DNA of 64,000 bases from Candidatus Hopanoidivorans cymbastelae (GTDB taxonomy: Bacteria > Actinomycetota > Acidimicrobiia > Acidimicrobiales > Hopanoidiivorantaceae). Within the stretch, counting starts at the first letter, position 1. Each line of letters opens with the position of its first letter. Both the position numbers and the translations under genes were made by a program. A model generated the notes under the pieces. That model saw only the letters and a program-made list of their open reading frames with translations, searched no databases and had not been told where the DNA came from. The stretch is from contig JAPYNY010000053.1 in the NCBI GenBank assembly GCA_028283145.1, positions 6,175 to 70,174 of the forward strand, read 5' to 3'. Positions 1 through 64,000 of the stretch are shown piece by piece.

Positions 1-1
1 C

Positions 2-1840
2 TTCGGCCGACCTGAAGTGCTACAGCATTTGTGGTCGCTAGCTGTAGAGGAGCAGTTCTATCTGCTGTGGCCGCTCCTGTTTTTTGCGGGAATGCGACTG
101 TTCAAGCGCACAGGTTTTACAATCGTTGTAGCCATAGGGATTGTGGCTTCCACCGCTTGGATGTGGCTGCTGTTTGAACCACTGCAAGATCCGTCTCGCA
201 TCTACTACGGCACTGACACACGAGCTTCCGGCCTCTTGCTGGGTGCACTGTTGGCGCTGCTTTGGCGGCCTTGGCTGTTCGCAGGCAACGATGGCGCAGC
301 CGAAACTGGTGCTGAAACCGCCACAACCGCCGCCAGCACATCCAAAAAACTGCGGCTGGCGGCCAACATAGCTGGGCCGTTGGCCTTGGCAGGGGTTGTC
401 TGGTGGTGTGTCTATCTCACGGAGTTGGACGAAGGCCTCTACAAAGGCGGATTCTTGTGGCTGGCAGCTACAACCGCACTGCTGATTGCAGCCATTGCAG
501 TGCCCAACACTTGGTTTGGCAAGGTCATGGACAACCCTGTGATGCGCTGGGTCGGAGTGCGCTCCTATGCTATTTATCTGTGGCACTGGCCTGTGTTCGT
601 GTTCACCCGTCCAAGATTTGATGTAACCATAGACGGCTGGCCACTCCACGTCATAAGAGTGGGCGCCTCGCTGTTGCTGGCCGACCTCTCATATCGGTTG
701 GTAGAAAATCCCATCCGCACCCGTCAACTGCGCCCGACCTTCAAACGCTGGGTTGGGGAACTCCGCCAAAGCTGGCGCGGATATCTCACCCCACTGGGTG
801 CGGTGACTTCAGTAACGCTTGTGGTAGCTGTCATCATCGTGCCCCAAGTGTCTCACACAACGCCTGCTCTAACAGGAAACTATTTCATTTTGGAGTTGGA
901 TGACACCCCTGAAGCGGTGGTTCAACCGCTCGGCGGCGCTCAAGGAGCTTCAGGTGGCAACCCTCCAGCAAATGAGCCAACTCCCACCGATTTGCCTCCC
1001 GCCAATCGGCTTCCGGCCGATCCGCCTCCAAGAAATCCAGGTTCAAACAGCAACCCTGCAACACCTGCCAACCCCAACCAAACAGACAACGCACCTCCAG
1101 ATACAGACGGGACCCAAGTCAATCCCCCAAATCCGCTTCCTGAATCTCCCAACGCTACTGCGACTAGCACTCCCAACGAGCAGCAGCCTCCTACCACCTT
1201 TGGCTTGCCCATCTTGCCCTCTGAAAGAACTCCGCCTGCCACCACTGCTCCTAATCGGCCTGTCCCTGTCCCGGTGCGACCCGCCCCTGCTCCGGCCTCG
1301 GGTGCAGACGCAGACGACGACCCAACTCAGTTTGCCCCGCCTCCTGGAAACTGGGGCGACACTCAACCCCAGATCACAGCCTTCGGCGACTCGGTCATGC
1401 TGGGGGCGAGAGCCTTTTTGGTGCGGGAATTCGGCGAGCAGATAACTGTGGATGCAGTAGTCAGTCGGCAGTTCTTGCAGCTACCCAAAGTCATCCAGCA
1501 ATACCGTGAAAATCCACAAAACCCGCCTTTGGGCGATGTGGTGCTGATCCATCTCGGCTCCAACGGCTACCTGAACTCCAAAGTCTTCAACCAGACGATG
1601 GAGCAACTCTCCGACATTCCCAGGGTGCTGTTTGTCAATGTTCGCGTACCCAGAGTTTGGGAGTCTGAAGTAAACAAGCAGCTAGCAGCCGGCGTGGAGC
1701 GCTGGGAAAACGCCTATCTAGTGGATTGGCACGGCTATTCAGAAGGCAAAGAGCAAGAGTGGCTGAATTCCCGCGATGGCGTGCACATGGTGCCCGAGGG
1801 GGCTAGAGCCTACACCCGCCTTGTCGGAGCAAGTTTGTAA
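2..1840 (+). CDS. Acyltransferase family 3 (OafA/YrhL-like) membrane domain, C-terminal part, joined by a ~170-aa Pro/Asn-rich linker to an SGNH/GDSL-type hydrolase domain; 5' end lies outside the window
   Basis: The frame is open from the window edge. It carries the 'HLWSLAVEEQFYLLWP' acyltransferase_3 signature and several TM stretches, then SGNH-like blocks 'ITAFGDSVMLG', 'IHLGSNG' and 'RDGVH'. Confidence 0.75.
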   Translation, partial: FGRPEVLQHLWSLAVEEQFYLLWPLLFFAGMRLFKRTGFTIVVAIGIVASTAWMWLLFEPLQDPSRIYYGTDTRASGLLLGALLALLWRPWLFAGNDGAAETGAETATTAASTSKKLRLAANIAGPLALAGVVWWCVYLTELDEGLYKGGFLWLAATTALLIAAIAVPNTWFGKVMDNPVMRWVGVRSYAIYLWHWPVFVFTRPRFDVTIDGWPLHVIRVGASLLLADLSYRLVENPIRTRQLRPTFKRWVGELRQSWRGYLTPLGAVTSVTLVVAVIIVPQVSHTTPALTGNYFILELDDTPEAVVQPLGGAQGASGGNPPANEPTPTDLPPANRLPADPPPRNPGSNSNPATPANPNQTDNAPPDTDGTQVNPPNPLPESPNATATSTPNEQQPPTTFGLPILPSERTPPATTAPNRPVPVPVRPAPAPASGADADDDPTQFAPPPGNWGDTQPQITAFGDSVMLGARAFLVREFGEQITVDAVVSRQFLQLPKVIQQYRENPQNPPLGDVVLIHLGSNGYLNSKVFNQTMEQLSDIPRVLFVNVRVPRVWESEVNKQLAAGVERWENAYLVDWHGYSEGKEQEWLNSRDGVHMVPEGARAYTRLVGASL

Positions 1841-1885
1841 GCCAGAGCCAGTATGCCGGCTGAGCCAGAGTTGGGCCAGCCCAAC

Positions 1886-2902
1886 TTAGCCCAGCACCAC
1901 TTCGGCAACCTGTCTCAAATCTTCCTTGTTGCGAGCCCCTACGGTCAGCATCGTAACAGGGCTTTCGCGCCAAGCTTCCAAACGTTCCTTGACGCGGCCG
2001 GCCGGCCCGACAATGCTAATCTCGTCGGCAAATTCCTCAGGCACTGTGGCTATGGCTTCTTCACGCTTGCCTTCAAAGAACAATGCCTGGATTTTGTAAG
2101 CCTCTTCCTCAAACCCCATGCGAGCCATAAGTTTGGTGTGATAGTTTTGACCCTTGGCTCCCATCCCGCCGATGTAAAAACCCAGCGAAGCCCGTGTGGG
2201 CCAAAGCCCTTCGCTGATGTCATCGCATACCCGCACGGTAGTAGTAACGCAAATTTCAAAGCCCTCCTTGGCTCCAGCTATGTCATCGGCATAGATCTCA
2301 GGGCGAAAGGGGGAATAATACAGCGGAAACCAGCCGTCGGCAATCTCGGTTGTCTGGCGTATGTTCTTGGGCCCCTCAGCTCCTATAAAGATAGGAATAT
2401 CCGACCGCAAAGGATGGGTCATGATCTTCAGCGGCTTGCCCAAACCTTCGCTGCCCTCTCCGAAATAGGGATGCTGAAAAAACTGGCCGTCATAGTTCAG
2501 GTGCGATTCGCGGCGAAACACCTCACGAATGATCTCCACATATTCTTTGGTGCGGGCCAAGGGGCGTTTAGACGGCTGACCATACCAGCCTTCCACAACT
2601 TGTGGGCCAGACACCCCCAAGCCCAAAATCACTCGACCGCCCGACAGGTGGTCGATGGTCATGGTGTGCATGGCCGCGGTGGTGGGAGGACGGGCCGCCA
2701 ACTGCGCCACTGCCGTGCCCAGTCGCACCTTGGAGGTGTGAGCCGCCAGATAAGCCATAGGGGAAAAAGCGTCAGAGCCCCATGATTCGGCAGTCCAAAC
2801 AGTGTCGTAGCCAAGCTTTTCTGCCTCCACCGTAAGCTCCACTAAATTCTGTGGTGGTCGAGCTGTCCAATACCCCCAGTTGAGACCGAGTTTTAAAGTC
2901 AT
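1886..2902 (-). CDS. LLM-class (luciferase-like) F420-dependent oxidoreductase
   Basis: 338-aa ORF. '[24 protein letters not shown]...[12 protein letters not shown]...AM...[25 protein letters not shown]' is typical of the LLM family. Confidence 0.85.
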
Positions 2903-2929
2903 AACTTTAAAGGTTATACTGAAAGGGCT

Positions 2930-3166
2930 ATGTCAAATAAATGCGATGTAACAGGACGCCAGCCAGCGTTCGGCAACAATATCTCCCACTCCCACCGCAA
3001 AACCAGGCGGCGTTGGAACCCCAACGTCCACAAGCACCGCTTCTGGCTGCCCAGTGAAAAACGCTGGATTACTTTGCGGGTCAGCGCGAAGGGGCTGAAG
3101 ACCATCAACAAGCACGGCATTGAACGAGTGGTGGCACGCTTGCGACAACAAGGCAAGAAAATCTAA
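2930..3166 (+). CDS. rpmB: 50S ribosomal protein L28
   Basis: 78 aa. '[55 protein letters not shown]' matches the L28 pattern. Confidence 0.95.
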
Positions 3167-3174
3167 AAGGAGTT

Positions 3175-3348
3175 ATGGCTATGCCAGCAGGAAGCGACAA
3201 AAGACCGATCATCAAGCTGGTCTCCACGGCTGGGACAGGCTACACCTACGTAACCACCAAGAACCGCATCAACGACCGCGAGCGGATTGAGTTAAAGAAG
3301 TACGACCCGAAAATTCGCAAACACGTGGTGTTCAAGGAAGAAAAGTAG
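3175..3348 (+). CDS. rpmG: 50S ribosomal protein L33 (Cys-less form); not in the ORF track because it is under 60 aa
   Basis: Hand translation gives [63 protein letters not shown] sits at 3167-3172, so the ATG at 3181 may be the true start. Confidence 0.9.
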
Positions 3349-3466
3349 CCTTGGCGCCCGGCGCGCTGGGCTCGGCGTGCTAACGCAGTGCCGCCCACTA
3401 GCCCTTCCCTACATCAACCAGCCCCCTGCATAGTCCCCTCAAAATCAACCAGCCCCCCTACCCCCG

Positions 3467-4681
3467 TCAACCAGATTTTGACTTTCTGAGGTCAAACACG
3501 ACTTTGGTTGAACCCAACTCTCCAGCGCACATGGCGTGGCGAATGGCTTCTCGGTAGTCTTCCAGTTTGAAGCTAGCTGTAACCAGCCGTTCCAGTTGCA
3601 ATTCTTCAATCAACTCAAAGGCCAAGTGGAAGGTGTGCCTGCGGGAGTTGTCAGGCAGGGTCTCGGTGCCGTAGGTATAGGCTCCCACCAACTCCACCTC
3701 ACGATGCCACAAGGGAGCCAAATCCACCTTCACCAACCCTGGCATCCCACTTAGCACGATGCGCCCTCTAGGCCTAGTAACGGCTATGGCATCGCTCAGC
3801 GATCTCGAGCTGCCCACCGCATCAATGGTTACATCGGCACCACCGGCCAAGACGTCGCCCAGCATGGAACAGCCACATATCCTTCGCACAGCCCGGCGCA
3901 ACTCCTCTGGGCGGGCTATCATATCGGCCCCAAGCTCTTGGGCTAGCTCTCGCTGAGCGGGATACTTCGCTACTGCCACAATGGTGGAATTGGGGGCAGC
4001 TTTGCGCATGGCTGCCAAAGCACACAAGCCTATAGTGCCTGAGCCTATGACTACTGCCAGACCGATTTCGTTTGACTCCAGCCTCCTGTCAGCCCCCCCA
4101 GCAGCCTTCAGAGCTGCATGTATGCCGCTGGCGCAAGGCTCAACCATGACCGCTGCTTCGTCTGAAAAACTCTCTGGCACGAGATGGATTTGCGAATCAT
4201 GAACCATCAACTCAGACGCCCAGCCGCCACCGGTGCTGACGCAATTGCCGGTTTGTATGCCAGGCTCCAAGCTGCCAGCGATACTGTGGCTGTAGTCGTT
4301 GCCGTCAGCGGGAGCAGCTCCTGCATGTGGGGGCGCAAAACCATGGGCGGCGTGTCCCAGAACTGCGTCTATCACCACCCGTCTGCCGTCTTCCAAGTCG
4401 CCCACTATTTCATGGCCCATCACAAAAGGAAACGACACCAAAGGCTCAAAGTAGCGGGAAGTTTCACAGGATATAGTGGATAGGTCGCTGCCGCAAATCC
4501 CAGACAAGCGCGGGCGCAAACGCTGCCAGCCAAACTCAGCAGGCAAATCTGGCGAGTCAACCAGCGCCAACCGCAGGGGGCTTACCTCTGTGGCCATGTC
4601 TGAAGAAAGCAAGCCAGTGGCACGGGCCGCAGCATAACGCAACTCACTGCGCTCAAACAATAGAGCCTTTATTTTGGCCAT
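3467..4681 (-). CDS. Zinc-binding medium-chain alcohol dehydrogenase family protein
   Basis: 'GICGSDLS...' and 'GHEIVG' Zn-ADH motifs, plus the Rossmann 'VVIGSGTIGL'. Confidence 0.8.
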   Translation of the reverse strand: MAKIKALLFERSELRYAAARATGLLSSDMATEVSPLRLALVDSPDLPAEFGWQRLRPRLSGICGSDLSTISCETSRYFEPLVSFPFVMGHEIVGDLEDGRRVVIDAVLGHAAHGFAPPHAGAAPADGNDYSHSIAGSLEPGIQTGNCVSTGGGWASELMVHDSQIHLVPESFSDEAAVMVEPCASGIHAALKAAGGADRRLESNEIGLAVVIGSGTIGLCALAAMRKAAPNSTIVAVAKYPAQRELAQELGADMIARPEELRRAVRRICGCSMLGDVLAGGADVTIDAVGSSRSLSDAIAVTRPRGRIVLSGMPGLVKVDLAPLWHREVELVGAYTYGTETLPDNSRRHTFHLAFELIEELQLERLVTASFKLEDYREAIRHAMCAGELGSTKVVFDLRKSKSG

Positions 4682-4710
4682 GTGATTACAGGCTAGCTAT
4701 CTTTGGCAAA

Positions 4711-5652
4711 ATGTATATACAGCAGGAGACTATGGCACACTCAGCATCCACGGAAAATGAAACTGCGGCAACTGCACCCATTGGCCGCCCGGCTTCGGGG
4801 GACGGCGCGCCCGAGGGCCCGACGTCTGGCGGTGGCCAACTGGGCGGCGTGCCCGCCAACACCCAGCCAGCTCTGACCGCAACCGAAAAACGAGAATACC
4901 TCAACTCCGCCCTGCTGGCCGACGACCCGACCCAGCCGCTTTGGGACTTGGTCAACAGCGGCTTGGCTGAACAGATTGCGCCTGAACTGCCCCAGTTGTC
5001 GCTGGAGCAAGACCCTGTGCATCGCCACAAGGATGTGCTGGCACACACCATTGCCGTGGTAGCCAAAACCCGACCAGAGTTGACTTTACGACTGGCTGCG
5101 CTGTTTCACGACATTGGCAAACCGGCCACCCGCTCCTACGCCAAGGGCACGGTTACGTTCTACCATCACGAAGCGGTAGGGGCGAAAATCACCAAGCAGC
5201 GGCTGCGAGCCTTGGAATATCCCAAAGACGTTGTGAGAGATGTGGCAGAGTTGGTGCGACTTTCGGGCCGGTTCAAAGGTTATGCCGACGGCTGGAGCGA
5301 CTCAGCTGTGCGCCGATACGTGCGCGATGCCGGGCACCTCTTCGGATTGCTAAATGAACTAGTGCGAAGCGACTGCACCACGCAAAACTCCCGTGTCTAC
5401 GCCCATCTGCAAATGCTGGTTGACCATCTGGAGCAGCGAGTTCAGGATTTGGCCCAAGCTGAACAAAAAGCAGCCGAGCGCCCCCTGCTGGATGGCAACG
5501 CAGTCATGGAGCGACTGGAGATTCCGCCTGGGCCACAGGTGGGTGAGGCTTTGCGGTTCCTGCTGGATTTGAAGCAGACACAACCTGAGTTGAGCGTGGA
5601 AGAAACCGCCGACCAACTAGACGCTTGGTGGGCTAGGCGACAACAAGGCTAA
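4711..5652 (+). CDS. HD-domain protein resembling the C-terminal half of actinobacterial CCA-adding / poly(A) polymerase-family enzymes; no nucleotidyltransferase head
   Basis: 'HRHKDVLAHTIAVV', 'LAALFHDIGKPATR' and 'FYHHEAVGA' HD motifs. The N-terminal ~90 aa is low complexity. Confidence 0.7.
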   Translation: MYIQQETMAHSASTENETAATAPIGRPASGDGAPEGPTSGGGQLGGVPANTQPALTATEKREYLNSALLADDPTQPLWDLVNSGLAEQIAPELPQLSLEQDPVHRHKDVLAHTIAVVAKTRPELTLRLAALFHDIGKPATRSYAKGTVTFYHHEAVGAKITKQRLRALEYPKDVVRDVAELVRLSGRFKGYADGWSDSAVRRYVRDAGHLFGLLNELVRSDCTTQNSRVYAHLQMLVDHLEQRVQDLAQAEQKAAERPLLDGNAVMERLEIPPGPQVGEALRFLLDLKQTQPELSVEETADQLDAWWARRQQG

Positions 5653-5725
5653 CTCCGGCCGTTAGCTCCTCTCCCTGCTAACGCGCGTCCCCCTCTTAAT
5701 CCGCTACCAGAGCTCTCCCAATCCC

Positions 5726-6523
5726 CTACCAGAGTTGGTCGGTATAGGTGTCGGTGCCCACAACCGTGCGGTAAAACGGTGCCGCAAACAGAACCTTGGC
5801 CTTGCCCGACTGCTCCACCGAACTGGCATAGGAGCGGAATTTATCCCAGGAACCTTCAGGCTTTTCATCCAAGAAAAACAACTGCAGCACCCTCTCATCA
5901 CCTCCTGTCGGGCTGCCCAAGTCCATCGGGGAGCCGCCCGAGGCATTGCTGCGGTCAATCGGAGTCCAGTTGACGCAAGAAGCAATGTCTGAACCCTCCA
6001 TCAGAGCCGGCAAAGCCTCGCTGTCCAGATAGTGATGCAGGTCTTCGCTGCTGGTGCCTTCCGACCGCTCCAAAACCACCACTCCCAAACCCTTATAGTG
6101 ATGGTCCAAAGCTAGCTCTATGGGCACTGGGTCAGCGTCTCTGTAGTGTGCCCAAGGGTGTTCATACAGGGCTGTGTGGCGGTGGGTGCGCTCATGGAAG
6201 CCGCGGTCATTCTTATAGAGATCTTGAACTTGCGCTAGAGCCCAGTCAAAGTGCTCCTCGTAGTGGCCGTCCAAAATCCAATAAATCGCCAGATAAGAGC
6301 CGGCATCCACTGGCACGGCTACCGGGCTGTCTTCGGGGAAACGCAAATCCTTCAAGGCACGGGGGGCAACCCAACGACCTCCTGCAAACAGCCACGGGCC
6401 GATCATGCAGCCAGCGTAGAAGTGGTCGCGCTCATACCAGCGGTTGTAGGCCACCTCATGCCCCGGATTTGGGTCAACCATGGTGAATAGCATGCTGCCA
6501 ACGTGTATCGGATGATCATTCAT
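5726..6523 (-). CDS. Conserved hypothetical protein
   Basis: 265-aa ORF with protein-like composition that packs tightly with its neighbours. I recognise no motif. Confidence 0.55.
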   Translation of the reverse strand: MNDHPIHVGSMLFTMVDPNPGHEVAYNRWYERDHFYAGCMIGPWLFAGGRWVAPRALKDLRFPEDSPVAVPVDAGSYLAIYWILDGHYEEHFDWALAQVQDLYKNDRGFHERTHRHTALYEHPWAHYRDADPVPIELALDHHYKGLGVVVLERSEGTSSEDLHHYLDSEALPALMEGSDIASCVNWTPIDRSNASGGSPMDLGSPTGGDERVLQLFFLDEKPEGSWDKFRSYASSVEQSGKAKVLFAAPFYRTVVGTDTYTDQLW

Positions 6524-6570
6524 TTTTGTCTCCTGTGGTGTGCTGGGAAAATTCTGAGTTTAAATCAACT

Positions 6571-7389
6571 TTAGCGCAAGCGCGGGGTGATGCGCTTGCC
6601 TGAGGAAAACGCTGCCTGTCCTTCTTCCATGGCTTGCTTGGAATTGCCGCAGCCGACCAAAGAAGGCGCCATGGCGATGGCTTGAAGACGGGTGGCTTCG
6701 TGCCCAAACCATATAGCCCGTAGCGTGGTCTGAACTGCCAAAGCAGGCTGGGAGGCAATGGATTCTGCCAGCCAGTTGGCGGCGCCGTGCAGCTCCTCCT
6801 TGGGGACTATTTCACTTAGAAAGCCAATCTCCCGGGCACGCTCGGCGGTGAGGCGTTCGTAATTGCCGAGCAGGCTCAGGCGCATGACTTCCCCGAACGG
6901 CATTTTCTGGAGCATCTGGATGGGCTCAAACACCGCACTCATGCCGTAGGTAACATGCGGGTCAAAAAAAGTTGCGTGGTCTGAGGCGATTATGATGTCG
7001 GCTTCGCTCAGCAGGTAGAACGCTCCCCCACAAGCCATCCCGTTTACGGCTGCTATGACTGGTTTCCACAGGTCGCACTGTTTCGGGCCCAGGTCATGTC
7101 CAGGGTCGTCAAACATATAGGGGTTGGAAGTGTTGAACATGTGCTGCTGGTCTTCGCCCAAGTTGGCCATAGCCTCGGCGCGGTCAATGCCGGTGCAAAA
7201 GGCCCTGTCTCCGGCACCAGTCAGCACCGCTGCACGAATCTCATCAGCCGTCCGTAGGTGGCGCCAGACGCTGCGCAGCTCATCTTGCATTTGCTGGTTG
7301 AAGGCGTTGTAGACTTCGGGACGATTCAGCGTGACCCAAGCTACAGCTCCTTTTTCCTCATAGATAATGGTTTCAAAGTTGTGTTCCAT
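6571..7389 (-). CDS. Enoyl-CoA hydratase/isomerase (crotonase) family protein
   Basis: 'VAWVTLNRPEVYNAF...VLTGAGDRAFCTGID' is the crotonase signature. I moved the start to the internal ATG (MEHNFETIIY), which is preceded by GAAAGG. Confidence 0.85.
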   Translation of the reverse strand: MEHNFETIIYEEKGAVAWVTLNRPEVYNAFNQQMQDELRSVWRHLRTADEIRAAVLTGAGDRAFCTGIDRAEAMANLGEDQQHMFNTSNPYMFDDPGHDLGPKQCDLWKPVIAAVNGMACGGAFYLLSEADIIIASDHATFFDPHVTYGMSAVFEPIQMLQKMPFGEVMRLSLLGNYERLTAERAREIGFLSEIVPKEELHGAANWLAESIASQPALAVQTTLRAIWFGHEATRLQAIAMAPSLVGCGNSKQAMEEGQAAFSSGKRITPRLR

Positions 7390-7412
7390 GTTGTGTGCCT
7401 TTCTGTTTTGAA

Positions 7413-7538
7413 TTATTGAATCCGTAGTGCGTAGTGGAAAATTTCTGCTGCAAAATCTTCCCAAGCCACGTCCTCATTAAGAATTTTGTCCAGCAAGAAC
7501 GTTTTTTCAACTCTTAGCTCTCCCAGTCGTTTTTTCAT
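7413..7538 (-). CDS. Possible 41-aa ORF starting 1 nt after the methyltransferase stop codon
   Basis: Hand translation gives MKKRLGELRVEKTFLLDKILNEDVAWEDFAAEIFHYALRIQ*. The junction reads TGA-G-ATG. The sequence is helical and protein-like, but I see no homology. Confidence 0.25.
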   Translation of the reverse strand: MKKRLGELRVEKTFLLDKILNEDVAWEDFAAEIFHYALRIQ

Positions 7539-7539
7539 C

Positions 7540-9048
7540 TCAGGCACCTAGCATCTTCCATCGATAAACGCACTTTCGTAATTCTCTCCGCCCGAAGCGC
7601 CCCATTTGCTGGCTGGCATTACCTTTGCCGCACCGCAAGACGCTGATCTCCTCGCACTCAAAACCAAGCGTCTCTGCAATCTCGCTCAATATCAAATCCA
7701 CCGGAATTTCCTCCCCGTGATATTGCACGTTGTCATTCACCATGACCACACGGCCGCCTGGGATGGTCAGACGAGCCAGCTCAGCTATAACCAAACCCAT
7801 TTCACAGAAGTAATTGGTGACTAGACGAATGATCTGCGGATTATTCAGCGAAGTCCGCACAGCATCAAGGGATGCGATGACTTCACGCAGTGCCGCCTGT
7901 TTTTCAACTGCAATACGAGCCTTGCGGAGAGTTCCGCTATTGGGGTGCGTCTGCGCCAACCACGTTTCTTTAGACCGATTCTCAACCGTAGCCGTGAGCA
8001 TTTTTTGCCTTAACCTGCTAAAGGCAGTTTTGTCGTAACCGAGCCAGGCCAACTCAAGCGCATAAGTTCGGGTGTAGTCGTATCGGTTGGCATAAGGAGG
8101 AGATGTGATCGTAAGACCTATAGACCGGCCTTTTAGTGTCGCCAGCTTGTTCAAAGCTGATCCCTGGATGAACACCGGCTCAGGCTTGCCATCGTAAAGA
8201 GCTTTCAAGGCATCAGTGTCGGTTGCTATTTCTTCAAGACGATTTTGCAAGGCATCGTCAAACTTCGCAACCTCCCCCTTGTGCCAGTGAGCTTTCAAAC
8301 TGCGCCCCGACCGGTAGTCCCAGCGCAGATACTGGCCGTCTTTGCGGGTGTAACTCACGTCTTCCAAGACACTCATGCAGGCAACATCCAGCACAAGCTG
8401 CATGTCTGGATTGGCTATTCCGTCAAGTGCATATCGTGTTCTGGCGATGGCTTCTTCGGTTTCTTCAGGAAATGCCAACTGCGTAATGGGGACGTGGGGA
8501 AAGCAGAACTTGCTATCAACCTTGCGCCCTTTTCGCACAGCCTTCAGCAACGCCTCACCGCAGGCCTCGATGTCAGAGCGGCTGAAACTGCTGGCCACAA
8601 GCGTAATGGCTTTCGCGCAACGTATTCCAACTGGAAGCAACTCAAGGCTGTAAGAAGGGCGCCCACTGGCTGCGGCAGTCAGAGAAGTCGTTCCTATCCC
8701 GCCGAAAGGGTCTAAAACAGGCCCATCTGCTTTCCGGAGCGCAGATTTCACCAGAGCGGTTGAAAAACCTTCCTTGTAGCGCATCCAGCGCAAACCCGGT
8801 TGGGCTTTATTTCCCTGATATGAGACAATTTTTCGAGTCAGTTCAGGGCGTATGACAAGCAATTCCCGATAATCCTCAAGCAAAGCACCGCGCTCAAAAT
8901 TGCTGGCCTCCAACGCAGCTCCGTTGGTGTGCCTTGGTGACACTGAAGGCACATGCAACGTAACCGTCTGAAGTGGCATAGCAGTTGTAGCTTGGCCCAT
9001 TAATTCGGACTCAGAAAGTAGTTGGTTATCGGTCGGATAGTCTTTCAT
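7540..9048 (-). CDS. N6-adenine/N4-cytosine (amino) DNA methyltransferase
   Basis: AdoMet motif I 'VLDPFGGIGTTSLTAA' lies about 200 aa upstream of catalytic motif IV 'ITSPPYANRYDY'. 'GGRVVMVNDN' follows. Confidence 0.8.
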   Translation of the reverse strand: MKDYPTDNQLLSESELMGQATTAMPLQTVTLHVPSVSPRHTNGAALEASNFERGALLEDYRELLVIRPELTRKIVSYQGNKAQPGLRWMRYKEGFSTALVKSALRKADGPVLDPFGGIGTTSLTAAASGRPSYSLELLPVGIRCAKAITLVASSFSRSDIEACGEALLKAVRKGRKVDSKFCFPHVPITQLAFPEETEEAIARTRYALDGIANPDMQLVLDVACMSVLEDVSYTRKDGQYLRWDYRSGRSLKAHWHKGEVAKFDDALQNRLEEIATDTDALKALYDGKPEPVFIQGSALNKLATLKGRSIGLTITSPPYANRYDYTRTYALELAWLGYDKTAFSRLRQKMLTATVENRSKETWLAQTHPNSGTLRKARIAVEKQAALREVIASLDAVRTSLNNPQIIRLVTNYFCEMGLVIAELARLTIPGGRVVMVNDNVQYHGEEIPVDLILSEIAETLGFECEEISVLRCGKGNASQQMGRFGRRELRKCVYRWKMLGA

Positions 9049-9342
9049 GCTGTCGTTTTCTGGCTTCGGCAGGCAAGAATTTTACTCCCCTGTCTAGTAG
9101 CTATTGACAATACTTTGCTGCGGCTGCAAGCCAACCAGTCGGCACCGGCCCCCAGTCGGCAGAAATTTCCAATGCTTGCCAGCCCACATAATTTCATATT
9201 CTGCCAGTCAAGACTCACAGCCCAACGTTTTTGGCCTATTTTGAGGATTCCCCTCCCAAAGCCGCCCCCTAGAAGCTCCATGCAATAGCTACTCCTTACA
9301 ATGCTTTCACAGCTAGCACCCAGTCACAAAGGAGTTAGGTCA

Positions 9343-9474
9343 ATGCCTGTCCATTGCCATTCCATCATTCCCTTCAGAACTACAGCCTGCCTCAAGATAC
9401 TTGCCATTGAAGGCACAACCGCTACCACAGGGAGCGTCACAATGCCGCGACTGGTTTATCAATGCTCTCACTAG
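9343..9474 (+). CDS. Possible 43-aa Cys/His-containing ORF upstream of the PIN gene
   Basis: AAGGAG lies 7 nt before the ATG. Translation: MPVHCHSIIPFRTTACLKILAIEGTTATTGSVTMPRLVYQCSH*. No homology recognised. Confidence 0.2.
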   Translation: MPVHCHSIIPFRTTACLKILAIEGTTATTGSVTMPRLVYQCSH

Positions 9475-9522
9475 CAGCCCATGTGGCAGAAGACAACGTC
9501 CCGATGTGAAAGGAAACTTACA

Positions 9523-10176
9523 ATGTCGAAAACTGAGCCTGAGCTTCCACTCAAGTGGTCGAAACCCAAGATCATTGGGGCCAATCTCTTCCTTGACACC
9601 AACATCTGGTCTAACTCGCTTCTGCGCTTAATTTTCCGCTCAGCTGCAGGTGCAGGCTTGTGCCGCCTGTCACTGTCAGATTATGTACTAGAAGAATGGA
9701 TCAGAAAGAACAAACGAGAGAAACACAAAGTCAGTGGGTCTCAGCTTACATACGGGCAACTAGCAGAAATTCTTCAAGAACAGTGCACTTATGTAACGAA
9801 TAAAAGCTGGGAAAAATTCTTGGCTAGGCTTACCGCAACTGAATCAGATGATATGCCCATTATTGCATCGGCACGGGCTGCTAACTCTAACATACTCGTA
9901 ATACTGAATTACAAGCATTTTGACCTTGGGGAAGCTCACGCCCTTGGTCTGGTTGTTTATCCCCCTGACATCATCCTGGCAGAATTCTTATACACCGAGC
10001 CGGTGCTCTGGGGATTATTCGCCAAGCAACAGAAGCACATTGGCAACCTTGCCCCCCAGGTCCAAAAAACCATAGACAACTGGAAGTTAGAACAAAAAAT
10101 GCCCTTGGTGGCTAACGCACTTGCCCAGCACGAGGCTTTTACCTTAACTCCGTTGCAAGGCAGAAACCTGGTTTAA
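9523..10176 (+). CDS. PIN-domain protein (PIN_3/VapC-like nuclease fold) with a ~70-aa C-terminal extension
   Basis: 'LFLDTNIW' supplies the first acidic residue, and 'SDDMPIIASARAANSNILVILNYKHF' is the distal PIN block. Start set at the ATG after AAAGGAAA. Confidence 0.65.
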   Translation: MSKTEPELPLKWSKPKIIGANLFLDTNIWSNSLLRLIFRSAAGAGLCRLSLSDYVLEEWIRKNKREKHKVSGSQLTYGQLAEILQEQCTYVTNKSWEKFLARLTATESDDMPIIASARAANSNILVILNYKHFDLGEAHALGLVVYPPDIILAEFLYTEPVLWGLFAKQQKHIGNLAPQVQKTIDNWKLEQKMPLVANALAQHEAFTLTPLQGRNLV

Positions 10177-10251
10177 CGGAAGCACCTATGCTCGGTACTT
10201 ATTCAATGCGAGGACGACAGACTTTCTAGGCATCTCCCCGCCCTACAAAGC

Positions 10252-10617
10252 ATGCGACTGGTCAATTCTGCTCAAAAAATAGAAACCAACATCAATCTTG
10301 TAGAATTCTGTTACAACTCAGACGGTTTGTTTGAAAGGAGCCAGCGTATGCCTCTTTTGGAGGAATACCTTGACATTCCAATAGAAGACTACAACCTGCC
10401 TCAGTACGCCTACCTGCTTGAGCGCGACTATGGCACATACCGGAAAAACAAGCTGGTCGGCGACTGGGTTGTCCACGGGGTTCCATACGGAATTGAGGAA
10501 TTGCTCTCGCCCTCAGTCTTGATAGACCTGCAGATTGTCAGAGCTGAGGAAGCGGAGCGGGAGGAAAAAAGCAAAACGCCTCCTCTGCTCATGCGATACC
10601 TGTCAGCAACTTGCTGA
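10252..10617 (+). CDS. Hypothetical protein
   Basis: 121-aa ORF in the lower-GC islet. No motif recognised and the start is uncertain. Confidence 0.35.
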   Translation: MRLVNSAQKIETNINLVEFCYNSDGLFERSQRMPLLEEYLDIPIEDYNLPQYAYLLERDYGTYRKNKLVGDWVVHGVPYGIEELLSPSVLIDLQIVRAEEAEREEKSKTPPLLMRYLSATC

Positions 10618-10647
10618 CAGCAGCCCAGCAGCCGCCAAAGCCGCCGC

Positions 10648-12756
10648 CTACTGGAAGCTCACCACATACGGGACAGGCCTTACCGCCAAGACTCGGTTGG
10701 GAGGCAGCGGCCTTGGAATGTCCTCGTCGTAGAAATTCTTCCAGCCCCACCACCAGCCGTTATCCAAAGCCCCTGTGGTGAGTTGCGCATAAGTGTCAAA
10801 CTTCAAATTGGTCTGCCCTTGCCCGTCCATGTGGATCATGACTGCCAGCTCAGGCGGGGCTTTGATGTCTTCCCTGTTGGTGATCATTTGAAAGCTGAAC
10901 TGATGAACCATCAGCAGCTTCTGTGGGAGGTTGTTCTCACGCACTATGTCGGCTAGCCAATCTATGACCTGATTGACTTCTGAACTGTCAACGCTGCCAA
11001 CCTGGCGCAGGTGGAACTGGTCGGGTTTGAGGCGCCATTCAGGGTCAAGCGCCAAACCTACATGAGGCAGTTTGAGCAGTTCCTCATACTCCTTGGCCTG
11101 CGTCAAAAAATCAGTCCGCCCAGGCTGCAGATCCAAAATGACATACATATTCTCCTCGGCTGCCGTTTCAATCCAAGGACGCAGCTCGGCTACCGGGGTA
11201 CGCAGGGAATAGCTGTTGTCATAGTTCGGAGCGCTTGACGCCAACGTAGCGATGATTTCAAAAGCCGTCACCACAGGCAAACCATCCGCGTCATAGCCTT
11301 CGGCGATTTGGCTGGCTCGCTCCACACCTTCCTCGGCACTCTGCTCGCCTAGCACACCCAAAACAGATGTGTTGGTGTGCCCATACATGGCCACAATGCG
11401 CCTGTTCGGAAATAGCAAGTAGCCCCCGCCGGGCAGTTGTTGGCCGGTCGCTATCACCTGAAGTTGCCAGTCGGCATCGTCTGGCATCGGGCCGACAAGT
11501 TGCCAAGCGCGGCTGCGACTAGAAACAGGGCGGCTCAGAACATCCAAACTGGCTTGCGGCGAGCCTCTGAGATCAGCGGGAGCTACATACAGCAAATCGC
11601 CTCCGATGGACGCCAAGGCAGGCTGAGCCAAAATCGCAATTACCGGCTGGTCGGACGCCACCAGCCAAATTGGCCCTTCGCCTTCCCCCTCCACTGTTTT
11701 CGCTGTTTTCGCCAACTCACCCGCTGGGTCCATTATCGCCGGGTCGGACAAGGGATCAATCGCCACAATCTCACCTTCTTCCACAGATGTACTTGCCGAT
11801 GTCGTCTTCAAGACAGCCTCAGAAACGATGGCTTCACGCAATCTGACAGGGGTGGCAGGCCCTGCTAGACGCGGCAAAGTCAGGCGGGCGGCAGACACAG
11901 AGCCGTCATCGGTCATCAAAATATCCGCCGCAGCCGTGATGTATTCAGTGCCTCCAGCCAGGATCAAGGTCACATCGGGCTTCTCCTCGTCTGCCTCCAA
12001 GAACAGCTCAAAGAAAAACTGAGCAGTTTCCTGTGAGCCGATGACCGTTACCCCTTTAGGCTCGAGCCGTCTGAACTCGGCTAGCACCTCGGGGTGGACG
12101 GGGGAGAATGAGACCAGGTCTGGGGAGGTGGTCTCAGGAGAAGCCGTCTCAGGCGAGTCTGACGGGCTGGCTGTGCTGTCGGCAGCGCCGGCATCAGCGC
12201 CATCAACATCGGCGGCCGCAGGGGGCGAAGCGGGCAGGGCTGACGACTGGGCAGATTGATCGGACTCGGCGCCAGCTTGGTTATCTGGCAAAGTCTCGGC
12301 AACATTGACCAACAGCGGGCCATCCCTGAATGCCGCTAGCCGAGCGGCCACAGCAAGCTGATTTACATCCACCACCTCAGAAATCACCAGATGGTCAGCG
12401 CAATCCCGAAAAACTTCCTGAGTGAAAGCCAACGATAGCCCCATCGCATCCTGGGCGCTCAGGGTATAGAACTCCCCCGCTAGGTTATCTCGGTTCAAGG
12501 TTGGAGACAGCAATAAATCGCCAGCTATATGAGGGGTATCGCTGTCGGCCGTCGGCTGACAAACCCTCTGCGACGGACCGGGTCCGTTCCCCTCCGGCTC
12601 AGAAGGATCAGGCTCCTCAGTCTCAACCGGTGCAGGCGGCATCGCTTCTGGCTCTGATGCCTGTGGCACCTCGCCTATAAACAGAAGTGCCAAAATAAAC
12701 AGGCTGAGAATGGAGTACTGCGCACGCTTGGAGGAAATCAACTCATCAATAGGCAA
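10648..12756 (-). CDS. Membrane-anchored/secreted protein of unknown function; C-terminal ~300 aa resembles a conserved actinobacterial secreted-protein domain
   Basis: TTG start, N-terminal TM 'YSILSLFILALLFIG', and acidic/Pro-rich linkers. The conserved tail is 'ILDLQPGRTDFL...VGLALDPEWR...LLMVHQF...MIHMDGQG'. Confidence 0.65.
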   Translation of the reverse strand: MPIDELISSKRAQYSILSLFILALLFIGEVPQASEPEAMPPAPVETEEPDPSEPEGNGPGPSQRVCQPTADSDTPHIAGDLLLSPTLNRDNLAGEFYTLSAQDAMGLSLAFTQEVFRDCADHLVISEVVDVNQLAVAARLAAFRDGPLLVNVAETLPDNQAGAESDQSAQSSALPASPPAAADVDGADAGAADSTASPSDSPETASPETTSPDLVSFSPVHPEVLAEFRRLEPKGVTVIGSQETAQFFFELFLEADEEKPDVTLILAGGTEYITAAADILMTDDGSVSAARLTLPRLAGPATPVRLREAIVSEAVLKTTSASTSVEEGEIVAIDPLSDPAIMDPAGELAKTAKTVEGEGEGPIWLVASDQPVIAILAQPALASIGGDLLYVAPADLRGSPQASLDVLSRPVSSRSRAWQLVGPMPDDADWQLQVIATGQQLPGGGYLLFPNRRIVAMYGHTNTSVLGVLGEQSAEEGVERASQIAEGYDADGLPVVTAFEIIATLASSAPNYDNSYSLRTPVAELRPWIETAAEENMYVILDLQPGRTDFLTQAKEYEELLKLPHVGLALDPEWRLKPDQFHLRQVGSVDSSEVNQVIDWLADIVRENNLPQKLLMVHQFSFQMITNREDIKAPPELAVMIHMDGQGQTNLKFDTYAQLTTGALDNGWWWGWKNFYDEDIPRPLPPNRVLAVRPVPYVVSFQ

Positions 12757-12863
12757 ATTTCATACCTAAATTACTATTTAGCAACTTGTTGGCAATTTGT
12801 CCTTGCATAATGAAATTTACCACCATTTATACCTAAATTCCAGTTAGTAAATTCAATCTCGCT

Positions 12864-13706
12864 GTGCTGCCTGCCCCCGAAAACTTTACGCTGACCACTT
12901 CCGACGATGTGGCGTTGGCCGTCTCTAGGTGGAAACCGGATTGCACTCCTGTAGCCAAAGTTGTGCTGGCACACGGCTTCACTGCCAATCGGGCAAAGGA
13001 CGAAATTCAGACTTTAGCGGCTGCTTTGGTGGCTGCAGGGGCTGACTTGACCGTTCATGACGCCAGAGGCCACGGGGAGTCTGGAGGCAAAACAACTATC
13101 GGCAACCTTGAACAGCTTGACATTGCCGCGGTGGTAGCTCACGTGGCCAGCCAAGATTTGGGCGATAGCAATGGTAATGCCTCTGCCGAGCCGACGCAAG
13201 CCGACTTGCCGCCCGCCGACCCTTTGCCTGCCGAGCCGCCGCTCCCATTGCTGCTCATCGGAATCTCCATGGGCGCCATAGCTTCGGTGAACTATTTGAT
13301 TTCCAACCCCAAAAACCCCGTCAGAGGCCTGCTGCTGATCAGCAGCCCTGCCTACTGGCGGCCTCGGCCCGGCAAATCAGCTGTGATTATGACCTTTTTG
13401 ACCCGCACAGGCTTGGGGCGAAAGGTGGCTGAGCGGCACATGGGAGTGCGCATCGCTTCTAAAATACACCTGCCGGAAGCCCCGGCGCGCGCCGTTGCCA
13501 GAGTTTCATTGCCCATCGGGATTATCGGAGGCAAAGAAGATATGTTGCTGGGCACAAAAGCGGCGCAGCGAATCTATGAAGCCGCCGCTGAGCCCAAGAA
13601 ACTTGCTCTCATAGACGGGGCCGGGCATTCCATCGGGGAAGAAGCCGTTGAAGCCTGCCAGCAAATGCTCAGCTGGCTAGTAGAGCAAGCCAAACAGACA
13701 GGCTAG
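12864..13706 (+). CDS. Alpha/beta-fold hydrolase
   Basis: 'VVLAHGFTAN', 'DARGHGESGG' and the nucleophile elbow 'GISMGA', with a C-terminal 'GAGHS'. GTG start. Confidence 0.8.
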   Translation: MLPAPENFTLTTSDDVALAVSRWKPDCTPVAKVVLAHGFTANRAKDEIQTLAAALVAAGADLTVHDARGHGESGGKTTIGNLEQLDIAAVVAHVASQDLGDSNGNASAEPTQADLPPADPLPAEPPLPLLLIGISMGAIASVNYLISNPKNPVRGLLLISSPAYWRPRPGKSAVIMTFLTRTGLGRKVAERHMGVRIASKIHLPEAPARAVARVSLPIGIIGGKEDMLLGTKAAQRIYEAAAEPKKLALIDGAGHSIGEEAVEACQQMLSWLVEQAKQTG

Positions 13707-13795
13707 ACGAAAATCTGGCCCGCTGACGATCCAGTCAGCGACCCCTAGCCAGTCAGTGACTCCTAGGCAATCCTGGCGGTATATTTCCCTAGCGG

Positions 13796-15319
13796 TCAGG
13801 CAGTGCGATCACCCAGGCAAGCCGGTGGCGTATCCTCCACCTCTTCAATTAAGCGCTTCAACTCCAGCAGGAGTTCCTGCGTAACCGACTCCCAGCCAGA
13901 CACACCATAGAGGTTGTTCACCTCAAAAGGGTCGGCTTTTAGATCGTACAACTCCCACTCAACAGGGTCGGTCGGCCCGCGGGCGCCAGGTTGTCCCAGC
14001 GGCTCATTGTAGAAACAAATCAGCTTATGGCGCTTTGTCCTCACCCCCAAGTGCGCTTTAATTTCATGGTCTTTGTCGCGATGCATCCAATAGCGGTAAT
14101 ACATCGAGATAGGCCAGCCTTGAGGCGTTTCTCCTTGAAATAACGGCAGCAAACTGCGCCCCTGCCAATCATTGGGAACAGCCGCCCCCGCCGCTTCACA
14201 GAAAGTCGGCGCAAAATCCACGTTGACCACCATGTCGTCATTGACTGAGCTGGGTTCAATCTGGGCGGGCCAGCGTACCAAAAGCGGCATGTTCAGCGAT
14301 TCTTCATACATAAACCGCTTGTCAAACCAACCGTGCTCCCCCAAGAAAAACCCCTGGTCGGAAGTGTAGACCACAATGGTGTTATGCTCCCGTCCCAAAT
14401 CGGCCAGTAAATCAAGCAGGCGGCCAAGATTGTCGTCAATGGAGGCCACCACCCGCAGGTAGTCCTTGATATAGCACTGGTAGCGCCAGGAAATTTCCTC
14501 CTCCTCAGACAAACCCGCAGGCACTGGTGCCTTCAGGTCGGTCTCGGTGAGATCCATCATCCGGCATTTGGCGGCCTGCGCAGCCGCGGAGCGCGTGGCG
14601 TAGTCGTCCCAGAAAGTCTCAGGCTCAGCAATGGTTGTATCGGCATACATGCTGGCATGGGCAGCATCGGTCTCCCAGGGGCGGTGCGGAGCTTTGTGAT
14701 GGCATAGCAGCGCAAACGGCTGGTCTTGCGGCAAACTACGAAGCCAGTCAAGAGACAAATCGGTGATGATGTCGGTGGCATAGCCTGAATACTGCGTTTT
14801 GCCCTGCGGGGTGAAGAACTCAGGATTGTGATATTCGCCCTGCCCAGGCAGCACTTCCCAAGCATCAAAGCCCACGGGGCGATGGGACGGAGCATCCCCC
14901 AAGTGCCACTTGCCGAAAATAGCTGTTTGATACCCCTGAGCGCGCAACAGCTTAGGGAAGGTAATCAAGCTGGCATCCAGCGGGGTGTCCAGCGTGGTTA
15001 CCTTGTTGACGTGGTTGTAAGTGCCGCACAAAATGGCGGCGCGGCTGGGCGTGCAGATGGAATTAGTGCAGTAGCAGTGGTCAAAACGCATGCCCTCAGC
15101 AGCCAAGCGGTCAATGTTGGGAGTTTCGTTGATGACGCTGCCGTAGGCGCTGATGGCGTGAGCCGCATGGTCGTCTGACATGACAAAAACTAGATTCGGC
15201 GGCTTGGACGGCACTTTGGTGGTCGGCGCTCTTTTGGTTGGCACTTGTTTGGATGCTTGGGCCAGCAATGCGGGGCTGGGCTTAATCTGGTAATTTCTCG
15301 GCGCTGGGCAACTCTTCAA
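13796..15319 (-). CDS. Cys-type sulfatase (formylglycine-dependent)
   Basis: 'VFVMSDDH' and the 'CTPSRAAILCG' C-x-P-x-R formylglycine motif. The annotated start overlaps moaE by 38 nt, so a downstream TTG/GTG start is possible. Confidence 0.9.
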   Translation of the reverse strand: MKSCPAPRNYQIKPSPALLAQASKQVPTKRAPTTKVPSKPPNLVFVMSDDHAAHAISAYGSVINETPNIDRLAAEGMRFDHCYCTNSICTPSRAAILCGTYNHVNKVTTLDTPLDASLITFPKLLRAQGYQTAIFGKWHLGDAPSHRPVGFDAWEVLPGQGEYHNPEFFTPQGKTQYSGYATDIITDLSLDWLRSLPQDQPFALLCHHKAPHRPWETDAAHASMYADTTIAEPETFWDDYATRSAAAQAAKCRMMDLTETDLKAPVPAGLSEEEEISWRYQCYIKDYLRVVASIDDNLGRLLDLLADLGREHNTIVVYTSDQGFFLGEHGWFDKRFMYEESLNMPLLVRWPAQIEPSSVNDDMVVNVDFAPTFCEAAGAAVPNDWQGRSLLPLFQGETPQGWPISMYYRYWMHRDKDHEIKAHLGVRTKRHKLICFYNEPLGQPGARGPTDPVEWELYDLKADPFEVNNLYGVSGWESVTQELLLELKRLIEEVEDTPPACLGDRTA

Positions 15320-15794
15320 TGTGCTGAGCTTCCAGCCCCCAGCTCTCGCCTCCGCTCCAACGCTCTCGCTTCCAAATCGGCACCGACTTCTTCAAGGTGT
15401 CAATGCCGAACTGGGCAGCTTCAAAGGCTGCTTGTCTGTGCGGAGCAGAAGCCACGACTATGACTGCTGATTCGCCGACCTCCAAAACTCCCGTGCGGTG
15501 GAGCAAGGCCAGACGTACCAGGCTTGGCCATCTGTTGCGGGCTTCATCAGCCACCTTTCGCAGACGGGGAACTGCATGCTCTTCGTAGGCCTCATACTCC
15601 AGTTGGCTGACCTCGGGGCGCCCTGGAGCATGATCTCGGGCATTGCCGAAAAATGCCACAACAGCCCCGCATTCGGGCAAGCTGGCCCAGGCTATGGCTT
15701 GATCGGTCGGCAGGGTGTGTTCAAACAACCCCACCCATGTGTTGTTTTCTGAAATAGCGTTTTGGTGATTTGCGGCTGCTTGTGCGGAACTCAT
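15282..15794 (-). CDS. moaE: Molybdopterin synthase catalytic subunit
   Basis: 'LEYEAYEEHA...LALLHRTGVLEVGESAVIVVASAPHRQAAFEA...IDTLKKSVPIWKRE' matches the MoaE pattern. Confidence 0.85.
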   Translation of the reverse strand: MSSAQAAANHQNAISENNTWVGLFEHTLPTDQAIAWASLPECGAVVAFFGNARDHAPGRPEVSQLEYEAYEEHAVPRLRKVADEARNRWPSLVRLALLHRTGVLEVGESAVIVVASAPHRQAAFEAAQFGIDTLKKSVPIWKRERWSGGESWGLEAQHIEELPSAEKLPD

Positions 15795-15909
15795 TTAGAT
15801 TTAGCCAAGGCAGCGGAACTAGAGGTGACGGAACTAGAGGCGGCGCAGCTAGAAGCGACGGTTCGCCAAACTGTGCTTGGCCAAGTGGCAACTCGGCAGG
15901 GCTTTGGCG

Positions 15910-16299
15910 TTAGTCGTCATCATTGTCGTTATCGTCATCCTCATCGTCATCGTCGTCTATGCCCAGCATTTCGCCCATTTCCCGGCGGTTTTCATAAATC
16001 TGACGCAACAGCCAAAATCTCAAAAACCGCGCCATGGAATAGCGCAAAAACATAACAGCCCCAACGATAGTTACAGCCAGCCCCAAGAGTGCCAAGATGA
16101 CAAGCTCGCGTTGGTCTAGAGAATTGCTGGTATTGGTTGATGCAAAGTAGCCGATGATGGCCAGCACCACACCAACTAGCATGACTATCACACCCAGCGC
16201 CTGCAGCACCTGCTCGGTGCCTGCCTTGCCGGTCTTTTGGCGCATTTGGGAGATTTCCGCCCGAAACTCAGCTGCCCGATTTTGTTCTGCCATGGTCAC
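15910..16299 (-). CDS. Small membrane protein with a poly-acidic C-terminal tail
   Basis: Two predicted TM helices. The C-terminus is 'DDDDDEDDDNDNDDD'. Confidence 0.55.
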   Translation of the reverse strand: MTMAEQNRAAEFRAEISQMRQKTGKAGTEQVLQALGVIVMLVGVVLAIIGYFASTNTSNSLDQRELVILALLGLAVTIVGAVMFLRYSMARFLRFWLLRQIYENRREMGEMLGIDDDDDEDDDNDNDDD

Positions 16300-16362
16300 T
16301 CCTTAGCTATTGCTTTTATTGCTTTATTTTGAGGTTTAGGTTGTGTATAGATATTTAGACCT

Positions 16363-17121
16363 TTAAAGCTCCCCACCCAAGTAGGCTGCTTCCAGTTCGT
16401 GTTCTAATTCAGCCGGGTCGCCCACCTTTGAAACCTGTCCGCTGACCATAATGGCTGCCCGATTGGCCACACCCAGCACTGTCCTGGCAAACTGCTCTAC
16501 CACCAAAATTGTAACTCCCAGCTTAGCCAGCTGGCCTACTGCCTGATAAAGGTCTTGAACGATAATTGGCGCCAGCCCCATTGACAACTCATCCAGCAGC
16601 AACAACGCCGGGTCGGTTGCCAAAGCTCTGGACATGGCCAGCATCTGCTGCTCACCACCCGAAAGCGTGCCAGCCATCTGCCGCCGCCGCTCTCCCAAGC
16701 GCGGAAACTGGCTGTAGGCTACGTCTTCAATTTGGCTGACGGTCTTGCCAGCGTTGGTCATCATCTTCAGGTTGTCCTTGACCGACAGATTCGGGAAAAT
16801 GCCCTTGCCTTCCGGAATAAGACAGACCCCACGGCGCGCCAAGTCATCGGCTACGGCGACCTGACTTGGGCGGTGCACTGGAACACCCGCAATGCGAACT
16901 TCCCCACCTGTCAGCGGCAACAGACCAGCGCAAACTTTCAACATGGTGCTCTTGCCGGCCCCATTGGGCCCTAGTAAAGCAAAAACCGAGCCCTCTTGTA
17001 TGGTCAACGAAGCTCCGTGGATGACTTCAATTGAACCATAGGCAGCTCTGACGTTGTCAAACTCCAGCATGGGCTGGGCACTGGGGGCCTGGGGCTGGGT
17101 GGTGGCGTTGACGGCGGTCAT
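16363..17121 (-). CDS. Branched-chain amino-acid-type ABC transporter ATP-binding protein (LivF-like)
   Basis: Walker A 'GPNGAGKST', signature 'LSGGEQQML', Walker B 'LLLDE'. Confidence 0.9.
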   Translation of the reverse strand: MTAVNATTQPQAPSAQPMLEFDNVRAAYGSIEVIHGASLTIQEGSVFALLGPNGAGKSTMLKVCAGLLPLTGGEVRIAGVPVHRPSQVAVADDLARRGVCLIPEGKGIFPNLSVKDNLKMMTNAGKTVSQIEDVAYSQFPRLGERRRQMAGTLSGGEQQMLAMSRALATDPALLLLDELSMGLAPIIVQDLYQAVGQLAKLGVTILVVEQFARTVLGVANRAAIMVSGQVSKVGDPAELEHELEAAYLGGEL

Positions 17122-17122
17122 G

Positions 17123-17875
17123 TCAAATCATCTCATGTGAGCCTAGATAGGCATCTAAAACTTCGGGCATGGTCTGAATTTCCTCTGCCTCTCCCCTGGC
17201 TATTATCTTGCCGAAATCCAACACGTGAATTTTGTCGCAAACACTCATCACCAGAGCCATGTCGTGCTCCACCAAAAAAATCGTCGTCCCCTCTTCCTTC
17301 AGCCTCAGCAATAACTTGCCGAACTCTCTGGTCTCCTCTTCGGTCTGCCCCGAAGCTGGCTCATCCAGCAGCAACACCTTAGGGTTGTTCATCAAGGCAC
17401 GCCCCATCTCAACCACACGGGCCAAACCAGTCGGTATCTCCGTTACCTCGCTGTCGGCCACATCTCCAAGGTCGATCAGTTCAATCACCCGGTCGGTTTC
17501 TTTCTGAATGTGAGAATAACCGCCGCGCATCCGCCGCGAAATCTCGCCAGCCACCTGAATATTTTCCCGCACGGTCAGCGAGGTAAACAACTCCAAGCGC
17601 TGAAAAGTGCGGGAAATGCCAAGGTGGGCACGCTTGTTGGGAGACAGCTTGGAAATATTGCGCCCTTCCAAATGGATGCTGCCAGCCGAAGGCGACAACA
17701 ACCCGCTGACCACGTTGAACAAGGTAGTTTTGCCGGCGCCATTGGGTCCAATCAAGCCGGTCAAGCTTCCCTGCGCCACCGGGAGCGACACGTCGTCAAC
17801 GGCGCGGTTGCCGCCAAAGTTGACAGTCACCCCTTGCACATCAAGCAGAACGTCAACTGCGGCCATCGTTATCAC
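17123..17875 (-). CDS. Branched-chain amino-acid-type ABC transporter ATP-binding protein (LivG-like)
   Basis: Walker A 'GPNGAGKTT', Walker B 'LLLDEPASG', and 'VEHDM'. Confidence 0.9.
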   Translation of the reverse strand: MITMAAVDVLLDVQGVTVNFGGNRAVDDVSLPVAQGSLTGLIGPNGAGKTTLFNVVSGLLSPSAGSIHLEGRNISKLSPNKRAHLGISRTFQRLELFTSLTVRENIQVAGEISRRMRGGYSHIQKETDRVIELIDLGDVADSEVTEIPTGLARVVEMGRALMNNPKVLLLDEPASGQTEEETREFGKLLLRLKEEGTTIFLVEHDMALVMSVCDKIHVLDFGKIIARGEAEEIQTMPEVLDAYLGSHEMI

Positions 17876-20156
17876 TCACTCCAACTGGCAGCTGCAAGGC
17901 AGCATCAGCCTGCTTGACGTCTTGGGCCGTGATGGGGCGGTCAACGCCGACCAGCTCCAGCGGCAACTCCTCACGGCGCTGCTTCAACGTCTTGGCATCA
18001 ATATAGAGGTCGGGGCGAATCACCTGCGCAATGGCAGGCAGCAGCAACGCCACACCCAAGGAAACCAACATGAACGTCCATGTGCCAATGCCGTCCGTTA
18101 TCCGCCAGAGATAGAAAAGACCTTGGAAAACCACCCAGGCACTCAAAAGCGGCAGCCCCCTACGGCTGGTGAGCGGACGATAATTGTCAAACATGTCGTT
18201 GAGAAAACCAGCTGGAGAAGTAGCCAAGGAAATAGCCGCAAAAGCAGGCCCCACAAAGATGAAAAAGTCCTTCACCACATCGGTGAACAGCCACTCAAAA
18301 GCAGAATAGTCAACCGACAGCTTCAGGAAGACATCACCCAGCATCACAAAGAAAACACCAGTCAAAATCCCGCCTGCAAAAGCCCCGCTGACATAGCCGA
18401 CTCCGGCCACAACCGTCAGCAGCACCAATGGCAAACTGGCTGTAATCACCCACGAATTTTCATCTGAGGCACCCTGCTGGGCAGCATACAAGACTCCGCC
18501 CACGCCCGCTATAGCCGACGATAAAGCAAAAACCGACAGCTTCATCTTCACCAAGCTCATGCCCAACGTTGCACTGGCAGCCGGGCTGTCTTTCATGGCA
18601 GCCAAGCGGCGGCCGTAGGTGCTGCGGCGCAGCGCCACCAGCCCCAGCCCGATGAGCGCAAAGACAACTGCCAGAAACACCATGTAGTTGGAGTTGCTGA
18701 TTCTGAAATCGATGCCAAACCAGTTGGGGCGCGGCACAAATAGACCGCCCCCCGTGAAGATGTTGATCTCAAAGTCTTCCCCGTCGCCATACCAAGGCAA
18801 GTTGAAATGAAGCGTGCGGCGCTGCTTGAAAACCATGTTGGTAACGAAAATGGCAAAGCCAAAAGTCACTAACCCCTGGTAGAGCCCGCGTAATCGCAGC
18901 GCCGGCAGGGCAATGATGGCACCCACCAGAGCACACACAGCCGCGGCCAGCAGCAGGCCCCAAATGGAAAGGCTCTCGTTGATGTGGCCCTTGGTGATAT
19001 TGACTTCAAACTGGTAGGCCACCACCGCACCGATGCCGGCAAAGGTCAAAGGCGCCAGATTAAGCTCTCCGCCATAGCCAGTCAGCAACACCAGCGACAG
19101 GGCGATGATGCCAAAAGCCAACCCGGTGGAAAGCAGCGCTTCAGGCTTGCGTTGGGCGATGGGCACGGCAGCCGCGAAAAACAGCACCAGCACACCAGCC
19201 CACAACGCAGCCTTGGGGATAGTCGGCACGCTAAAACGTTCTTTGAATCTAGACACGACAGCCCCGCGTAATCGCTCATGCGGCAGCAAAATGAGCACAA
19301 TCACCAACAGCACCACCGGAATGCTGATGCGGAAACCGCTCAGCCAAGTCCATTTTTGCCCGGTGTCGGACAGCCAGTTCCAATAGCTGATACTCAATCC
19401 AACCACGATGGCGCCCACAAAAGTCAAAGTGAGGCTGCGCAGCTTGCCGAAGATGGCCGCCGCGTAAGCATCAACGATCAGCAAGGTCAAAGCCAGATTG
19501 TTGATGGCCGCATTTTGAAGCGAACCGATCAGCACACCCGCCAGCCCAGCCAGAGCCGTTCCAATCATCCAGCTGAAAGACGCTGCCAACACTGGCCGGC
19601 CGCCGTTCAACTGAGTGAGTTCTGGGTTGTCCACCACGGCGCGCATGTTGACACCGATGCGCATCTTGTAAAGCACCACATACAGCCCGGCCGCCATCAG
19701 CACAGCCACAATCAAGACGATGATGTGGTGCCAGCTGATGAAGGTGTCTCCGATGGTGATTTTTTTGTCGGGGCCGAAGAACCGTCTCAAAGTCTCAGGT
19801 ATAGGGTCGCCCCAAATCCAACTGGCCGAGCCTGTCAGCAGCAATAGCAGTGCGATCGGCACCACCAGTTTGGTGATTTCCATAGTGTTCTGAAGTCCCC
19901 GCATAACGAATCGCTCCAGCAAGGCCCCGAAAATCGGGCAGAAGACGAAAATGACCAAAAAGATAGCCAGCGGAGCGGGAAAATTCCAGTCCCAGCGAAA
20001 CTGCCAATACAAAAAGGCGGCAAACATGCCCACCGCTCCGTGGGCAAAATTGAAAATTCCGGAGGTGGCGTAGGTGACCACCAAACCGGAAGCTGCAATG
20101 GCGTAGATAGCCCCAACGGCTACACCAATGACCGTGAACGACAAGAAATCAGCCAT
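17853..20156 (-). CDS. Fused LivH/LivM-type ABC permease (767 aa) with extra C-terminal TM segments
   Basis: The N-terminal half is LivH-like ('TYATSGIFNFAHGA'). The second half is LivM-like ('LLTGYGGELNLAPLTFAGIGA'). Confidence 0.85.
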   Translation of the reverse strand: MADFLSFTVIGVAVGAIYAIAASGLVVTYATSGIFNFAHGAVGMFAAFLYWQFRWDWNFPAPLAIFLVIFVFCPIFGALLERFVMRGLQNTMEITKLVVPIALLLLLTGSASWIWGDPIPETLRRFFGPDKKITIGDTFISWHHIIVLIVAVLMAAGLYVVLYKMRIGVNMRAVVDNPELTQLNGGRPVLAASFSWMIGTALAGLAGVLIGSLQNAAINNLALTLLIVDAYAAAIFGKLRSLTLTFVGAIVVGLSISYWNWLSDTGQKWTWLSGFRISIPVVLLVIVLILLPHERLRGAVVSRFKERFSVPTIPKAALWAGVLVLFFAAAVPIAQRKPEALLSTGLAFGIIALSLVLLTGYGGELNLAPLTFAGIGAVVAYQFEVNITKGHINESLSIWGLLLAAAVCALVGAIIALPALRLRGLYQGLVTFGFAIFVTNMVFKQRRTLHFNLPWYGDGEDFEINIFTGGGLFVPRPNWFGIDFRISNSNYMVFLAVVFALIGLGLVALRRSTYGRRLAAMKDSPAASATLGMSLVKMKLSVFALSSAIAGVGGVLYAAQQGASDENSWVITASLPLVLLTVVAGVGYVSGAFAGGILTGVFFVMLGDVFLKLSVDYSAFEWLFTDVVKDFFIFVGPAFAAISLATSPAGFLNDMFDNYRPLTSRRGLPLLSAWVVFQGLFYLWRITDGIGTWTFMLVSLGVALLLPAIAQVIRPDLYIDAKTLKQRREELPLELVGVDRPITAQDVKQADAALQLPVGVSDNDGRS

Positions 20157-20276
20157 CAGCCTGTCAGTCGATTACTCCAGAAGTAAACCGAGCGGCCGTG
20201 GAGTTGAAATTCCTCCAACCCCACAGCCAGCCTCAGTTTTGCTGGGTTTCGCTAGTAGGTATACCTGCTAGGTGGC

Positions 20277-21827
20277 CTAGTTGGCGATGAACTTGGTGGA
20301 TTTGCGATTCTCATCCAGTTGTGCAGCTTGGACAGCCGGAGTATCAATCGTCAAACGCCATTCGGGGTTACATTCAAAAGTGCCAGGCTCAGACGGAGCC
20401 ACTCGGCGATATTCAGTGCCGACCAACTCCATCAACAAGCCACAGACTGGAGCTTCATTGCCAGCTGGGAAGGCGGGCACGTGCAGGCCATGACCCGTCC
20501 ATTCTTCAATCTTGCCAATTTCTTCCAGAACACAATCGCGGGTTAGGTTTGAGCCGCAAGCCGCCGCGCCAGTAGCCCAGAGCAGGAAGTTGGATGCTGC
20601 TTGCATGCCCAGCAACGTTACCTGCTCGTTGCCGGCGTCGCTCAGGATTTGGATAAAGTCGGCTGTGGCCTTGTTGGAATCAGCTTCTTCAAACGGGATG
20701 AAGACCATGCGAACAAAAGTCTGATCCAGGGCTCCGCTTTGGTTCGCCTCGGCACAACTGGAATCATAGAAGTTGGCATCGGCCAGCCAGATGGCATCAA
20801 GCTCTTGAAGCGCAGCTGCTTCGCGCACAAACTGATAGAAGAACGGGCATGAGCCGGTGAAGTAAACCACCTCTACGTCATCGTCTTTGAGCGCATTGAT
20901 GAACGGAGACCAATCGGCTTCGCCATTGATGTCGTATTCCAATGCGGTTGAGAACTCAAAGCCATAGTCGGAATAGGAAGCCTCAACTTTTTCCCAAGTT
21001 TCAACCGTGGCTGAAAAATTGCCATACATGCTGCCTGACTTGGTGATGTCATAGCCCCGCTCGGCCGCGATGCCCACCATTTGAGCTGCAATGCTCATCG
21101 GATTTTGGTCGGCTGGATTCGGGACTGCGTTGACCTGGAATGGGCCATGCGCAAAATCGGCACTGACCGTCCAAGCAGGCACGGCTCCCAAACCGCACTC
21201 GACGCGAGTCGGCTCAGCCAGCTGGTCCAGACTGAAACCGCTGGCTACCAACATGAATACCTCTTCACAGGCTGCTTGCATGACGGCTCCAGCTTGGGTG
21301 ATGGCAGCATCGTACTGTCTGTATTCAATTTGACGCCCGTTAATTCCACCCAGCTCATTGCAGGCATCAATGAAGTTGATGACGGCATTGGTCTGATGCT
21401 GATTTAAACCTGGAGACGCTTGGAAACCGCGGTCATCACCTAGGCCGATGACAATGCTCTCGTCGGTTACGCCCTGCGCGGTCGCGCCTAAGGCATCGCC
21501 CGGGCCACAAGGCCAGGCAACATCACCGAATGTGGGGCCTTCTGGCTCAGGCGGGGCGGTAGTAGTTGTTGGGGCAGGTGTTTCCTCATCGTCGTCGTCA
21601 GGCTCTTCGCCATCAGGTGTGTCTGGGTCAGGTTCGGGTTCAGGCTCCGATTCCGGAGGGGGTGGGGCAGCGGTGGTGGTTGGAGCAGATGTCGGCTGGG
21701 TTACTTCCGGGTCGTCATCGCCCTCTTCGTCGCGGTCGCTGCCGCAGGCCGCGGCAATCAGAGAACCGACGGCCAGCACGGGCACTAGCAGGAGCCATGC
21801 TTTGTTGGCTTTAGTCTTGTGCATCAT
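20277..21827 (-). CDS. Liv-type ABC substrate-binding lipoprotein with a long acidic/Pro-rich linker
   Basis: Lipobox 'LIAAAC', a ~70-aa D/E/P/T-rich tract, then a type-I periplasmic binding fold. It lies in an operon with the permease and ATPases. Confidence 0.85.
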   Translation of the reverse strand: MMHKTKANKAWLLLVPVLAVGSLIAAACGSDRDEEGDDDPEVTQPTSAPTTTAAPPPPESEPEPEPDPDTPDGEEPDDDDEETPAPTTTTAPPEPEGPTFGDVAWPCGPGDALGATAQGVTDESIVIGLGDDRGFQASPGLNQHQTNAVINFIDACNELGGINGRQIEYRQYDAAITQAGAVMQAACEEVFMLVASGFSLDQLAEPTRVECGLGAVPAWTVSADFAHGPFQVNAVPNPADQNPMSIAAQMVGIAAERGYDITKSGSMYGNFSATVETWEKVEASYSDYGFEFSTALEYDINGEADWSPFINALKDDDVEVVYFTGSCPFFYQFVREAAALQELDAIWLADANFYDSSCAEANQSGALDQTFVRMVFIPFEEADSNKATADFIQILSDAGNEQVTLLGMQAASNFLLWATGAAACGSNLTRDCVLEEIGKIEEWTGHGLHVPAFPAGNEAPVCGLLMELVGTEYRRVAPSEPGTFECNPEWRLTIDTPAVQAAQLDENRKSTKFIAN

Positions 21828-22033
21828 TGTTTTTCCTCCTAATAGGTATAGATGGTTTTGGTGGGGTTGGATAGTTTTGTTGGATTTGTAAAGTCGCAGA
21901 TTGTTGCTCGGATTTCAAACATGCTATTTCGCTATAGTAGCACAATTAAGATTAACGAAGTGGAAACTCGCCCAGTAGAGGCCCGCCCAGCGATAACTCG
22001 TCCAGCGAACCCCGTCCAATCAATGCACACCCA

Positions 22034-23011
22034 GTGAACCCCCGCCCCACAATTCTCTCCACGGCTCCGCTGCGCGGCCCAGGCTTGGACAAGCTGCGCG
22101 AAATTGGAAATGTCATCTTAGACCCTTGGACAGAGCAAATCCCTTTCAGAGTGCTGGGCCCCGACGATTTGGCCGAACTCGTTATCCAAACCAAAGCGCA
22201 GATCCTGATCTGCGAAGCTGACTTCTGCTTTGGTGCCGTGCTAGAGCTGCCGCTGATGGCTGTCGCTGCCACCCGTGGCGATCCCACCAATGTGGATCTC
22301 ACCGCTGCCACCAACCAGGGTATCCCAGTGCTGTGCACACCCGGTCGCAATGCCGACTCTGTAGCAGAACTGACGGTTGCGCTGATGTTTGCGCTGAACC
22401 GTCGCGTGCTGCCTGCCGACCAGGAGTTGCGCCAAGGCAGGGTTTTCGGAGACACTCTCCCCTATCAGCGCCATCGCGCTCCCCTGCTGGCTGGCCGCAC
22501 TATTGGCTTGGTGGGTTTGGGAGCGGTTGGCAAAGCTGTCAAGTGGCGCATGGAAGCCTTGGGATTGCGGGTGATAGCCAGCGACCCCTTTGTGGAGGCA
22601 GCCGAATGGGAGTTGGAAGACCTGCTAGCCGAAGCCGACATCGTGTCAATGCATACCACCGCTGGGCCACAGACCGCCCATATGATGAACCACGAACGTT
22701 TCGCCCTGATGAAACCTGGCTCGCTGTATATCAATACGGCACGTGCTGGTCTGCACGACCTGGATGCCTTGACGCAAGTCTTGGAGAACGGCCATCTCCG
22801 GGGGGCAGCTTTAGATCATTTTGACGGTGAGATGCTGCCTGAAGGGCACCCCCTGCTGAAAAGGGACAACGTAATCTTGACACCTCATATCGGCGGCGCC
22901 TGCGAAGACACCGAATTGCGCCACACCCAGATGATCGCCGACGATATCGTTCGGATTCTCAACCAAGAACGGCCCAAGCATCTAGCCAACCCCGAAGTGT
23001 GGCCGGTGTAG
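22034..23011 (+). CDS. D-isomer-specific 2-hydroxyacid dehydrogenase family protein
   Basis: NAD motif 'GLVGLGAVGKAV', plus 'LTPHIGG' and 'N.AR' blocks. Confidence 0.85.
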   Translation: MNPRPTILSTAPLRGPGLDKLREIGNVILDPWTEQIPFRVLGPDDLAELVIQTKAQILICEADFCFGAVLELPLMAVAATRGDPTNVDLTAATNQGIPVLCTPGRNADSVAELTVALMFALNRRVLPADQELRQGRVFGDTLPYQRHRAPLLAGRTIGLVGLGAVGKAVKWRMEALGLRVIASDPFVEAAEWELEDLLAEADIVSMHTTAGPQTAHMMNHERFALMKPGSLYINTARAGLHDLDALTQVLENGHLRGAALDHFDGEMLPEGHPLLKRDNVILTPHIGGACEDTELRHTQMIADDIVRILNQERPKHLANPEVWPV

Positions 23012-23082
23012 GAAAATGGCAGGTGTAAAATCTATTCAGATAACGACTTCCGACCAGCCAAACCGACCAGCCCGATACTGCT

Positions 23083-23811
23083 TTGACCATGACCACTGCT
23101 GAGCTATCCGACCAAGCTGACCACGCCAGCCCCACGGAGCCGCCCAATCGTAATGATGCTCCCAACCGAGAGGCAATCCTGGCCGAAGTCATTCAAGTCT
23201 CCCGTCTGTTCTATGACAAAGGTCTGGTTGAAGGCACCGCCGGCAATGTCTCAGCCCTAGTTGCAAATAATAGGGTAGCCATCACCCCGTCTTCCATGCC
23301 CTATCACGAGATGGAACCACAAGATCTGGTCTGCGTCAACCTTGAAGGCGAAGTCGCCTCGGGCGAGCGCAACCCTTCCGCCGAGACCGCTATGCATCTG
23401 GCCTGCTACAAGAGTTTTCCAGAAGTTAGGGCAGTCATTCACAGCCATCCGCTCTATGCCTCCATGTTTGCCGTGGCTCGCCAGCCCATCCCCGCCGCCA
23501 TTGAAGAGGTGACCATCTACATTGGCGGCAATATTGAAGTCTGCGACTATGCCATGACTGGCACGCCAGAGTTGGGACAAGCCGTGGTAGCCAAACTCCA
23601 AGACCGCAGCGCCGCGCTTTTGGCCAATCACGGTCTTATCTGCGTTGGCAAAAATCCGCAAGACGCCCTGCATGCTTCGCTGGTGGTGGAGCGAACCGCC
23701 CAGATTGTCTGGGGAGCTAGGGTGCTGGGCAATTCATACTCGGTGCCAGAAAAGGTCAACCACGACTTTGGTGAGATTTATCGTCTAATCAGAAAAGAAA
23801 TGTGGAACTAA
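23083..23811 (+). CDS. Class II aldolase/adducin-family protein
   Basis: 'GTAGNVSA', 'IHSHPLYASMF' and 'LANHGLICVG'. Confidence 0.85.
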   Translation: MTMTTAELSDQADHASPTEPPNRNDAPNREAILAEVIQVSRLFYDKGLVEGTAGNVSALVANNRVAITPSSMPYHEMEPQDLVCVNLEGEVASGERNPSAETAMHLACYKSFPEVRAVIHSHPLYASMFAVARQPIPAAIEEVTIYIGGNIEVCDYAMTGTPELGQAVVAKLQDRSAALLANHGLICVGKNPQDALHASLVVERTAQIVWGARVLGNSYSVPEKVNHDFGEIYRLIRKEMWN

Positions 23812-23844
23812 CTAAAATTCTTTAAACAACCAGGAGCTTTTGAC

Positions 23845-25065
23845 ATGGAAATTCCCGATTTTCACAACCCCGATACTTACGTTGACGCAGCGCCCCATGA
23901 AGCCTTTGCCCACCTGCGCCAGCACGAGCCGGTGCGCTGGCAAGATATTCCCAACGACAGCGGCTATTGGATGGTGCTGCGCCACACCGATGTTGTCCAC
24001 GTAGCTCGCGAACCCAAGATTTTTTCCGCCGAGTTGGGCGGAGTGGTAGTGGAAACTATGGAACCGGCCCAGTTAGCCAGCATGCGCAATATGTTGCTGG
24101 CCATGGACCCGCCCCGTCACACCGCTTGGAGGCGCAACATTGCACCCCACTTCAAAGCTCGGGTGATTGGGCAGCTGGAGGGACGCGTGCGCGAGATCAC
24201 CCGCGATATCCTAGCTAGAGGTAAAGACATGGGTGAAGTGGATTTTGTGCATGATGTCTGCGCTCACCTGCCTTCTAACGTTATGGGTGAAATAATGGGC
24301 ATCCCCGCTGAAGATCGTCCCCAAATCCACCAGTGGGCTGAGCAGCAAGCCAGCGGGCAAGACCCGGAAATCAATCCTGACAACTATCAGACTGTGGGGT
24401 CCGATGCAAGTATGGCCATGGCTGTCTATGCCATTGAACACGCACGCCTGAGGCGGGAGAGACGAGCTTCGGGCGATGATTCCAATCCCGACCTGACAGA
24501 TCTGGTCATGGCTGCCGAAGTAGAAGGGCGCTCCATGACCGACGTTGACTTCGGGAGCTTTTTCGTGCAGTTGGTGACTGCCGGCAACGACACCACCCGC
24601 ACAATGCTGGCAGGCGGTACTTTAGCCTTGTTGCAGCATCCTGAAACCTTGGCTGAGTTGCGTGAGAATCCCAGCCTGATCCCGGCTGCCGTTGAGGAGA
24701 TCCTGCGCTGGGCCAACCCACTGCACTACTTCAGGCGCACGACCACGCAAGATACCCAAGTTGCCGGCCAGCCAATCAAAGCGGGCGAAAAAGTAGCTAT
24801 GATTTATACTTCAGCCAACCGGGACGAGACGGTCTTTGAAGACCCCGACCGCTTTGACATTCACCGCAGCCCCAACCCGCATTTGTCGTTCGGTATCGGA
24901 ACTCACTTTTGCCTAGGTGTGCACCTGGCCAGGTTGGAGGGGCGGGTGTTCTTTGAAGAACTTCTGAATACGTTTTCAGACATTGAACTAATCGGCCAGC
25001 CACGCCGGACCAGGTCTAACTTGAATAATTCGCTGAAGGAGTTGCCATTGCGCCTAGCTGCCTAA
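23845..25065 (+). CDS. Cytochrome P450
   Basis: 'AGNDTT' I-helix, 'EEILRW' ExxR, and heme loop 'FGIGTHFCLGVHLA'. Confidence 0.92.
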   Translation: MEIPDFHNPDTYVDAAPHEAFAHLRQHEPVRWQDIPNDSGYWMVLRHTDVVHVAREPKIFSAELGGVVVETMEPAQLASMRNMLLAMDPPRHTAWRRNIAPHFKARVIGQLEGRVREITRDILARGKDMGEVDFVHDVCAHLPSNVMGEIMGIPAEDRPQIHQWAEQQASGQDPEINPDNYQTVGSDASMAMAVYAIEHARLRRERRASGDDSNPDLTDLVMAAEVEGRSMTDVDFGSFFVQLVTAGNDTTRTMLAGGTLALLQHPETLAELRENPSLIPAAVEEILRWANPLHYFRRTTTQDTQVAGQPIKAGEKVAMIYTSANRDETVFEDPDRFDIHRSPNPHLSFGIGTHFCLGVHLARLEGRVFFEELLNTFSDIELIGQPRRTRSNLNNSLKELPLRLAA

Positions 25066-25082
25066 AGCCCGCAGCCGGGCCA

Positions 25083-25108
25083 GGCTAGCTAAGCGGGCTA
25101 GCTAAGCG
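25083..25108. repeat. Perfect 13-bp tandem duplication (GGCTAGCTAAGCG x2) spanning the stop codon of the phosphotransferase gene
   Basis: Read directly. Confidence 0.9.
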
Positions 25109-26207
25109 GGACCAACTCTCCTGGCGGGTCAATACCCAGATAACTCGCCAGTTGATGAGTTGCGGGGTTGTTGTATTCCAAAAAACGGGCTTCGGCAGGA
25201 ATAGCCCCATATTTGATCTGCATGGAAATGATCTGAATCATCACCACGCAAAACCTAAGCGAGCCCCAAACTTTGAAATAGTCAATGTTGTTGACCGTCT
25301 TGCCCGAAGCTCGCTCATAGCACTCAACTGTTTCAGCTTCGCTCAAAAAACCAGGCAACCAGTCAAACCCGCTCCAGCGACTCTGCCATTCGTTCATGGA
25401 AATGAACCAACCCAAATCCACTTCCTTGGGGCCGATGGTGGCCATTTCCCAGTCAAACACCCCAATCGGGCGAAAGTCATCTCCATACATCATGTTGGAT
25501 GGGCGGGCATCTCCCCAGTTGACCACCAACTCCAGCTCGGCTGTTGGGTCGTTCTTGGTCAGCCACTCCATAGCAGCTTCCACCGTCGGCTGCGGGCGCC
25601 CCTCACTAGCCCAGTCAATGTAGTGCCGATAGTAACCCAACTGCTGGGCGAAACCCGTAGGGCCGTGCTTCGGCTGGTCTAAAAACTCCAAAAACCCTGC
25701 CGCACGCCAGTCGATAGCGTGAATCTTGGCCATCGTCTCCAAAGAACTGGTGTATAGGGCACGCTGCTGCTCAGGCGTGGCATCCTTGACGAAGCCAGCT
25801 TCGAAATATGGCGGATTGTCGGACGGCACACGCCCCCAAAGTCGCTCCATCAAGAAGAATGGCTGGCCTAGCACCTCCCCTGTGTCTTCCACCCAATAGA
25901 CCTCAGGCACGGGCACATCCGAGCTGGCCCGCACGCTTTGAAGGCTGCGATACTGCACCGCCATGTTGTATTCGGGGAAAATGGCGTAGTCGGTCGGGCG
26001 CATTCGGATGACGATGCCCTGTGAATATTCCTTCCCGTCTGGCTCGTGCCACTTCAGCTCCCCCAACAGCGTCTCATTGCTGAAACCGCTGGAGTCGGGT
26101 ATGTCCAACTCGGTTACCTGCGCATCTGAGATGCCTGGCTGGGTGTTGAGCCATTCGGCCAGGCTGGCTTTCATCTTGGCTTCATCACGGGCTTGCGGAA
26201 TGGGCAC
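25098..26207 (-). CDS. Phosphotransferase (APH/kinase-like) family protein
   Basis: 'VNWGDARPSNMM' (HxDxxxxN-like catalytic loop variant) and 'VFDWE'. The size is typical of this family. Confidence 0.75.
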   Translation of the reverse strand: MPIPQARDEAKMKASLAEWLNTQPGISDAQVTELDIPDSSGFSNETLLGELKWHEPDGKEYSQGIVIRMRPTDYAIFPEYNMAVQYRSLQSVRASSDVPVPEVYWVEDTGEVLGQPFFLMERLWGRVPSDNPPYFEAGFVKDATPEQQRALYTSSLETMAKIHAIDWRAAGFLEFLDQPKHGPTGFAQQLGYYRHYIDWASEGRPQPTVEAAMEWLTKNDPTAELELVVNWGDARPSNMMYGDDFRPIGVFDWEMATIGPKEVDLGWFISMNEWQSRWSGFDWLPGFLSEAETVECYERASGKTVNNIDYFKVWGSLRFCVVMIQIISMQIKYGAIPAEARFLEYNNPATHQLASYLGIDPPGELVPLS

Positions 26208-26231
26208 GGTTCCTCCTGCAGTTGAATTGTC

Positions 26232-26888
26232 TTGGCTGTATCTTCTTCTATATTAGGTTGTATGTCTGACACCGCTGGCGACCCAGGCGAGGGAAACACT
26301 CTTAAAACCGCTGGCCACCAAATGAACAGCACTGGAATAGCTGAACGTCTTGACCGGCTTTGGTCAATTGAAGCCATCAGACAATTGGCGGCGAACTACA
26401 GCCATTTTGTGGACAGTCGGGATTTGGATTCGTTGGTCGGGCTGTTTGTGGAGGACGTAAAGGTATCCCGAGATGCCAGTGGGCGAGATGCCTTGAAGCA
26501 GAGTTTCCGCAAAAGTCTGTCTGAAGTGGGCGTGACCATCCTCAAGGTAACTACTCATACCATTGACTTCACAGATACCGACCACGCTGTCGGCAGGGTG
26601 TATGCGCATGGCGATATTCAAATTGGCGGCAGGTGGATTCACCAAGCTATTCGCTACGATGACCGCTACGAAAGACGCGGCGATGCCTGGTATTTCACCG
26701 GGCGCAGACATCAGCTTTTCTACAGCGCGGACGTGGGTGAGAATCCACTCGGCTACCCGCCTGCCGACTGGCCCCAAAGCAATATCGGGCTGGGCACGTT
26801 GCCGTACAACCAACCAACCTGGCAAACTTTTTGGGGGAAGGAACAAGCGAAGAAAGACACAGAAATACAAGACAAGGAACAGACATGA
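26232..26888 (+). CDS. SnoaL-like / NTF2-fold protein
   Basis: '[27 protein letters not shown]' is SnoaL_4-like. The start is uncertain because there are several in-frame ATGs. Confidence 0.65.
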
Positions 26889-27586
26889 GCTGGCTGAAAC
26901 CCAACAAAACAACCCTGCCCACCGCCGAAACCGCACTGCCCGGCCGCCAAGAGAAAATGCCCGTCGCGGCGGCCCATTATGTGCTGGGCACTCCTTTGGT
27001 TGAGCCCTTCCCAGAATGGTCTGAAAAACTAATAGTGGGAATGGGCTGCTTCTGGGGCGCCGAGAAAAAATTCTGGGAGCAAGACGGGGTGCTGACAACC
27101 GCGGTGGGCTACAGCGCCGGCCTAACGTCCAACCCCAGCTACGAGGAGGTCTGCAGCGGGCGGACCGGCCACAACGAGGTAGTGCTGGCAGTCTTCAATC
27201 CCCAGGCGATTGGCTTGGCTGAGGTCTTGGCGATCTTTTGGGAAAACCACGACCCGACTCAAGGGATGCGCCAAGGCAACGACGTCGGCACGCAATACCG
27301 CTCAGGAATTTACACTTTTTCTGACGGGCAGCAGCAGTTGGCCGAGATATCCCGCGAGGCATATCAAGAAGTGTTGACTGCTGCCGGCTATCCGAAAATC
27401 ACCACCGAGATAATCCCAGCCCAAGAGTTCTATTACGCCGAGGACTACCACCAGCAGTATCTGGCCAAGAATCCGTGGGGCTATTGCGGCATGGGCGGCA
27501 CCGGTCTGCAAATGCCACAAGGGGCTTGCCAAATCGGGCTGCCAGTGGATAACCAACCCCAACCAACCCCAAATGCCATAAGCTGA
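26885..27586 (+). CDS. msrA: Peptide-methionine (S)-S-oxide reductase
   Basis: '[13 protein letters not shown]' active site, 'GHNEVV' and 'DYHQQYL'. The start ATG overlaps the upstream stop (ATGA). Confidence 0.92.
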
Positions 27587-27636
27587 CATCAAGCCATCAA
27601 CTGCTGATCAACCAACCAAAACCACAGGAGAAAGTT

Positions 27637-28110
27637 ATGTCATTTACCAGTCTGGCCATGCCTGACACGTGTCATATAGGTGATGAAGAGTTGCCTTGGG
27701 CTAATGCCGGGGAGAATATTCGTCTGAAAGTTCTGCACGTCCGCTCGCAAGAGGGTTTGTGGGTCATCCGCAATCAATTCGGCCCTGGCGTGCGGGTGCA
27801 AAAGCACCGTCACACCGGGCCGGTCTTTGGCATTACATCCTCGGGAGCTTGGGGCTATTTGGAGTATGACTATATGAATCGAGCTGGCTCCTATCTGTAT
27901 GAGCCAGCCCACTCAGAGCACAGCCTCTACACCCCCGACGACAACACCGAGCCGACTGACGTTACCTTCGTCATGTATGGCTGCAATCTCAACTTGGATG
28001 AAGACGGCAACGTCGAAAGCGTAACCGACGGGCCGGGCGTGCTTGAAGCCTACTATCTTATGCTGGAAGCGCAAGGCGAGCCCAGACCTAGCAATATTCT
28101 GGTGGACTGA
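27637..28110 (+). CDS. Cupin-fold protein, 2,4'-dihydroxyacetophenone-dioxygenase-like
   Basis: 'VQKHRHTGPVFGITSSGAWGYLEY...YLYEPAHSEH' gives a cupin His pattern. Confidence 0.65.
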   Translation: MSFTSLAMPDTCHIGDEELPWANAGENIRLKVLHVRSQEGLWVIRNQFGPGVRVQKHRHTGPVFGITSSGAWGYLEYDYMNRAGSYLYEPAHSEHSLYTPDDNTEPTDVTFVMYGCNLNLDEDGNVESVTDGPGVLEAYYLMLEAQGEPRPSNILVD

Positions 28111-28677
28111 CGCTGGCTCCGCTGCCTTCTGTCGGGTGTATGTTACACCTATGCGAATTTCAAAGCGTTCCGGGGGACGGTTGCTCGTGTCAAATTTGAG
28201 ATGACTACGCTCTGGTTTGGTTAACGTTCCACCGTCTTCATCTAAAACAGCTAAAGCTTCGTCAAGCGTGTCGTCTTCTGTATCATTCAGTTCAAAGTAG
28301 CACACGGGTAGGCATCCGACTTTGCTGGAAGTCACCCCACCCTCGCCAGGCGCAGCTTCTTGGACGTTAGCTTGATCAGGGAATATGAACGATGTATATT
28401 CGCCGCCTCCGCCAGCTCCGGCGGCTGCTAGCTCCGGGTCGAAGATTTCCCACGGGGCGCATCTGGCTTCCAAGTCGGGAGACTGCTCCTCCAAGTCGTC
28501 GGAGGCACTGCTGGTAATGGCAACTACAATCACCCCGGTGGCCACAGCCATCAACACCAGCACGGCTGTAACTATCAAGGTTTGAAGGGTGATGCCCCGC
28601 TCATCTTCGGCAGGGTTTGCTTCATCTTCAGCAGGGTTAGTTTTTAGGTTGTGTGGAATTGATTGTGTTGGAAACAT
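27913..28677 (-). CDS. Prepilin-like four-Cys protein family, copy A; 3'-truncated relative to copies B/C/D, with the reading frame continuing antisense into the cupin gene
   Basis: Leader ...AEDERG, then 'ITLQTLIVTAVLVLMAVATGVIVVAIT', 'SASDDLEEQSPDLEARCAPWE', 'GGVTSSKVGCLPVCY' and 'RIGVTYTR'. AAGAGG lies 6 nt before the ATG at 28677. Family similarity stops near 28120. Confidence 0.55.
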   Translation of the reverse strand: MFPTQSIPHNLKTNPAEDEANPAEDERGITLQTLIVTAVLVLMAVATGVIVVAITSSASDDLEEQSPDLEARCAPWEIFDPELAAAGAGGGGEYTSFIFPDQANVQEAAPGEGGVTSSKVGCLPVCYFELNDTEDDTLDEALAVLDEDGGTLTKPERSHLKFDTSNRPPERFEIRIGVTYTRQKAAEPASVHQNIARSGLALRFQHKIVGFKHARPVGYAFDVAVFIQVEIAAIHDEGNVSRLGVVVGGVEAVL

Positions 28678-28772
28678 TTTGAGCCTCTTATCGGGTGCGA
28701 AAAATTGGGTGTGAAGAGATGGCAAGAATTGCAAGGTGATAAACAGCCAAAAGCGGAAACTTAAACGCGGTT

Positions 28773-28803
28773 GGGTAGCCCTACATACGGTGCAGGGCTA
28801 CCC
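28773..28803 (-). terminator. Stem-loop just downstream of the LRR gene stop
   Basis: Perfect 10-bp inverted repeat GGGTAGCCCT/AGGGCTACCC with an 11-nt loop. There is no clean U-tail. Confidence 0.45.
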
Positions 28804-28834
28804 TGCAAGCACCAACCGGGCTGTGAACGCTGGT

Positions 28835-30808
28835 TTAGGCTGGGCCGTAGCTGTTGTCAGCGGTGTCCCAGGTTATGGGCACGGCCAGCTGGCTCTGGAA
28901 AAAGACATACATGGTGTCATACCGGTCAACGGCATCCATTACTCCATAGCCATTTGGCGCTATATCTGGATGACAAGGCAGAAGTATCTTGAAATCCTGC
29001 TGTCGCAAGTCGTACGTTATGACAGCCAGCACGCCCGCCAGATTGTCGCAGTCGCTGAGCGTTTCATCGAAGATGCTGTCTGGAGCAGTATCAAAAGCTT
29101 GCTCAGCCGGGGCTAGTATGTTCCAGCCCTGATGCAAAGTCAAAACCATATTTTCACTAACTCGGCCCAGCCCTGCAAATCGTAAGTTGTCGGCGTTGAA
29201 AACCCCTATTTTGTGCATCACCGAAGTGCCACTGTTCAAGATTGAGTTGTCGTCTCGTGTGAAATGAGTGCCCCAACTCTGGGTGCTGGCATCCCAGGAA
29301 TAAATTTCACCAACGAAATTAAGTCCTAAATCACGAGCCATCTGCTGAGCTGAAGTGCCATCGGAGATGACGTTATATGCCCTCCAGCCAAAAATGCTGG
29401 CCTCATTGCCTTCACCATAAAACCTGTTGCTGAAGCCGTTTTGCGCGGTGGCATGATATGGCGTAACGGCGATGACATATTTATCCAAACTCAAAGGATT
29501 TCTGTCATTGCAGGCCAACGCACCGCTGGTCCCAGAGGTGCGTAGGGGTATTGTTGCCTGGGTGGCAGCAGTCTGCCAGAAAAAATTCGTTTCCCAGCTC
29601 TCTACTTCAAATTCAGCAGGCCTGTTAGGGCAAACTCGCTCATGTTCCTCATTGAAGGCATTGTTCTCAGCTTGCTCAATGCTAATCAAATAACCGGTGG
29701 GCGTGAAAGCCGTGCCTGAACTTGGGTCGGTAGGCGCTTCCCAGTCAAGCACCAAATTGCCGCCCGACACAGTTCTAGTCAGGCCAGTTATCGGCGGCAG
29801 CGCATACTGGGAATACCTCTGGCTGTCACACTGCTGGCGACCCAGCGAGAACACGCCAAAGGAAGCGGTGTCCTTGATGCCTGTTACTGGATCAGTTGAA
29901 GGCGGTCGCACATTCCATGAATAGGTGGTGGTCACTTCCTGCAAGGGACGATGCGAGACAGAAAAATCCTCAGGCCAACAAATCCGATTGCCGGAAAGAT
30001 GGAACTCAGGCCTTGCGCGAGCACCTGTATCCATAAAAGTAATCTCACTCAACCAGTCACTTACCCAGCTGCTGTCATCCCCCCACGTCAAGTCATTGTC
30101 GCTGAAAGTGAAATAGTTGACATTTTTCAAATTTCTATATGATCGGGGAATCTCGCCACTGAACTCATTGCGTCTCAGAACAACCAAAATCGTCTTACTT
30201 TCCGAACCAATATCCGGCAAAGGCCCATTGAAAAAATTGTCCTGAGCCAGGAAGCCATAAACATTGCGAAATCCGCTTGGAATAGTGCCGGACATATCGT
30301 TTGAGTTGACGTTGAACCACTGGAGATTGCTCATGCTGGCAAACCCAGCTGGAATCGAACCGGTCAGATTATTGCGCCTGAAACTAGCAAAATTTAAATT
30401 ACTCAAGTTGCCAAAACACTCAGGAAACTTGCCTGAAAAACCATTGATGTCAAACACCAGCCGATCTACGCGCCCCAGCCGGCACAAACTCTGAGGAATT
30501 TCACCAACTAAACCAACAAAATCATCATTGGAAGAACCCTTCATATCTAGCCCAGAGATATAGAACTCGGTACTGGCAGAACCGCTAACACCAATACCTG
30601 CCCAATTCCTAAGCGGTCCCTCACCCCACGTCAAAATAGGGTGATTTACAGAACCATACAAAATACTGCCAGAGCGAAAAACTAAATCATTACGCGCCTC
30701 TACGAGAATCTTGCATTCTCGCCTCAGAGTGCTTACATTGCTCTGGTCGGCTTCTGCTCCGGGGATCCACTCATCGGTGTCGCAACGGTCGGGGTCCAGC
30801 CGCTCCAA
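28835..30808 (-). CDS. Secreted-type plant-like LRR protein with FN3-like and further beta-rich domains (open part; its true start appears detached, see 30825-30959)
   Basis: Repeats of the form 'NNLTGSIPAGFASMSNLQWFNVNSNDMSGTIPSGF' and 'NEFSGEIPRSYRNLKN'. An FN3-like stretch reads 'LTRTVSGGNLVLDWEAPTD'. The track start is a TTG with no SD. Confidence 0.75.
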   Translation of the reverse strand: MERLDPDRCDTDEWIPGAEADQSNVSTLRRECKILVEARNDLVFRSGSILYGSVNHPILTWGEGPLRNWAGIGVSGSASTEFYISGLDMKGSSNDDFVGLVGEIPQSLCRLGRVDRLVFDINGFSGKFPECFGNLSNLNFASFRRNNLTGSIPAGFASMSNLQWFNVNSNDMSGTIPSGFRNVYGFLAQDNFFNGPLPDIGSESKTILVVLRRNEFSGEIPRSYRNLKNVNYFTFSDNDLTWGDDSSWVSDWLSEITFMDTGARARPEFHLSGNRICWPEDFSVSHRPLQEVTTTYSWNVRPPSTDPVTGIKDTASFGVFSLGRQQCDSQRYSQYALPPITGLTRTVSGGNLVLDWEAPTDPSSGTAFTPTGYLISIEQAENNAFNEEHERVCPNRPAEFEVESWETNFFWQTAATQATIPLRTSGTSGALACNDRNPLSLDKYVIAVTPYHATAQNGFSNRFYGEGNEASIFGWRAYNVISDGTSAQQMARDLGLNFVGEIYSWDASTQSWGTHFTRDDNSILNSGTSVMHKIGVFNADNLRFAGLGRVSENMVLTLHQGWNILAPAEQAFDTAPDSIFDETLSDCDNLAGVLAVITYDLRQQDFKILLPCHPDIAPNGYGVMDAVDRYDTMYVFFQSQLAVPITWDTADNSYGPA

Positions 30809-30824
30809 AGACGGCGGCTGAGCA

Positions 30825-30959
30825 CTAGCACCTGAGGTGCCAGCAATTACAACTGCGAGACCCCCCCCCTGCCGATAAAGCCATCACAAAAACCATCGCG
30901 ATAGCCTTACGGCAACCGGATGCCAAAAGCCTCTGAGGGCCAGATGAAATATAAGTCAT
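30825..30959 (-). other. Detached start codon plus signal-peptide n/h-region of the LRR gene (44-codon frame ending after the homopolymer tract)
   Basis: AGGAG (30970-30966), a 6-nt spacer, then ATG at 30959. Translation is MTYISSGPQRLLASGCRKAIAMVFVMALSAGGG... A -1 or +2 nt change in the tract fuses it to the LRR frame. Confidence 0.7.
30861..30869. repeat. Homopolymer tract C9 (G9 on the coding strand)
   Basis: Counted directly: 'gaga ccccccccc tgcc'. Confidence 0.95.
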
Positions 30960-31002
30960 AATAAGCTCCTTTGCTTGAAAAGATGTTTATACATTAAAGC
31001 GT

Positions 31003-31021
31003 ATTATAGCACCTTCCCCCA
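31003..31021 (-). promoter_or_regulatory. Candidate extended -10 promoter TGGGGGAAGGTGCTATAAT upstream of the LRR gene
   Basis: TGn-TATAAT lies about 43 nt upstream of the ATG at 30959. An A/T-rich tract sits just upstream, and a near-identical motif precedes copy B. Confidence 0.45.
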
Positions 31022-31162
31022 TCAATTGCGTTTAACATAACAAAAAATAAAAAATAATTTTTTGCGGTGCTCGTTCAAGCAGACACTTCACCGGCCCAAG
31101 GGGGCACACGCCAACAAGGGCCTAAGCCAGCCTAGACCTACGCTAAAAGCATTGCACCAACC

Positions 31163-31960
31163 TCATTCACGGGAGTCCAAGTGAATCACTTTTGTGCCGG
31201 TGTCTTGAAGTATGCAACCCTCTTGGTCGTTGGTGACTCTGATGACCAGATTGGAACCCTTTGCTTTGGGCGGGATATTCGTACCCACCGGTTCAACAGA
31301 CACTTGATTTATCAGGTCCCATACGTAACCGTTAACTGATGAAAGAATCAGCTCTTCAGCTAAATCCAGAAGAGAGTCATCTGCTGCTGCGACCAGTTGA
31401 GGCCAAGTAACCCCACCTTGCTCTATTATGTCAGCTCTTCCACCTTGGAAGTTTCTTTTGTAGGTTACACCTACACGAACCTGGTTCATTTCCGGTTTTT
31501 CATTGGTGGTAGCAAAACTGAGTTCAATATCGTGGCTTGGGTCCTCTTGTATCCTTTTGACGAGTTGGTCAAGCGTCCTATCTTCAAAAGGCGCGTTAAG
31601 GCTTGTGTGAACACTCAAATAGCAGGGAGCAAAGCAACCTATGCCGCTAGAGGTTACCCCCCCCCTGCCAGGAGTTGGAGTGCCGATTACTTCGGTTTCA
31701 AGCGGTTCACCTCCGCCGATTCCTAAAGCTTCTCGTTCAGGATCGTGGAATTCCCACGGAGCGCACTTGGCTTCCAAGTCGGGGGACTGTTCGCTTAGAT
31801 CGTCAGAAGCGCTGTTGGTGATAGCTACTACAACCACCCCGGCTGCCACAGCCATCAGCACCAGCACAGCCGTTACTATCAGGGTTTGGAGGGTGATGCC
31901 CCGCTCATCTCTAGACGGATTTGACAACTGCTTCAGCACGATTTGGGGATTTCTGAGCAT
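31163..31960 (-). CDS. Prepilin-like four-Cys protein family, copy B
   Basis: 'MLRNPQIVLKQLSNPSRDERG|ITLQTLIVTAVLVLMAVAAG...', then 'CAPWEFHDP', 'GGVTSSGIGCFAPCY', 'VRVGVTYKR' and 'VGTNIPPKAKGSNLVIRVTNDQEGC'. In-frame ATGs at 31969 and 32020 are alternative starts. Confidence 0.7.
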   Translation of the reverse strand: MLRNPQIVLKQLSNPSRDERGITLQTLIVTAVLVLMAVAAGVVVVAITNSASDDLSEQSPDLEAKCAPWEFHDPEREALGIGGGEPLETEVIGTPTPGRGGVTSSGIGCFAPCYLSVHTSLNAPFEDRTLDQLVKRIQEDPSHDIELSFATTNEKPEMNQVRVGVTYKRNFQGGRADIIEQGGVTWPQLVAAADDSLLDLAEELILSSVNGYVWDLINQVSVEPVGTNIPPKAKGSNLVIRVTNDQEGCILQDTGTKVIHLDSRE

Positions 31961-32058
31961 TGTGAACATCCTTTTGGCATATTGGACTGCGGGAGACAGG
32001 GGCGACAATCCGATAATCAACTGCCTAACGATTTAGTGGCACTCTCCTCCACCAAAAA

Positions 32059-32078
32059 ATTCTAGCACCGCTCCCCCA
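32059..32078 (-). promoter_or_regulatory. Candidate extended -10 promoter TGGGGGAGCGGTGCTAGAAT upstream of copy B
   Basis: TGn-TAGAAT with the same G-rich element as at 31003-31021. Confidence 0.4.
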
Positions 32079-32136
32079 GTGCTTGAGTCCTGAGCCAAAA
32101 TATAAAATTCAAAACAACTTGGCAGCCAATAAACGC

Positions 32137-32877
32137 CTATGGTGCTTGGTTCTCGTCTGGCACCTGGTTTAAGACTCCAGGGTCTGATTCTTCTTCTACG
32201 GAGTTAACCTGGGGTACGTCTGATTTTGTGTCGGCAATGAAGCAACTGTCTTTGTCACCGGTTACCTTGATACCCAGAGAGGAAACCTCGTCAGTGGGTG
32301 GAATGTGCGTGCCCAGTTGTTCTTTGACCTCGCCACCTACAACTATTTTGTATCCATAGCCGGTGGAGGAATCATCGTCTTGTTGCAGGCCAGTTGCAGT
32401 GCCTCGTCGATAAGTCACGCCCACTCGAAATTCTCTGATACCGCTTTCTGGTGGGCGGTTGGAGGCATCAAATTTAAGCCTTGAAACCCCCACGATCGGA
32501 GCTTGAGCAACAAGGTCATCCAGCGTTAATCCATTTGGCGGCATTGTAACGTAACACGGGGCTAGACATCCTATTTTGCTGGAGGTGACCCCTCCCCTGC
32601 CAGGCATGGGAGAGCCCACGACCATGCCATTTTCATCCACTTCAATCAGCCCGCCGCCTCCAACCCCGGCTGCTTCCAGTTCTGGATCGTGTATCTCCCA
32701 CGGGGCGCATTTGGCTTCCAAGTCGGGCGACTGTTCCTCCAAGTCGTCCGATGCGCTGTCTGTGATGGCCACTATGACAACCCCTGCCGCCACAGCCAAA
32801 AGCACCAAAACAGCGGTGATGACAAGCGTTTGAAGCGTGATACCCCGCTCTGCTGTATTCGGGCTTGGTCTCAGCAT
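32137..32877 (-). CDS. Prepilin-like four-Cys protein family, copy C
   Basis: 'MLRPSPNTAERG|ITLQTLVITAVLVLLAVAAG...', then 'CAPWEIHDP', 'GGVTSSKIGCLAPCY', 'FRVGVTYRR' and 'GTHIPPTDEVSSLGIKVTGDKDSC'. The ORF-track start at 32913 is an alternative. Confidence 0.7.
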   Translation of the reverse strand: MLRPSPNTAERGITLQTLVITAVLVLLAVAAGVVIVAITDSASDDLEEQSPDLEAKCAPWEIHDPELEAAGVGGGGLIEVDENGMVVGSPMPGRGGVTSSKIGCLAPCYVTMPPNGLTLDDLVAQAPIVGVSRLKFDASNRPPESGIREFRVGVTYRRGTATGLQQDDDSSTGYGYKIVVGGEVKEQLGTHIPPTDEVSSLGIKVTGDKDSCFIADTKSDVPQVNSVEEESDPGVLNQVPDENQAP

Positions 32878-32980
32878 GCGTGCTGTCGTGCACTCTTGAA
32901 AAACCATAAACATCCGTTAGAGCATGGGAAAACAGAGCACGGCTCCACGCAGCACGAAAAACTCGAAGAGCCGCGGTCTG

Positions 32981-35900
32981 CTAGCTCAGCAATTCGCTAG
33001 CTTGTGCAATGAGCCGTTCAGCTCGCTCGACTTGCTCTTGGTATTCGCCCAAATCGCCCCGCTGCAGAGCAGCCTGAGCGTCCTCAAACGCTGCCGAAGC
33101 TTCGGCCAAGAGTGCTTCAACGTCTTGGGTGGGAGCGGGCGTGCCTGGAGCAGTGGTGGTCGGAGGTGGTTCAGTGGTGGTTGTGGTAGTAGTTGGTGGC
33201 TGGGTAGTGGTGGTCGGGGACGGCGGCTGGGTGGTGGTAGTCGGAGGAGTAGGTGTCCCATCGGGTGGGGTCTGGCCCAAAGACACGCCTTCTACCGTTC
33301 CGGTGCAGCCACCTGTGACGGCTGTGTCGCCTTGGGTTGCAATAGGCGTCAAGCCAAACAAAGCTTCCAAAGACTCATTCAACTGCGGACACATCACAAC
33401 GCTCTCATCTAAGACGGCAATGACCTGTTGCAGCTCAGGCACTTGAGTGCTGGAAGCTACCACATACAACGGTCGCACATACAAAATGGACTGGTCCACC
33501 GGCACCAGCAGCAAATCCCCGAACTCCACTTGCGAACCCTGCTGGTCTAGCAAGGTGATGACCCTAGAGATGTTGGGGTCGCTCTGGATTTTGGAGTTGA
33601 CTAGGGCCGGGCCGTCAATGTCGCCCCCCGGAGTGCGATAGACAATCAGCTTGCCGTAATCCTGATCATCGCTGACAGCCACCATGAAAGCTGCCAACTC
33701 CTTACGGGTGTCTTCAGTGGAAATCGGCACGTAGGGTCGCAAAATCACAAATTGCTGCGCATCCTCTTCGGGCAACCTGAGCAAAGTGTAATAGGGGTCA
33801 ATGCGCCGCTCACGGCTGGTCAGCAGAACACCTTCTTCATTCACCACAGCTGTAACCGCCGCCCCGCTGACACCACCCGGATCCTGAGCTACAGCCCAGC
33901 CCTCAGCTTGCTCGTAGAACTTCTGTGTGTCGCCTAGTTGATAGCGAGCCCAGACGTTGGTCTGAACCCGGAACAAATCGGACGGATAGCGAATGTGTCG
34001 CAGCAAGTCGGCGGGCATCTCCGATTTGTCAACGAACAAATTGGGGAACGCACCCCGATAGGCGTTGACAATCGGGTCTTCGGCATCCACCTGATACAGC
34101 GTTACCGAGCCGTCAAAGCTGTCCACCACTGCCTTGACAGAGTTGCGGACGTAGTTGAAGTTGTGCCTGAGTCCGCTGCCGGCCGGCAATTGCTCGATGT
34201 CGGCGCGCTGTGCAAACGGGTAGAACCTGGTGGTGGTGTAGGCGTCCAGCACATATTTGATACGCCCTTCGGATATGACTGCGTAAGGGTCGCTGTCAAA
34301 ATGCAGGAAGGGAGCCAGCTTCTCAACCCGCTCACGGACGTCTCGCACATACAGCACCCGACTGTCGCTGCGTATGAAATTGGAAATGAGCGGGTCGATG
34401 TCGCCGAAGCGCAGGGCAAAGGCAGCCTTGCGCCACCAGCCGCCGATTTCCACCCCGCCATCGCCGTCGTAGCTGTAGGATTGCAACCCCTCTTCGCCAG
34501 CGCTCTCGTCGGCTTGCTCCTCATCCACTTCCTGGCGGTCGGTATTGACAATGGCGTAGCCTCCCAAATCCTCAGCGAAATAGACACGTGGCTCATCTAG
34601 CGGCAGACCCAGCTCGTTGCGCTCCACGGCCAGCCCGCCAACTACGAAATCAGGCAACCCCGCTTCCACCCTGTTGGCTGGTGCTAGGGCTAGACCATAG
34701 CCATGCGTGTAGGTGAGGCGCGAAGCTTCCCATGTGTTGGTGGGCAAGCGGTCGGGATTGAGCTGGCGCGCACCCAGCACCACCGGCACCACTTCCCCGT
34801 CCACCTCATATCGGTCTACGTCCAACGCTTCAGGGAATCTGTAGAAGCCTCGCTCCCCCTCCAGGTTTTCAAAAGTCTGCGGCAAGACCTCGGCATCCAG
34901 CAGCGGGATGACGTCAATGTTGTCTTGGTTATCTTCAATATCGGCAAACGTCAGCGGATCGCCTGTTTCAAACAGCCGGGTCTCAACGTTGTCCAAAGCG
35001 ATGGCTTGACGAGTGAACTGGATGTTGTTCTCCATGAGTTCTTGCTCACGGGTGGATTCGGCAGGCTCCACCTGGAAGCGCTGCACGATGAAAGGATAGA
35101 TGTTGCCCATCACGATAGCCACGAATGCCCACAAGCACACCGCGATGACAGGCAGTGCCCAGCCTTTGCGCCAGATGTTGTAGATAAACAGACAGAAAGC
35201 CAAAAACGCAATGACTATCAGCAGATACAGCACCGGCAGGCGAGCGTTCACGTCGGTGTAGCTGACGCCATCCACAACTCCCTGAGATGAGGTGGTGAGA
35301 GAGTAGCGATCTAGCCAGTAGTCGGCGGCACGCACCAGAGCCAAAATGCCCAGCAGCACAGATAGGTGAGCTTTGACTGCCGGCAAGACCCGCTGCCCTG
35401 AGGTCTGGAAGCGAATGCCACCATTGATGTAATGAATGACGACTGTGATAAAGAAGATGATCAAGAATGCTGTGAACAGCCAATCCACCACGAATTTCAA
35501 AAACGGCAGTTGGAAAACATAAAAGCCGATATCCAGATTGAACTGAGGGTCTTTCACTCCAAAATCTTTGCGGTTGATGAACAGCAGCCACTCCTGCCAG
35601 CGATTGGAGGCGCCGATGCCGGTTACGAAGGCGAAAAAGAAGGCAATGAGGCTGCGGACTAGAATTTTGCGCTTGCCTACCAGATTGTGCCAGCGGGACA
35701 AGACATCTTCTTCTGGCCCACTGGGGCGAGGGTCGGGAGCGATGCGGTCAGCAATGGCAAGGCTGGCCCACAACAGGATGAAGAAAAGCCCGATGGCAAT
35801 GACCGCCATGATGATTTTGGCCAGCAGCACATACGACCAGACTTGGGTTTGGTCGATGGAGTCAAACCAGAGGTAGTCGGTGTAGAAACTGGCAATGCCC

Positions 35901-36136
35901 CGCAACGACAAGATGAGCACAATCAGGCCCACTACCACCAGCAACAGGATCACTCTGGCGCGGGTGGAGAAGCGACCGCGGCGGCTGCGTGGGGAACGAG
36001 ACCGGGGTGGGCCAGACCTAGTAGGCCCGCCGCCTGTCGGCCCACTGCCGGAAGAAGACGGCCGTGTGCGGGGGCGCGCTGAAGTTGGGCGCTCCTGGGA
36101 AGGATTGGGGTTGGAGGCGCCGTTACCTATGGTCAT
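32981..36136 (-). CDS. UPF0182-family large membrane protein
   Basis: 1051 aa. It has an N-terminal multi-TM region, 'NSVKAVVDSFDGSVTLY', and a C-terminal Thr/Pro tract followed by a helical tail. Its pairing with the PDZ protease is typical of Actinomycetota. Confidence 0.9.
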   Translation of the reverse strand: MTIGNGASNPNPSQERPTSARPRTRPSSSGSGPTGGGPTRSGPPRSRSPRSRRGRFSTRARVILLLVVVGLIVLILSLRGIASFYTDYLWFDSIDQTQVWSYVLLAKIIMAVIAIGLFFILLWASLAIADRIAPDPRPSGPEEDVLSRWHNLVGKRKILVRSLIAFFFAFVTGIGASNRWQEWLLFINRKDFGVKDPQFNLDIGFYVFQLPFLKFVVDWLFTAFLIIFFITVVIHYINGGIRFQTSGQRVLPAVKAHLSVLLGILALVRAADYWLDRYSLTTSSQGVVDGVSYTDVNARLPVLYLLIVIAFLAFCLFIYNIWRKGWALPVIAVCLWAFVAIVMGNIYPFIVQRFQVEPAESTREQELMENNIQFTRQAIALDNVETRLFETGDPLTFADIEDNQDNIDVIPLLDAEVLPQTFENLEGERGFYRFPEALDVDRYEVDGEVVPVVLGARQLNPDRLPTNTWEASRLTYTHGYGLALAPANRVEAGLPDFVVGGLAVERNELGLPLDEPRVYFAEDLGGYAIVNTDRQEVDEEQADESAGEEGLQSYSYDGDGGVEIGGWWRKAAFALRFGDIDPLISNFIRSDSRVLYVRDVRERVEKLAPFLHFDSDPYAVISEGRIKYVLDAYTTTRFYPFAQRADIEQLPAGSGLRHNFNYVRNSVKAVVDSFDGSVTLYQVDAEDPIVNAYRGAFPNLFVDKSEMPADLLRHIRYPSDLFRVQTNVWARYQLGDTQKFYEQAEGWAVAQDPGGVSGAAVTAVVNEEGVLLTSRERRIDPYYTLLRLPEEDAQQFVILRPYVPISTEDTRKELAAFMVAVSDDQDYGKLIVYRTPGGDIDGPALVNSKIQSDPNISRVITLLDQQGSQVEFGDLLLVPVDQSILYVRPLYVVASSTQVPELQQVIAVLDESVVMCPQLNESLEALFGLTPIATQGDTAVTGGCTGTVEGVSLGQTPPDGTPTPPTTTTQPPSPTTTTQPPTTTTTTTEPPPTTTAPGTPAPTQDVEALLAEASAAFEDAQAALQRGDLGEYQEQVERAERLIAQASELLS

Positions 36137-37689
36137 GCGGATTCCACTGAAACATCTGCTGATGCCAACTGAGATACCACAACTGAAATCTCATCTTGCG
36201 AAAACCGTCTGTAGATGTCACGCACCTGCTGAACCAGAGCTTTGGAATCGGTGTTTTGTAGGTCGCAAGAATCTAATTCCTCAATTAGTGGGGTTAGTAA
36301 AACTCTAGTAAGCATATCATGGGATACTTCGCTGCCTAAAGATTCCCTAAAGGAAGCTCGACGAGGCACCTCGCTCAGAATCGCTTTTTGGAGCGACTTT
36401 ACCTTACTGGATTTGCCGTGGAATTTGTGAATCGCCCGCAGGACACGGCTTTCATCGTGGGTAAGGGCACGTTTCAGTTGACGCTCCAGGTCGGCATCTG
36501 GAGTGGGTGGAGTGGACTCAGCGGAAGACGACTCAACTGGAGTTGCCCCACCGGGCGGTGCCTCACCAGATAATGTCTCACCAGTAAGCACCTCACCAGA
36601 TGGCACCTCGGTCACCACCGGTTCAACTGGGATTTCCTCGGTTGGCGCTTTTTTGGAACGACTTTTGGTGGGCTTCAGTTCCGGTTCGGTAGCAGCTTCG
36701 TCAGTTGTGGTCGTTTCAGAAGTGGGAGTTTCAGTTTCGCCGACAGATTCTTTTTCACGCAGTCTGGCAAAGATGCTGGATAGATCTGCCGAAGGCTGTT
36801 TGGAAGTGTCTTGCGAAACAGGTTCTACAGTTACATCTTCTAACTCTTGGGGGGACTCAACTGCACCCACTTTGGGAGACTTTGCTGAGGCTGTCTCTTG
36901 TGCTGTTTCAGTCGCTACGCCGACATCCACTGCAGCGCGAGCGCGAACGTCGGTCGCATCACTCACAACAGCCCCCTCTCCTGCCTTAGCCCCAATATCC
37001 TGTGATCTATCCTGTGATCCCTCAGACGACGGTCCATGAGCTACTTCTGCCCCCAACTCTTCAACCGTCTCTTGCGTCTCTTGTTGCCTTTGTCTGAACT
37101 GCTGCACAGCATTGTCGGCAGCAGTCTTGGCGCGCTCTAGGGCACTGTCTAATGGCTCCACAGCTTGAGCGGTAATACGCTGCACTTGGCTGAACGATGC
37201 CAACAACTCATCTCTGGCGGCCCGCAACATCTCCACATGAGCCTGAGCCTCCTTGCGGCGGCGCATGAGGTCACCCATAATTCGCTGCTTGGCTTGCTCG
37301 GCTTCGGAAGTAATCTGGTTTGCTTTGGCCTTGGCTGCGCTTTCGATTTCTTGTACCTCGCGGTTGGTTTTTTCCAGCATTCGGCGGGCTTCAGTTCGCA
37401 GTCTGTCAGCCTCAAGTGAAGCGGCATTGAGGCGACGGGCTGCCCTAGCTTCAATGTCTTCCATGACTGCCATTTGCTCGCTGGCTTCGGCCTCCGAAAT
37501 GTCTCCCTCCCCCACTACAGAAACAGCTAGAGCAGAGGCTTGCTCCCTCAGCAACTCAGACATCATGGTGGAGACCTGCTTCAGGAATTCGTCAACCTCG
37601 GTTCGGTCATAACCCCGTCGCACCACCGTAAACTTACGATTTTGGATTTGGGGCGGAAGGAATGCGCTGCTGTCGTCTGGTTGGGTCAT
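36133..37689 (-). CDS. DivIVA-domain protein with a long coiled-coil and low-complexity region
   Basis: 'FTVVRRGYDRTEVDEFLKQV' is the DivIVA N-terminal motif. I moved the start to ATG 37689 to remove the overlap with the upstream gene. Confidence 0.75.
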   Translation of the reverse strand: MTQPDDSSAFLPPQIQNRKFTVVRRGYDRTEVDEFLKQVSTMMSELLREQASALAVSVVGEGDISEAEASEQMAVMEDIEARAARRLNAASLEADRLRTEARRMLEKTNREVQEIESAAKAKANQITSEAEQAKQRIMGDLMRRRKEAQAHVEMLRAARDELLASFSQVQRITAQAVEPLDSALERAKTAADNAVQQFRQRQQETQETVEELGAEVAHGPSSEGSQDRSQDIGAKAGEGAVVSDATDVRARAAVDVGVATETAQETASAKSPKVGAVESPQELEDVTVEPVSQDTSKQPSADLSSIFARLREKESVGETETPTSETTTTDEAATEPELKPTKSRSKKAPTEEIPVEPVVTEVPSGEVLTGETLSGEAPPGGATPVESSSAESTPPTPDADLERQLKRALTHDESRVLRAIHKFHGKSSKVKSLQKAILSEVPRRASFRESLGSEVSHDMLTRVLLTPLIEELDSCDLQNTDSKALVQQVRDIYRRFSQDEISVVVSQLASADVSVESA

Positions 37690-37726
37690 GGGCTGACTGT
37701 AGGGTTTATTAGCGGCGACATGCTTT

Positions 37727-39244
37727 CTAACGAATCGAATCGCAGTCGGGTAACTGCGCGGTGGAAGCATCCGAATAATTGCTCCCGACCGGTACGGGGT
37801 CGCCACCCAGGCACTCCAAAACCGCTATGGCTTCGTGCAAGTCTGACACCTCTATTACTTTCAAGGAATCTCCCGCAGCACTGGCTGCTTCTGCATAGTC
37901 GTTGCCATCTTCTGGCACCAAAAAGACATCATATCCATTATGGCGCACAGCGGTTGTTTTTTGCGTAACTCCACCGACTGAACAAATCTTGCCGTATTTA
38001 AAGGAGCACTCTGGGCGTTGCTCTCTGAAGAATTTTATGGGATAAAAACTCACGTTGGAGTTGACAACCCCAGTTGTGGCCACCCTCAAGTTGCCTGTGA
38101 GATCGCCTTCCGATAGCAAATCGATGACCGACAAAGTGAAGGCCAGTCCCGCTGATGGGCCTGAAACTTCTCCGGCATCAAGACGCACGCTCTCCAACAG
38201 GTCGGCTTCGGCGGAATCATAGGCAAACCAAGACTGCTGGTCTCGGCACTTGAAGTTTGCGTCATCACCCTCGCCCGAGACATCACCCTCGCCCGTGGCG
38301 TTGTCATCGCCTGAAGTATCGTTTTGAGTGGAGGTGTCTTCTAAGAAATTGATGTTGAAGAAGAAAGCCCCGCGTTCCAATCGCTGGGTTACTTCTATTT
38401 CCGCTTCTACGGTGAAGATGCCCGACTGGTTTGAGCTGTCTGCTGAATCGCCAGCCGTTTGATCGTCTTGTGGTGATTCCGTAGGCTGTGACTGCTCAGA
38501 CTCCGATCCCTCAGACTCCGGTGGCACCAACCCGTTGATCTCCAACTCCACAGTTTCACCTTCAGGCAAATTGTCGACCAACTCCAGCAGGTCTGTGGTT
38601 TTGTCAATCGTCTTGCCATTGGCGGACTGCACCACGTCTCCCGGCAAAAATACTATGTAGGGCCTGGGTTCTGAGTTCTCCGAGTCGGAGTCATCACCGT
38701 AAAGGCACTCATAGGTATCAAGAGACGGAAACAAGGTAACTTCTGTCAATCCCAGAAACTCCAGTGCCAAGGTAACGGCGCTTTTCTGGGAAGCTCGCAT
38801 CAGTTCTAGGTTGCGCTGGTCTGTTTCCTCTCGGGTTCCGCCTCTATTGATGACCTCCTCCTTGTAGATGTCAATGCGGTCGTCAAGGGAATCAAAGAAA
38901 AATCGCCACAAGGTCAGCTTTTGCGAAACCCCGACCGTTACAAACCCCACTTCAGACTCAGGTTCAAATATGGGCACACCCTCATCATCCACCGCAATGG
39001 CATCGGGTGCGCTGTAAACACTTCCTGGCGAGAGCGAAACATAGGGCACCTTGACAACATTCACCACCACTGCCGTGGCACAAGTCAGCGCTGAAACTAC
39101 AATTGAACCGATAGCCCACTTCCATTGGCGACGGCTTAGTCGCTTGCGACTGAAGCGCGGCAGATACGCCTCAGTTTCTTCCTCAGGCAACTGGGACTGG
39201 TCTGTGGGCGGCGGGTCTGCGCCTGGCTGGTTTGTGTCCGTCAT
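37727..39244 (-). CDS. PDZ-domain plus Lon-like (S16) serine protease, membrane anchored
   Basis: N-terminal TM, a PDZ-like 'GDVVQSANGKTI', and the Lon catalytic block 'VSGPSAGLAFTLSVIDLL'. Two acidic low-complexity inserts are present. Confidence 0.8.
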   Translation of the reverse strand: MTDTNQPGADPPPTDQSQLPEEETEAYLPRFSRKRLSRRQWKWAIGSIVVSALTCATAVVVNVVKVPYVSLSPGSVYSAPDAIAVDDEGVPIFEPESEVGFVTVGVSQKLTLWRFFFDSLDDRIDIYKEEVINRGGTREETDQRNLELMRASQKSAVTLALEFLGLTEVTLFPSLDTYECLYGDDSDSENSEPRPYIVFLPGDVVQSANGKTIDKTTDLLELVDNLPEGETVELEINGLVPPESEGSESEQSQPTESPQDDQTAGDSADSSNQSGIFTVEAEIEVTQRLERGAFFFNINFLEDTSTQNDTSGDDNATGEGDVSGEGDDANFKCRDQQSWFAYDSAEADLLESVRLDAGEVSGPSAGLAFTLSVIDLLSEGDLTGNLRVATTGVVNSNVSFYPIKFFREQRPECSFKYGKICSVGGVTQKTTAVRHNGYDVFLVPEDGNDYAEAASAAGDSLKVIEVSDLHEAIAVLECLGGDPVPVGSNYSDASTAQLPDCDSIR

Positions 39245-39292
39245 ACAACCCTGTCAACTGATACGTTAAATTGTCTAATACGTTAAATTGTA

Positions 39293-39616
39293 ATGACTAT
39301 TGAGTTTTTTCAGGAGCAAGCAGAGGGAGCTGAGGATACCGGCGACCACATTGGCTCTGAGATTGAACTACGCGATGCCGGTACGCCCGATGGCACGCCT
39401 GTCGATGCTGGTACACCCCTCGCGCACTCCAGAAAAATCCGAGACCAATTGCGACCTCATCGTGCTCGCCTTGGAAATGGAAGAGAGTTTTACAGACGCA
39501 TTTCGTCGCTGTTCGCGATGGTTTTGCTGGTGGTGGTTTTGGGGCTTTTGCTGGCGGGAATAGTGGTAGCGATGGTGGTTGTCGGGTCTTTCCTTTTGGA
39601 AACTTTGATTGACTGA
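39293..39616 (+). CDS. Hypothetical small protein with a C-terminal TM anchor
   Basis: 107-aa ORF that fills the gap before cysS. The TM segment is 'LFAMVLLVVVLGLLLAGIVVAMVVVGSFLL'. Confidence 0.45.
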   Translation: MTIEFFQEQAEGAEDTGDHIGSEIELRDAGTPDGTPVDAGTPLAHSRKIRDQLRPHRARLGNGREFYRRISSLFAMVLLVVVLGLLLAGIVVAMVVVGSFLLETLID

Positions 39617-39677
39617 ATACTTGGAATATTCGGGGCTGCCCCGCCTGTCTGATATTGGAATTTGATACTGGAATTCA

Positions 39678-41099
39678 ATGCTGAAATTCAACGACACCAA
39701 GAGCCGAAGTCTGGTTGACTTCACCCCGCGGGAGCCGGGCAAAATCGCCATCTATGCCTGCGGGCCGACTGTCTATGACGAGCCTCATATTGGGCACGCC
39801 CGAACCGCCTTGACCTACGATGTCATTCGCCGCTACCTGTCTTGGCGGGGTTTTGACGTCAAACTGGTCATGAATATCACCGACATTGACGACAAGATTA
39901 TCGCCCGCGCCGCCCAAGAAAGGCGCACAACTCAGGAAGTGGCGCAGGAGTACGAAGCTGTTTACTTCGAGCAGATGGACAGGCTGGGGATCAGGCGTGC
40001 AGATGCTTGCCCCAGAGCCACTGAGCACCTGAGCGGAATGATCCAAATCATCGAGGAGCTGGTGGAGCGGGATGTGGGGTATGTGATTGAGGGTGCTGGG
40101 GTGTATTTTGAGGTGTCTAAATTCGGGCAGTACGGGCAGTTGGTGGGACAAGACCCTGAGGTTTTGCTGGAAGGGTCGGGCGTGCGGGTGGAGTTGGATG
40201 AGCGCAAACGGAACCCTCAGGATTTCGCTTTGTGGAAGGCAGCCAAGGAAGGTGAGCCTGCTTGGGATTCGCCTTGGATGCCGGGGCGCCCTGGCTGGCA
40301 TATTGAGTGCGTGGCGATGTCGCTGTCTTTGCTGGGGGAAAACTTTGATATTCACGGTGGCGGCACGGATTTGGTCTTCCCCCACCACGAAAACGAGTTG
40401 GCTCAGGCACGGGCCGCGGGCTATAGCTTCGCCCGCCATTGGATTCACAGCGCGATGGTGAATATAGACGGGGAGAAAATGGCCAAGTCCAAGCAGAATT
40501 TTCTGACGCTGCGGGGGCTGTTGGACGAGTGGCCACCTGAGGCAGTCCGTCTGGCCATGCTGCAGACGCACTATCGGACTGTGATGGAGTTGACTGAGAA
40601 CTCATTGAACTCGGCGGTGGAGGGGTTGGAGAGAATCAAGGCTTTTTTGCGCGTGGCAGACAGGGCTGCGTTGAATGAAGGGGATACTGGCGGCGGAGTT
40701 TCGGAGGCAATGGTGCCGGCCGCAGCTGAGTTTCGTCAAGCTATGGACAACGATTTCAATACTCCTCAGGCTTTGGCAGCCGTCTTTGATGCCGTGCGCC
40801 AAGGAAATGTGGCGCTCAAGCAGGGCCAGGCGGCGCTAGCGAAAGCAGCTTGCGAGGCTGTTCGGGAATTGTGTCAGGTTCTGGGGCTTTTACCAGCTGA
40901 GTCTGAAGCGGGAGGACCTGGCAAAACCCCTGAGGAATCCGAAGAAATTGCAGCCATTGAACTGCTGGTTTCACAACGTCAACAAGCCAGGGAGTCGAAA
41001 GATTTTCAAGCAGCCGACCGCCTGCGAGAACAACTCAAAGCTGAATATAAGGTAGAGGTTGAAGATACCCCTCAAGGGCCGGTTTGGAGGCGAGTGTAA
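39678..41099 (+). CDS. cysS: Cysteine--tRNA ligase
   Basis: 'CGPTVYDEPHIGHAR' (HIGH) and 'KMAKSKQNF' (KMSKS), with class-I CysRS-like sequence throughout. Confidence 0.95.
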   Translation: MLKFNDTKSRSLVDFTPREPGKIAIYACGPTVYDEPHIGHARTALTYDVIRRYLSWRGFDVKLVMNITDIDDKIIARAAQERRTTQEVAQEYEAVYFEQMDRLGIRRADACPRATEHLSGMIQIIEELVERDVGYVIEGAGVYFEVSKFGQYGQLVGQDPEVLLEGSGVRVELDERKRNPQDFALWKAAKEGEPAWDSPWMPGRPGWHIECVAMSLSLLGENFDIHGGGTDLVFPHHENELAQARAAGYSFARHWIHSAMVNIDGEKMAKSKQNFLTLRGLLDEWPPEAVRLAMLQTHYRTVMELTENSLNSAVEGLERIKAFLRVADRAALNEGDTGGGVSEAMVPAAAEFRQAMDNDFNTPQALAAVFDAVRQGNVALKQGQAALAKAACEAVRELCQVLGLLPAESEAGGPGKTPEESEEIAAIELLVSQRQQARESKDFQAADRLREQLKAEYKVEVEDTPQGPVWRRV

Positions 41100-41289
41100 G
41101 GCGCTGAGGGGAGCGGTCAAACCCCGTGGGTCACAGGCCATAAGTCAAGCCCTGCGAGGAGCCACAAAGATTTTTATCCTGCAAAATTCAATTTGCTGCT
41201 GACTGCACCTATCGCAGCTGGTTTCGCCGCAGTTGCCATTGGAGTGGGTTTGGCGGTTGTGCAACACCCGTGGTTTACATTTCGGGGGT

Positions 41290-41628
41290 ATGGAAATTAC
41301 CTACTCAAGAAAAGTCAAATTCCTAGAAGACACAAGGGCAACCAAAAGGGAGTTCCCAAACGAGCATAAGATGATTGACCGAAGGCTGGGCGAGCTCAAA
41401 CAAGCAAAAACTGTGCGAGACCTCCATTATGGCAATCCGCACCCCCTGAAAGGCAACATGCAAGGGCTGATATCGGTCACCGTCCAAGGCGGCCTCAGGA
41501 TCGTCTTCGGGCCAGCAAAAGCCGATTCCCAATACGGTCAAAAACAGATCAACTGGAGCCTTGTAACGAAAATATGCATCAAGGACATATTAAACTACCG
41601 TTCTCAATGGAGCCGTGCCGATCACTGA
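41290..41628 (+). CDS. higB: HigB-family (RelE-fold) toxin, full length except for an altered C-terminus
   Basis: 'NPHPLKGNMQGLISVTVQGGLRIVFGP' matches the HigB 'LHPLKGDREGYWSITV..WRITF' pattern. It ends ...LNYRSQWSRADH instead of ...NYH. Confidence 0.7.
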   Translation: MEITYSRKVKFLEDTRATKREFPNEHKMIDRRLGELKQAKTVRDLHYGNPHPLKGNMQGLISVTVQGGLRIVFGPAKADSQYGQKQINWSLVTKICIKDILNYRSQWSRADH

Positions 41629-41785
41629 AGACATCGCCAAAAAACTCACCAAAGTCGCACGATATCCCGTTTACTTCTGGCTGAACGGCGAAAAACGCTA
41701 CCAATACGACCTGAAACGCCTAGGCTGGCAACGCCCCACCTGCCCAGAAACCGAACAATACTATACAGCCAACGGACAAGCCTGA
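41600..41785 (+). pseudogene. higA fragment (C-terminal 61 codons only; N-terminal 61 codons deleted)
   Basis: It reads VLNGAVPITEDIAKKLTKVARYPVYFWLNGEKRYQYDLKRLGWQRPTCPETEQYYTANGQA*, parallel to 42292-42477, and has no start codon. Confidence 0.6.
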
Positions 41786-41945
41786 ACCAACCCGCCAGCA
41801 CCAACCCGCCAACTGGCGGACAACAAAAAACAAATCAAGCGGGCGGACGACACCCCGCCTTGGCCTGTAGCAACTGGCTCCGCCGCAGTTGCCATTAGAT
41901 CTGGTTTGGCGGTTGTGCAACACCTGTGGTTTACATTCTGGGGGA

Positions 41946-42062
41946 GGCGGCCTCAGGATCGTCTTCGGGCCTGCAGAAACCGACAGCCAATACGGTCAAA
42001 CCCACGTCAACTGGGCCAATGTCACGGCGATTTACATCGTAGACATAATAAACTACCACTAG
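41946..42062 (+). pseudogene. higB remnant (last 38 codons only)
   Basis: GGLRIVFGPAETDSQYGQTHVNWANVTAIYIVDIINYH*. About 198 bp, including the start codon, is missing relative to copy 1. Confidence 0.6.
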
Positions 42063-42088
42063 AAACAGCACTTCTAGAAACAGCACTT
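42059..42088. repeat. Perfect 15-bp tandem duplication (CTAGAAACAGCACTT x2)
   Basis: Read directly from the sequence. It spans the higB-remnant stop codon. Confidence 0.9.
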
Positions 42089-42108
42089 CCCTCATAAAGG
42101 AACATGCC

Positions 42109-42477
42109 ATGTTCAAACTACGTTCCAAAAAATCCCTGCCCCTCAGGCTGCAGCCCCAAGACGGCCTCAGATTCGAGACGGACTGGACAACAGCCCCCGG
42201 CGAATCCCTCCAGGAGGCGATAGAGGTGGAAGGCTTCACTCCAGAACAAGCTGCCGAAACCTCAGGCATTCCATACCCAGTGTTTCTGGGCGTTCTCAAC
42301 GGTGCCGTGCCGATCACTGAAGACATCGCAAAGAAACTCACCAAAGTCGCACGATACTCCGTCCAATTCTGGCTGAACAGCGAAAAACGCTACCAATACG
42401 ACATCAAACGCCTAGGCTGGCAACGCCCCACCTGCCCAGAAACCGAACAATACTACACAGCCAACGGACAAGCCTGA
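42109..42477 (+). CDS. higA: HigA-type antitoxin (HTH, XRE-like), intact
   Basis: 122 aa located downstream of higB. 'ESLQEAIEVEGFTPEQAAETSGIPYPVFLGVLNGAVPITEDIAKKL' is an HTH pattern. Confidence 0.65.
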   Translation: MFKLRSKKSLPLRLQPQDGLRFETDWTTAPGESLQEAIEVEGFTPEQAAETSGIPYPVFLGVLNGAVPITEDIAKKLTKVARYSVQFWLNSEKRYQYDIKRLGWQRPTCPETEQYYTANGQA

Positions 42478-42539
42478 ACCAACCCGCCAGCAAGCGGTGC
42501 CACAAAATGGCACTTCAGACGCGTGGTGCGGCTTGACCG

Positions 42540-43064
42540 CTATACCGTTGGAACTCGCCCTTTGATTTTTGACACTTTGATTTCAATCACCCGGCGGTCA
42601 CTGCCCCTGTTTTTGGGAGGACGATACCGCTGCGCATAGCGCCTGACTCCTTCTTCGCAACGGTCTTTGTCGGCAGTTACTTGCGCTGCCCCTTCCAAAG
42701 TCAGCCATCGCCCGCCGTCAACTTGGCAGAGCGAAACCATCATGAGCGGAGACCCGTTACTGCCGGCGTGTAAGCTGCTGCCGTCTCCGATGGAATTGGC
42801 GTCAGAGTTGTCTGTATCAGGGCTGTCTTCGTCAGCAGCAACCTCATCAGCCCTTGCCGGTGGCAGAGCTTCCAACAACTTCACTTTCTGAGAATGGGCG
42901 AAAGTTATCACCCTGGCCAAACCAGATTCGTCATCCCAAGTAAAGCCCACAGGCGTGACATGCGGGCTTTTTCCTTGGCGGGGGATGCTAAGGGTAGCCA
43001 AGTGCCGCTCAGCTAAGAATTGCTTTACTTCCTGTGGCAGATTGGCTGGATCCCAATTCATCAA
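42540..43064 (-). CDS. PPOX-class (pyridoxamine-5'-phosphate-oxidase-like) probable F420-dependent protein with an acidic insert
   Basis: 'FLAERHLATLSIPRQGKSPHVTPVGFTWD' and 'RRVIEIKVSKIKG' are PPOX split-barrel blocks. A ~35-aa D/S-rich insert is present. Confidence 0.65.
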   Translation of the reverse strand: MMNWDPANLPQEVKQFLAERHLATLSIPRQGKSPHVTPVGFTWDDESGLARVITFAHSQKVKLLEALPPARADEVAADEDSPDTDNSDANSIGDGSSLHAGSNGSPLMMVSLCQVDGGRWLTLEGAAQVTADKDRCEEGVRRYAQRYRPPKNRGSDRRVIEIKVSKIKGRVPTV

Positions 43065-43127
43065 GCATTAATGCTACTCAGCTTTGAAAAACTGGGGCAG
43101 TGGCTAACCGAAGACGGGCTACACTTC

Positions 43128-43155
43128 GGCTGAGACACGAAGGCTGAGACACGAA
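43128..43155. repeat. Perfect 14-bp tandem duplication (GGCTGAGACACGAA x2), next to a 6-bp-stem hairpin at 43108-43129
   Basis: Read directly. It lies downstream of copy D's stop codon. Confidence 0.9.
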
Positions 43156-43174
43156 ATTTGACCAAGGCGCGACC

Positions 43175-44032
43175 TCAGCCCAAGCGCGAGTCCAAAAGGA
43201 TATCGTTCGTGACAGTATCGTAAACGACGCAGCCATCGCCGTCGGTCGTTACTTTGATGCTCAATGTGGAGCCCTGGTCAGTTGGTGGGACATTTGTGCC
43301 AACCGGATAGACATTTGGATTTGAGCCATATGGACCATCCCAACGCCATGCATAACCATTGGTTGATCCACGGGTAGCATCTTTTAGTCGTTGGTTAGGC
43401 ACGTACGTGACCCCATCATGGGGATTTTGAATATCAAAATGTTCATAATTGACATTCATTAGTTCAGTATTCCCACTGTCACCTGCTCCCCCTTTGAAGT
43501 AAGTTACCCCAATACGGTATTCACTGTGAGCAGGGAAGCTATTGTCAGTTTTGAACTTGATGTAGGAATGCTTGGCTTCTACCATCATAGAGGCGCCAGT
43601 GTCATAGTCAGTAACTGGCACCGGCTCCATTAAATCGTCAAGTGTATGGACTCGCGCTACCCGAATTTCCCGTTCCACATAGCAGGGGGCAAAGCATCCT
43701 ATTCCGCTAGAAGTATATCCCCCGTTGCCTGGGGTTGCTTGTGGAGTATTGGAGGTGGGGTTATATCTGAACTCTGTGAATTCTTCCCCTCCGCCTCCAC
43801 CGACGGCTGCCAGCACTGGATCGTGAAATTCCCAGGGAGCACACCTGCCTTCCAAGCTGGGTTGCTGTGCTTCCAAGTCATCCGATGCGCTGCCAGTGAT
43901 GGCTGCTATGATCACTCCTCCGGCTACCGCCAACAACACCAAAACGGCTGTAATGATCAGGGTTTGCAGGGTGAAGCCCCGCTGGTCGTGGGGGGTCAAT
44001 TGTTTGCTGTATCTGGTAGATCTGAGCTTCAT
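43175..44032 (-). CDS. Prepilin-like four-Cys protein family, copy D (dispersed)
   Basis: 'MKLRSTRYSKQLTPHDQRG|FTLQTLIITAVLVLLAVAGG...', then 'CAPWEFHDP', 'GGYTSSGIGCFAPCY', 'YRIGVTYFK' and 'VGTNVPPTDQGSTLSIKVTTDGDGC'. GGAGA precedes this ATG; the ATG at 44047 is an alternative start. Confidence 0.7.
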   Translation of the reverse strand: MKLRSTRYSKQLTPHDQRGFTLQTLIITAVLVLLAVAGGVIIAAITGSASDDLEAQQPSLEGRCAPWEFHDPVLAAVGGGGGEEFTEFRYNPTSNTPQATPGNGGYTSSGIGCFAPCYVEREIRVARVHTLDDLMEPVPVTDYDTGASMMVEAKHSYIKFKTDNSFPAHSEYRIGVTYFKGGAGDSGNTELMNVNYEHFDIQNPHDGVTYVPNQRLKDATRGSTNGYAWRWDGPYGSNPNVYPVGTNVPPTDQGSTLSIKVTTDGDGCVVYDTVTNDILLDSRLG

Positions 44033-44301
44033 TTTGAGTGTCTCCATTTTGTATAAATTATTAAGATGAATATGACTGTATTGGATATTAGTATATTATT
44101 TCTCTCTTGTCCAAGCATTCAAGCGAATAAATTTAAAAGGTATTTGCGAAAGTACATTAGACTGCTGCTTTAGACTGCAATGTCAACTGGCTTTATTTCA
44201 AGCTGAACGTGGCTTCAGCAACAAAAAGCTAAGCAAAAGACAAGCTTCTTGGCCGATCAGAAAAAGCCCTTTGAAGGAGTTTTTAGATAAACTGCTTAGC
44301 A

Positions 44302-44811
44302 ATGGGGATTTTTTCTAGAAAAGACGATTACCACAACCCATTTGTGCGCAACGAGAAAGTTGTGGCGGCCTATGACCTGCCTGGTGTGCCCGAGCGCACT
44401 CCGGGAGTGGTCAAGATGGTGAACGGGTTTGAGTGGCGACGCTACATGGTGTTCTTCGAGAACGGAATTCAGTTGGGCTCGCTGGACGGCTCAGCCTTGG
44501 TGCGCCCCAAGCACTGGCGCAGATGGTGCGAAGACAAAGACAGGATAGCTGCAAAAATTGCAGCCCGACTGGAAGCCGAAGCAACTGAACAAGAAAACCT
44601 GCTGGCCAGCCTCAACTCAGAGGAAGACGGTGCGGCAGTTGCGAGTGCTGGCGAAGCAATAGCCGAAGAATCCCTAGTCGGAGCTTCAGACAGCGGGACT
44701 GCCCCAATTGAAGACGCAGCAAGCAGTGCTGAAACAACCCGCCTGCTGGAGATGTTGCCTGAGCATTTGCGCGAACGCAGTCGGCTTGCCAGAGAACGAC
44801 TGAGCGGCTAG
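44302..44811 (+). CDS. Hypothetical protein
   Basis: 169-aa ORF with a globular N-terminal half and an acidic/Ala-rich C-terminal half. No motif recognised. Confidence 0.5.
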   Translation: MGIFSRKDDYHNPFVRNEKVVAAYDLPGVPERTPGVVKMVNGFEWRRYMVFFENGIQLGSLDGSALVRPKHWRRWCEDKDRIAAKIAARLEAEATEQENLLASLNSEEDGAAVASAGEAIAEESLVGASDSGTAPIEDAASSAETTRLLEMLPEHLRERSRLARERLSG

Positions 44812-44889
44812 GAAAAATCTAGCGCAAGACCCGCGCCCCACACGCAGTGCCCGCGCCCATCCACCCCCACAATACCCAAGGAGTAGAAC

Positions 44890-45375
44890 ATGTCTGAACT
44901 CGCAGTGTTTGATATGAAGGAGAGCCAGCCAATCGCAGCCTATCTGTGCTGCCAGAATGCCAAGGCAGCCATTGATTTCTACGTGGATGCCTTCGGTGCC
45001 GACAGGACAGAAACCATTTTGGAGCTGCCAGACGGCAAAATAATGCATGCCGAGCTAAACCTACTGGGCAAGCGACTCATGCTTTCAGATGAGTTTCCCG
45101 AAATGGACGTTCTCAGCCCTGAGAGCCTGGGAAATTCGCCCGTGGCTTTGATTTTGGAAGTTGATAACGCCGATGATTTCATGTCTAGGGCGCTGAAACA
45201 CGGAGCCACCGAGCTAGTGCCTGTAACCGACCAGTTCTATGGCAAGCGCTCTGGGTCAATCAAAGATCCATTCGGGCACAGGTGGGGAATCTCTATGCAC
45301 ATGGAAGACTTGACAACCGAGGAGCTTTTTGCCAGAGCGCATAAATTCGCTTCCGAACAAGCCGAACAGGGCTGA
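44890..45375 (+). CDS. VOC (glyoxalase/bleomycin-resistance) family protein, PhnB-like
   Basis: 'AIDFYVDAFGA......IMHAEL......LMLSDEFPE' and 'FYGKRSGSIKDPFGHRWGI'. Confidence 0.8.
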   Translation: MSELAVFDMKESQPIAAYLCCQNAKAAIDFYVDAFGADRTETILELPDGKIMHAELNLLGKRLMLSDEFPEMDVLSPESLGNSPVALILEVDNADDFMSRALKHGATELVPVTDQFYGKRSGSIKDPFGHRWGISMHMEDLTTEELFARAHKFASEQAEQG

Positions 45376-45422
45376 ATGGCTGGGGGATCTGGTCTGGACC
45401 CTGGGGGCTCATTTGGCGATGA

Positions 45423-45914
45423 GTTCTGCCGAAATCCCCAACCACGATACCATGCTTGATCGGCTTTGAGCTCAATGACGGTGGCAGACAAGAAGCTGGC
45501 TACTTCACACGCAACGACGCCAAGGATTGCGCAGCCAGAGCGTTGGTGATCGTGACACTTCCAGCAGGTGTCAATCGTGCGACCCACTACAAGGCCAGTT
45601 GCTGGGCTTTATCAGCCAAATCAAAAAGTGTCTAAGACAGAACTACCGCCCGCTGCGGAGTAGCCGACAAGATTTGGCAGCCAATCTATTGAGAATTTGG
45701 GCTTGAAGAAGTCAAGCTGCCAGCCGGTCCAAGACTGACATACAGACAAGCCTTCCATCAGTTCAGAGACTGCGTAGTATCTACCACACGCCACCTGACA
45801 GCTATCAAAGACAGCAGCCTGCAAGACACCTTCAACAACCGGACTTACTTTCGGGAGCCTGACTTGGAAGTCAAAGAACGCAAAGCAATGAGCATCTGGA
45901 CACCCGCTACCTGA
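45423..45914 (+). pseudogene. Decayed gene: a single frame with two in-frame stops (TAA 45633, TGA 45690) and no usable start; resembles small Cys...His proteins seen in phage/plasmid contexts
   Basis: Hand translation gives ...GYFTRNDAKDCAARALVIVTLPAGVNRATHYKASCWALSAKSKSV*DRTTARCGVADKIWQPIY*EFGLEEVKLPAGPRLTYRQAFHQFRDCVVSTTRHLTAIKDSSLQDTFN... Confidence 0.4.
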
Positions 45915-46007
45915 AACACAACAGGGCTGCTAACTGACAGCTACACGCAAGCTCGCGACTTGCCAGCCCACGACATCAACCGCCACATCAACTAGGACAA
46001 ACAATCT

Positions 46008-46088
46008 ATGAAAACAACAACCACCACCATCATCACAGCCCTAGCTTTGTTGCTAGCCGCAACTGGTTGCAACACAAGCCCAAAATAA
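46008..46088 (+). pseudogene. Lipoprotein signal peptide followed almost immediately by a stop; probable remnant of a lipoprotein gene
   Basis: MKTTTTTIITALALLLAATGCNTSPK*. The downstream frames are broken. Confidence 0.3.
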
Positions 46089-46524
46089 CACGGTTGACAC
46101 CACGATTACATCGGCGGCTGAATCGGCGGCTAGGAAAGCATTATGCCGACAAACTGCACGCACTTTCAACGAAGACAACCCCAGTTTTTTATTGTGCATC
46201 TTTACCGATTGATGAGAGTCAAGAAACTTTCTTCACTTTCAGACCAGAGGGTTGCCTGCAAGTGCTCAAGGAAAATGCTGGAAACTAGTTGGCAGCTACA
46301 TCAACCAGCGCAACAGCTATGGCACTTCACAACATACTGCCAGCAGCACAAAACGGCGTTCAAACGCCACCACAAGCCAAGACAAGGCTAAGGCTTATCC
46401 TTTGCAACTACGGCTAGCAAGCGGCTGCTCGATCGCAACCGCCCAGAAATCTCCTCCCCTAAAATGTCAGACCCCCTGTCTAAGCTAGCGCATACAGCAG
46501 TTTTAGACCAAAGGAAACCACTTC

Positions 46525-47877
46525 ATGGCCACATTATTAATTGCCATTCTTGTAGCAGTCATCACCGCGCTAGTCGTCTGGCTGGTGGCTAGGGTCGTTA
46601 TCAAGGCCCGCTTGGAATCTGCCCAGCAGCACAATTTGGCCAGCCAAGAGCAGAGTATGGCTGAACTGAAGGCAGCCCTTGACGACCAAATCGAAAAAAG
46701 CCTGCAACAATCCCAAGATTTCGTGACCGCCAATCTGAAGGGGTCGCAGGAGTTGATGACAGAAAAATTTGAAAATCTGGCTAGCAAAATTCTTGACGAC
46801 AAGACGAAGAGCTTTAAGGAAGCAAGCTCAGAAGGCATAAATCAACTGCTTGATCCCGTCAAAAAGCAGGTGAAAGACTTTCGTGAAAAAATGGAGAGCA
46901 TCCACACCGAAGACACCAAACAGCAAACCGAATTGAAAACAGTGATAGACATGCTGCAAAAGCAGAATACAAGGCTTTCCGAAGACGCTGACAACCTCTC
47001 AAAAGCTCTCAAGGGAGAACGCCAAGCACAGGGAAGCTGGGGAGAGATGCAGCTTGAGTTGGCTTTGCAAACTTCTGGGCTGGAAAGGGGCCGTGAGTAT
47101 GAACTTCAGCCTTCATTCAAAGGGGTAGGCGGCAACACACTACGTCCCGATGCCGTGGTGCGGCTGCCTGACAGCAAGCACATTGTGATTGATGCCAAAG
47201 TATCGCTGAGTGCCTATGCACGCTTTGTGGATGCTGACGATGACGAGGCAAAAGAAGGTGAGTTGAAGTCTCACTGCGAAGCTCTGGAAAGTCGTGTGGA
47301 TGAGCTTTCAGAAAGGGGGTATGAGAAGATACCAGATCTAGGGTCGCCTGAGGTGGTATTCATGTTCACCCCCATTGAATCCGCCTTGCAGGTGGCGCTC
47401 AGCAGGAATCCCCATTTTATGAGCGAGTCGCTGGCCAAACGAATTTATGTGGTTACACCTTCCACCCTGATACCTGCTTTGGCTATCGTAGCTCAGCTTT
47501 GGCAGCTAGCCGACCAAGAAAAAAACACCCAAGAGATAGTCAAGCAAGCTGAAGGTCTCTACGACAAGGCAGTTTTGCTGGTTGAATCCATGCGAAATAT
47601 CGGCAAAAACCTGGACAACACCAAAAATTCATACGAGGAAGCCATAGGCCGGCTGGTTGAGGGACGTGGCAATCTCGTCAAACGGGCCTCAGACATAAAA
47701 GGGCTGGGCGTTTCTTCCACCAAATCTTTTCCACCGGAGATCGTTGCAAGGGCAGAGGCAGAACTTGAAATTGATGAGCCTATAGGAGAACTTGAAAAAG
47801 CAGCCCTATCGCCAAGCAGCGTGACAGAAGAAAGCGCAACAGACCGCAACAGAACAAATAATAGCCTTTACGACTGA
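46525..47877 (+). CDS. rmuC: DNA recombination protein RmuC
   Basis: N-terminal TM, a coiled coil, then 'QGSWGEMQLE...RPDAVVRLPDSKHIVIDAKVSLSAY'. Confidence 0.9.
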   Translation: MATLLIAILVAVITALVVWLVARVVIKARLESAQQHNLASQEQSMAELKAALDDQIEKSLQQSQDFVTANLKGSQELMTEKFENLASKILDDKTKSFKEASSEGINQLLDPVKKQVKDFREKMESIHTEDTKQQTELKTVIDMLQKQNTRLSEDADNLSKALKGERQAQGSWGEMQLELALQTSGLERGREYELQPSFKGVGGNTLRPDAVVRLPDSKHIVIDAKVSLSAYARFVDADDDEAKEGELKSHCEALESRVDELSERGYEKIPDLGSPEVVFMFTPIESALQVALSRNPHFMSESLAKRIYVVTPSTLIPALAIVAQLWQLADQEKNTQEIVKQAEGLYDKAVLLVESMRNIGKNLDNTKNSYEEAIGRLVEGRGNLVKRASDIKGLGVSSTKSFPPEIVARAEAELEIDEPIGELEKAALSPSSVTEESATDRNRTNNSLYD

Positions 47878-47969
47878 AATCAATAACAACCCTCAACTAT
47901 AATCGCTAACATAACCCAGCCATCTGGAGTTAAATTCAAACCCGATACCTCAACATTTAGGAGAAACCC

Positions 47970-48740
47970 ATGACCACTTCAATCCGCTATAGTGCCCGCG
48001 CTGACGATTTGAGTCAGCAGGAACCAGCCAGAACTGAAACTGCCCAAGCCTGGTCAACGTCTGTCACGGCAGTCTATGAAACCGACCCCGATATTATCGC
48101 AGCTGTTTTGCCTCAGCCGCTTGAGGCCACGGAGCCCATCGTGCGGGCATCCATCAGCGCCGTCAAAATGGGAGACTTGGAATTCGGCGCCGCTTGGTTT
48201 GGCGTGCATGCCCGACACGAAGGCACAGACGGCGAATACGCCCTGCTTATGCCCATGAGCAGCGAGCGGGCTGTAATAGGCGGTCGGGAAATGTACGGCG
48301 AACCCAAGAAAATGGCTGACGTTTCCGTCAACCGAGACGGCGACAACATCTCAGGCACAGTTGCCAGGGCTGGTGTTACCATCTGGGAGATAAACGGCAA
48401 GGTTACAGGCCCTTTGGAAGCTGGACCAGAAAAGAAGCTCGACTTCTACTTCCAATTCCTGCTGTCACCTGATGGCAAGGGCTTTACCGACGAGCCTGCC
48501 TTGGTCTATTGCCATAAGGAAGCTGTCTTGCGCTCCAAGGAAGCAGTAGAAGGCGAGCTTATCCTAAGGGAATCCCCCTTGGATCCGGTGGCCGACCTGC
48601 CGATCAGACGCTTAGTGCGCATCACAGCTAGTGAGCGACAGACTTCCCAACGAGGAGAAGTTGTCAGCCGTGTGCCCAGCGAATGGGTCATCCCCTTCGC
48701 TCACCAGCGCTACGACAATTTCACCCGAAGCCTTCGCTAG
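47970..48740 (+). CDS. Acetoacetate-decarboxylase-family protein
   Basis: 256 aa. 'LLMPMSSERAVIGGREMYGEPKK' and the overall pattern are ADC-like. Confidence 0.65.
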   Translation: MTTSIRYSARADDLSQQEPARTETAQAWSTSVTAVYETDPDIIAAVLPQPLEATEPIVRASISAVKMGDLEFGAAWFGVHARHEGTDGEYALLMPMSSERAVIGGREMYGEPKKMADVSVNRDGDNISGTVARAGVTIWEINGKVTGPLEAGPEKKLDFYFQFLLSPDGKGFTDEPALVYCHKEAVLRSKEAVEGELILRESPLDPVADLPIRRLVRITASERQTSQRGEVVSRVPSEWVIPFAHQRYDNFTRSLR

Positions 48741-48809
48741 TTCAGGCACGTTTCTACTGCCATTGGCCATAGCCCATCCCTACCTAGCTCAATACGAGAC
48801 TGACTGCAA

Positions 48810-49730
48810 ATGAAAGATCTAGCCGGCAAAGTAGCAGTTATAACCGGTGGAGCATCTGGGATTGGCTATGCCATGGCGGAAAGCTTTCTGAGGGAACAGA
48901 TGTCGGTAATGATTGCCGACGTTGAAAAACCTGCCTTAGAAGAAGCCGTTGCCCGCTTGTCCGAAACTCACACTGGTGCCATCGCGCCCGCTGTCGCGGG
49001 AGTCAATTGCGATGTCAGAATTTGGGAAGACGTTGAAAATCTCCGTGATGAAACCTTAGCGCACTTCGGGGCTGTTCACATTGTGTGCAATAATGCCGGA
49101 GTCGGCTCAGGCTCACAAGGATGGATGTGGGAGTACGACCTCAACGACTGGACATGGGCCATGGGCGTGAACGTAATGGGAGTCGTTCACGGCATCAGTG
49201 CCTTTGTACCTCAGATTTTGAGCCAAGGGGAGGGTGGCCACTTGGTCAATACATCCTCAGGGAACGGTGGCATATCTCCTCTGCCCGGCACTCCCATCTA
49301 TGCTGCCAGCAAAGGGGCTGTAACGCTCATCACCGAATGCCTCCAAGCTCAACTCATGGAAGCCAGCGATTCGGTCAGGGCTTCCGTACTGTATCCCGGC
49401 CCCAACTGGCTGAACACCAAAATATGGTCTTCACACCGCAACCGCCCTGAAGAACTCGCCCAAAAAGTCCCGCGAACTCAATGGAATACCTTTGAAGACC
49501 TGCGCCAAAAATTTCAAGACGCCGGGCTGGCCTTTGAGACGACCCCACTGGAAAAAGTAGCTGAAATGGTCATTGACGGAATCAGAAACCAGAAATTCTG
49601 GTTGCTGCCTGAGAGCGATAGAACCAACAACAGCATCGCAGCCAGAAGCCAGTCCATGCTGGAACGCTCCAACCCTGACTATTTCGGCGACTGGCAGCCA
49701 CCCAAGACTGCTTCCGAAACTACTGCTTAA
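48810..49730 (+). CDS. SDR-family oxidoreductase
   Basis: 'VITGGASGIGYA', 'NNAG' and 'YAASK'. Confidence 0.9.
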   Translation: MKDLAGKVAVITGGASGIGYAMAESFLREQMSVMIADVEKPALEEAVARLSETHTGAIAPAVAGVNCDVRIWEDVENLRDETLAHFGAVHIVCNNAGVGSGSQGWMWEYDLNDWTWAMGVNVMGVVHGISAFVPQILSQGEGGHLVNTSSGNGGISPLPGTPIYAASKGAVTLITECLQAQLMEASDSVRASVLYPGPNWLNTKIWSSHRNRPEELAQKVPRTQWNTFEDLRQKFQDAGLAFETTPLEKVAEMVIDGIRNQKFWLLPESDRTNNSIAARSQSMLERSNPDYFGDWQPPKTASETTA

Positions 49731-49798
49731 GCCCCCGCCTGAGCATCCGACAGAACAAATCACCAAAACAATAATCCACCAAGACAACAGTTACAAAA

Positions 49799-51088
49799 AT
49801 GGAGAACCCAATGTCTGAACTGAAGCACTATGCCATCATTTCAGCAGACTGCCATGCCGGTCTGCCCACCGAGCAATATCGCCCCTATCTTGATTCGCGC
49901 TATCACCAAGCCTTGGATGATTTTCTAGCTGAACGGCAGGCCATGCTGGCTGAGCGTGCAGCCGCCGGGCAGCGCCACGAGGAATACGAAGAGGAGTGGA
50001 ACACCCAAGAAGGCTTTGCCGGCGGTTGGGATGCTCACACCCGCGACAAGGAACTGGACAATGACGGAGTCGTGGGAGAAATTATGTTTCCCGACTCCGA
50101 TTCCATCTCGGGCACAACCAGTCCGCCTTTCGGGGCTGGTATAGGCGCCACAGGAGACCTTGAAGCCGATCTGGCCTTTGCCGGAGCCCAAGCCCACAAT
50201 CGCTGGCTGGCCGAACTCTGCTCCGAAAGCCCACTCAGACGGGCAGGAGCAGCTTTGGTTCCAATTGTCTTTGATGTTGACAAAGCTGTTCAAATGATTG
50301 AAGAAGCCAAAGCAACCGGGCTGAGAGGGGGAATCATCATCCCCGCCATGTGGAACGACTATGAGCCGTATCATCACCCCAAGTACGACCCGGTTTGGGA
50401 TGCCTGTGCCAGCTTGGATATGCCAGTTCATGTCCATTCAGGCCCAGCTCCCAGAGAAGATTACCTGGACAATATGGGAATCTATGTGAGCGAAGTCATT
50501 TGGTGGGCTTATCGTCCGTTGCGCTTTATGCTGTGGGGGGGGGTGTTTGAACGCCATCCAAACCTGAAGTTCGTAGTAACTGAAAGTGGCGCTTTCTGGG
50601 CGCCCGACATGCTGTGGAAGATGTCCGATCAATATGAATCAATCGGTGGCGCTGCCAAGATTGCCAAACAGCTCGGAGCGGCCATCCCCCGCAATCCGGT
50701 GGAATACTTCGACCGCAACTGCTTTCTAGGCGCTTCCACCATGAAGCGAGTTGAAGTCGGACGTCGTTATGCCATTGGAGTTGACAACCTCATGTGGGGC
50801 AATGACTTCCCGCACCCCGAAGGCACTTGGCCCCATACCGCCGAATATCTCCAAAACACGTTTCACGACGTCCCTGTGGATGAAACAGCCAAAATTTTGG
50901 GGGAAGTGGCAGCCGAGGTCTATAACTTTGATCTTGAAGCACTGACACCTGTAACTGAGCGCATCGGGCCAACTCCCCAAGATTTAGGGCAAGACGCTGA
51001 ACAGAATATCACCAAGTGGGCCAGAGCCAAAGCAGCAGGTCGATTCTGGGATACCGGAGCCGACCCGGCTGAGGCAGCTGCAATTTAA
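49799..51088 (+). CDS. Amidohydrolase-2 (ACMSD-like metal-dependent hydrolase/decarboxylase) family protein
   Basis: 'ISADCHAG', 'VHVHSG' and 'MWGNDFPHPEGTW'. It is a paralogue of the next gene. Confidence 0.8.
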   Translation: MENPMSELKHYAIISADCHAGLPTEQYRPYLDSRYHQALDDFLAERQAMLAERAAAGQRHEEYEEEWNTQEGFAGGWDAHTRDKELDNDGVVGEIMFPDSDSISGTTSPPFGAGIGATGDLEADLAFAGAQAHNRWLAELCSESPLRRAGAALVPIVFDVDKAVQMIEEAKATGLRGGIIIPAMWNDYEPYHHPKYDPVWDACASLDMPVHVHSGPAPREDYLDNMGIYVSEVIWWAYRPLRFMLWGGVFERHPNLKFVVTESGAFWAPDMLWKMSDQYESIGGAAKIAKQLGAAIPRNPVEYFDRNCFLGASTMKRVEVGRRYAIGVDNLMWGNDFPHPEGTWPHTAEYLQNTFHDVPVDETAKILGEVAAEVYNFDLEALTPVTERIGPTPQDLGQDAEQNITKWARAKAAGRFWDTGADPAEAAAI

Positions 51089-51105
51089 AAAGAAAGGCAA
51101 TACCA

Positions 51106-52302
51106 ATGGACAGATACTTAGTCATTTCATCTGACTCCCACGCGAGCGGACTCCCCGATGACTACAAACCCTTCATCGACCCGAAATTCAGAGCAGCCTA
51201 TGACGAATGGGTAGCCGATGAAGAGCTGCAGCAACGTCGTCGGGCGGAGCACACCGGGCAGACCATTTACGGAGAGGATGCCCTGGAAGACTTTGGACAA
51301 GTAGAGGAAGTAGCCACTGGCGGCTTGGATGGAGCTCATGACTCTGAGCGGCGCTTGAAGGAAAATGATGCTGACGGGGTGGTAGCTGAAGTGATTTTTC
51401 CCGGAGGTGGCGGTGATACAATAATGCCGTTCAATGCCGGATTGATGACCTACCAATACAAAGCAAGCCCGGAGACTTGGCTGGCAGGCTGTCGCGCCTA
51501 CAATCGCTGGCTGGCAGACTTTTGCACCCAAGCGCCGGGCAGACGCGCCGGTGTGGGATTGCTGACAGTAGATGACATCGACATAACCGTCCAAGAAGTT
51601 AAAGCCATAGCTGAGATGGGCTTGTTCGGCGGCGTTTTGATACCGTCGGGCGTCGGCGACAACGTGCTGTATGACCTGCCCCACTACAACCATCCCAGAT
51701 ATGAACCGCTCTGGGAAATTTGCGAAGAACTGCAAATGCCGGTCCACACCCATTCAGGCTGGACTCCCAACTTCGGCAATTATCCAGGATCGCTGGGCAT
51801 CTTTTTGTATGAAGTCCCTCTACGGGCACATCGTCCTCTGTGGATGCTGCTCTGGTCGGGGGTCTTTGAGCGCCATCCTGGGCTGAAATTTGTAATGACA
51901 GAACAGGGATCCACTTGGATTCCGCCAGCCCTAGCCAAAATGGACTACCACTACAACCTGCCCATGTTCAGCCATCTGAGGCGCACCCTGCCACTCCAGC
52001 CCAGCGACTACTTCAAACGGCAGTGCTATGTGGGGGCTTCATTCTTGCGCCCATCAGACAGCGACCTGCGCTATGAAATTGGGGTTGACAAGTTGATGTG
52101 GGGCTCAGACTATCCACACATGGAAGGCACTTGGCCTTACACCGAGCAATCGCTCAGGGAATCCTTGGGCCATGTTTCCGAGGATGAAGTAACCATGATT
52201 GTGGGAGCCACTGCCGCGCATGTTTACAAATTTGACGTCGAGGCGCTCACACCCATCGCCAACCAGATTGGCCCCACGATCACTGCGCTGGCCGCAGCCT
52301 GA
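51106..52302 (+). CDS. Amidohydrolase-2 family protein (tandem paralogue)
   Basis: 'ISSDSHAS', 'VHTHSG' and 'MWGSDYPHMEGTW'. Confidence 0.8.
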   Translation: MDRYLVISSDSHASGLPDDYKPFIDPKFRAAYDEWVADEELQQRRRAEHTGQTIYGEDALEDFGQVEEVATGGLDGAHDSERRLKENDADGVVAEVIFPGGGGDTIMPFNAGLMTYQYKASPETWLAGCRAYNRWLADFCTQAPGRRAGVGLLTVDDIDITVQEVKAIAEMGLFGGVLIPSGVGDNVLYDLPHYNHPRYEPLWEICEELQMPVHTHSGWTPNFGNYPGSLGIFLYEVPLRAHRPLWMLLWSGVFERHPGLKFVMTEQGSTWIPPALAKMDYHYNLPMFSHLRRTLPLQPSDYFKRQCYVGASFLRPSDSDLRYEIGVDKLMWGSDYPHMEGTWPYTEQSLRESLGHVSEDEVTMIVGATAAHVYKFDVEALTPIANQIGPTITALAAA

Positions 52303-52422
52303 AGGTTGCTGATCGCCTAAAGTCCCGGCGACCCGCTCCAAGACCCGCCTACCACCCCATAACCCTGCCGACCAGCTCCAAAGCCAGTCGCCCACCCCAA
52401 TCACCAGCCACAGAGGAATAGC

Positions 52423-54216
52423 ATGCCAAAACCGAACTTCAAATCCAAGCTACTTTGGCGCTACAGCGTTGGGCTGTTTTTGGCTCTTGCGCTGGTTGCC
52501 GCAGCTTGTGGCGGTGGAGACGATTCCTCTTCTCCCGCAGACACCACTGGAGGCAGCCAAGCCACCTCTGGCACCGATGCCAGCACCCCTGGTGGCTCAT
52601 CCAATGGGGAATCTTCCAACGGCACCTCTGCTACCGACGCATCATCGCCCAACCCCGACAATCAAACTCCGCCAGACCAGCCCGAAACGCCAGTTGAGAC
52701 TCCAAAATCCAATCCGGTTTACGGCGGCACCTTGACGATGGGTCTTGAAGCTGAAACCGGGCAAGGCTGGAATCCCGCTACCACCCAGTGCGCACCCTCC
52801 TGCCACGTAATTATGCGAACGGTTTTTGACAGCTTGTTTTATGAAGATGCCGACGGCAACTTTCAACCCTACATCTTGGAGTCTGCTACCTCAAATGACG
52901 ACTTCACCGAGTGGACCTTTACGCTCCGCCCCAATATCTCCTTCCATGACGGCACCCCGGCTAACTCAGCAGCTCTGAAGCGTCATATAACTGAAATAAC
53001 CAAGGGTTTCCTCACAGGGCAGGTGCTCACAGTCATTGCAGACCCCGACAACGACATGGAGATCATTGACGACCTCAGCCTGCTGATACGCCTGAGCACC
53101 CCGGTGGCTTCTTTCCCGCCACTCTTCAGCGGACAACTCGGTTACTTTGCCGCGCCTTCCCAATACGACAGCGATGACAGTGCCCAAAGACCCATCGGCA
53201 CAGGGCCTTTCAAGTGTGAAGAATCTTGTTGGAAGGTTGACGAAGAATTTGTGGCTACCCGCAACCCCTCCTACTGGAAACAAGACAGCGAGGGGCGCCA
53301 ACTGCCCTATCTTGACAGAATTATCTTCAGGCCCATCCCCGACTCCGACACTCGCCAAGCTGCCCTCAGCAGCGGCGACATCAACGTCATCCATGACAAC
53401 AGCCCCCTTGATGCCCCCGACTATGCCGAAGAATTCAATGTGCTGGTAGAAGAGCAGCGTTTCCGCCAAACCGGTTACGTCCTGATCAACCACGACAGGT
53501 CTCCTTTTGACGACGTGCGCGCCCGGCGAGCCTTGGCGCTGTGCACCGATCAAGAGCTATACCATTTACTCAGGGGTGGTGGCAACACGCTAGTGGCCAA
53601 TGGCCCGTTCAGCCCCAATACGCCAGGCTGGCTGGCCGACACTGGCTATCCCAGCTTCGACCCTGATGCTGGCAGTGCCTTATGGGAGGAGGTCGGCTAT
53701 TCGGAGCAAATCAGCATTTCCACTTCCAACGATCCCTTCAACCGCACCAGCACGGAATTGCTGGCTGAGATGTGGAACGACTGCGGAATTGACATCGGCA
53801 TTACCCAAGTCGACCAAGGCCAGCTCATCACCAACGCTGTAGGGGGCAATTTCCAGCTGGTGCTATGGCGCAACCACACCGGCATCAGCCTTGAAATTGA
53901 ACGCATCTGGTGGCACAGCGACAATGCCAGGGCAGGCTTTTCGGTCAACGCGGCCCGCATCCGCAACCCTGTGATCGACCAAGCTTTCGAGGATGTGCGC
54001 CAAACCACCGACCCAGACGAACTACGGCAAATTGCTGAAAGAGTGAACCTCGAATTCGCTCAGCAAGTGCATAATATCTGGCTGTTCTGGTCGCTCTGGC
54101 AAATCATTTACGACGATTCTGTCCAAAACATGGGGGTGCTGCACATTCCAGACCACGGGCCAGCCCTGCCCGCCTATGAGGGGAGAATTAACCTGACTGA
54201 AGTCTGGCGAGAGTAG
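52423..54216 (+). CDS. ABC transporter substrate-binding lipoprotein, family 5 (peptide/nickel type)
   Basis: Lipobox 'LVAAAC', a Ser/Thr/Gly/Pro linker, then 'YGGTLTMGLEAE...' and an SBP_bac_5-like body. Confidence 0.85.
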   Translation: MPKPNFKSKLLWRYSVGLFLALALVAAACGGGDDSSSPADTTGGSQATSGTDASTPGGSSNGESSNGTSATDASSPNPDNQTPPDQPETPVETPKSNPVYGGTLTMGLEAETGQGWNPATTQCAPSCHVIMRTVFDSLFYEDADGNFQPYILESATSNDDFTEWTFTLRPNISFHDGTPANSAALKRHITEITKGFLTGQVLTVIADPDNDMEIIDDLSLLIRLSTPVASFPPLFSGQLGYFAAPSQYDSDDSAQRPIGTGPFKCEESCWKVDEEFVATRNPSYWKQDSEGRQLPYLDRIIFRPIPDSDTRQAALSSGDINVIHDNSPLDAPDYAEEFNVLVEEQRFRQTGYVLINHDRSPFDDVRARRALALCTDQELYHLLRGGGNTLVANGPFSPNTPGWLADTGYPSFDPDAGSALWEEVGYSEQISISTSNDPFNRTSTELLAEMWNDCGIDIGITQVDQGQLITNAVGGNFQLVLWRNHTGISLEIERIWWHSDNARAGFSVNAARIRNPVIDQAFEDVRQTTDPDELRQIAERVNLEFAQQVHNIWLFWSLWQIIYDDSVQNMGVLHIPDHGPALPAYEGRINLTEVWRE

Positions 54217-54345
54217 CAAAAAGCCGACGAGAATTTAGCTTTTCAAGGTCACGCCCCATCAGAATGTGGCCACTATGGCCTTGGATTTGTCAAGGTCGCT
54301 GAAGAGTTTAAACCAGTCCAGAGTCGTGAGCAACCTGCCAGGCAA

Positions 54346-55308
54346 ATGAGCCAGTTGAGCACATTCATCGGCAAGCGCTTGCTGTGGTTGACCAGCATTG
54401 TCGTAGTTGTTACCTTCATCACCTTCTGGCTGCTCAACCTTTTGCCCGGAGACCCATGCACCTTGTCTTCGGGGTCGGGCGCCACCGAAGAGAATCTAGC
54501 CAGATGCCGTGATAATCTGAAGCTGGGCAGCAATCTTTTTGTGCGCTATTTTGACTGGCTGACTGACTGCCTAACCGGCGATTTCGGCGAGTCCTACCGC
54601 AACGGCATTGAGGTCTCCACCATCCTCGCACAAAAACTCCCCGCTACATCATGGCTGATTCTTTACACCATGGTGCTTACTCTGCTGATCTCCATTCCGC
54701 TGGGAACCATCGCCGCCTATCGGCGCAATTCCTGGGTGGACTCGACCATTTCCACCACTTCTTTTGGCATGTTGTCCATTCCGGCTTTTGTGCTTGGCTC
54801 AATCATGGTGCTGGTGTTCAGCGTGCAATTCAAGTGGTTCCCGCTGGGCGGATACGTCGGCCCCACCGAAAATCTCATAGAGCACTGGAAGTCGCTTTTT
54901 CTGCCGGCTCTGACGCTGGCTTTGGGGTCGGCGCCCATTTACGTGCAGCTCCTGCGGGCCGACATGGTAGAAAATTTGGAAGAGAACTTCACCGCAGCTG
55001 TGCGGGCCAAGGGCCTGCCCACTCGCAAGCTCATCTTCCGACATCTGCTGCGCCCTTCCAGCTTCACTTTGGTTACACTGGCTGGAATCAACGCCGCCCA
55101 GTTGATCAACGCCACTGTGGTGGTGGAATTCATTTTTAACGTCGCCGGGGTTGGCTCGTTCCTAATCGATTCAGTTTTCGCGCAAGACTACTTGGTGGTC
55201 CAGACCATCACCGCTCTAATAGCCACCGCCTTCGTAGTGCTGAATGCCTTGGTGGACGCCATCTATCTTGTCTTGGATCCTAGGGTGCGCACCAGGAAAC
55301 TCACCTAG
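54346..55308 (+). CDS. ABC permease (DppB/OppB-like)
   Basis: 'LPGDP' N-terminal motif and a six-TM layout; the EAA-loop region is recognisable. Confidence 0.9.
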   Translation: MSQLSTFIGKRLLWLTSIVVVVTFITFWLLNLLPGDPCTLSSGSGATEENLARCRDNLKLGSNLFVRYFDWLTDCLTGDFGESYRNGIEVSTILAQKLPATSWLILYTMVLTLLISIPLGTIAAYRRNSWVDSTISTTSFGMLSIPAFVLGSIMVLVFSVQFKWFPLGGYVGPTENLIEHWKSLFLPALTLALGSAPIYVQLLRADMVENLEENFTAAVRAKGLPTRKLIFRHLLRPSSFTLVTLAGINAAQLINATVVVEFIFNVAGVGSFLIDSVFAQDYLVVQTITALIATAFVVLNALVDAIYLVLDPRVRTRKLT

Positions 55309-55331
55309 TCCACACCGCACCCCGACATCGC

Positions 55332-56162
55332 ATGAAGCCCCACAACCCCAATCGCATCCGCCCGACACTTCTGGTGGGGCTAATTCTGGCAGGCATCTGG
55401 CTGGCCGTGATCATTGTTTTTGCTGTTTTTGCCCCGATCATGGGATTTTTGCCCGACCCTGGAAGATTTTCACTCAACGTAAACCAAGGCCCCAGCTGGG
55501 GTGCCTGGTTTGGCACTGACGAAATCGGGCGAGACTTGTTTGCCAGAGTTGTCTGGGGCAGCCGGTTGTCGCTGCTGATCGCCCTCATCTCAACAGCTTT
55601 TGGAACCATAGTCGGAGGCTTTCTGGGACTGCTTGCCGGCTATTTCAAAGGCTGGATTGATGATTTCATCAGTGGCACCGTCAACATCATGCTGTCTCTG
55701 CCAGCACTGATCTTTGCTCTGCTGTTGGTTACCATATTGGAGCAAAATCTGCGCAACGTAACCATAGCCGTGTCATTGCTGTCCACCCCGGCGGTAGCTC
55801 GCATCGTCAGAGCCCAAACTTTGCGCATAGCCAGCCGGGGCTATGTGGAAGTCGCCCAAAGCATTGGCGCCACCCGCCTGCGCATCATCTTCCGGGAAAT
55901 CCTGCCCAACATACTGCCGGTGGTGCTGTCGCTCTGCTTCATCGCTTTTGGCATTGTAATAGTGGCCGAGGGTTCGCTCAGTTTCATCGGCAAAAGCGTC
56001 CCGTCTCCCAGCATTACATGGGGTAGTTTGCTGGCATCGGGCAGAGGCAAGCTGGAAGACGCCCCTCACCTGACCATCTACCCCGCTTTGATCATTTTTC
56101 TAACGCTGCTGTCGGTCAACTATGCAGGCAATGTGCTGCTCAACAGAGCCAGCCGAAATTAG
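55332..56162 (+). CDS. ABC permease (DppC/OppC-like)
   Basis: 'GTDEIGRDLFARVVWGSR' is the typical DppC N-terminal block. Confidence 0.9.
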   Translation: MKPHNPNRIRPTLLVGLILAGIWLAVIIVFAVFAPIMGFLPDPGRFSLNVNQGPSWGAWFGTDEIGRDLFARVVWGSRLSLLIALISTAFGTIVGGFLGLLAGYFKGWIDDFISGTVNIMLSLPALIFALLLVTILEQNLRNVTIAVSLLSTPAVARIVRAQTLRIASRGYVEVAQSIGATRLRIIFREILPNILPVVLSLCFIAFGIVIVAEGSLSFIGKSVPSPSITWGSLLASGRGKLEDAPHLTIYPALIIFLTLLSVNYAGNVLLNRASRN

Positions 56163-56296
56163 CCCACAGCCAAGACCCCACAGCCGGCACCAGCCCACCA
56201 CCGACCAACAAGACCAGCCCATCAAACTGACAAAACCAGCCAAGCTTGGCAAACTAGAAATACAGCCCTGCCACTGAACCTACACCATCTGCTCCC

Positions 56297-57346
56297 ATGA
56301 CGGCTCTTCAAACAACCCCCTCGCAACCCGCCGACTCAGGCGACCTGGCTGCAACCGACCATCCAGCTTCGCCAGCTCACCCGCCAGCTCACACAGCCAA
56401 GGCAAACCACACCCATTTCGCCCCCCAAGATCGCATGGCAGCCACCTCAGGCACCTTGGCGATGTCGGGCATTGACGCTTTGTTGCGCATTCTGGTTGAC
56501 CAGCGCCTGGCCGACATCGCAAATGGGCTTTCTACCGCGGCTTTGATTTGCGGCTACCGAGGCTCACCGCTGGGGGGCGTGGATTCGCAATACAGCCGCT
56601 ATCAGGATATCTTCGCTGAACGAGACATCCGCTTTGTCAACGGCGTCAACGAAGAGCTGGCAGCCACCGTCATCTGGGGAAGCCAGCTTTCTTCCAACAT
56701 GCATGGCGCCTTGTTTGACGGAGTCATGGGCATGTGGTATGGCAAAGCTCCTGGCGTTGATCGCGCTAGCGATGCCTTTCGCCACGCCAACATGTCAGGC
56801 TCAGCCAAACACGGCGGCGTGCTCTGTGTGGCCGGAGACGACCCGGCCTGCAAATCTTCCACCCTGCCTTCCGCCAGTGAAGCTCTCTTGTCGCAAACTC
56901 CCATGCCGGTGCTTTATCCAGGCTCCGTCCAAGAAGTGCTGGACCTGGGACGCTGGGGTTATGAGTTGTCCCGAGCTTGTGGGCTGTGGGTGGGCTTCAA
57001 GATAGTAACTGACATCGCTGATGCCTATGCCACTATTGAGGTGGGACCCGACAGAGTGAATCCCGTGGCTGGCTCAGACGTTTTCACCGCCGACGGCAGA
57101 CCGTGGCGCCCCGAGCAAAACCAGCAACTTCTTCCGCCTTGGGTGCTAGACATTGAACGCGACCTGCGGGAGAATCGGCTGGCTGAAGCCCTGGCTTTCA
57201 GCAGGCGCAATGGTCTGACCATGATACGGGGAGCAGGAATTATCCATCCAACTATGAACGGTGTGGTCGCCCAACTACGGCTACATAGAAGCCGACCAAG
57301 TGATCAGTGTCATTGCCGATTTGCTGGTGTCGCGGCTGGGGACTGA
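56297..57346 (+). CDS. Indolepyruvate:ferredoxin oxidoreductase-family protein, N-terminal portion (the frame ends in a non-homologous tail)
   Basis: 'GYRGSPLGGVD', 'NEELAATVIWGSQ' and 'GMWYGKAPGVDRASDAFRHAN'. Similarity is lost after about 57230. Confidence 0.7.
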   Translation: MTALQTTPSQPADSGDLAATDHPASPAHPPAHTAKANHTHFAPQDRMAATSGTLAMSGIDALLRILVDQRLADIANGLSTAALICGYRGSPLGGVDSQYSRYQDIFAERDIRFVNGVNEELAATVIWGSQLSSNMHGALFDGVMGMWYGKAPGVDRASDAFRHANMSGSAKHGGVLCVAGDDPACKSSTLPSASEALLSQTPMPVLYPGSVQEVLDLGRWGYELSRACGLWVGFKIVTDIADAYATIEVGPDRVNPVAGSDVFTADGRPWRPEQNQQLLPPWVLDIERDLRENRLAEALAFSRRNGLTMIRGAGIIHPTMNGVVAQLRLHRSRPSDQCHCRFAGVAAGD

Positions 57347-59960
57347 AGTCTTGGAAACTTTTCCCAGAAACTATGTCTCACGCAACCTGTTTCGCACCCG
57401 AATCCCAGTCAAAGGCGCTGATGAGCACTTCACCAGCGAGAGCCACGGAAGTCCTCTGCCGGTGCGAACCCCGTTTTATTGCAGCGGCTGCCCGCACAAT
57501 CGCTCCAATGTAACACCCGAGGGTTCCATCACGCTGGGGGGCATTGGCTGCCACAGCATGTCGCTGTTCATACCCACCCGCCAAGTTGAGGGCTTGACCC
57601 AAATGGGCGGCGAGGGTGGCACTTGGGTGGGTGCTGCTTCCTTTGTCTCAGACGAGCACCGCTTTCAAAATCTGGGAGATGGAACTCTGTTTCATTCGGG
57701 TTCTTTGGCCATCCGTCAAGCCGTGGCTTCAGGCGTGAATATCACCTTCAAAATTCTCTATAACAGTGTCGTGGCCATGACGGGCGGGCAGAGCGCAGCT
57801 GGTGAAACTTCGGTGCCCGACTTGACCATGCTGCTAGCCGCTGAAGGTGTGCGGCGCACGGTGGTAGTGGCTGACGACATTGAAAAATATCCTGCCAACA
57901 CCGTCTGGGCTGCCAATGTAGAGTTGCGCCCCCGTGTGGATATAGAAGAAGTCCAGCGGGAGTTGCGTGAAGTGCCAGGCACCACGGCTCTGATTTATGA
58001 CCAAGCCTGTGCCGCCGACCTGCGCAAGAAACGGCGACGGCGTCAGGTTGAGGCTCCCAAATTCAGGGTGGTCATCAACGAGCGGGTTTGTGAGGGCTGC
58101 GGGGATTGCGCCAGAGTCTCCAACTGCCTGAGCGTGTTTCCAGTGGAAACTGCCTTTGGCGAAAAGACCCGCATCCACCAAGAGTCATGCAATCAGGATT
58201 TCACCTGCATGGAAGGCAACTGCCCGTCTTTTGTAAAGGTGAAAGTTTCCCCCTCCAAGCAGCGTCGTTCCATGAGCCGCAACAATCGCCAAAGCGAAAA
58301 CAAGGAAGACAGCGGCGACAAGAATCCCGGCAAGAACCCCATCAGCAAAACCTGGCAACTGCTGAGCCGGGGCGACCATCACCTGAGAACTATGGGCGAG
58401 CGCAGCAAAACTGCCGAGAAGATATTTGCCGAAGCCACCGAGAAGCCTTTGCCTGAACCCAGCCATCCCCCAGCTCAGGCCGAGTTGCTGCTAGCAGGCA
58501 TAGGCGGCACCGGGGTTGTGACGGTCAGTCAAATTCTGGGAACTGCGGCCATGCTTGACAATAAGCACTGCCTAGGGCTTGACCAGACAGGGCTGAGCCA
58601 AAAGGGCGGTCAGGTCATTTCAAATTTGAAAATAACTTTGGAGCCACAAGCCGCCTCCAACCGGGTCGGCACTGGACAAGCCGATACCCTGCTGCTGTTT
58701 GACCAGTTGGCGGCAGCCGACGATGTGGTGCTGAACAGAGCTTCCGCGGCGCGCACGGTGGCGTCAATCTCCACTTCGGTGTTGCCCTCCGGTGAGATGA
58801 TCACCAACCCCAATGTTGATTTTCCGCAGGCACAGCAACTGCACGACCGCATCGCCAGCCGCACGGTGGCCAGTAAAAACTGCTGGGTGGATGCTGAAAG
58901 TCTCTCCCGCCTGCTGTTCAAGTCTCAACCGCCGGCAAATGTGGTGGTCGTAGGAGCGGCTTACCAGAGCGGGCAGCTGCCGGTCAGCGCAAAATCCATT
59001 GAAGAGGCCATTGAGATCAACGGCGTGGCAGCCCAAGTCAATATAGCAGCTTTCAGGTTGGGCCGAGCACTGATAGTCGACCCAAGTCTGCAAGACAAGC
59101 TGCTAGCAGTGGTCGGCTCAGAGACGTCTGGCTCCGGCAAAGCCAAGCCGCGTCGCGCCAGCACGCGCCGTGCCAACCCGCAGATTTCTGTTCTGATTGA
59201 TGAGATTGTGGGAGAGTCGTCTGCCTCCCCCACCTTGTTTGAGGCTGCTCAGGCAGCAGCGACTGCGGCGCGACTCACCCACACAGACCTTGCTGCCCTC
59301 AGGGATGTTCTGGAACTCAGGGCACAGGATTTGGTGGCTTACCAGAGCAAGAAGTATGCCCAACGCTACTTGTCTGTGGTCGCCATGATTCGAGAGCGAG
59401 AGCAAGAAGTCATTGGGCAAAACGCAACCTTGAGCGTGGCTGTGGCCAAAAATCTCTACAAGCTAATGGCCTACAAAGACGAATACGAAGTTGCTCGCCT
59501 GCATTTGCTGCCTGAAACTAGCAGCTACATCAAAGACGACTTTTCCAGCAAGGCAAAAATGTCTTACTTGCTTCAGCCGCCAGTTTTTACCAAACTTGGC
59601 CTGTCTTCCAAAATCTCAATCCCGCACTGGCTGGGGTCTGGGCTGTTCAGAATCCTGAGGCCTATGCGAAAGCTCAGGGGCACTTTCCTGGATATTTTCG
59701 GCTACACCAGCGAGCGGCGCCTAGAGCGAAAACTCATTTTGGACTACATTGACATCATAAATGAGCTCTCAGCCCAACTTACCGAAGAAAACTACAGCTT
59801 GATAGTTGAAATAGCTGAGTTGGCTGACATAATTCGCGGCTATGACACAGTGAAGCTGGCCAGTGTTGAGAAGTATCTAAGCGAACTGACAGTCAAGCTG
59901 ACAGAGTTACTGGAAACTCATGCTGAGTCAGACCAAGAAATGCTGGTTGCGCAAGTTTGA
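57261..59960 (+). CDS. Indolepyruvate:ferredoxin oxidoreductase-family protein, remaining portion in another frame
   Basis: 'FYCSGCPHNRS', 'GIGCHSM', 'QNLGDGTLFHSG', ferredoxin-like 'CEGCGDCARVSNC', 'LLAGIGGTGVVT', and a C-terminal DUF-like tail. Confidence 0.8.
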   Translation: MWSPNYGYIEADQVISVIADLLVSRLGTEVLETFPRNYVSRNLFRTRIPVKGADEHFTSESHGSPLPVRTPFYCSGCPHNRSNVTPEGSITLGGIGCHSMSLFIPTRQVEGLTQMGGEGGTWVGAASFVSDEHRFQNLGDGTLFHSGSLAIRQAVASGVNITFKILYNSVVAMTGGQSAAGETSVPDLTMLLAAEGVRRTVVVADDIEKYPANTVWAANVELRPRVDIEEVQRELREVPGTTALIYDQACAADLRKKRRRRQVEAPKFRVVINERVCEGCGDCARVSNCLSVFPVETAFGEKTRIHQESCNQDFTCMEGNCPSFVKVKVSPSKQRRSMSRNNRQSENKEDSGDKNPGKNPISKTWQLLSRGDHHLRTMGERSKTAEKIFAEATEKPLPEPSHPPAQAELLLAGIGGTGVVTVSQILGTAAMLDNKHCLGLDQTGLSQKGGQVISNLKITLEPQAASNRVGTGQADTLLLFDQLAAADDVVLNRASAARTVASISTSVLPSGEMITNPNVDFPQAQQLHDRIASRTVASKNCWVDAESLSRLLFKSQPPANVVVVGAAYQSGQLPVSAKSIEEAIEINGVAAQVNIAAFRLGRALIVDPSLQDKLLAVVGSETSGSGKAKPRRASTRRANPQISVLIDEIVGESSASPTLFEAAQAAATAARLTHTDLAALRDVLELRAQDLVAYQSKKYAQRYLSVVAMIREREQEVIGQNATLSVAVAKNLYKLMAYKDEYEVARLHLLPETSSYIKDDFSSKAKMSYLLQPPVFTKLGLSSKISIPHWLGSGLFRILRPMRKLRGTFLDIFGYTSERRLERKLILDYIDIINELSAQLTEENYSLIVEIAELADIIRGYDTVKLASVEKYLSELTVKLTELLETHAESDQEMLVAQV

Positions 59961-60000
59961 GCCAGAAATTGCACAGGCCTAAGACGAAGATCGGCAAGCC

Positions 60001-60122
<122 letters not shown>

Positions 60123-60276
60123 ACGACTGAATTTGATTATAGCAGCAACCCGCAGAAACACAACTTCAGTTTGAAGAGTTTGACTCCTGTCCTGAATTCC
60201 CAATTGCCGCTTCTGGCATATACATTATTAACATTATTCATTAGCATCTACTCCCACCTCCGAACCGATTCAGCCA

Positions 60277-61989
60277 GTGCCCTACCAATCAGCAGATCCC
60301 CAGCAAAGCACTGCTGAAGAGTCAACAACCATCGGGCCACCTCCAGCCAGCGACGGGAGCGATACACCCGACAGCGCGCACAACCTGCCCATAACCACAC
60401 CCGACAGCGCGCGCGACATCCCCATCTCCGCGCCCATTAATGTTTTTGATTTGATGGCATTTGGAGTTCGCATGATGCTGGGGGCAGGTTTATTTGCGGC
60501 TTTGGGCATAGCAACCAGCGAGGCTGGAACGTGGGTGGTGCTGAGTTGGATTATCGCAGCTATTGTGGCTGCTTGCTGTGCCACTTCTTCTGTCCGCCTA
60601 GCTACTAGCCGGCAGGGAAACTTCCCTGAAGTGAAAATAACCAACCACCCATTCCTAGGGCATTTGGCCCGCTGGGCTGGCATCTGTGGCAAGGTTGCTG
60701 CCAGCGGAGTTTTAATTCTCGTAATTCAGCAACATCTCTTTCCCGATAGCGATGCCTGGCTGGCTGCCGTGATTGCTGGCGGTGTATTAGGTGCTCATCT
60801 GCTCACCACAACCAACTTGCCGAATCTGTTCATTACAGATGAAAACGACCCAGCCAGGCCGGTGGTCAACCTAGAAGACAACAAGCTTGCCGACGCAGAC
60901 CAGTCTTTCTCCCAAACTTCTGGCACTCACACCCAAGCTGCTAACACTCACCTGCAAGCTCCCGATGCGCCGAGTCCACGACTTCACAACACACCGGGGC
61001 CCCGACCTGCCGACATACCAAGCATAGTATTCAACCGCTTTTTGGTGGGGTTTGTTTTGCTCGTTCTGACTTTCGTGTTTTTTGCAGCCGCCGCCAGTCG
61101 CCAAGCCGACCTTTCCAATCTTTCTGACGGCTCTTCAATCAGTTGGAGCATTGTTCCGGCTGCCGGACTGCTGTTTTTGACCTTCGGGGGCTACTCCTGG
61201 GCTGCTGAATCAAGCTGGCGTGCTAAATCTTCAAGGCAAATTATGTGGGCCACGGCTGGCACGCTTTTACTGGCGTCAATAACCGCGATCACAATATCTT
61301 TGGCTTTGCTGGCAAGCGCCCCGGCAACCACGCTAGCCAGCAGCAACAGTCCATTTGTGACAGCAGCCGACATTGGAGGTTTCAACCGCCTGAGCGGATT
61401 GATCCGCTTGACAGTTGCGGTAGCTTGCCTAGGGGTATTGATGCCATTGCTGAAATCTATTCGCCGAGATTTAAAGCAGTTTTCAACTCTGGCGCACCAT
61501 AAAACCAGCCCGACTAGCAAAACAGTATCAAAAGTCGGACTAGGTTTGATGGCCGTCAGCCAAATCAGTTTGGTGCTGTTCGTCGGAACTCGCACGCTGC
61601 TGACATTTGCTGTGTTTTGTCTGCTGGTCGTGGGGGCTACCGAATGTGTCCGAGCTCTGGGTCTGCCCCAAAAACCCTACAAACCCCCCAAGCCAGACAC
61701 CCTGGAAAACCGCCTCCGAAACTACAACCAGCTTCCTCCAAGAACACCCACCAAGCGCCAGCAAGCCCGACTGGAGGCTCGGCTGAACAGACCTTACAAC
61801 AAGTCCCAGAAAAATGCTGAGGTTGTCGTTCGGATAGCTGCTGTGGCGGGCGCGGCGGGTTGCCTGCTTTTGGCGTTCAGCCTGCCTTTGACAAATGTGC
61901 TGATAGCTTCTGGTGTGCTGGCAGCGGGAACCATCTTCGCTTGGACATATAAAGCCCTGAAACCACATTTCTCAAATCCGCAAACCTAG
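60277..61989 (+). CDS. Multi-pass membrane protein; the N-terminal helices resemble APC-type amino-acid permeases and the rest is divergent
   Basis: GTG start. 'FDLMAFGVRMMLGAGLFAALGIATSEAGTWVVLSWIIAAIVAA' is APC-like, and at least 8 further hydrophobic segments follow with long loops. Confidence 0.5.
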   Translation: MPYQSADPQQSTAEESTTIGPPPASDGSDTPDSAHNLPITTPDSARDIPISAPINVFDLMAFGVRMMLGAGLFAALGIATSEAGTWVVLSWIIAAIVAACCATSSVRLATSRQGNFPEVKITNHPFLGHLARWAGICGKVAASGVLILVIQQHLFPDSDAWLAAVIAGGVLGAHLLTTTNLPNLFITDENDPARPVVNLEDNKLADADQSFSQTSGTHTQAANTHLQAPDAPSPRLHNTPGPRPADIPSIVFNRFLVGFVLLVLTFVFFAAAASRQADLSNLSDGSSISWSIVPAAGLLFLTFGGYSWAAESSWRAKSSRQIMWATAGTLLLASITAITISLALLASAPATTLASSNSPFVTAADIGGFNRLSGLIRLTVAVACLGVLMPLLKSIRRDLKQFSTLAHHKTSPTSKTVSKVGLGLMAVSQISLVLFVGTRTLLTFAVFCLLVVGATECVRALGLPQKPYKPPKPDTLENRLRNYNQLPPRTPTKRQQARLEARLNRPYNKSQKNAEVVVRIAAVAGAAGCLLLAFSLPLTNVLIASGVLAAGTIFAWTYKALKPHFSNPQT

Positions 61990-62071
61990 ATTTGAATTAA
62001 ACAGACCGCATTAAGCAGGGCGAACCAAGGCAAAACATAAACAGCAAAACACAGGCACGGGCGAACAACCG

Positions 62072-63364
62072 ATGACAGACACAGCAACCGAACTTCAAAC
62101 CTCCATGGCGGGCGCAACCATCACTGGCTCTGCCAGAGCAGAAGCTTTCTACGTAAGAGTTTCGGGCTTTGATCGCCCAGGCACCCTTAGCGGGCTGCTG
62201 GGAATTCTGGGTTCGTGCAACGCCAAAATCAGCGACATTGAGCAAATCACCATCCGGCACCGCCTGATATTAGGCCTGATCGTGGAGTTGCCCGCCGACA
62301 GCGAGTGCGATATCCGCCACGATATTTTCAAGGAGTTGCTCTTTTTCGCTTGGGAAAACGGAATGCAAATTGAATTTGAGGTGGTTGACACCAAACATTC
62401 CAAGCAAAAGCCAACTTATGCCGTTACCCTGCTTGGCGCACAGCTCACTGCCAAGGATTTGCAGGCGGCAACGGCAGTCATCTCCGACTGGGGCGGCAAC
62501 ATCAGCCGGGTTGTGCGCCTGTCGCGCTACCCCGTTTTCAGCTACGAGCTGCATGTGCAGGGCGGAGACCTTCAAAACATGCGCAAACACCTCCTAGCCA
62601 CAGCCGCATCCCACCCCAACTTGGATGTTGCCTTTCAGGTTGAAGGCATTATTCGCCGGGCCAAACGCCTCATGGCAATGGATATGGACTCCACGCTCAT
62701 CCAAGACGAAGTGATAGACCTGCTGGCTGCAGAAGCCGGCTGCCTGGACGAAGTCTCAGCCATCACAGCTAGCACTTTGGAAGGCGAAATGGATTTTGCT
62801 GAGTCTCTGCGCCAAAGAGTTGCCCGACTTGAGGATCTGGAACAAGAAGCGTTAGACAGGGTCTGGCAAAGGCTGCGCTTGGCGGCTGGGGCTAAAACTT
62901 TCTTGCGTGTGCTTAGGCGCTTGGGATATCAGACTGCCATCGTGAGCGGTGGTTTCACGTTTTTTGCCGAGAAGCTGGCTAAGCAGTTGAAAATCAACCA
63001 CATCTATGCCAATCAGCTTGAGATTGTGGGCGGACGACTGACTGGAAAAGTCTTGGAGCCGATTGTAGATCGGGAAGGCAAAGCCACTTTTTTGACTGAG
63101 TTGGCGCAACGAGAAGCCATTCCAATTCCGCAAACTGTGGCCATCGGCGACGGGGCCAACGACCTGGATATGTTGGAAGCGGCTGGGCTGGGCATAGCCT
63201 TTTGCGCCAAGACAGCGGTTCAGCGAGCTGCCGACACTAGTTTGAATGTGCCGTTTTTAGATGCCGTTTTGTTCATCCTCGGAGTGAGTCGAGAAGAAAT
63301 TGAAGCCGCCGATGCAAAAGACGGCATTATGAACAACCGGCATCCGATACCTTCCATCAATTAG
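62072..63364 (+). CDS. serB: Phosphoserine phosphatase with N-terminal ACT-type domains
   Basis: HAD motif I 'MDMDSTLIQDEVID', 'SGGF', and 'IGDGANDLDMLEAAGLGIAF'. Confidence 0.9.
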   Translation: MTDTATELQTSMAGATITGSARAEAFYVRVSGFDRPGTLSGLLGILGSCNAKISDIEQITIRHRLILGLIVELPADSECDIRHDIFKELLFFAWENGMQIEFEVVDTKHSKQKPTYAVTLLGAQLTAKDLQAATAVISDWGGNISRVVRLSRYPVFSYELHVQGGDLQNMRKHLLATAASHPNLDVAFQVEGIIRRAKRLMAMDMDSTLIQDEVIDLLAAEAGCLDEVSAITASTLEGEMDFAESLRQRVARLEDLEQEALDRVWQRLRLAAGAKTFLRVLRRLGYQTAIVSGGFTFFAEKLAKQLKINHIYANQLEIVGGRLTGKVLEPIVDREGKATFLTELAQREAIPIPQTVAIGDGANDLDMLEAAGLGIAFCAKTAVQRAADTSLNVPFLDAVLFILGVSREEIEAADAKDGIMNNRHPIPSIN

Positions 63365-63561
63365 GCTCCGTCGCCACCCGCGTCAGCGTCTGAGCTCCCA
63401 TCATTTGGGGCATCCGCGTAGGCTCCGCCGCCGCAGACACAGCTAGTGCGCGCTCCGTAGAACAGCCCCCACCCCCACCCCGGCTGCGACACCGGCTAGC
63501 TGCAACTCACCGCACAACCGCCATAACCAACTGCGGTACTAACTGCGGTTGAAATTTCCTC

Positions 63562-63590
63562 TTGACAAGCAGGATTTTTTGGGCAATACT
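63562..63590 (+). promoter_or_regulatory. Candidate sigma-70-type promoter: TTGACA, 17-nt spacer, AATACT
   Basis: Read directly. It lies about 110 nt upstream of the whiB-like ATG. Confidence 0.3.
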
Positions 63591-63596
63591 TAAATT

Positions 63597-63620
63597 ACAC
63601 CTATGTAATTACATGGTTGT
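63597..63620. promoter_or_regulatory. 24-bp imperfect palindrome ACACCTATGTAATTACATGGTTGT (20/24 self-complementary; perfect core TGTAATTACA); candidate operator
   Basis: Hand comparison with its reverse complement. It sits immediately downstream of the candidate -10. Confidence 0.4.
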
Positions 63621-63702
63621 TATTATGCTAAACTAATAGCTTCCTGACAAGTTGCATGGGGAAAGTCCCCTAGGCCAAAAAATCAAGAAAATGGAGGAAA
63701 TC

Positions 63703-64000
63703 ATGAGCCTAACACTTACAGAACTGTCGCAGATAGTGGATTCAGAAGCAAACTTGGCTTGGAAAAAGAAAGCCAACTGCCTGGGGATTGACCCAGAACT
63801 TTTCTACCCGGAAAGGGGTGTGTCCAGTTCAAACGCCAAAAGCGTCTGCAATGGCTGCGTCGTCAAAAAGGAATGCCTGGAATTCGCCCTGCGCAATGGG
63901 GAGAAATTTGGAATCTGGGGTGGCTTGAGCGAGCGTGAGCGCCGGATCCTGCGCCGAGAGCGACGCATGGCAGCCCAACATGCAACAGCAGACCAAAACG
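63703..64000 (+). CDS. WhiB-family transcriptional regulator, 3' end beyond the window
   Basis: GGAGGA lies before the ATG. Translation is MSLTLTELSQ...ANCLGIDPELFYPERG...AKSVCNGCVVKKECLEFALRNGEKFGIWGGLSERERR, with the four-Cys WhiB pattern. An in-frame ATG at 63691 is an alternative start. Confidence 0.9.
   Translation, partial: MSLTLTELSQIVDSEANLAWKKKANCLGIDPELFYPERGVSSSNAKSVCNGCVVKKECLEFALRNGEKFGIWGGLSERERRILRRERRMAAQHATADQN

Follow-up and report, generated by a model that had tools for sequence, protein, structure and literature searches.

The window analyzed here, a 64-kb stretch of DNA from the Acidimicrobiia, harbors four related minus-strand genes (copies A–D) among cupin, LRR, UPF0182, and PNPOx neighbors (Table 1). 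All four open reading frames were found where the original prediction had located them. The motifs it listed are likewise present, namely ERG/QRG↓[I/F]TLQTL, SASDDL, CAPWE, a Gly run, GGVTSS.IGC..CY, and R[IV]GVTY (the arrow marks the putative cleavage point), as is the C-terminal GT.[IV]PP...KVT.D..C..DT. The copies are paralogues that share 42–55% identity in tblastn comparisons (E 1e-35 to 1e-53), far above chance, and tblastn retrieved no fifth copy from the 64-kb window. The family proteins of the window measure 246–290 aa and begin with leaders of 12–28 aa ending in ERG or QRG; copy B is identical to P0004.

Table 1. Family genes, their pilin-like N-terminal modules, and the associated LRR gene in the window (arrow, putative cleavage point)
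Feature	Coordinates	Strand	Description
Copy A	27913..28677	-	Truncated allele; homologous part 28118-28677 (leader, pilin-like module, and N-terminal half of ectodomain)
Copy A pilin-like N-terminal module	28468..28605	-	DERG↓ITLQTLIVTAVLVLMAVATGVIVVAITSSASDDLEEQSPDLE; translation verified
LRR protein	28835..30808	-	657 aa, between A and B; Pfam LRR_1/LRR_8
Copy B	31163..31960	-	265 aa; 268 aa from ATG at 31969; full-length
Copy B pilin-like N-terminal module	31772..31909	-	DERG↓ITLQTLIVTAVLVLMAVAAGVVVVAITNSASDDLSEQSPDLE
Copy C	32137..32877	-	246 aa, full-length; sequence used for AlphaFold2 model
Copy C pilin-like N-terminal module	32716..32853	-	AERG↓ITLQTLVITAVLVLLAVAAGVVIVAITDSASDDLEEQSPDLE
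Copy D	43175..44032	-	285 aa, full-length, dispersed; variable middle longest of all
Copy D pilin-like N-terminal module	43850..43987	-	DQRG↓FTLQTLIITAVLVLLAVAGGVIIAAITGSASDDLEAQQPSLE

The common four-cysteine plan attributed to these genes holds for the family as a whole and only in part for copy A, which has three cysteines, its C-terminal module having been lost. Copy A follows the plan up to residue ~187 (nt ~28118) and is non-homologous beyond that point; the homology to its paralogues ends at nt ~28105–28129. Its last ~67 codons (27913–28117) are read-through, antisense to a convergent cupin gene at 27637–28110. In a related strain (L020/L021/L022), whose DNA is 97.8% identical, an intact orthologue of 259 aa retains the C-terminal module, and 299 bp of that sequence (L020 13331–13629) are missing from the window. 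Thus, the copy A found here carries a 299-bp deletion.

The LRR protein has a counterpart in a second genome (L010 11106–13640; 30% identity over 175 aa, tblastn E 4e-16), in which its C-terminal domain is conserved and a family member again adjoins. The proposed co-location of the family with an LRR protein therefore recurs. The L010 homologue shows strong LRR matches and a Sec-like N-terminus.

The N-terminal module, [D][E/Q][R]G↓[I/F/Y]TLQTLI[V/I]TAV followed by ~28 uncharged residues, is far more conserved than the ectodomain. Across 111 distinct family N-termini, the Gly at −1 is invariant (111/111), preceded by Arg at −2 in 77 (Gln, Ser, Leu, or Val in the others) and by Glu or Gln at −3 in 102. 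Past the junction, Thr+2 occurs in 100 of the 111, Leu+3 and Thr+5 in 109 each, and Gln+4 in every motif-bearing N-terminus, while the close relatives P0264, P0265, and P0266–P0276 carry Glu+4. The uncharged run after the Gly has a median length of 28.5 residues and a range of 24–37. The same module is found fused to RCC1 propellers (P0147, P0151, P0156, and P0158), to Calx-beta in P0146 by a marginal match, and to two other Cys-rich domains. The RCC1 fusions and, marginally, the Calx-beta fusion indicate that it is portable.

The PilFind rule is [GAS]x4[DE], that is, an acidic residue at +5 (PMC3244431). All 111 N-termini have the Gly at −1 closing a short charged leader, within the ~35–50 N-terminal residues that the rule allows, and the proteins have at least 14 uncharged residues after the motif, a single transmembrane segment, and fewer than 350 aa; the Asp or Glu at +5 is absent from the family, which has Gln at +4 and Thr at +5. 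No pilin model of Pfam or NCBIfam (N_methyl, Flp_Fap, DUF4244, TadE, or Tad) reaches threshold. The N_methyl and prepilin cleavage-methylation models gave no match to full proteins at E ≤ 1 or to 40 N-terminal segments at E ≤ 10. In Pfam, TadE (PF07811) and Tad (PF13400) matched no family member, Flp_Fap (PF04964) none of the 40 segments, and DUF4244 (PF14029) a single one (E 0.029). The Glu-Tyr of the Flp motif G↓xxxxEY is likewise missing from the family. Such weak database matches as the module produces fall mainly on type IV filament subunits. Among Pfam families, Arch_flagellin is matched most often (5/40 segments, best E 8e-5), GspH is weakly matched by 9/40 (best E 0.0088) and PilX_N by one, and six of nine PDB matches are archaellins or Iho670 (E 0.4–6).

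Clearer relatives reside in the tad loci of other lineages (L023, L024, and L025; GC 75% and 47%), where small pilins of 64–101 aa have gone unannotated. Aligned with these by hhalign, the family module scores a probability of 97.7% (E 2.3e-12, 47% identity over 38 columns), and the module of copy D is matched by the L024 pilins in tblastn at E 1e-7. The leaders of these pilins end in D-E-R-Gly as in the family, and their helices are in register with it at T+2, [E/Q]+4, T+5, I+7, T+9, A+10, V+11, L+12, and on to G+20. L024, ordered SAF, TadZ-like, T2SSE, T2SSF, TadC, two pilins, and three TadE/Tad-like genes, and L025, with one pilin followed by three TadE-like genes, encode small pilins in which DERG↓ITLQT recurs unchanged. 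In L023 (T2SSF, pilin, TadE, TadE, Tad), the Flp position is occupied by P0268, a 68-aa pilin reading DERG↓MTTETVIITAVLAL with Glu at +4. The L023 pseudopilins match TadE/Tad; those of L024 fall just below Pfam thresholds. Judged by these alignments, the family module is homologous to the small pilins of Tad loci. The homology supports the suggestion that RG↓[I/F]TLQTL is a class III junction devoid of Glu+5. The Flp/Tad pilins differ in being 60–100 aa long and encoded within the tad locus, whereas the 246–290-aa proteins of the window sit outside it, possess a novel ectodomain of ~200 residues, and have neither the classical G↓xxxxEY motif nor a Flp_Fap or DUF4244 match.

The ectodomain is family-specific, joined to the helix through a hinge, SASDDLE..P, and marked by four conserved cysteines that presumably form two disulfides. 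The AlphaFold2 model of copy C (pLDDT 72.6, pTM 0.63) consists of a helix (residues 13–46), the hinge, and a beta-rich domain. Within the limits of its quality, it shows no headgroup of the pilin type (alpha1C packed on a beta-sheet) against the helix; the model of copy D has a pLDDT of 56.9 and low confidence at residues 179–253. Foldseek searches of the PDB with both models gave no match below E ~1 and no pilin, and hence no fold is assigned to the ectodomain. Full-length proteins matched nothing in Pfam or NCBIfam, and searching PDB sequences with the family's profile returned nothing meaningful. These searches agree with the original prediction, which could not assign the mature domain to a known family.

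As had been reported, the 64 kb contain no pilus ATPase, platform protein, or prepilin peptidase: motif and tblastn searches of the window for A24 peptidases, T2SSE, T2SSF, and Flp-like ORFs were negative. Extended to ~380 kb of related loci, the searches found a single such gene, for a peptidase beside a family gene, and neither a Tad ATPase nor a platform protein. In L010 (OZ241989.1), ORF 9229–9732 is a Peptidase_A24 (41 bits, E 2.8e-10) located 176 bp from a family gene, with the LRR homologue next after it. In another genome, an A24 gene and the family fragment P0109 share one 2.25-Mb contig. A prepilin peptidase gene is therefore found in these two family-bearing genomes, and the lineage's enzyme is short (160–167 aa) and TadV-like. 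Conserved adjacency of the peptidase and the family was considered and rejected. The four other A24 loci have the housekeeping order Amidohydro_2, A24, NadA, UvrC and no family neighbor, so the L010 arrangement counts as a single event. An EccC-like FtsK/SpoIIIE gene 4.5 kb from two family copies in L007 was likewise set aside as coincidental because it was seen in that one locus only.

Both the Tad-pilin homology and the TadV-like A24 peptidase in family-bearing genomes support the original prediction of an undescribed pilin-like surface family. From these sequences, we regard A–D as probable Tad-type (type IVc, Flp-like) prepilin-like proteins, or "modular Tad pilins". Most likely, they are pilus or cell-surface adhesins processed by prepilin peptidase, with cleavage and filament incorporation inferred. 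Each would be a three-part protein comprising a short hydrophilic leader ending in D-E/Q-R-Gly, a pilin helix, and the ectodomain. The helix of ~28 uncharged residues (ITLQTLIVTAVLVL...AIT) is the module that Tad loci of related Actinomycetota encode as small pilins, Gln replacing the Glu+4 of close relatives. This helix would insert the protein into the membrane, whereupon the short TadV-like A24 aspartic peptidase would cut just behind the invariant Gly, on the side facing the cytoplasm. The mature helix could then be built into a Tad filament, the protein serving as a minor or tip subunit that bears the ectodomain; alternatively, it could remain in the membrane as an anchor of the pilin type and display the ectodomain from there. 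The ectodomains, which vary, recombine, and occur in several copies, probably serve in adhesion or ligand binding, perhaps in concert with the linked secreted LRR protein.

The strongest competing explanation, which we nonetheless consider unlikely and which takes up the signal-anchored adhesin that the original prediction offered as its alternative, is that these are uncleaved, signal-anchored (type II) surface proteins, whose pilin-derived helix functions only as an anchor and perhaps also in oligomerization or partner recognition, with no A24 processing and no filament. The dispersal of family genes among metabolic genes far from pilus machinery would fit such proteins, as would the missing acidic residue at +4/+5, the flexible hinge leading to the ectodomain with no pilin-like headgroup in the model, and a peptidase adjacency seen just once. 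An invariant Gly exactly at the charged/hydrophobic boundary, however, and a conserved D-E-R-G leader end in common with Tad-locus pilins and TadE-like proteins are both unexpected of a plain anchor. Nor is the lack of an acid telling, given that bona fide Tad-locus pilins have the same Gln+4/Thr+5. Cleavage of PilD/TadV substrates requires the Gly at −1, and the acidic residue is dispensable, which also counts against an uncleaved anchor.

Considerably less plausible is a Sec signal peptide cut by signal peptidase I at ..AIT-x-S-[AS]↓S-D-D.., which would release a soluble secreted protein. Small residues do occupy possible −3/−1 positions past the hydrophobic stretch (T27, S29, A/S30, and S31), and the N-terminus of the LRR homologue from L010 is of the classical Sec-like kind. 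Yet an uncharged run of 24–37 residues is of transmembrane or pilin length, far beyond a Sec h-region. Across 38 columns, moreover, the segment shows homology to helices that mature Tad pilins retain, and conservation so extreme is unusual for a signal peptide that is discarded.

The family is rare. It accounts for 174 clusters in a set of 1.84 billion representatives, and of 185,579 species genomes 2, both from the Acidimicrobiia, encode it. Its genes come in multiple copies, frequently arranged in tandem. Two scans of metagenome contigs gave 30 and 34 peptide-pattern matches, none of which was confirmed by tblastn, and hence no extra loci. The dN/dS ratios of copies B (0.19) and C (0.17) show purifying selection on both genes; that of the LRR gene is 0.38, and that of the retained part of copy A is 0.81. 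For copy B, dS is 0.35 versus 0.014–0.05 in the other genes compared, and this copy is a recombination hot spot. That the family comprises decaying or non-functional ORFs, left over from a lineage-specific expansion and now without a role, would suit the 299-bp truncation and high dN/dS of copy A and the several database members that are frameshifted fragments, but it is hardly credible in the face of the low ratios of B and C, the intact orthologues present in several strains, and the 131 clusters matching at E ≤ 1e-10 with cysteines and motifs conserved.

As modular Tad pilins, these proteins would find parallels in several known systems. Modular type IV pilins, such as PilB/PilC of Streptococcus sanguinis (PMC8179133), and TadG-type pseudopilins (PF13400 plus C-terminal domains) also combine a pilin N-terminus with an extra adhesive domain, and the family module, like theirs, is reused on different domains (the ectodomain, RCC1, and marginally Calx-beta). 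Those proteins, however, carry an N_methyl/GFxxxE or TadE/Tad signature, neither of which the family matches, and modular pilins place a headgroup between helix and module, whereas in the model the family ectodomain follows the helix directly via the hinge. Another likeness is with GspK of type II secretion, a minor pseudopilin lacking Glu5 and bearing a bulky domain, traits that there mark a tip subunit. GspK-type pseudopilins thus resemble the family in that their class III N-terminus has no acidic residue and is joined to a bulky domain; no sequence or fold similarity was detected, and the GspH matches are weak (E ~0.01–0.1).

Class III proteins of Archaea offer a further comparison. They include archaellins, the Haloferax pilins PilA1-6 with their shared H-domain, and the sugar-binding proteins of the Sulfolobus bindosome (PMC4371748). 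FlaFind, the corresponding search tool, looks for G/A/S at −1, a charged residue at −2, and a hydrophobic H-domain, with Glu+5 not required (PMC4371748). With its invariant Gly-1 and, in 77 of 111 N-termini, Arg-2, the family shows this pattern, a resemblance of signal type rather than of archaeal descent. Specific likenesses are the Thr-Leu-Ile-Val of positions +5 to +8, which lines up with archaellin GIGTLIVF; a near-identical hydrophobic domain shared among paralogues encoded away from machinery genes; and, as in bindosome proteins, large non-pilin ectodomains. The family is nonetheless bacterial, it resembles archaellins only weakly (best E 8e-5, in one member), and its demonstrable homologues are bacterial Tad pilins.

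An acidic residue at +5 is held to be near-universal in the subunits of bacterial type IV filaments, and tools that search for pilins demand it. With Gln/Thr instead of the acid, both the Tad-locus pilin clade and the multi-domain proteins become invisible to Pfam, NCBIfam, and PilFind-type rules, and the multi-domain proteins are a much larger set than the clade itself. The signature DERG↓xTLQT[LV]I[IV]TAV can serve to annotate such proteins. More speculatively, and with considerable doubt, the Tad-pilin N-terminus may have become a general surface-display signal in this lineage of Acidimicrobiia, with the TadV-like peptidase processing a Glu-less (Gln+4) repertoire that is mounted on or beside a Tad filament whose own major pilin lacks the acid. 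Such a repertoire would span the family ectodomain, RCC1 propellers, perhaps Calx-beta, and further Cys-rich domains. It would be the bacterial equivalent of the bindosome and PilA H-domain systems of Archaea, with subunits that dock by a different chemistry. If the modular Tad pilins are indeed processed and assembled, Tad pili would carry modular, rapidly varying adhesin domains and would furnish a natural test case for pilus assembly without the salt bridge from Glu to the N-terminus. Uncultured Acidimicrobiia would in turn gain, in the family and its linked LRR protein, candidate proteins of the cell surface or of host interaction.

The gene family represented by copies A to D is best read, from sequence, as a set of Glu-less Tad-type modular pilins that carry a novel ectodomain (the cysteine-bearing outer part), restricted to a narrow Acidimicrobiia lineage. 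As originally predicted, the four reading frames with a common plan are real and clearly paralogous, at 42–55% pairwise identity (tblastn E-values 1e-35 to 1e-53), and the motifs first quoted for them are all found in A–D; tblastn reveals no fifth copy in the window. A 169-aa ORF adjoining copy D (44302-44811) has no Pfam match.

Genes of the pilin-like family in the window
Gene	Positions	Strand	Feature
Copy A	27913-28677	minus	family ORF
Copy B	31163-31960	minus	family ORF
Copy C	32137-32877	minus	family ORF
Copy D	43175-44032	minus	family ORF

The N-terminal module, comprising the leader end, a Gly and a hydrophobic helix, is conserved far above the ectodomain. The Gly precedes the hydrophobic stretch in 111 of 111 distinct N-termini, with Asp (-4), Glu/Gln (-3) and Arg (-2) predominating ahead of it and [I/Y/F]-T-L-Q-T-L-I-[V/I]-T-A-V-L-V-L after it, in a run of about 28 uncharged residues altogether that ends in a hinge, [R/N]-S-[A/S]-S-D-D-L-E. 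The Glu+5 reported missing from this prepilin-like junction is indeed absent, T-L-Q-T following position +1 after the Gly. The same module also heads RCC1 propellers (P0147, P0151, P0156, P0158), a Calx-beta protein scoring just under the Pfam threshold (P0146) and two other Cys-rich domains; its occurrence on such unrelated ectodomains shows it to be a portable module, for targeting or for assembly. A sub-group (P0016-P0019, P0128, P0137, P0144; e.g., L001 10001-10825) has an extra hydrophobic leader segment upstream of ..SRG↓[I/F]TLQT (the arrow marks the predicted cleavage site) and a Cys-rich ectodomain of a different type. Weak matches of the module to Arch_flagellin (the Pfam family most often matched, 5/40 segments, best E 8e-5), to GspH (9/40, ranking after three unrelated single-helix models) and to archaellins or the Iho670 filament (six of nine PDB matches) tentatively favour type IV filament subunits over any other functional class.

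A profile of the module alone recovers small proteins of 64–101 aa, covered by no Pfam or NCBIfam model, three of which were placed in genomic context. P0268 (68 aa, ...DERG↓MTTETVIITAVLALLAITAG..., in L023) lies in the order T2SSF – pilin – TadE – TadE – Tad, which places it where Flp sits in actinobacterial tad loci. P0260 (95 aa, ...DERG↓ITLQTVIITAVLALAAAGAG..., in L024) carries the motif exactly as in the window, within a locus ordered SAF-domain (CpaB-like), TadZ-like, T2SSE ATPase, T2SSF, TadC-like, two tandem pilins, and three TadE/Tad-like pseudopilins whose junctions read DERG↓ or DQRG↓; as in L024, three TadE-like genes come after the pilin P0261 (L025, NCBI GCA_029782575.1). Those Tad loci whose pilins carry TLQT belong to lineages other than the window's (GC 47%). 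By hhalign, the family module aligns with Glu+4 pilins in register, starting at the DERG that closes the leader (97.7% probability, E 2.3e-12, 47% identity, 38 columns), and position +4 swaps between Gln and Glu among close relatives (P0260/P0261 vs. P0264/P0265). Given this alignment and the identical motif in L024, the supposedly prepilin-like N-terminus is homologous to Tad-locus pilins and is best read as working like theirs. The complete Tad-like locus of L024 spans 5149-13478 (ENA ERZ25070185 ctg127257; L025 counterpart, 107-2431). Its two tandem candidate major pilins (G↓ITLQTVIITAV...) have no acidic residue in their first 30 mature residues, and the candidates of both loci have long leaders containing a hydrophobic stretch of the kind seen in the P0016-type sub-group.

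Family proteins would enter the membrane via the pilin helix and then be cut after the Gly by a TadV-like peptidase of the A24 (prepilin peptidase) family. For PilD/TadV substrates in general, cleavage depends on Gly-1, and the acidic residue is not known to determine it. In OZ241989.1 (L010), a TadV-sized 167-aa ORF (9229-9732) with DIRERILP, GFGDVRL and PFGPFL motifs is a Peptidase_A24 (41 bits vs. a cut-off of 26.5), divergent from a family gene (9908-10951) 176 bp away; a 2,252,737-bp contig likewise carries both the peptidase P0214 and the family fragment P0109. The L010 enzyme has 18 close homologues of 160–167 aa, beyond which comes a gap to ordinary actinobacterial prepilin peptidases. 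A conserved A24–family operon was rejected because the same A24 occurs in four other loci (Amidohydro_2 – A24 – NadA – UvrC) that lack the family gene, which marks the L010 adjacency as a single insertion event. With roughly ten family genes, one A24 gene and about 2,500 genes, the probability of chance adjacency is estimated at about 1%. The mature subunit may then join a Tad filament, in which its bulk and missing Glu make a sparse or tip position the most plausible, or alternatively be kept as a pilin-anchored surface protein.

That the helix serves as an uncleaved signal anchor is unlikely, if a real prospect. Use of a Sec signal cut in the patch of small residues that follows the helix is quite improbable, as the helix is too long and is homologous to mature pilins, and decaying ORFs, a description that holds for copy A only, are more improbable still. 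In copy A the family homology stops near nt 28118, and the remaining stretch (27913-28117) runs antisense into a convergent cupin gene (27637-28110). A related strain at 97.8% DNA identity (L020; L021, NCBI GCA_028278945.1 JAPYNZ010000068.1; L022) shares the window's gene order, CysS – hypothetical – PDZ/Lon – DivIVA – UPF0182 – C – B – LRR – A – cupin, and has an intact, 259-aa A orthologue ending in the family C-terminal module. The window is without 299 bp present at L020 13331-13629 (junction about 28118), a deletion that removed the intergenic spacer along with the 3′ end of A, so that A and the cupin gene now overlap in antisense over 198 nt. This comparison identifies the window's copy A as a deletion-truncated allele.

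Between the window and L020, copies C and B have dN/dS values of 0.17 and 0.19; the LRR gene stands at 0.38 and what is left of A at 0.81. The dS of B (0.35 vs. 0.014–0.05 in eight other genes compared) indicates allelic replacement or recombination, making B a probable local hot spot; it differs from L020 9478-10290 by 29 amino acids and a 5-codon length change. GC is 0.50–0.51 in the LRR gene, B and D, and higher, 0.57, in UPF0182. The DivIVA-like gene (36133-37806; dN/dS 0.76, 14 amino-acid vs. 6 synonymous changes) is unusually relaxed by contrast with neighbouring UPF0182, whose 1051 codons show 0 amino-acid changes.

The family is sparsely distributed. Among 5.8 billion proteins, word-seeded searching turns up 19 clusters; when 1.84 billion representatives are searched exhaustively with a profile, 174 match (131 at E<=1e-10), and ordinary pilins do not come up in bulk. 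Two of 185,579 species genomes contain it, OY282367.1 and OZ241989.1 (labelled Ca. Hopanoidivoransaceae), both complete Acidimicrobiia MAG chromosomes in which it is multi-copy and often tandem; metagenome locus scans gave no usable loci. Copies per locus number three to four in L011, two in L008, two in L007 and six within 12 kb, on both strands, in L012 (1-12023; OY282367.1 926250-938272), whose nearly identical leaders and modules (..SSHTERG↓ITLQTLIVTAVLVLVAVGAA..) suggest recent tandem amplification or gene conversion. A 125-aa ORF beginning ..VGFTLQTLIAAEAAMSLALAF (L011 15032-15406, L013 3044-3418) keeps the motif, has lost the pilin helix and is probably a degraded family-gene remnant. 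The 1267-aa FHA + 2x FtsK/SpoIIIE (EccC-like) ATPase 4.5 kb downstream of the tandem L007 copies (7279-11082), found at one locus only, is probably coincidental.

The claim that the mature domain fits no familiar family stands: Pfam, NCBIfam and PDB sequence searches return nothing matching the window proteins. An AlphaFold2 model of copy C, built from a 37-sequence alignment (pLDDT 72.6, pTM 0.63), comprises a helix (13-46), a low-confidence hinge and a beta-rich domain, with no pilin headgroup visible at this model quality; Foldseek against the PDB finds nothing below E about 2, hence no characterised fold. Four cysteines are invariant (C57, C104, C108, C212 in copy C), alongside GGV.SS.IGC..CY and R.GV.Y. 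The predicted LRR association recurs in a second genome: an LRR protein with a conserved, homologous non-LRR C-terminal domain adjoins family genes in the window (28835-30808; 657 aa, TTG start, no obvious signal peptide from that start) and follows family gene 9908-10951 in L010 (11106-13640; 844 aa, Sec-like N-terminus, two LRR blocks). Multi-copy, recombining ectodomains and this recurrent neighbour suggest a role in adhesion or ligand binding.

Unlike textbook pilins, the family is without Glu+5; it also lacks the EY motif of Flp pilins and the small size and tad-locus location of Flp/Tad pilins, and every curated pilin model fails to match it. Modular pilins are an established concept (PMC8179133). 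What would be new here is a class of Tad pilins lacking the acidic residue, unannotated so far and open to experimental testing, whose portable module appears to be reused on many ectodomains.

Follow-up and report, generated by a model that had tools for sequence, protein, structure and literature searches.

The question raised by this locus is whether a gene whose signal peptide and protein body lie in different reading frames, on either side of a run of nine G residues, is still a gene. It was found on the minus strand of a 64,000-nucleotide stretch of DNA (the window) from Candidatus Hopanoidivorans cymbastelae. The first-pass annotation had described a Shine-Dalgarno (SD) sequence, an ATG, a G9 tract, a stop, and a downstream TTG, and this layout is correct at every coordinate when read on the minus strand. 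The Shine-Dalgarno AGGAG (30970-30966), invariant in all 10 loci compared, lies 6 nt before an ATG at 30959 that opens a leader ORF of 44 codons as sequenced (30825..30959), translated as MTYISSGPQRLLASGCRKAIAMVFVMALSAGGGSRSCNCWHLRC and terminated by TAG at 30827-30825. The leader covers a signal peptide from its n-region to midway through its h-region, followed by 11 out-of-frame codons and the TAG. The frameshift site is the G9 homopolymer (30869-30861 on the minus strand, C9 on the plus strand), which codes for the conserved Gly-Gly-Gly of the h-region and reaches the length (about 8 or more G/C) at which a repeat inside an ORF becomes hypermutable. The LRR frame opens just 5 codons upstream of G9 (a stop codon, then WLYRQGGGLAVVIAG), and its first ATG, GTG, or TTG is the TTG at 30808, used by gene callers for a protein body of 657 codons (28835..30808, minus strand); no SD-like sequence precedes this TTG. 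By the frames read here, the proposed split of signal peptide from protein body is real. As sequenced, G9 yields only the 44-aa peptide, while G9 minus one G yields a 707-aa ORF and G9 plus two G a 708-aa ORF, both full-length with signal peptide; G9 and G10 are OFF lengths and G8 or G11 is ON.

An extended -10 promoter element, TGcTATAAT (31011-31003, minus strand), was read directly about 45 nt upstream of the ATG and is an addition to the first-pass annotation. It is kept in all haplotypes (as TATAAC in H2), in a surrounding spacer rich in substitutions and indels. A simple consensus -35/-10 promoter scan did not report the extended -10, and terminator matches in the same scan were at background level only.

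The relationship of the two frames can be judged from intact relatives. With one G removed, the N-terminus can be aligned through the junction to seven intact family members with no gap, and family-typical spacing is regained with G8; intact homologues with gap-free N-termini across the junction are P0002, P0263, P0264, P0267, P0270, and P0271. Relatives of the P0263 type, 54% identical in the C-terminal part, have GGG in frame. Residues R17, G32, G33, L34, A46, and Q47 are invariant in the N-terminal alignment, and intact homologues show little or no variation in an [AV]-S-A-Q motif. The predicted signal-peptidase motif A-S-A is at 30821..30829 (minus strand, LRR frame), with cleavage presumably before Q (codon 30820-30818). 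Because the repaired signal peptide aligns without gaps to intact family members, the fused frame appears to be the ancestral state. The fused secreted protein with an ASA-Q signal peptide that was first predicted from the letters of the window is borne out by the gapless N-terminal alignment and the conserved motif, its cleavage still being a prediction.

The body comprises plant-type LRRs, then an FN3-like domain, and then a C-terminal domain of some 180 aa that has no annotation. Pfam LRR_1 scored 25.5 bits, above the gathering cut-off of 20.6, with LRR_8 just below its cut-off (24.3 bits vs 27), and the best sequence neighbours outside the family were plant LRR receptor kinases. An AF2 model of the protein (pLDDT 81.7) had FN3-like Foldseek matches, and Foldseek on the C-terminal 378 aa gave weak FN3-like matches, the best with E 1.2e-3. 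The 707-aa sequence contained no LPXTG motif. The C-terminal domain was found in 79 representative proteins, and proteins sharing it all have signal peptides. This bears on the possibility that the gene works with no signal peptide at all, ribosomes ending at the leader TAG re-initiating at TTG 30808 and producing a cytoplasmic LRR protein 4 residues shorter than the predicted mature form. Such re-initiation would account for selection on the leader ORF and body alike, and the TTG is invariant, is only 17 nt past the leader stop, and is chosen by all gene callers. We nevertheless consider it very improbable, given the absence of an SD before the TTG, a TTG position that is not conserved in homologues, and an architecture of LRR, FN3-like, and C-terminal domain, the last of which is shared with proteins that all carry signal peptides.

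Neither the protein nor a 24-nt flank pattern found anything in scans of genome and metagenome contigs, and therefore all comparative DNA came from exact-protein look-ups, among which P0123 had no record. Literature searches on the sample and assembly accessions gave no result. The comparison set consisted of 10 loci (the window and nine other assemblies) in five haplotypes, drawn from JGI, Logan, and NCBI assemblies, with haplotypes differing by up to 99 of 2,342 nt (up to 4%). A comparison of tract length in relatives had been proposed as a check on the original observation, and when run it gave G9 in nine of the 10 loci and G10 in one (L009), out of frame in all 10 with no in-frame length. 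The trivial alternative named at the outset, that of a homopolymer sequencing or assembly error with a true tract of G8 or G11, is effectively excluded because the out-of-frame G9 recurs in five haplotypes across three pipelines, and we give it almost no weight. G tracts are error-prone and Penno et al. caution that G-tract lengths in databases may be incorrect (PMC9187656). There is also a disagreement within the comparison set, the only difference between L004 and L009 in 7,974 nt being G9 in the former and G10 in the latter; these two may be one read set assembled twice, so this difference could be assembler noise at a difficult tract.

The two other G9 tracts in the window also argue against error, both being in frame. 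One (31657..31665, minus strand) is in the neighbouring gene parB and codes for R-G-G-V of a conserved PGRGGVTSS motif; the other, a control on the plus strand (50535..50543), codes for L-W-G-G-V in an amidohydrolase gene and is read through in frame by eight of eight protein-cluster members. Three G/C runs of at least 9 were present in the 64 kb against 0.73 expected under a first-order Markov model. All three are exactly 9, no run of 8 or 10 occurs in the window, and two of the three (30861-30869 and 31657-31665) fall within one 5-kb low-GC island of four genes.

This accessory island (27913..32913, minus strand) holds parA, parB, the LRR gene, and parC between UPF0182 and Cupin_7 genes, with GC of 0.49-0.52 versus about 0.55 in the rest of the window. 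In another assembly (L011), with a UPF0182 protein 78% identical, the syntenic site lacks the island. The parB gene (31163-32020, minus strand), a membrane-anchored paralogue next to the LRR gene, has three different lesions in three haplotypes (G8, another frameshift, and a deletion), parC is truncated in the window by a 282-nt deletion, and in one contig the LRR gene is fused to parC. Searches of Pfam and NCBIfam for the parA/B/C family found nothing, and Rfam had no match on the island. Cluster member P0134 (722 aa) was considered as an ON allele and rejected, as it has the same TTG start, its only difference being a fusion into parC at the 3′ end. A more distant locus, L003 on contig_5 of ERZ25068752, carries a homologous five-gene array at 34% identity, in which the codons for the homologous Gly-Gly-Gly form an interrupted G6AGG in four paralogues and the fourth gene, otherwise intact and 57-62% identical to its sisters, has a frameshifting G9 at that site, with the frame restored by the opposite shift (+1 G). 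The L003 contig name is long-read in style, so its G9 might be a miscalled G10.

These patterns could be read as ordinary decay. A fairly recent pseudogene could have arisen by a +1 G slip in a common ancestor, or the slip could have spread by recombination, with the ORF not yet decayed. Nearly fixed G9 with no ON allele in the loci or protein collection would be expected in that case, as would the independent lesions in parB, parC, and the LRR-parC fusion and an island dispensable enough to be missing in L011. The haplotypes are mosaic, so one allele could spread by recombination, and the strains are close in the LRR ORF (dS 0.005-0.05), so the neutral chance of finding no stop among 42 substitutions is still 0.23. 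Other features are difficult to reconcile with decay. No indel and no stop occurred in the 1,974 nt of the LRR ORF in any haplotype, compared with many indels among haplotypes in the adjacent upstream 300-nt spacer. There were 42 segregating sites in the ORF, 26 of them at third positions, and the 25 synonymous changes (with 17 non-synonymous) compare with a neutral expectation of 12, a value of 25 being reached in 0 of 20,000 simulations (P<5e-5). The dN/dS was 0.11-0.5, with 0.18 for the most divergent pair, and neither dN/dS near 1 nor extra disabling lesions were seen in the LRR ORF. The leader frame was kept in all haplotypes despite an in-frame 9-nt indel and many substitutions, including six synonymous third-position changes, and promoter, SD, and ATG were also retained in this very divergent leader. 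In addition, the same site was independently affected in the distant and otherwise intact L003 paralogue, and the lesion is at the gene's single most reversible site. The first-pass annotation had reasoned that G9 fixed in all relatives together with further disabling mutations would mean an ordinary pseudogene; G9 did prove to be nearly fixed, but further disabling mutations were lacking and the ORF was under purifying selection. An ordinary old pseudogene is rejected on these grounds, and a recent one seems to us doubtful. Judged from its substitution patterns, the gene does not resemble a decaying pseudogene, and both of its parts appear to be held intact by purifying selection.

We consider it somewhat better than an even chance that the locus is a genuine slippage-dependent gene for a secreted protein. 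Full-length exported protein would then come only from the minority of cells whose tract had slipped to G8 or G11 at replication (phase variation), from a minority of transcripts lacking one G, or from both. MutSL is missing from almost all Actinobacteria and NucS cannot correct indels, according to two reports (PMC8228993, PMC5290159), so the G9 tract should be unstable. Repeat-length polymorphism among closely related genomes was present, as G9/G10 in the LRR gene (subject to the possibility that L004 and L009 are one read set) and as G9/G8 in parB. The parB tract, about 800 bp from the LRR tract, was G9 in four haplotypes and G8 in one (L004 and L009), where the gene is split; it would behave like the LRR tract but with ON as its default state.

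Both ON and OFF lengths occur in nature for parB, but not for the LRR gene in the 10 loci or its protein cluster. No ON length (G8 or G11) of the LRR tract occurred in the 10 loci, the ON proteins predicted for the five haplotypes (G8 repair) had no exact match in a 15-billion-protein collection, and all 13 of the full-length gene calls listed in the protein cluster start at TTG. The assemblies contained no in-frame allele, so support for classic ON/OFF phase variation is only partial; the switch first suggested for this tract gains from the length polymorphism and from the retention of the split gene, and loses from the lack of G8 or G11 in the loci and in the protein collection. If neutrality would put one third of tracts ON, the lack of an ON allele among some 6-7 independent observations has a likelihood of about 0.06-0.09. 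The absence is only mildly unlikely by chance, but it leaves reversible DNA-level ON/OFF switching as an inference and not an observation. If ON were counter-selected under the sampled conditions, lineages would stay at the OFF lengths between G8 and G11, which would be G9 and G10, exactly those observed. Besides the lack of an ON allele, two observations count against a slippage-dependent gene. The G9 is the same in haplotypes 1-5% apart at synonymous sites, and classic contingency tracts usually vary in length between strains. The other is the decay elsewhere in the island (parB lesions, truncated parC, and the LRR-parC fusion).

A 20-bp RNA hairpin is predicted at 30869..30915 (minus strand), with a 6-nt loop and 5 G-U pairs, and its 3′ end abuts or includes the first tract G in all three sequence variants; because of the G-U pairs it is specific to the RNA sense strand. 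The predicted dG was -27.8 kcal/mol (z -6.15) for H1, -25.9 (z -3.5) for H3, and -21.9 (z -2.4) for H2. With so stable a hairpin immediately 5′ of the tract, slippage by RNA polymerase has to be taken seriously as an alternative, and the combination of a fixed out-of-frame G9 and a strong 5′ hairpin fits it equally well. Under such programmed recoding, G9 would be a fixed functional allele: the hairpin would shorten the rG:dC hybrid, RNA polymerase would realign forward, and a constant fraction of G8 transcripts would result, giving steady low-level secreted protein instead of an ON/OFF population switch. In a ribosomal variant, a +1 shift on GGG-GGG-G would be helped by the prfB-like AGGGGG at the tract start, an internal SD-like candidate whose spacing and role are only putative.

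Recoding in one or other form is, in our judgment, unlikely although it deserves real consideration, and the specific version in which G9 is the working allele, the hairpin making RNA polymerase skip one G in a fixed proportion of transcripts and +1 ribosomal slippage possibly contributing, is a shade more doubtful. Out-of-frame G9 has been kept in five haplotypes while the flanks diverged and the ORF remained under purifying selection, which recoding would predict. Geometry and direction are also those of the Roseiflexus IS630 element, in which a stem-loop 5′-adjacent to a 10-nt slippery motif gives transcripts one nucleotide short (PMC5009743); the productive event here is likewise the loss of one nucleotide. 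G9 is about as long as the 9-10 bp RNA:DNA hybrid, and 9-nt A or T homopolymers have the length of efficient bacterial RNA-polymerase slippage (PMC5009743). Against recoding, the hairpin shows no compensatory covariation, its pairs across three distinct sequences, a small number for such a count, comprising 14 that are invariant, 4 with one-sided changes, 2 broken in some haplotypes, and 0 compensatory. Documented efficient bacterial slippage is on A/T runs, and rG:dC hybrids are much more stable. Neither the parB tract nor the tract of the L003 paralogue has a comparable hairpin upstream (z near 0), the L003 gene would need the opposite shift, and length variation at the DNA level was directly seen (L004/L009). 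Nor is there a 0-frame stop or obviously slow codon at the shift site, the 0-frame stop being 12 codons downstream; GGG is not rare (21% of Gly codons) and GGGGGG at Gly-Gly is not enriched (3 of 125), so a "hungry codon" argument is weak.

The closest known case to a slippage-dependent secreted-protein gene of this kind is the Bifidobacterium breve pilus G-tract switch. In B. breve UCC2003, the sortase-dependent pilus genes bbr_0113a/b and bbr_1889a/b each place the Sec signal in one ORF and the protein body in another, with a G-tract between them, and replication slippage at this intragenic tract switches them ON or OFF (Penno et al. 2022, PMC9187656). Both cases are in Actinomycetota, with a strong promoter, SD, and ATG driving a short ORF with a Sec signal, a G homopolymer before a long surface- or secreted-protein ORF, a downstream start lacking SD and signal peptide, a reference sequence that is OFF, and a productive event that is mainly loss of one G. 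The B. breve tracts are G10/G11, in contrast to G9 here in an uncultured member of the Acidimicrobiia, with an LRR/FN3-like product. No sortase lies near the LRR gene, its neighbours being parA/B/C, UPF0182, and Cupin_7, and with neither LPXTG nor a sortase operon the locus is therefore an analogue of the B. breve pilus genes and not a member. A strong RNA hairpin abuts the tract here, with none noted in the sections on B. breve that were compared (PMC9187656).

Similarities extend to the poly-G/C contingency loci of Campylobacter, Neisseria, Haemophilus, and Helicobacter, which also carry a hypermutable repeat near the 5′ end of a surface-protein coding sequence, repeat length setting the frame, clustering of tract-bearing genes, and lengths varying among strains. 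In Neisseria opa genes the repeats are in the leader-peptide region. Those loci show ON and OFF lengths over wide ranges, whereas the LRR gene was found only at the OFF lengths G9 and G10, and no host-associated lifestyle is documented here. Reversible homopolymer frameshifting is also known from the 7C tract of M. tuberculosis glpK. The M. tuberculosis tracts share with this locus an actinobacterial homopolymer indel, a reversible loss-of-function switch, and the lack of MutSL, but they are shorter, involve metabolic or regulatory genes that are ON by default, and do not split a signal peptide. The view in the first-pass annotation that such switches are mostly not described in actinobacteria is out of date, given the known cases of B. 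breve (PMC9187656) and of the M. tuberculosis homopolymer tracts covered by SSR surveys. The type of switch is known, and it is found here in a group, the uncultured Acidimicrobiia, without an earlier report. With Roseiflexus IS630 the locus shares a hairpin directly 5′ of a 9-10-nt slippery motif, a product that would need transcripts one nucleotide short, and out-of-frame DNA as the conserved state; it differs in having G9 in a cellular secreted-protein gene as opposed to T5C5 in a mobile element, a hairpin that is predicted and without covariation, and DNA length that varies.

If the tract works as proposed, stochastic expression of surface or secreted proteins from homopolymers would no longer be confined to host-adapted pathogens and gut bifidobacteria but would occur in uncultured environmental Acidimicrobiia as well, and would affect a eukaryote-like LRR protein, a kind usually tied to cell-cell or host interaction. 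If recoding were the true explanation, a cellular secreted-protein gene of the Acidimicrobiia would depend obligatorily for its expression on transcriptional slippage at a G run, stimulated by a hairpin, a process so far documented for A/T runs and, on T5C5, for an IS transposase (PMC5009743). With a conserved G9, a hairpin, an in-frame neighbour as control, and several haplotypes represented among public reads, the locus offers a clean natural test case for DNA-level versus RNA-level slippage. Every gene caller mis-annotated the LRR gene, choosing the SD-less TTG start and losing the signal peptide, and "pseudo-pseudogenes" of this type would therefore be systematically misread in metagenomes.

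The frameshift that divides the LRR gene is real, and it is neither an artefact nor the mark of an ordinary pseudogene; the locus is probably a homopolymer-tract frameshift switch that splits off the signal peptide. Re-reading of the minus strand bore out every element described in the first-pass annotation: AGGAG at 30970-30966, a 6-nt spacer, an ATG at 30959 and 33 sense codons lead into a run of nine G (30869-30861), after which the leader frame continues for 11 out-of-frame codons to a TAG at 30827-30825 on the same strand. The LRR frame opens just five codons 5′ of this G9 tract. Loss of one G would yield a 707-aa ORF and gain of two a 708-aa ORF, so G8 and G11 are the ON lengths and G9 and G10 are OFF. 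The earliest candidate start within the LRR frame is a TTG at 30808, which no SD-like sequence precedes. The TTG-started ORF belongs to a protein cluster of 17, of which 15 members are listed; all 13 full-length listed members (twelve of 657 aa and one of 722 aa) are annotated from this TTG and the other two are shorter fragments. Translation by re-initiation at the TTG is highly improbable.

Nine further loci were compared, from JGI (3300009880, 3300009889, 3300009892, 3300009907), Logan (SRR10406092, SRR10406093, SRR22391397) and NCBI (GCA_028278945.1, GCA_028278905.1) sources. The loci represent five haplotypes that differ at no more than 99 of 2,342 aligned positions. In this comparison of tract length among orthologues, which the first-pass annotation had proposed, G9 was present in nine of the ten loci (window included) and G10 in one, so that the gene, claimed there to be OFF as sequenced, is out of frame in 10/10. 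The G10 arises in a pair of loci, L004 and L009, identical over 7,974 nt save one additional G in the tract; they may be one sample assembled twice, in which case reads were probably mixed, or one strain in two samples. Tract length changes between genomes. The annotation's alternative of a sequencing or assembly error was rejected since an out-of-frame length recurs in five haplotypes and three assembly pipelines, and an error restricted systematically to this tract is not credible because both of the window's remaining G9 tracts read in frame; we regard it as scarcely believable. The window has only three G/C runs longer than 7 nt, each exactly 9 nt, against an expectation of 0.73 runs of at least 9 under a first-order model, and two of them lie 800 bp apart within one 5-kb island. 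The third (50535-50543) encodes L-W-G-G-V in an amidohydrolase gene and its region is read in frame in 8/8 cluster members, showing that ordinary genes of this genome tolerate G9 runs. This amidohydrolase gene is metabolic, and its tandem paralogue (51106-52302) has LWSGV in place of LWGGV.

Comparison with intact homologues shows the fused frame to be ancestral. The closest of these, P0002 (34% identity, 99% coverage) and the representatives P0263, P0264, P0267, P0270 and P0271, retrieved with the C-terminal part of the LRR protein as query, share the N-terminus ...R-R-x-L-A-V-V...G-G-G-L-V/A-V...[AV]-S-A-Q. The window sequence repaired to G8 aligns gap-free with them over the whole stretch that starts at the basic residues, takes in GGG and ends with the A-Q cleavage motif; R17, G32, G33, L34, A46 and Q47 are invariant. 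The tract therefore encodes, within the signal peptide's hydrophobic core, a conserved Gly-Gly-Gly. Most simply, the in-frame ancestor would have been GCA-GGG-GGG-GGT (G8), which a single slip (+1 G) separates from the present state. A twin-arginine-like W/G-R-R motif is found in most homologues where the window has R-K, and export could be by Sec or Tat.

Patterns of variation are consistent with selection to retain the body of the gene. The 1,974-nt LRR ORF has equal length and no stop in every haplotype, while the 300-nt spacer 5′ of the gene has many indels. Of 42 segregating sites in the ORF, 26 are at third codon positions, and the changes divide into 25 synonymous and 17 non-synonymous ones; when changes matched in number and type were placed at random, a mean of 12 were synonymous, and 25 was reached in 0/20,000 trials. 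For the most divergent pair dN/dS was 0.18, compared with at most 0.09 in flanking housekeeping genes and 0.24–0.28 in two neighbouring paralogues. The SD, the ATG and an extended -10 element, TGcTATAAT (31011-31003), are invariant or almost so, and the tract and the next 100 nt are invariant apart from the one G10 locus. The leader and promoter spacer (30860-30960 and upstream) are much more divergent than the ORF, since about 14 changes fall within the leader's final 69 nt, compared with 42 over 1,971 nt of ORF. A 9-nt indel nevertheless leaves the leader in frame, and six synonymous third-position changes occur in its segment SGCRKAIA/FVMALSA. The haplotype pattern is mosaic by the four-gamete test, which points to recombination among haplotypes, by which alleles can spread. 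An ordinary pseudogene, the other alternative raised in the first-pass annotation, fits the predominance of G9 but not an ORF free of stops and length changes. The missing stops alone are weak evidence (P = 0.23) because the strains are close in the ORF (dS ≤0.05). Taken with the substitution pattern, the gene does not seem to behave like a decaying pseudogene, and a recent pseudogene is unlikely. On one side of the conserved out-of-frame G9/G10 lie a translation start and half a signal peptide that look functional, on the other a body kept by selection; the exported LRR protein would be made only after slippage.

A slippage-dependent switch with a DNA-level component is, if only just, the probable explanation. 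Replication slippage would generate G8/G11 sub-populations, i.e. phase variation. MutSL is missing from almost all Actinobacteria and NucS is unable to correct indels (PMC8228993, PMC5290159), which should make a run of nine G unstable. Should ON be disfavoured under the conditions sampled, lineages would be left with just two OFF lengths, those lying between G8 and G11, and the G9 and G10 observed are exactly the lengths expected. The phase-variation switch proposed in the first-pass annotation stands as far as the tract, frame toggle and length polymorphism of a classical contingency locus are concerned, but no ON allele was found among the 10 loci. The closest known case is that of Bifidobacterium breve UCC2003 (PMC9187656), where bbr_0113a/b and bbr_1889a/b encode the Sec signal in one ORF and the pilin body in another, with G11/G10 linking the two. 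Neither an SD nor a signal accompanies the downstream "start" there, the reference is in the OFF state, and it is mainly the loss of one G that is productive. The LRR locus would work in the manner of this pilus system without belonging to it, as it lacks both an LPXTG motif and a sortase. The earlier remark that places such switches mostly in groups other than actinobacteria is outdated, given the homopolymer tracts of B. breve and M. tuberculosis; we found no report of such a switch in Acidimicrobiia.

Alternatively, constitutive low expression from a fixed G9 could result mainly from RNA- or ribosome-level recoding, either by hairpin-assisted RNA-level slippage or by +1 ribosomal slippage on a prfB-like AGGGGG. 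A 20-bp hairpin is predicted in the 47 nt directly 5′ of the tract (30915-30869), its last pair using the tract's first G; the five G-U pairs that it contains restrict it to RNA of the sense strand. Predicted stability was -27.8 kcal/mol (z = -6.15) in haplotype sequence H1, -25.9 (z = -3.5) in H3 and -21.9 (z = -2.4) in H2. Among these three distinct sequences 14 pairs are invariant, 4 changed on one side and 2 broken in some haplotypes, with no compensatory covariation. The layout matches that of a Roseiflexus IS element, in which a hairpin 5′-adjacent to a slippery motif (PMC5009743) yields transcripts minus one nucleotide, and loss of one nucleotide is likewise the productive event here; however, efficient slippage of bacterial RNA polymerase is described there for runs of 9 A or T, and the present run is G9. 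Recoding as the main route is doubtful, the data do not separate it from replication slippage, and both may be at work. If confirmed, the hairpin and fixed-G9 reading would make the locus more unusual.

No comparable hairpin was predicted 5′ of two other G tracts. The first, a minus-strand G9 (31657-31665) in the neighbouring gene parB (31163-32020), encodes R-G-G-V of a conserved PGRGGVTSS motif; it is in frame as G9 in four haplotypes and G8 in one (L004 2150-2157, L009 2149-2156), where the gene is split into 104 + 83 aa. Otherwise parB is broken by a different frameshift in L002 and a deletion in L010. The second is at a distant locus, L003 (ENA ERZ25068752), with five LRR paralogues in tandem, four of which encode V-L-G-G-G-L-V from an interrupted run, G6AGG. 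The fourth paralogue of the array has an uninterrupted G9 at the homologous place and is frameshifted, repair needing +1 or -2 G; it still has an SD, an ATG and a leader of its own and is intact apart from the shift, with 57–62% identity to its sisters. This tract could be a miscalled G10, since the contig name suggests a long-read assembly; whether G9 or G10, a long G run has arisen twice at the homologous Gly-Gly-Gly. Upstream of an epimerase gene, L003 also has two intergenic G9 tracts (490-498 and 553-561), both inside a direct repeat, agcgggct-G9-tgcgcttagg; these may be additional slippery tracts or else a regulatory element that is repeated.

The LRR gene lies with parA (32137-32913), parB and parC (27913-28734, minus strand) in a four-gene island (27913-32913), a low-GC insertion (0.49–0.52 against about 0.55 in the rest of the window) between UPF0182 and Cupin_7 genes; judging by UPF0182 homologues, the organism is a member of Acidimicrobiia. 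The island is missing at the syntenic site of a relative (L011 13180-13306; UPF0182 protein 78% identical), where UPF0182 is followed directly by Cupin_7, MsrA and SnoaL. The three par proteins are paralogues from an uncharacterised family, match nothing in Pfam or NCBIfam and have 188 homologues; they share an N-terminal TM helix, ERGITLQTLIVTAVLVLMAVA, pilin-like but without Glu at +5, then SDDLEEQSPDLEAKCAPWE and PGRGGVTSS..GC..PCY. Pfam LRR_1 scores above cut-off in the LRR protein, whose repeats are of plant type. An AF2 model of the protein's C-terminal 378 aa (pLDDT 81.7) gave FN3-like structural matches, and the architecture is extracytoplasmic. The last ~180 aa of the LRR protein (28838-29380) form a beta-rich domain with which 79 representative proteins, up to 3,803 aa long, end at the C-terminus. 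The domain has invariant W, W, W, W-N, C, C and motifs QGWN, DCDNLAGVLA, LPCHP and PITWD; it had no Pfam/NCBIfam match and no confident structural neighbour, and may be a sorting or anchoring domain. The island appears structurally unstable, with three different parB lesions in three haplotypes, a parC deletion and an LRR-parC fusion. The window matches JGI contig L006 with 0 mismatches over ~8 kb except for 282 nt missing at ~28117 (L006 5692-5973). The lost segment takes in the spacer ahead of Cupin_7 together with the final third of parC, at its 3′ end, and the parC ORF consequently continues in antisense orientation into Cupin_7; the loss reflects either a genuine deletion variant or a collapse during assembly. 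In P0134, a 722-aa protein from an NCBI contig of 13,449 bp, the last 8 LRR codons are replaced by read-through into an alternative parC frame, which points to deletion or recombination between the LRR gene and parC.
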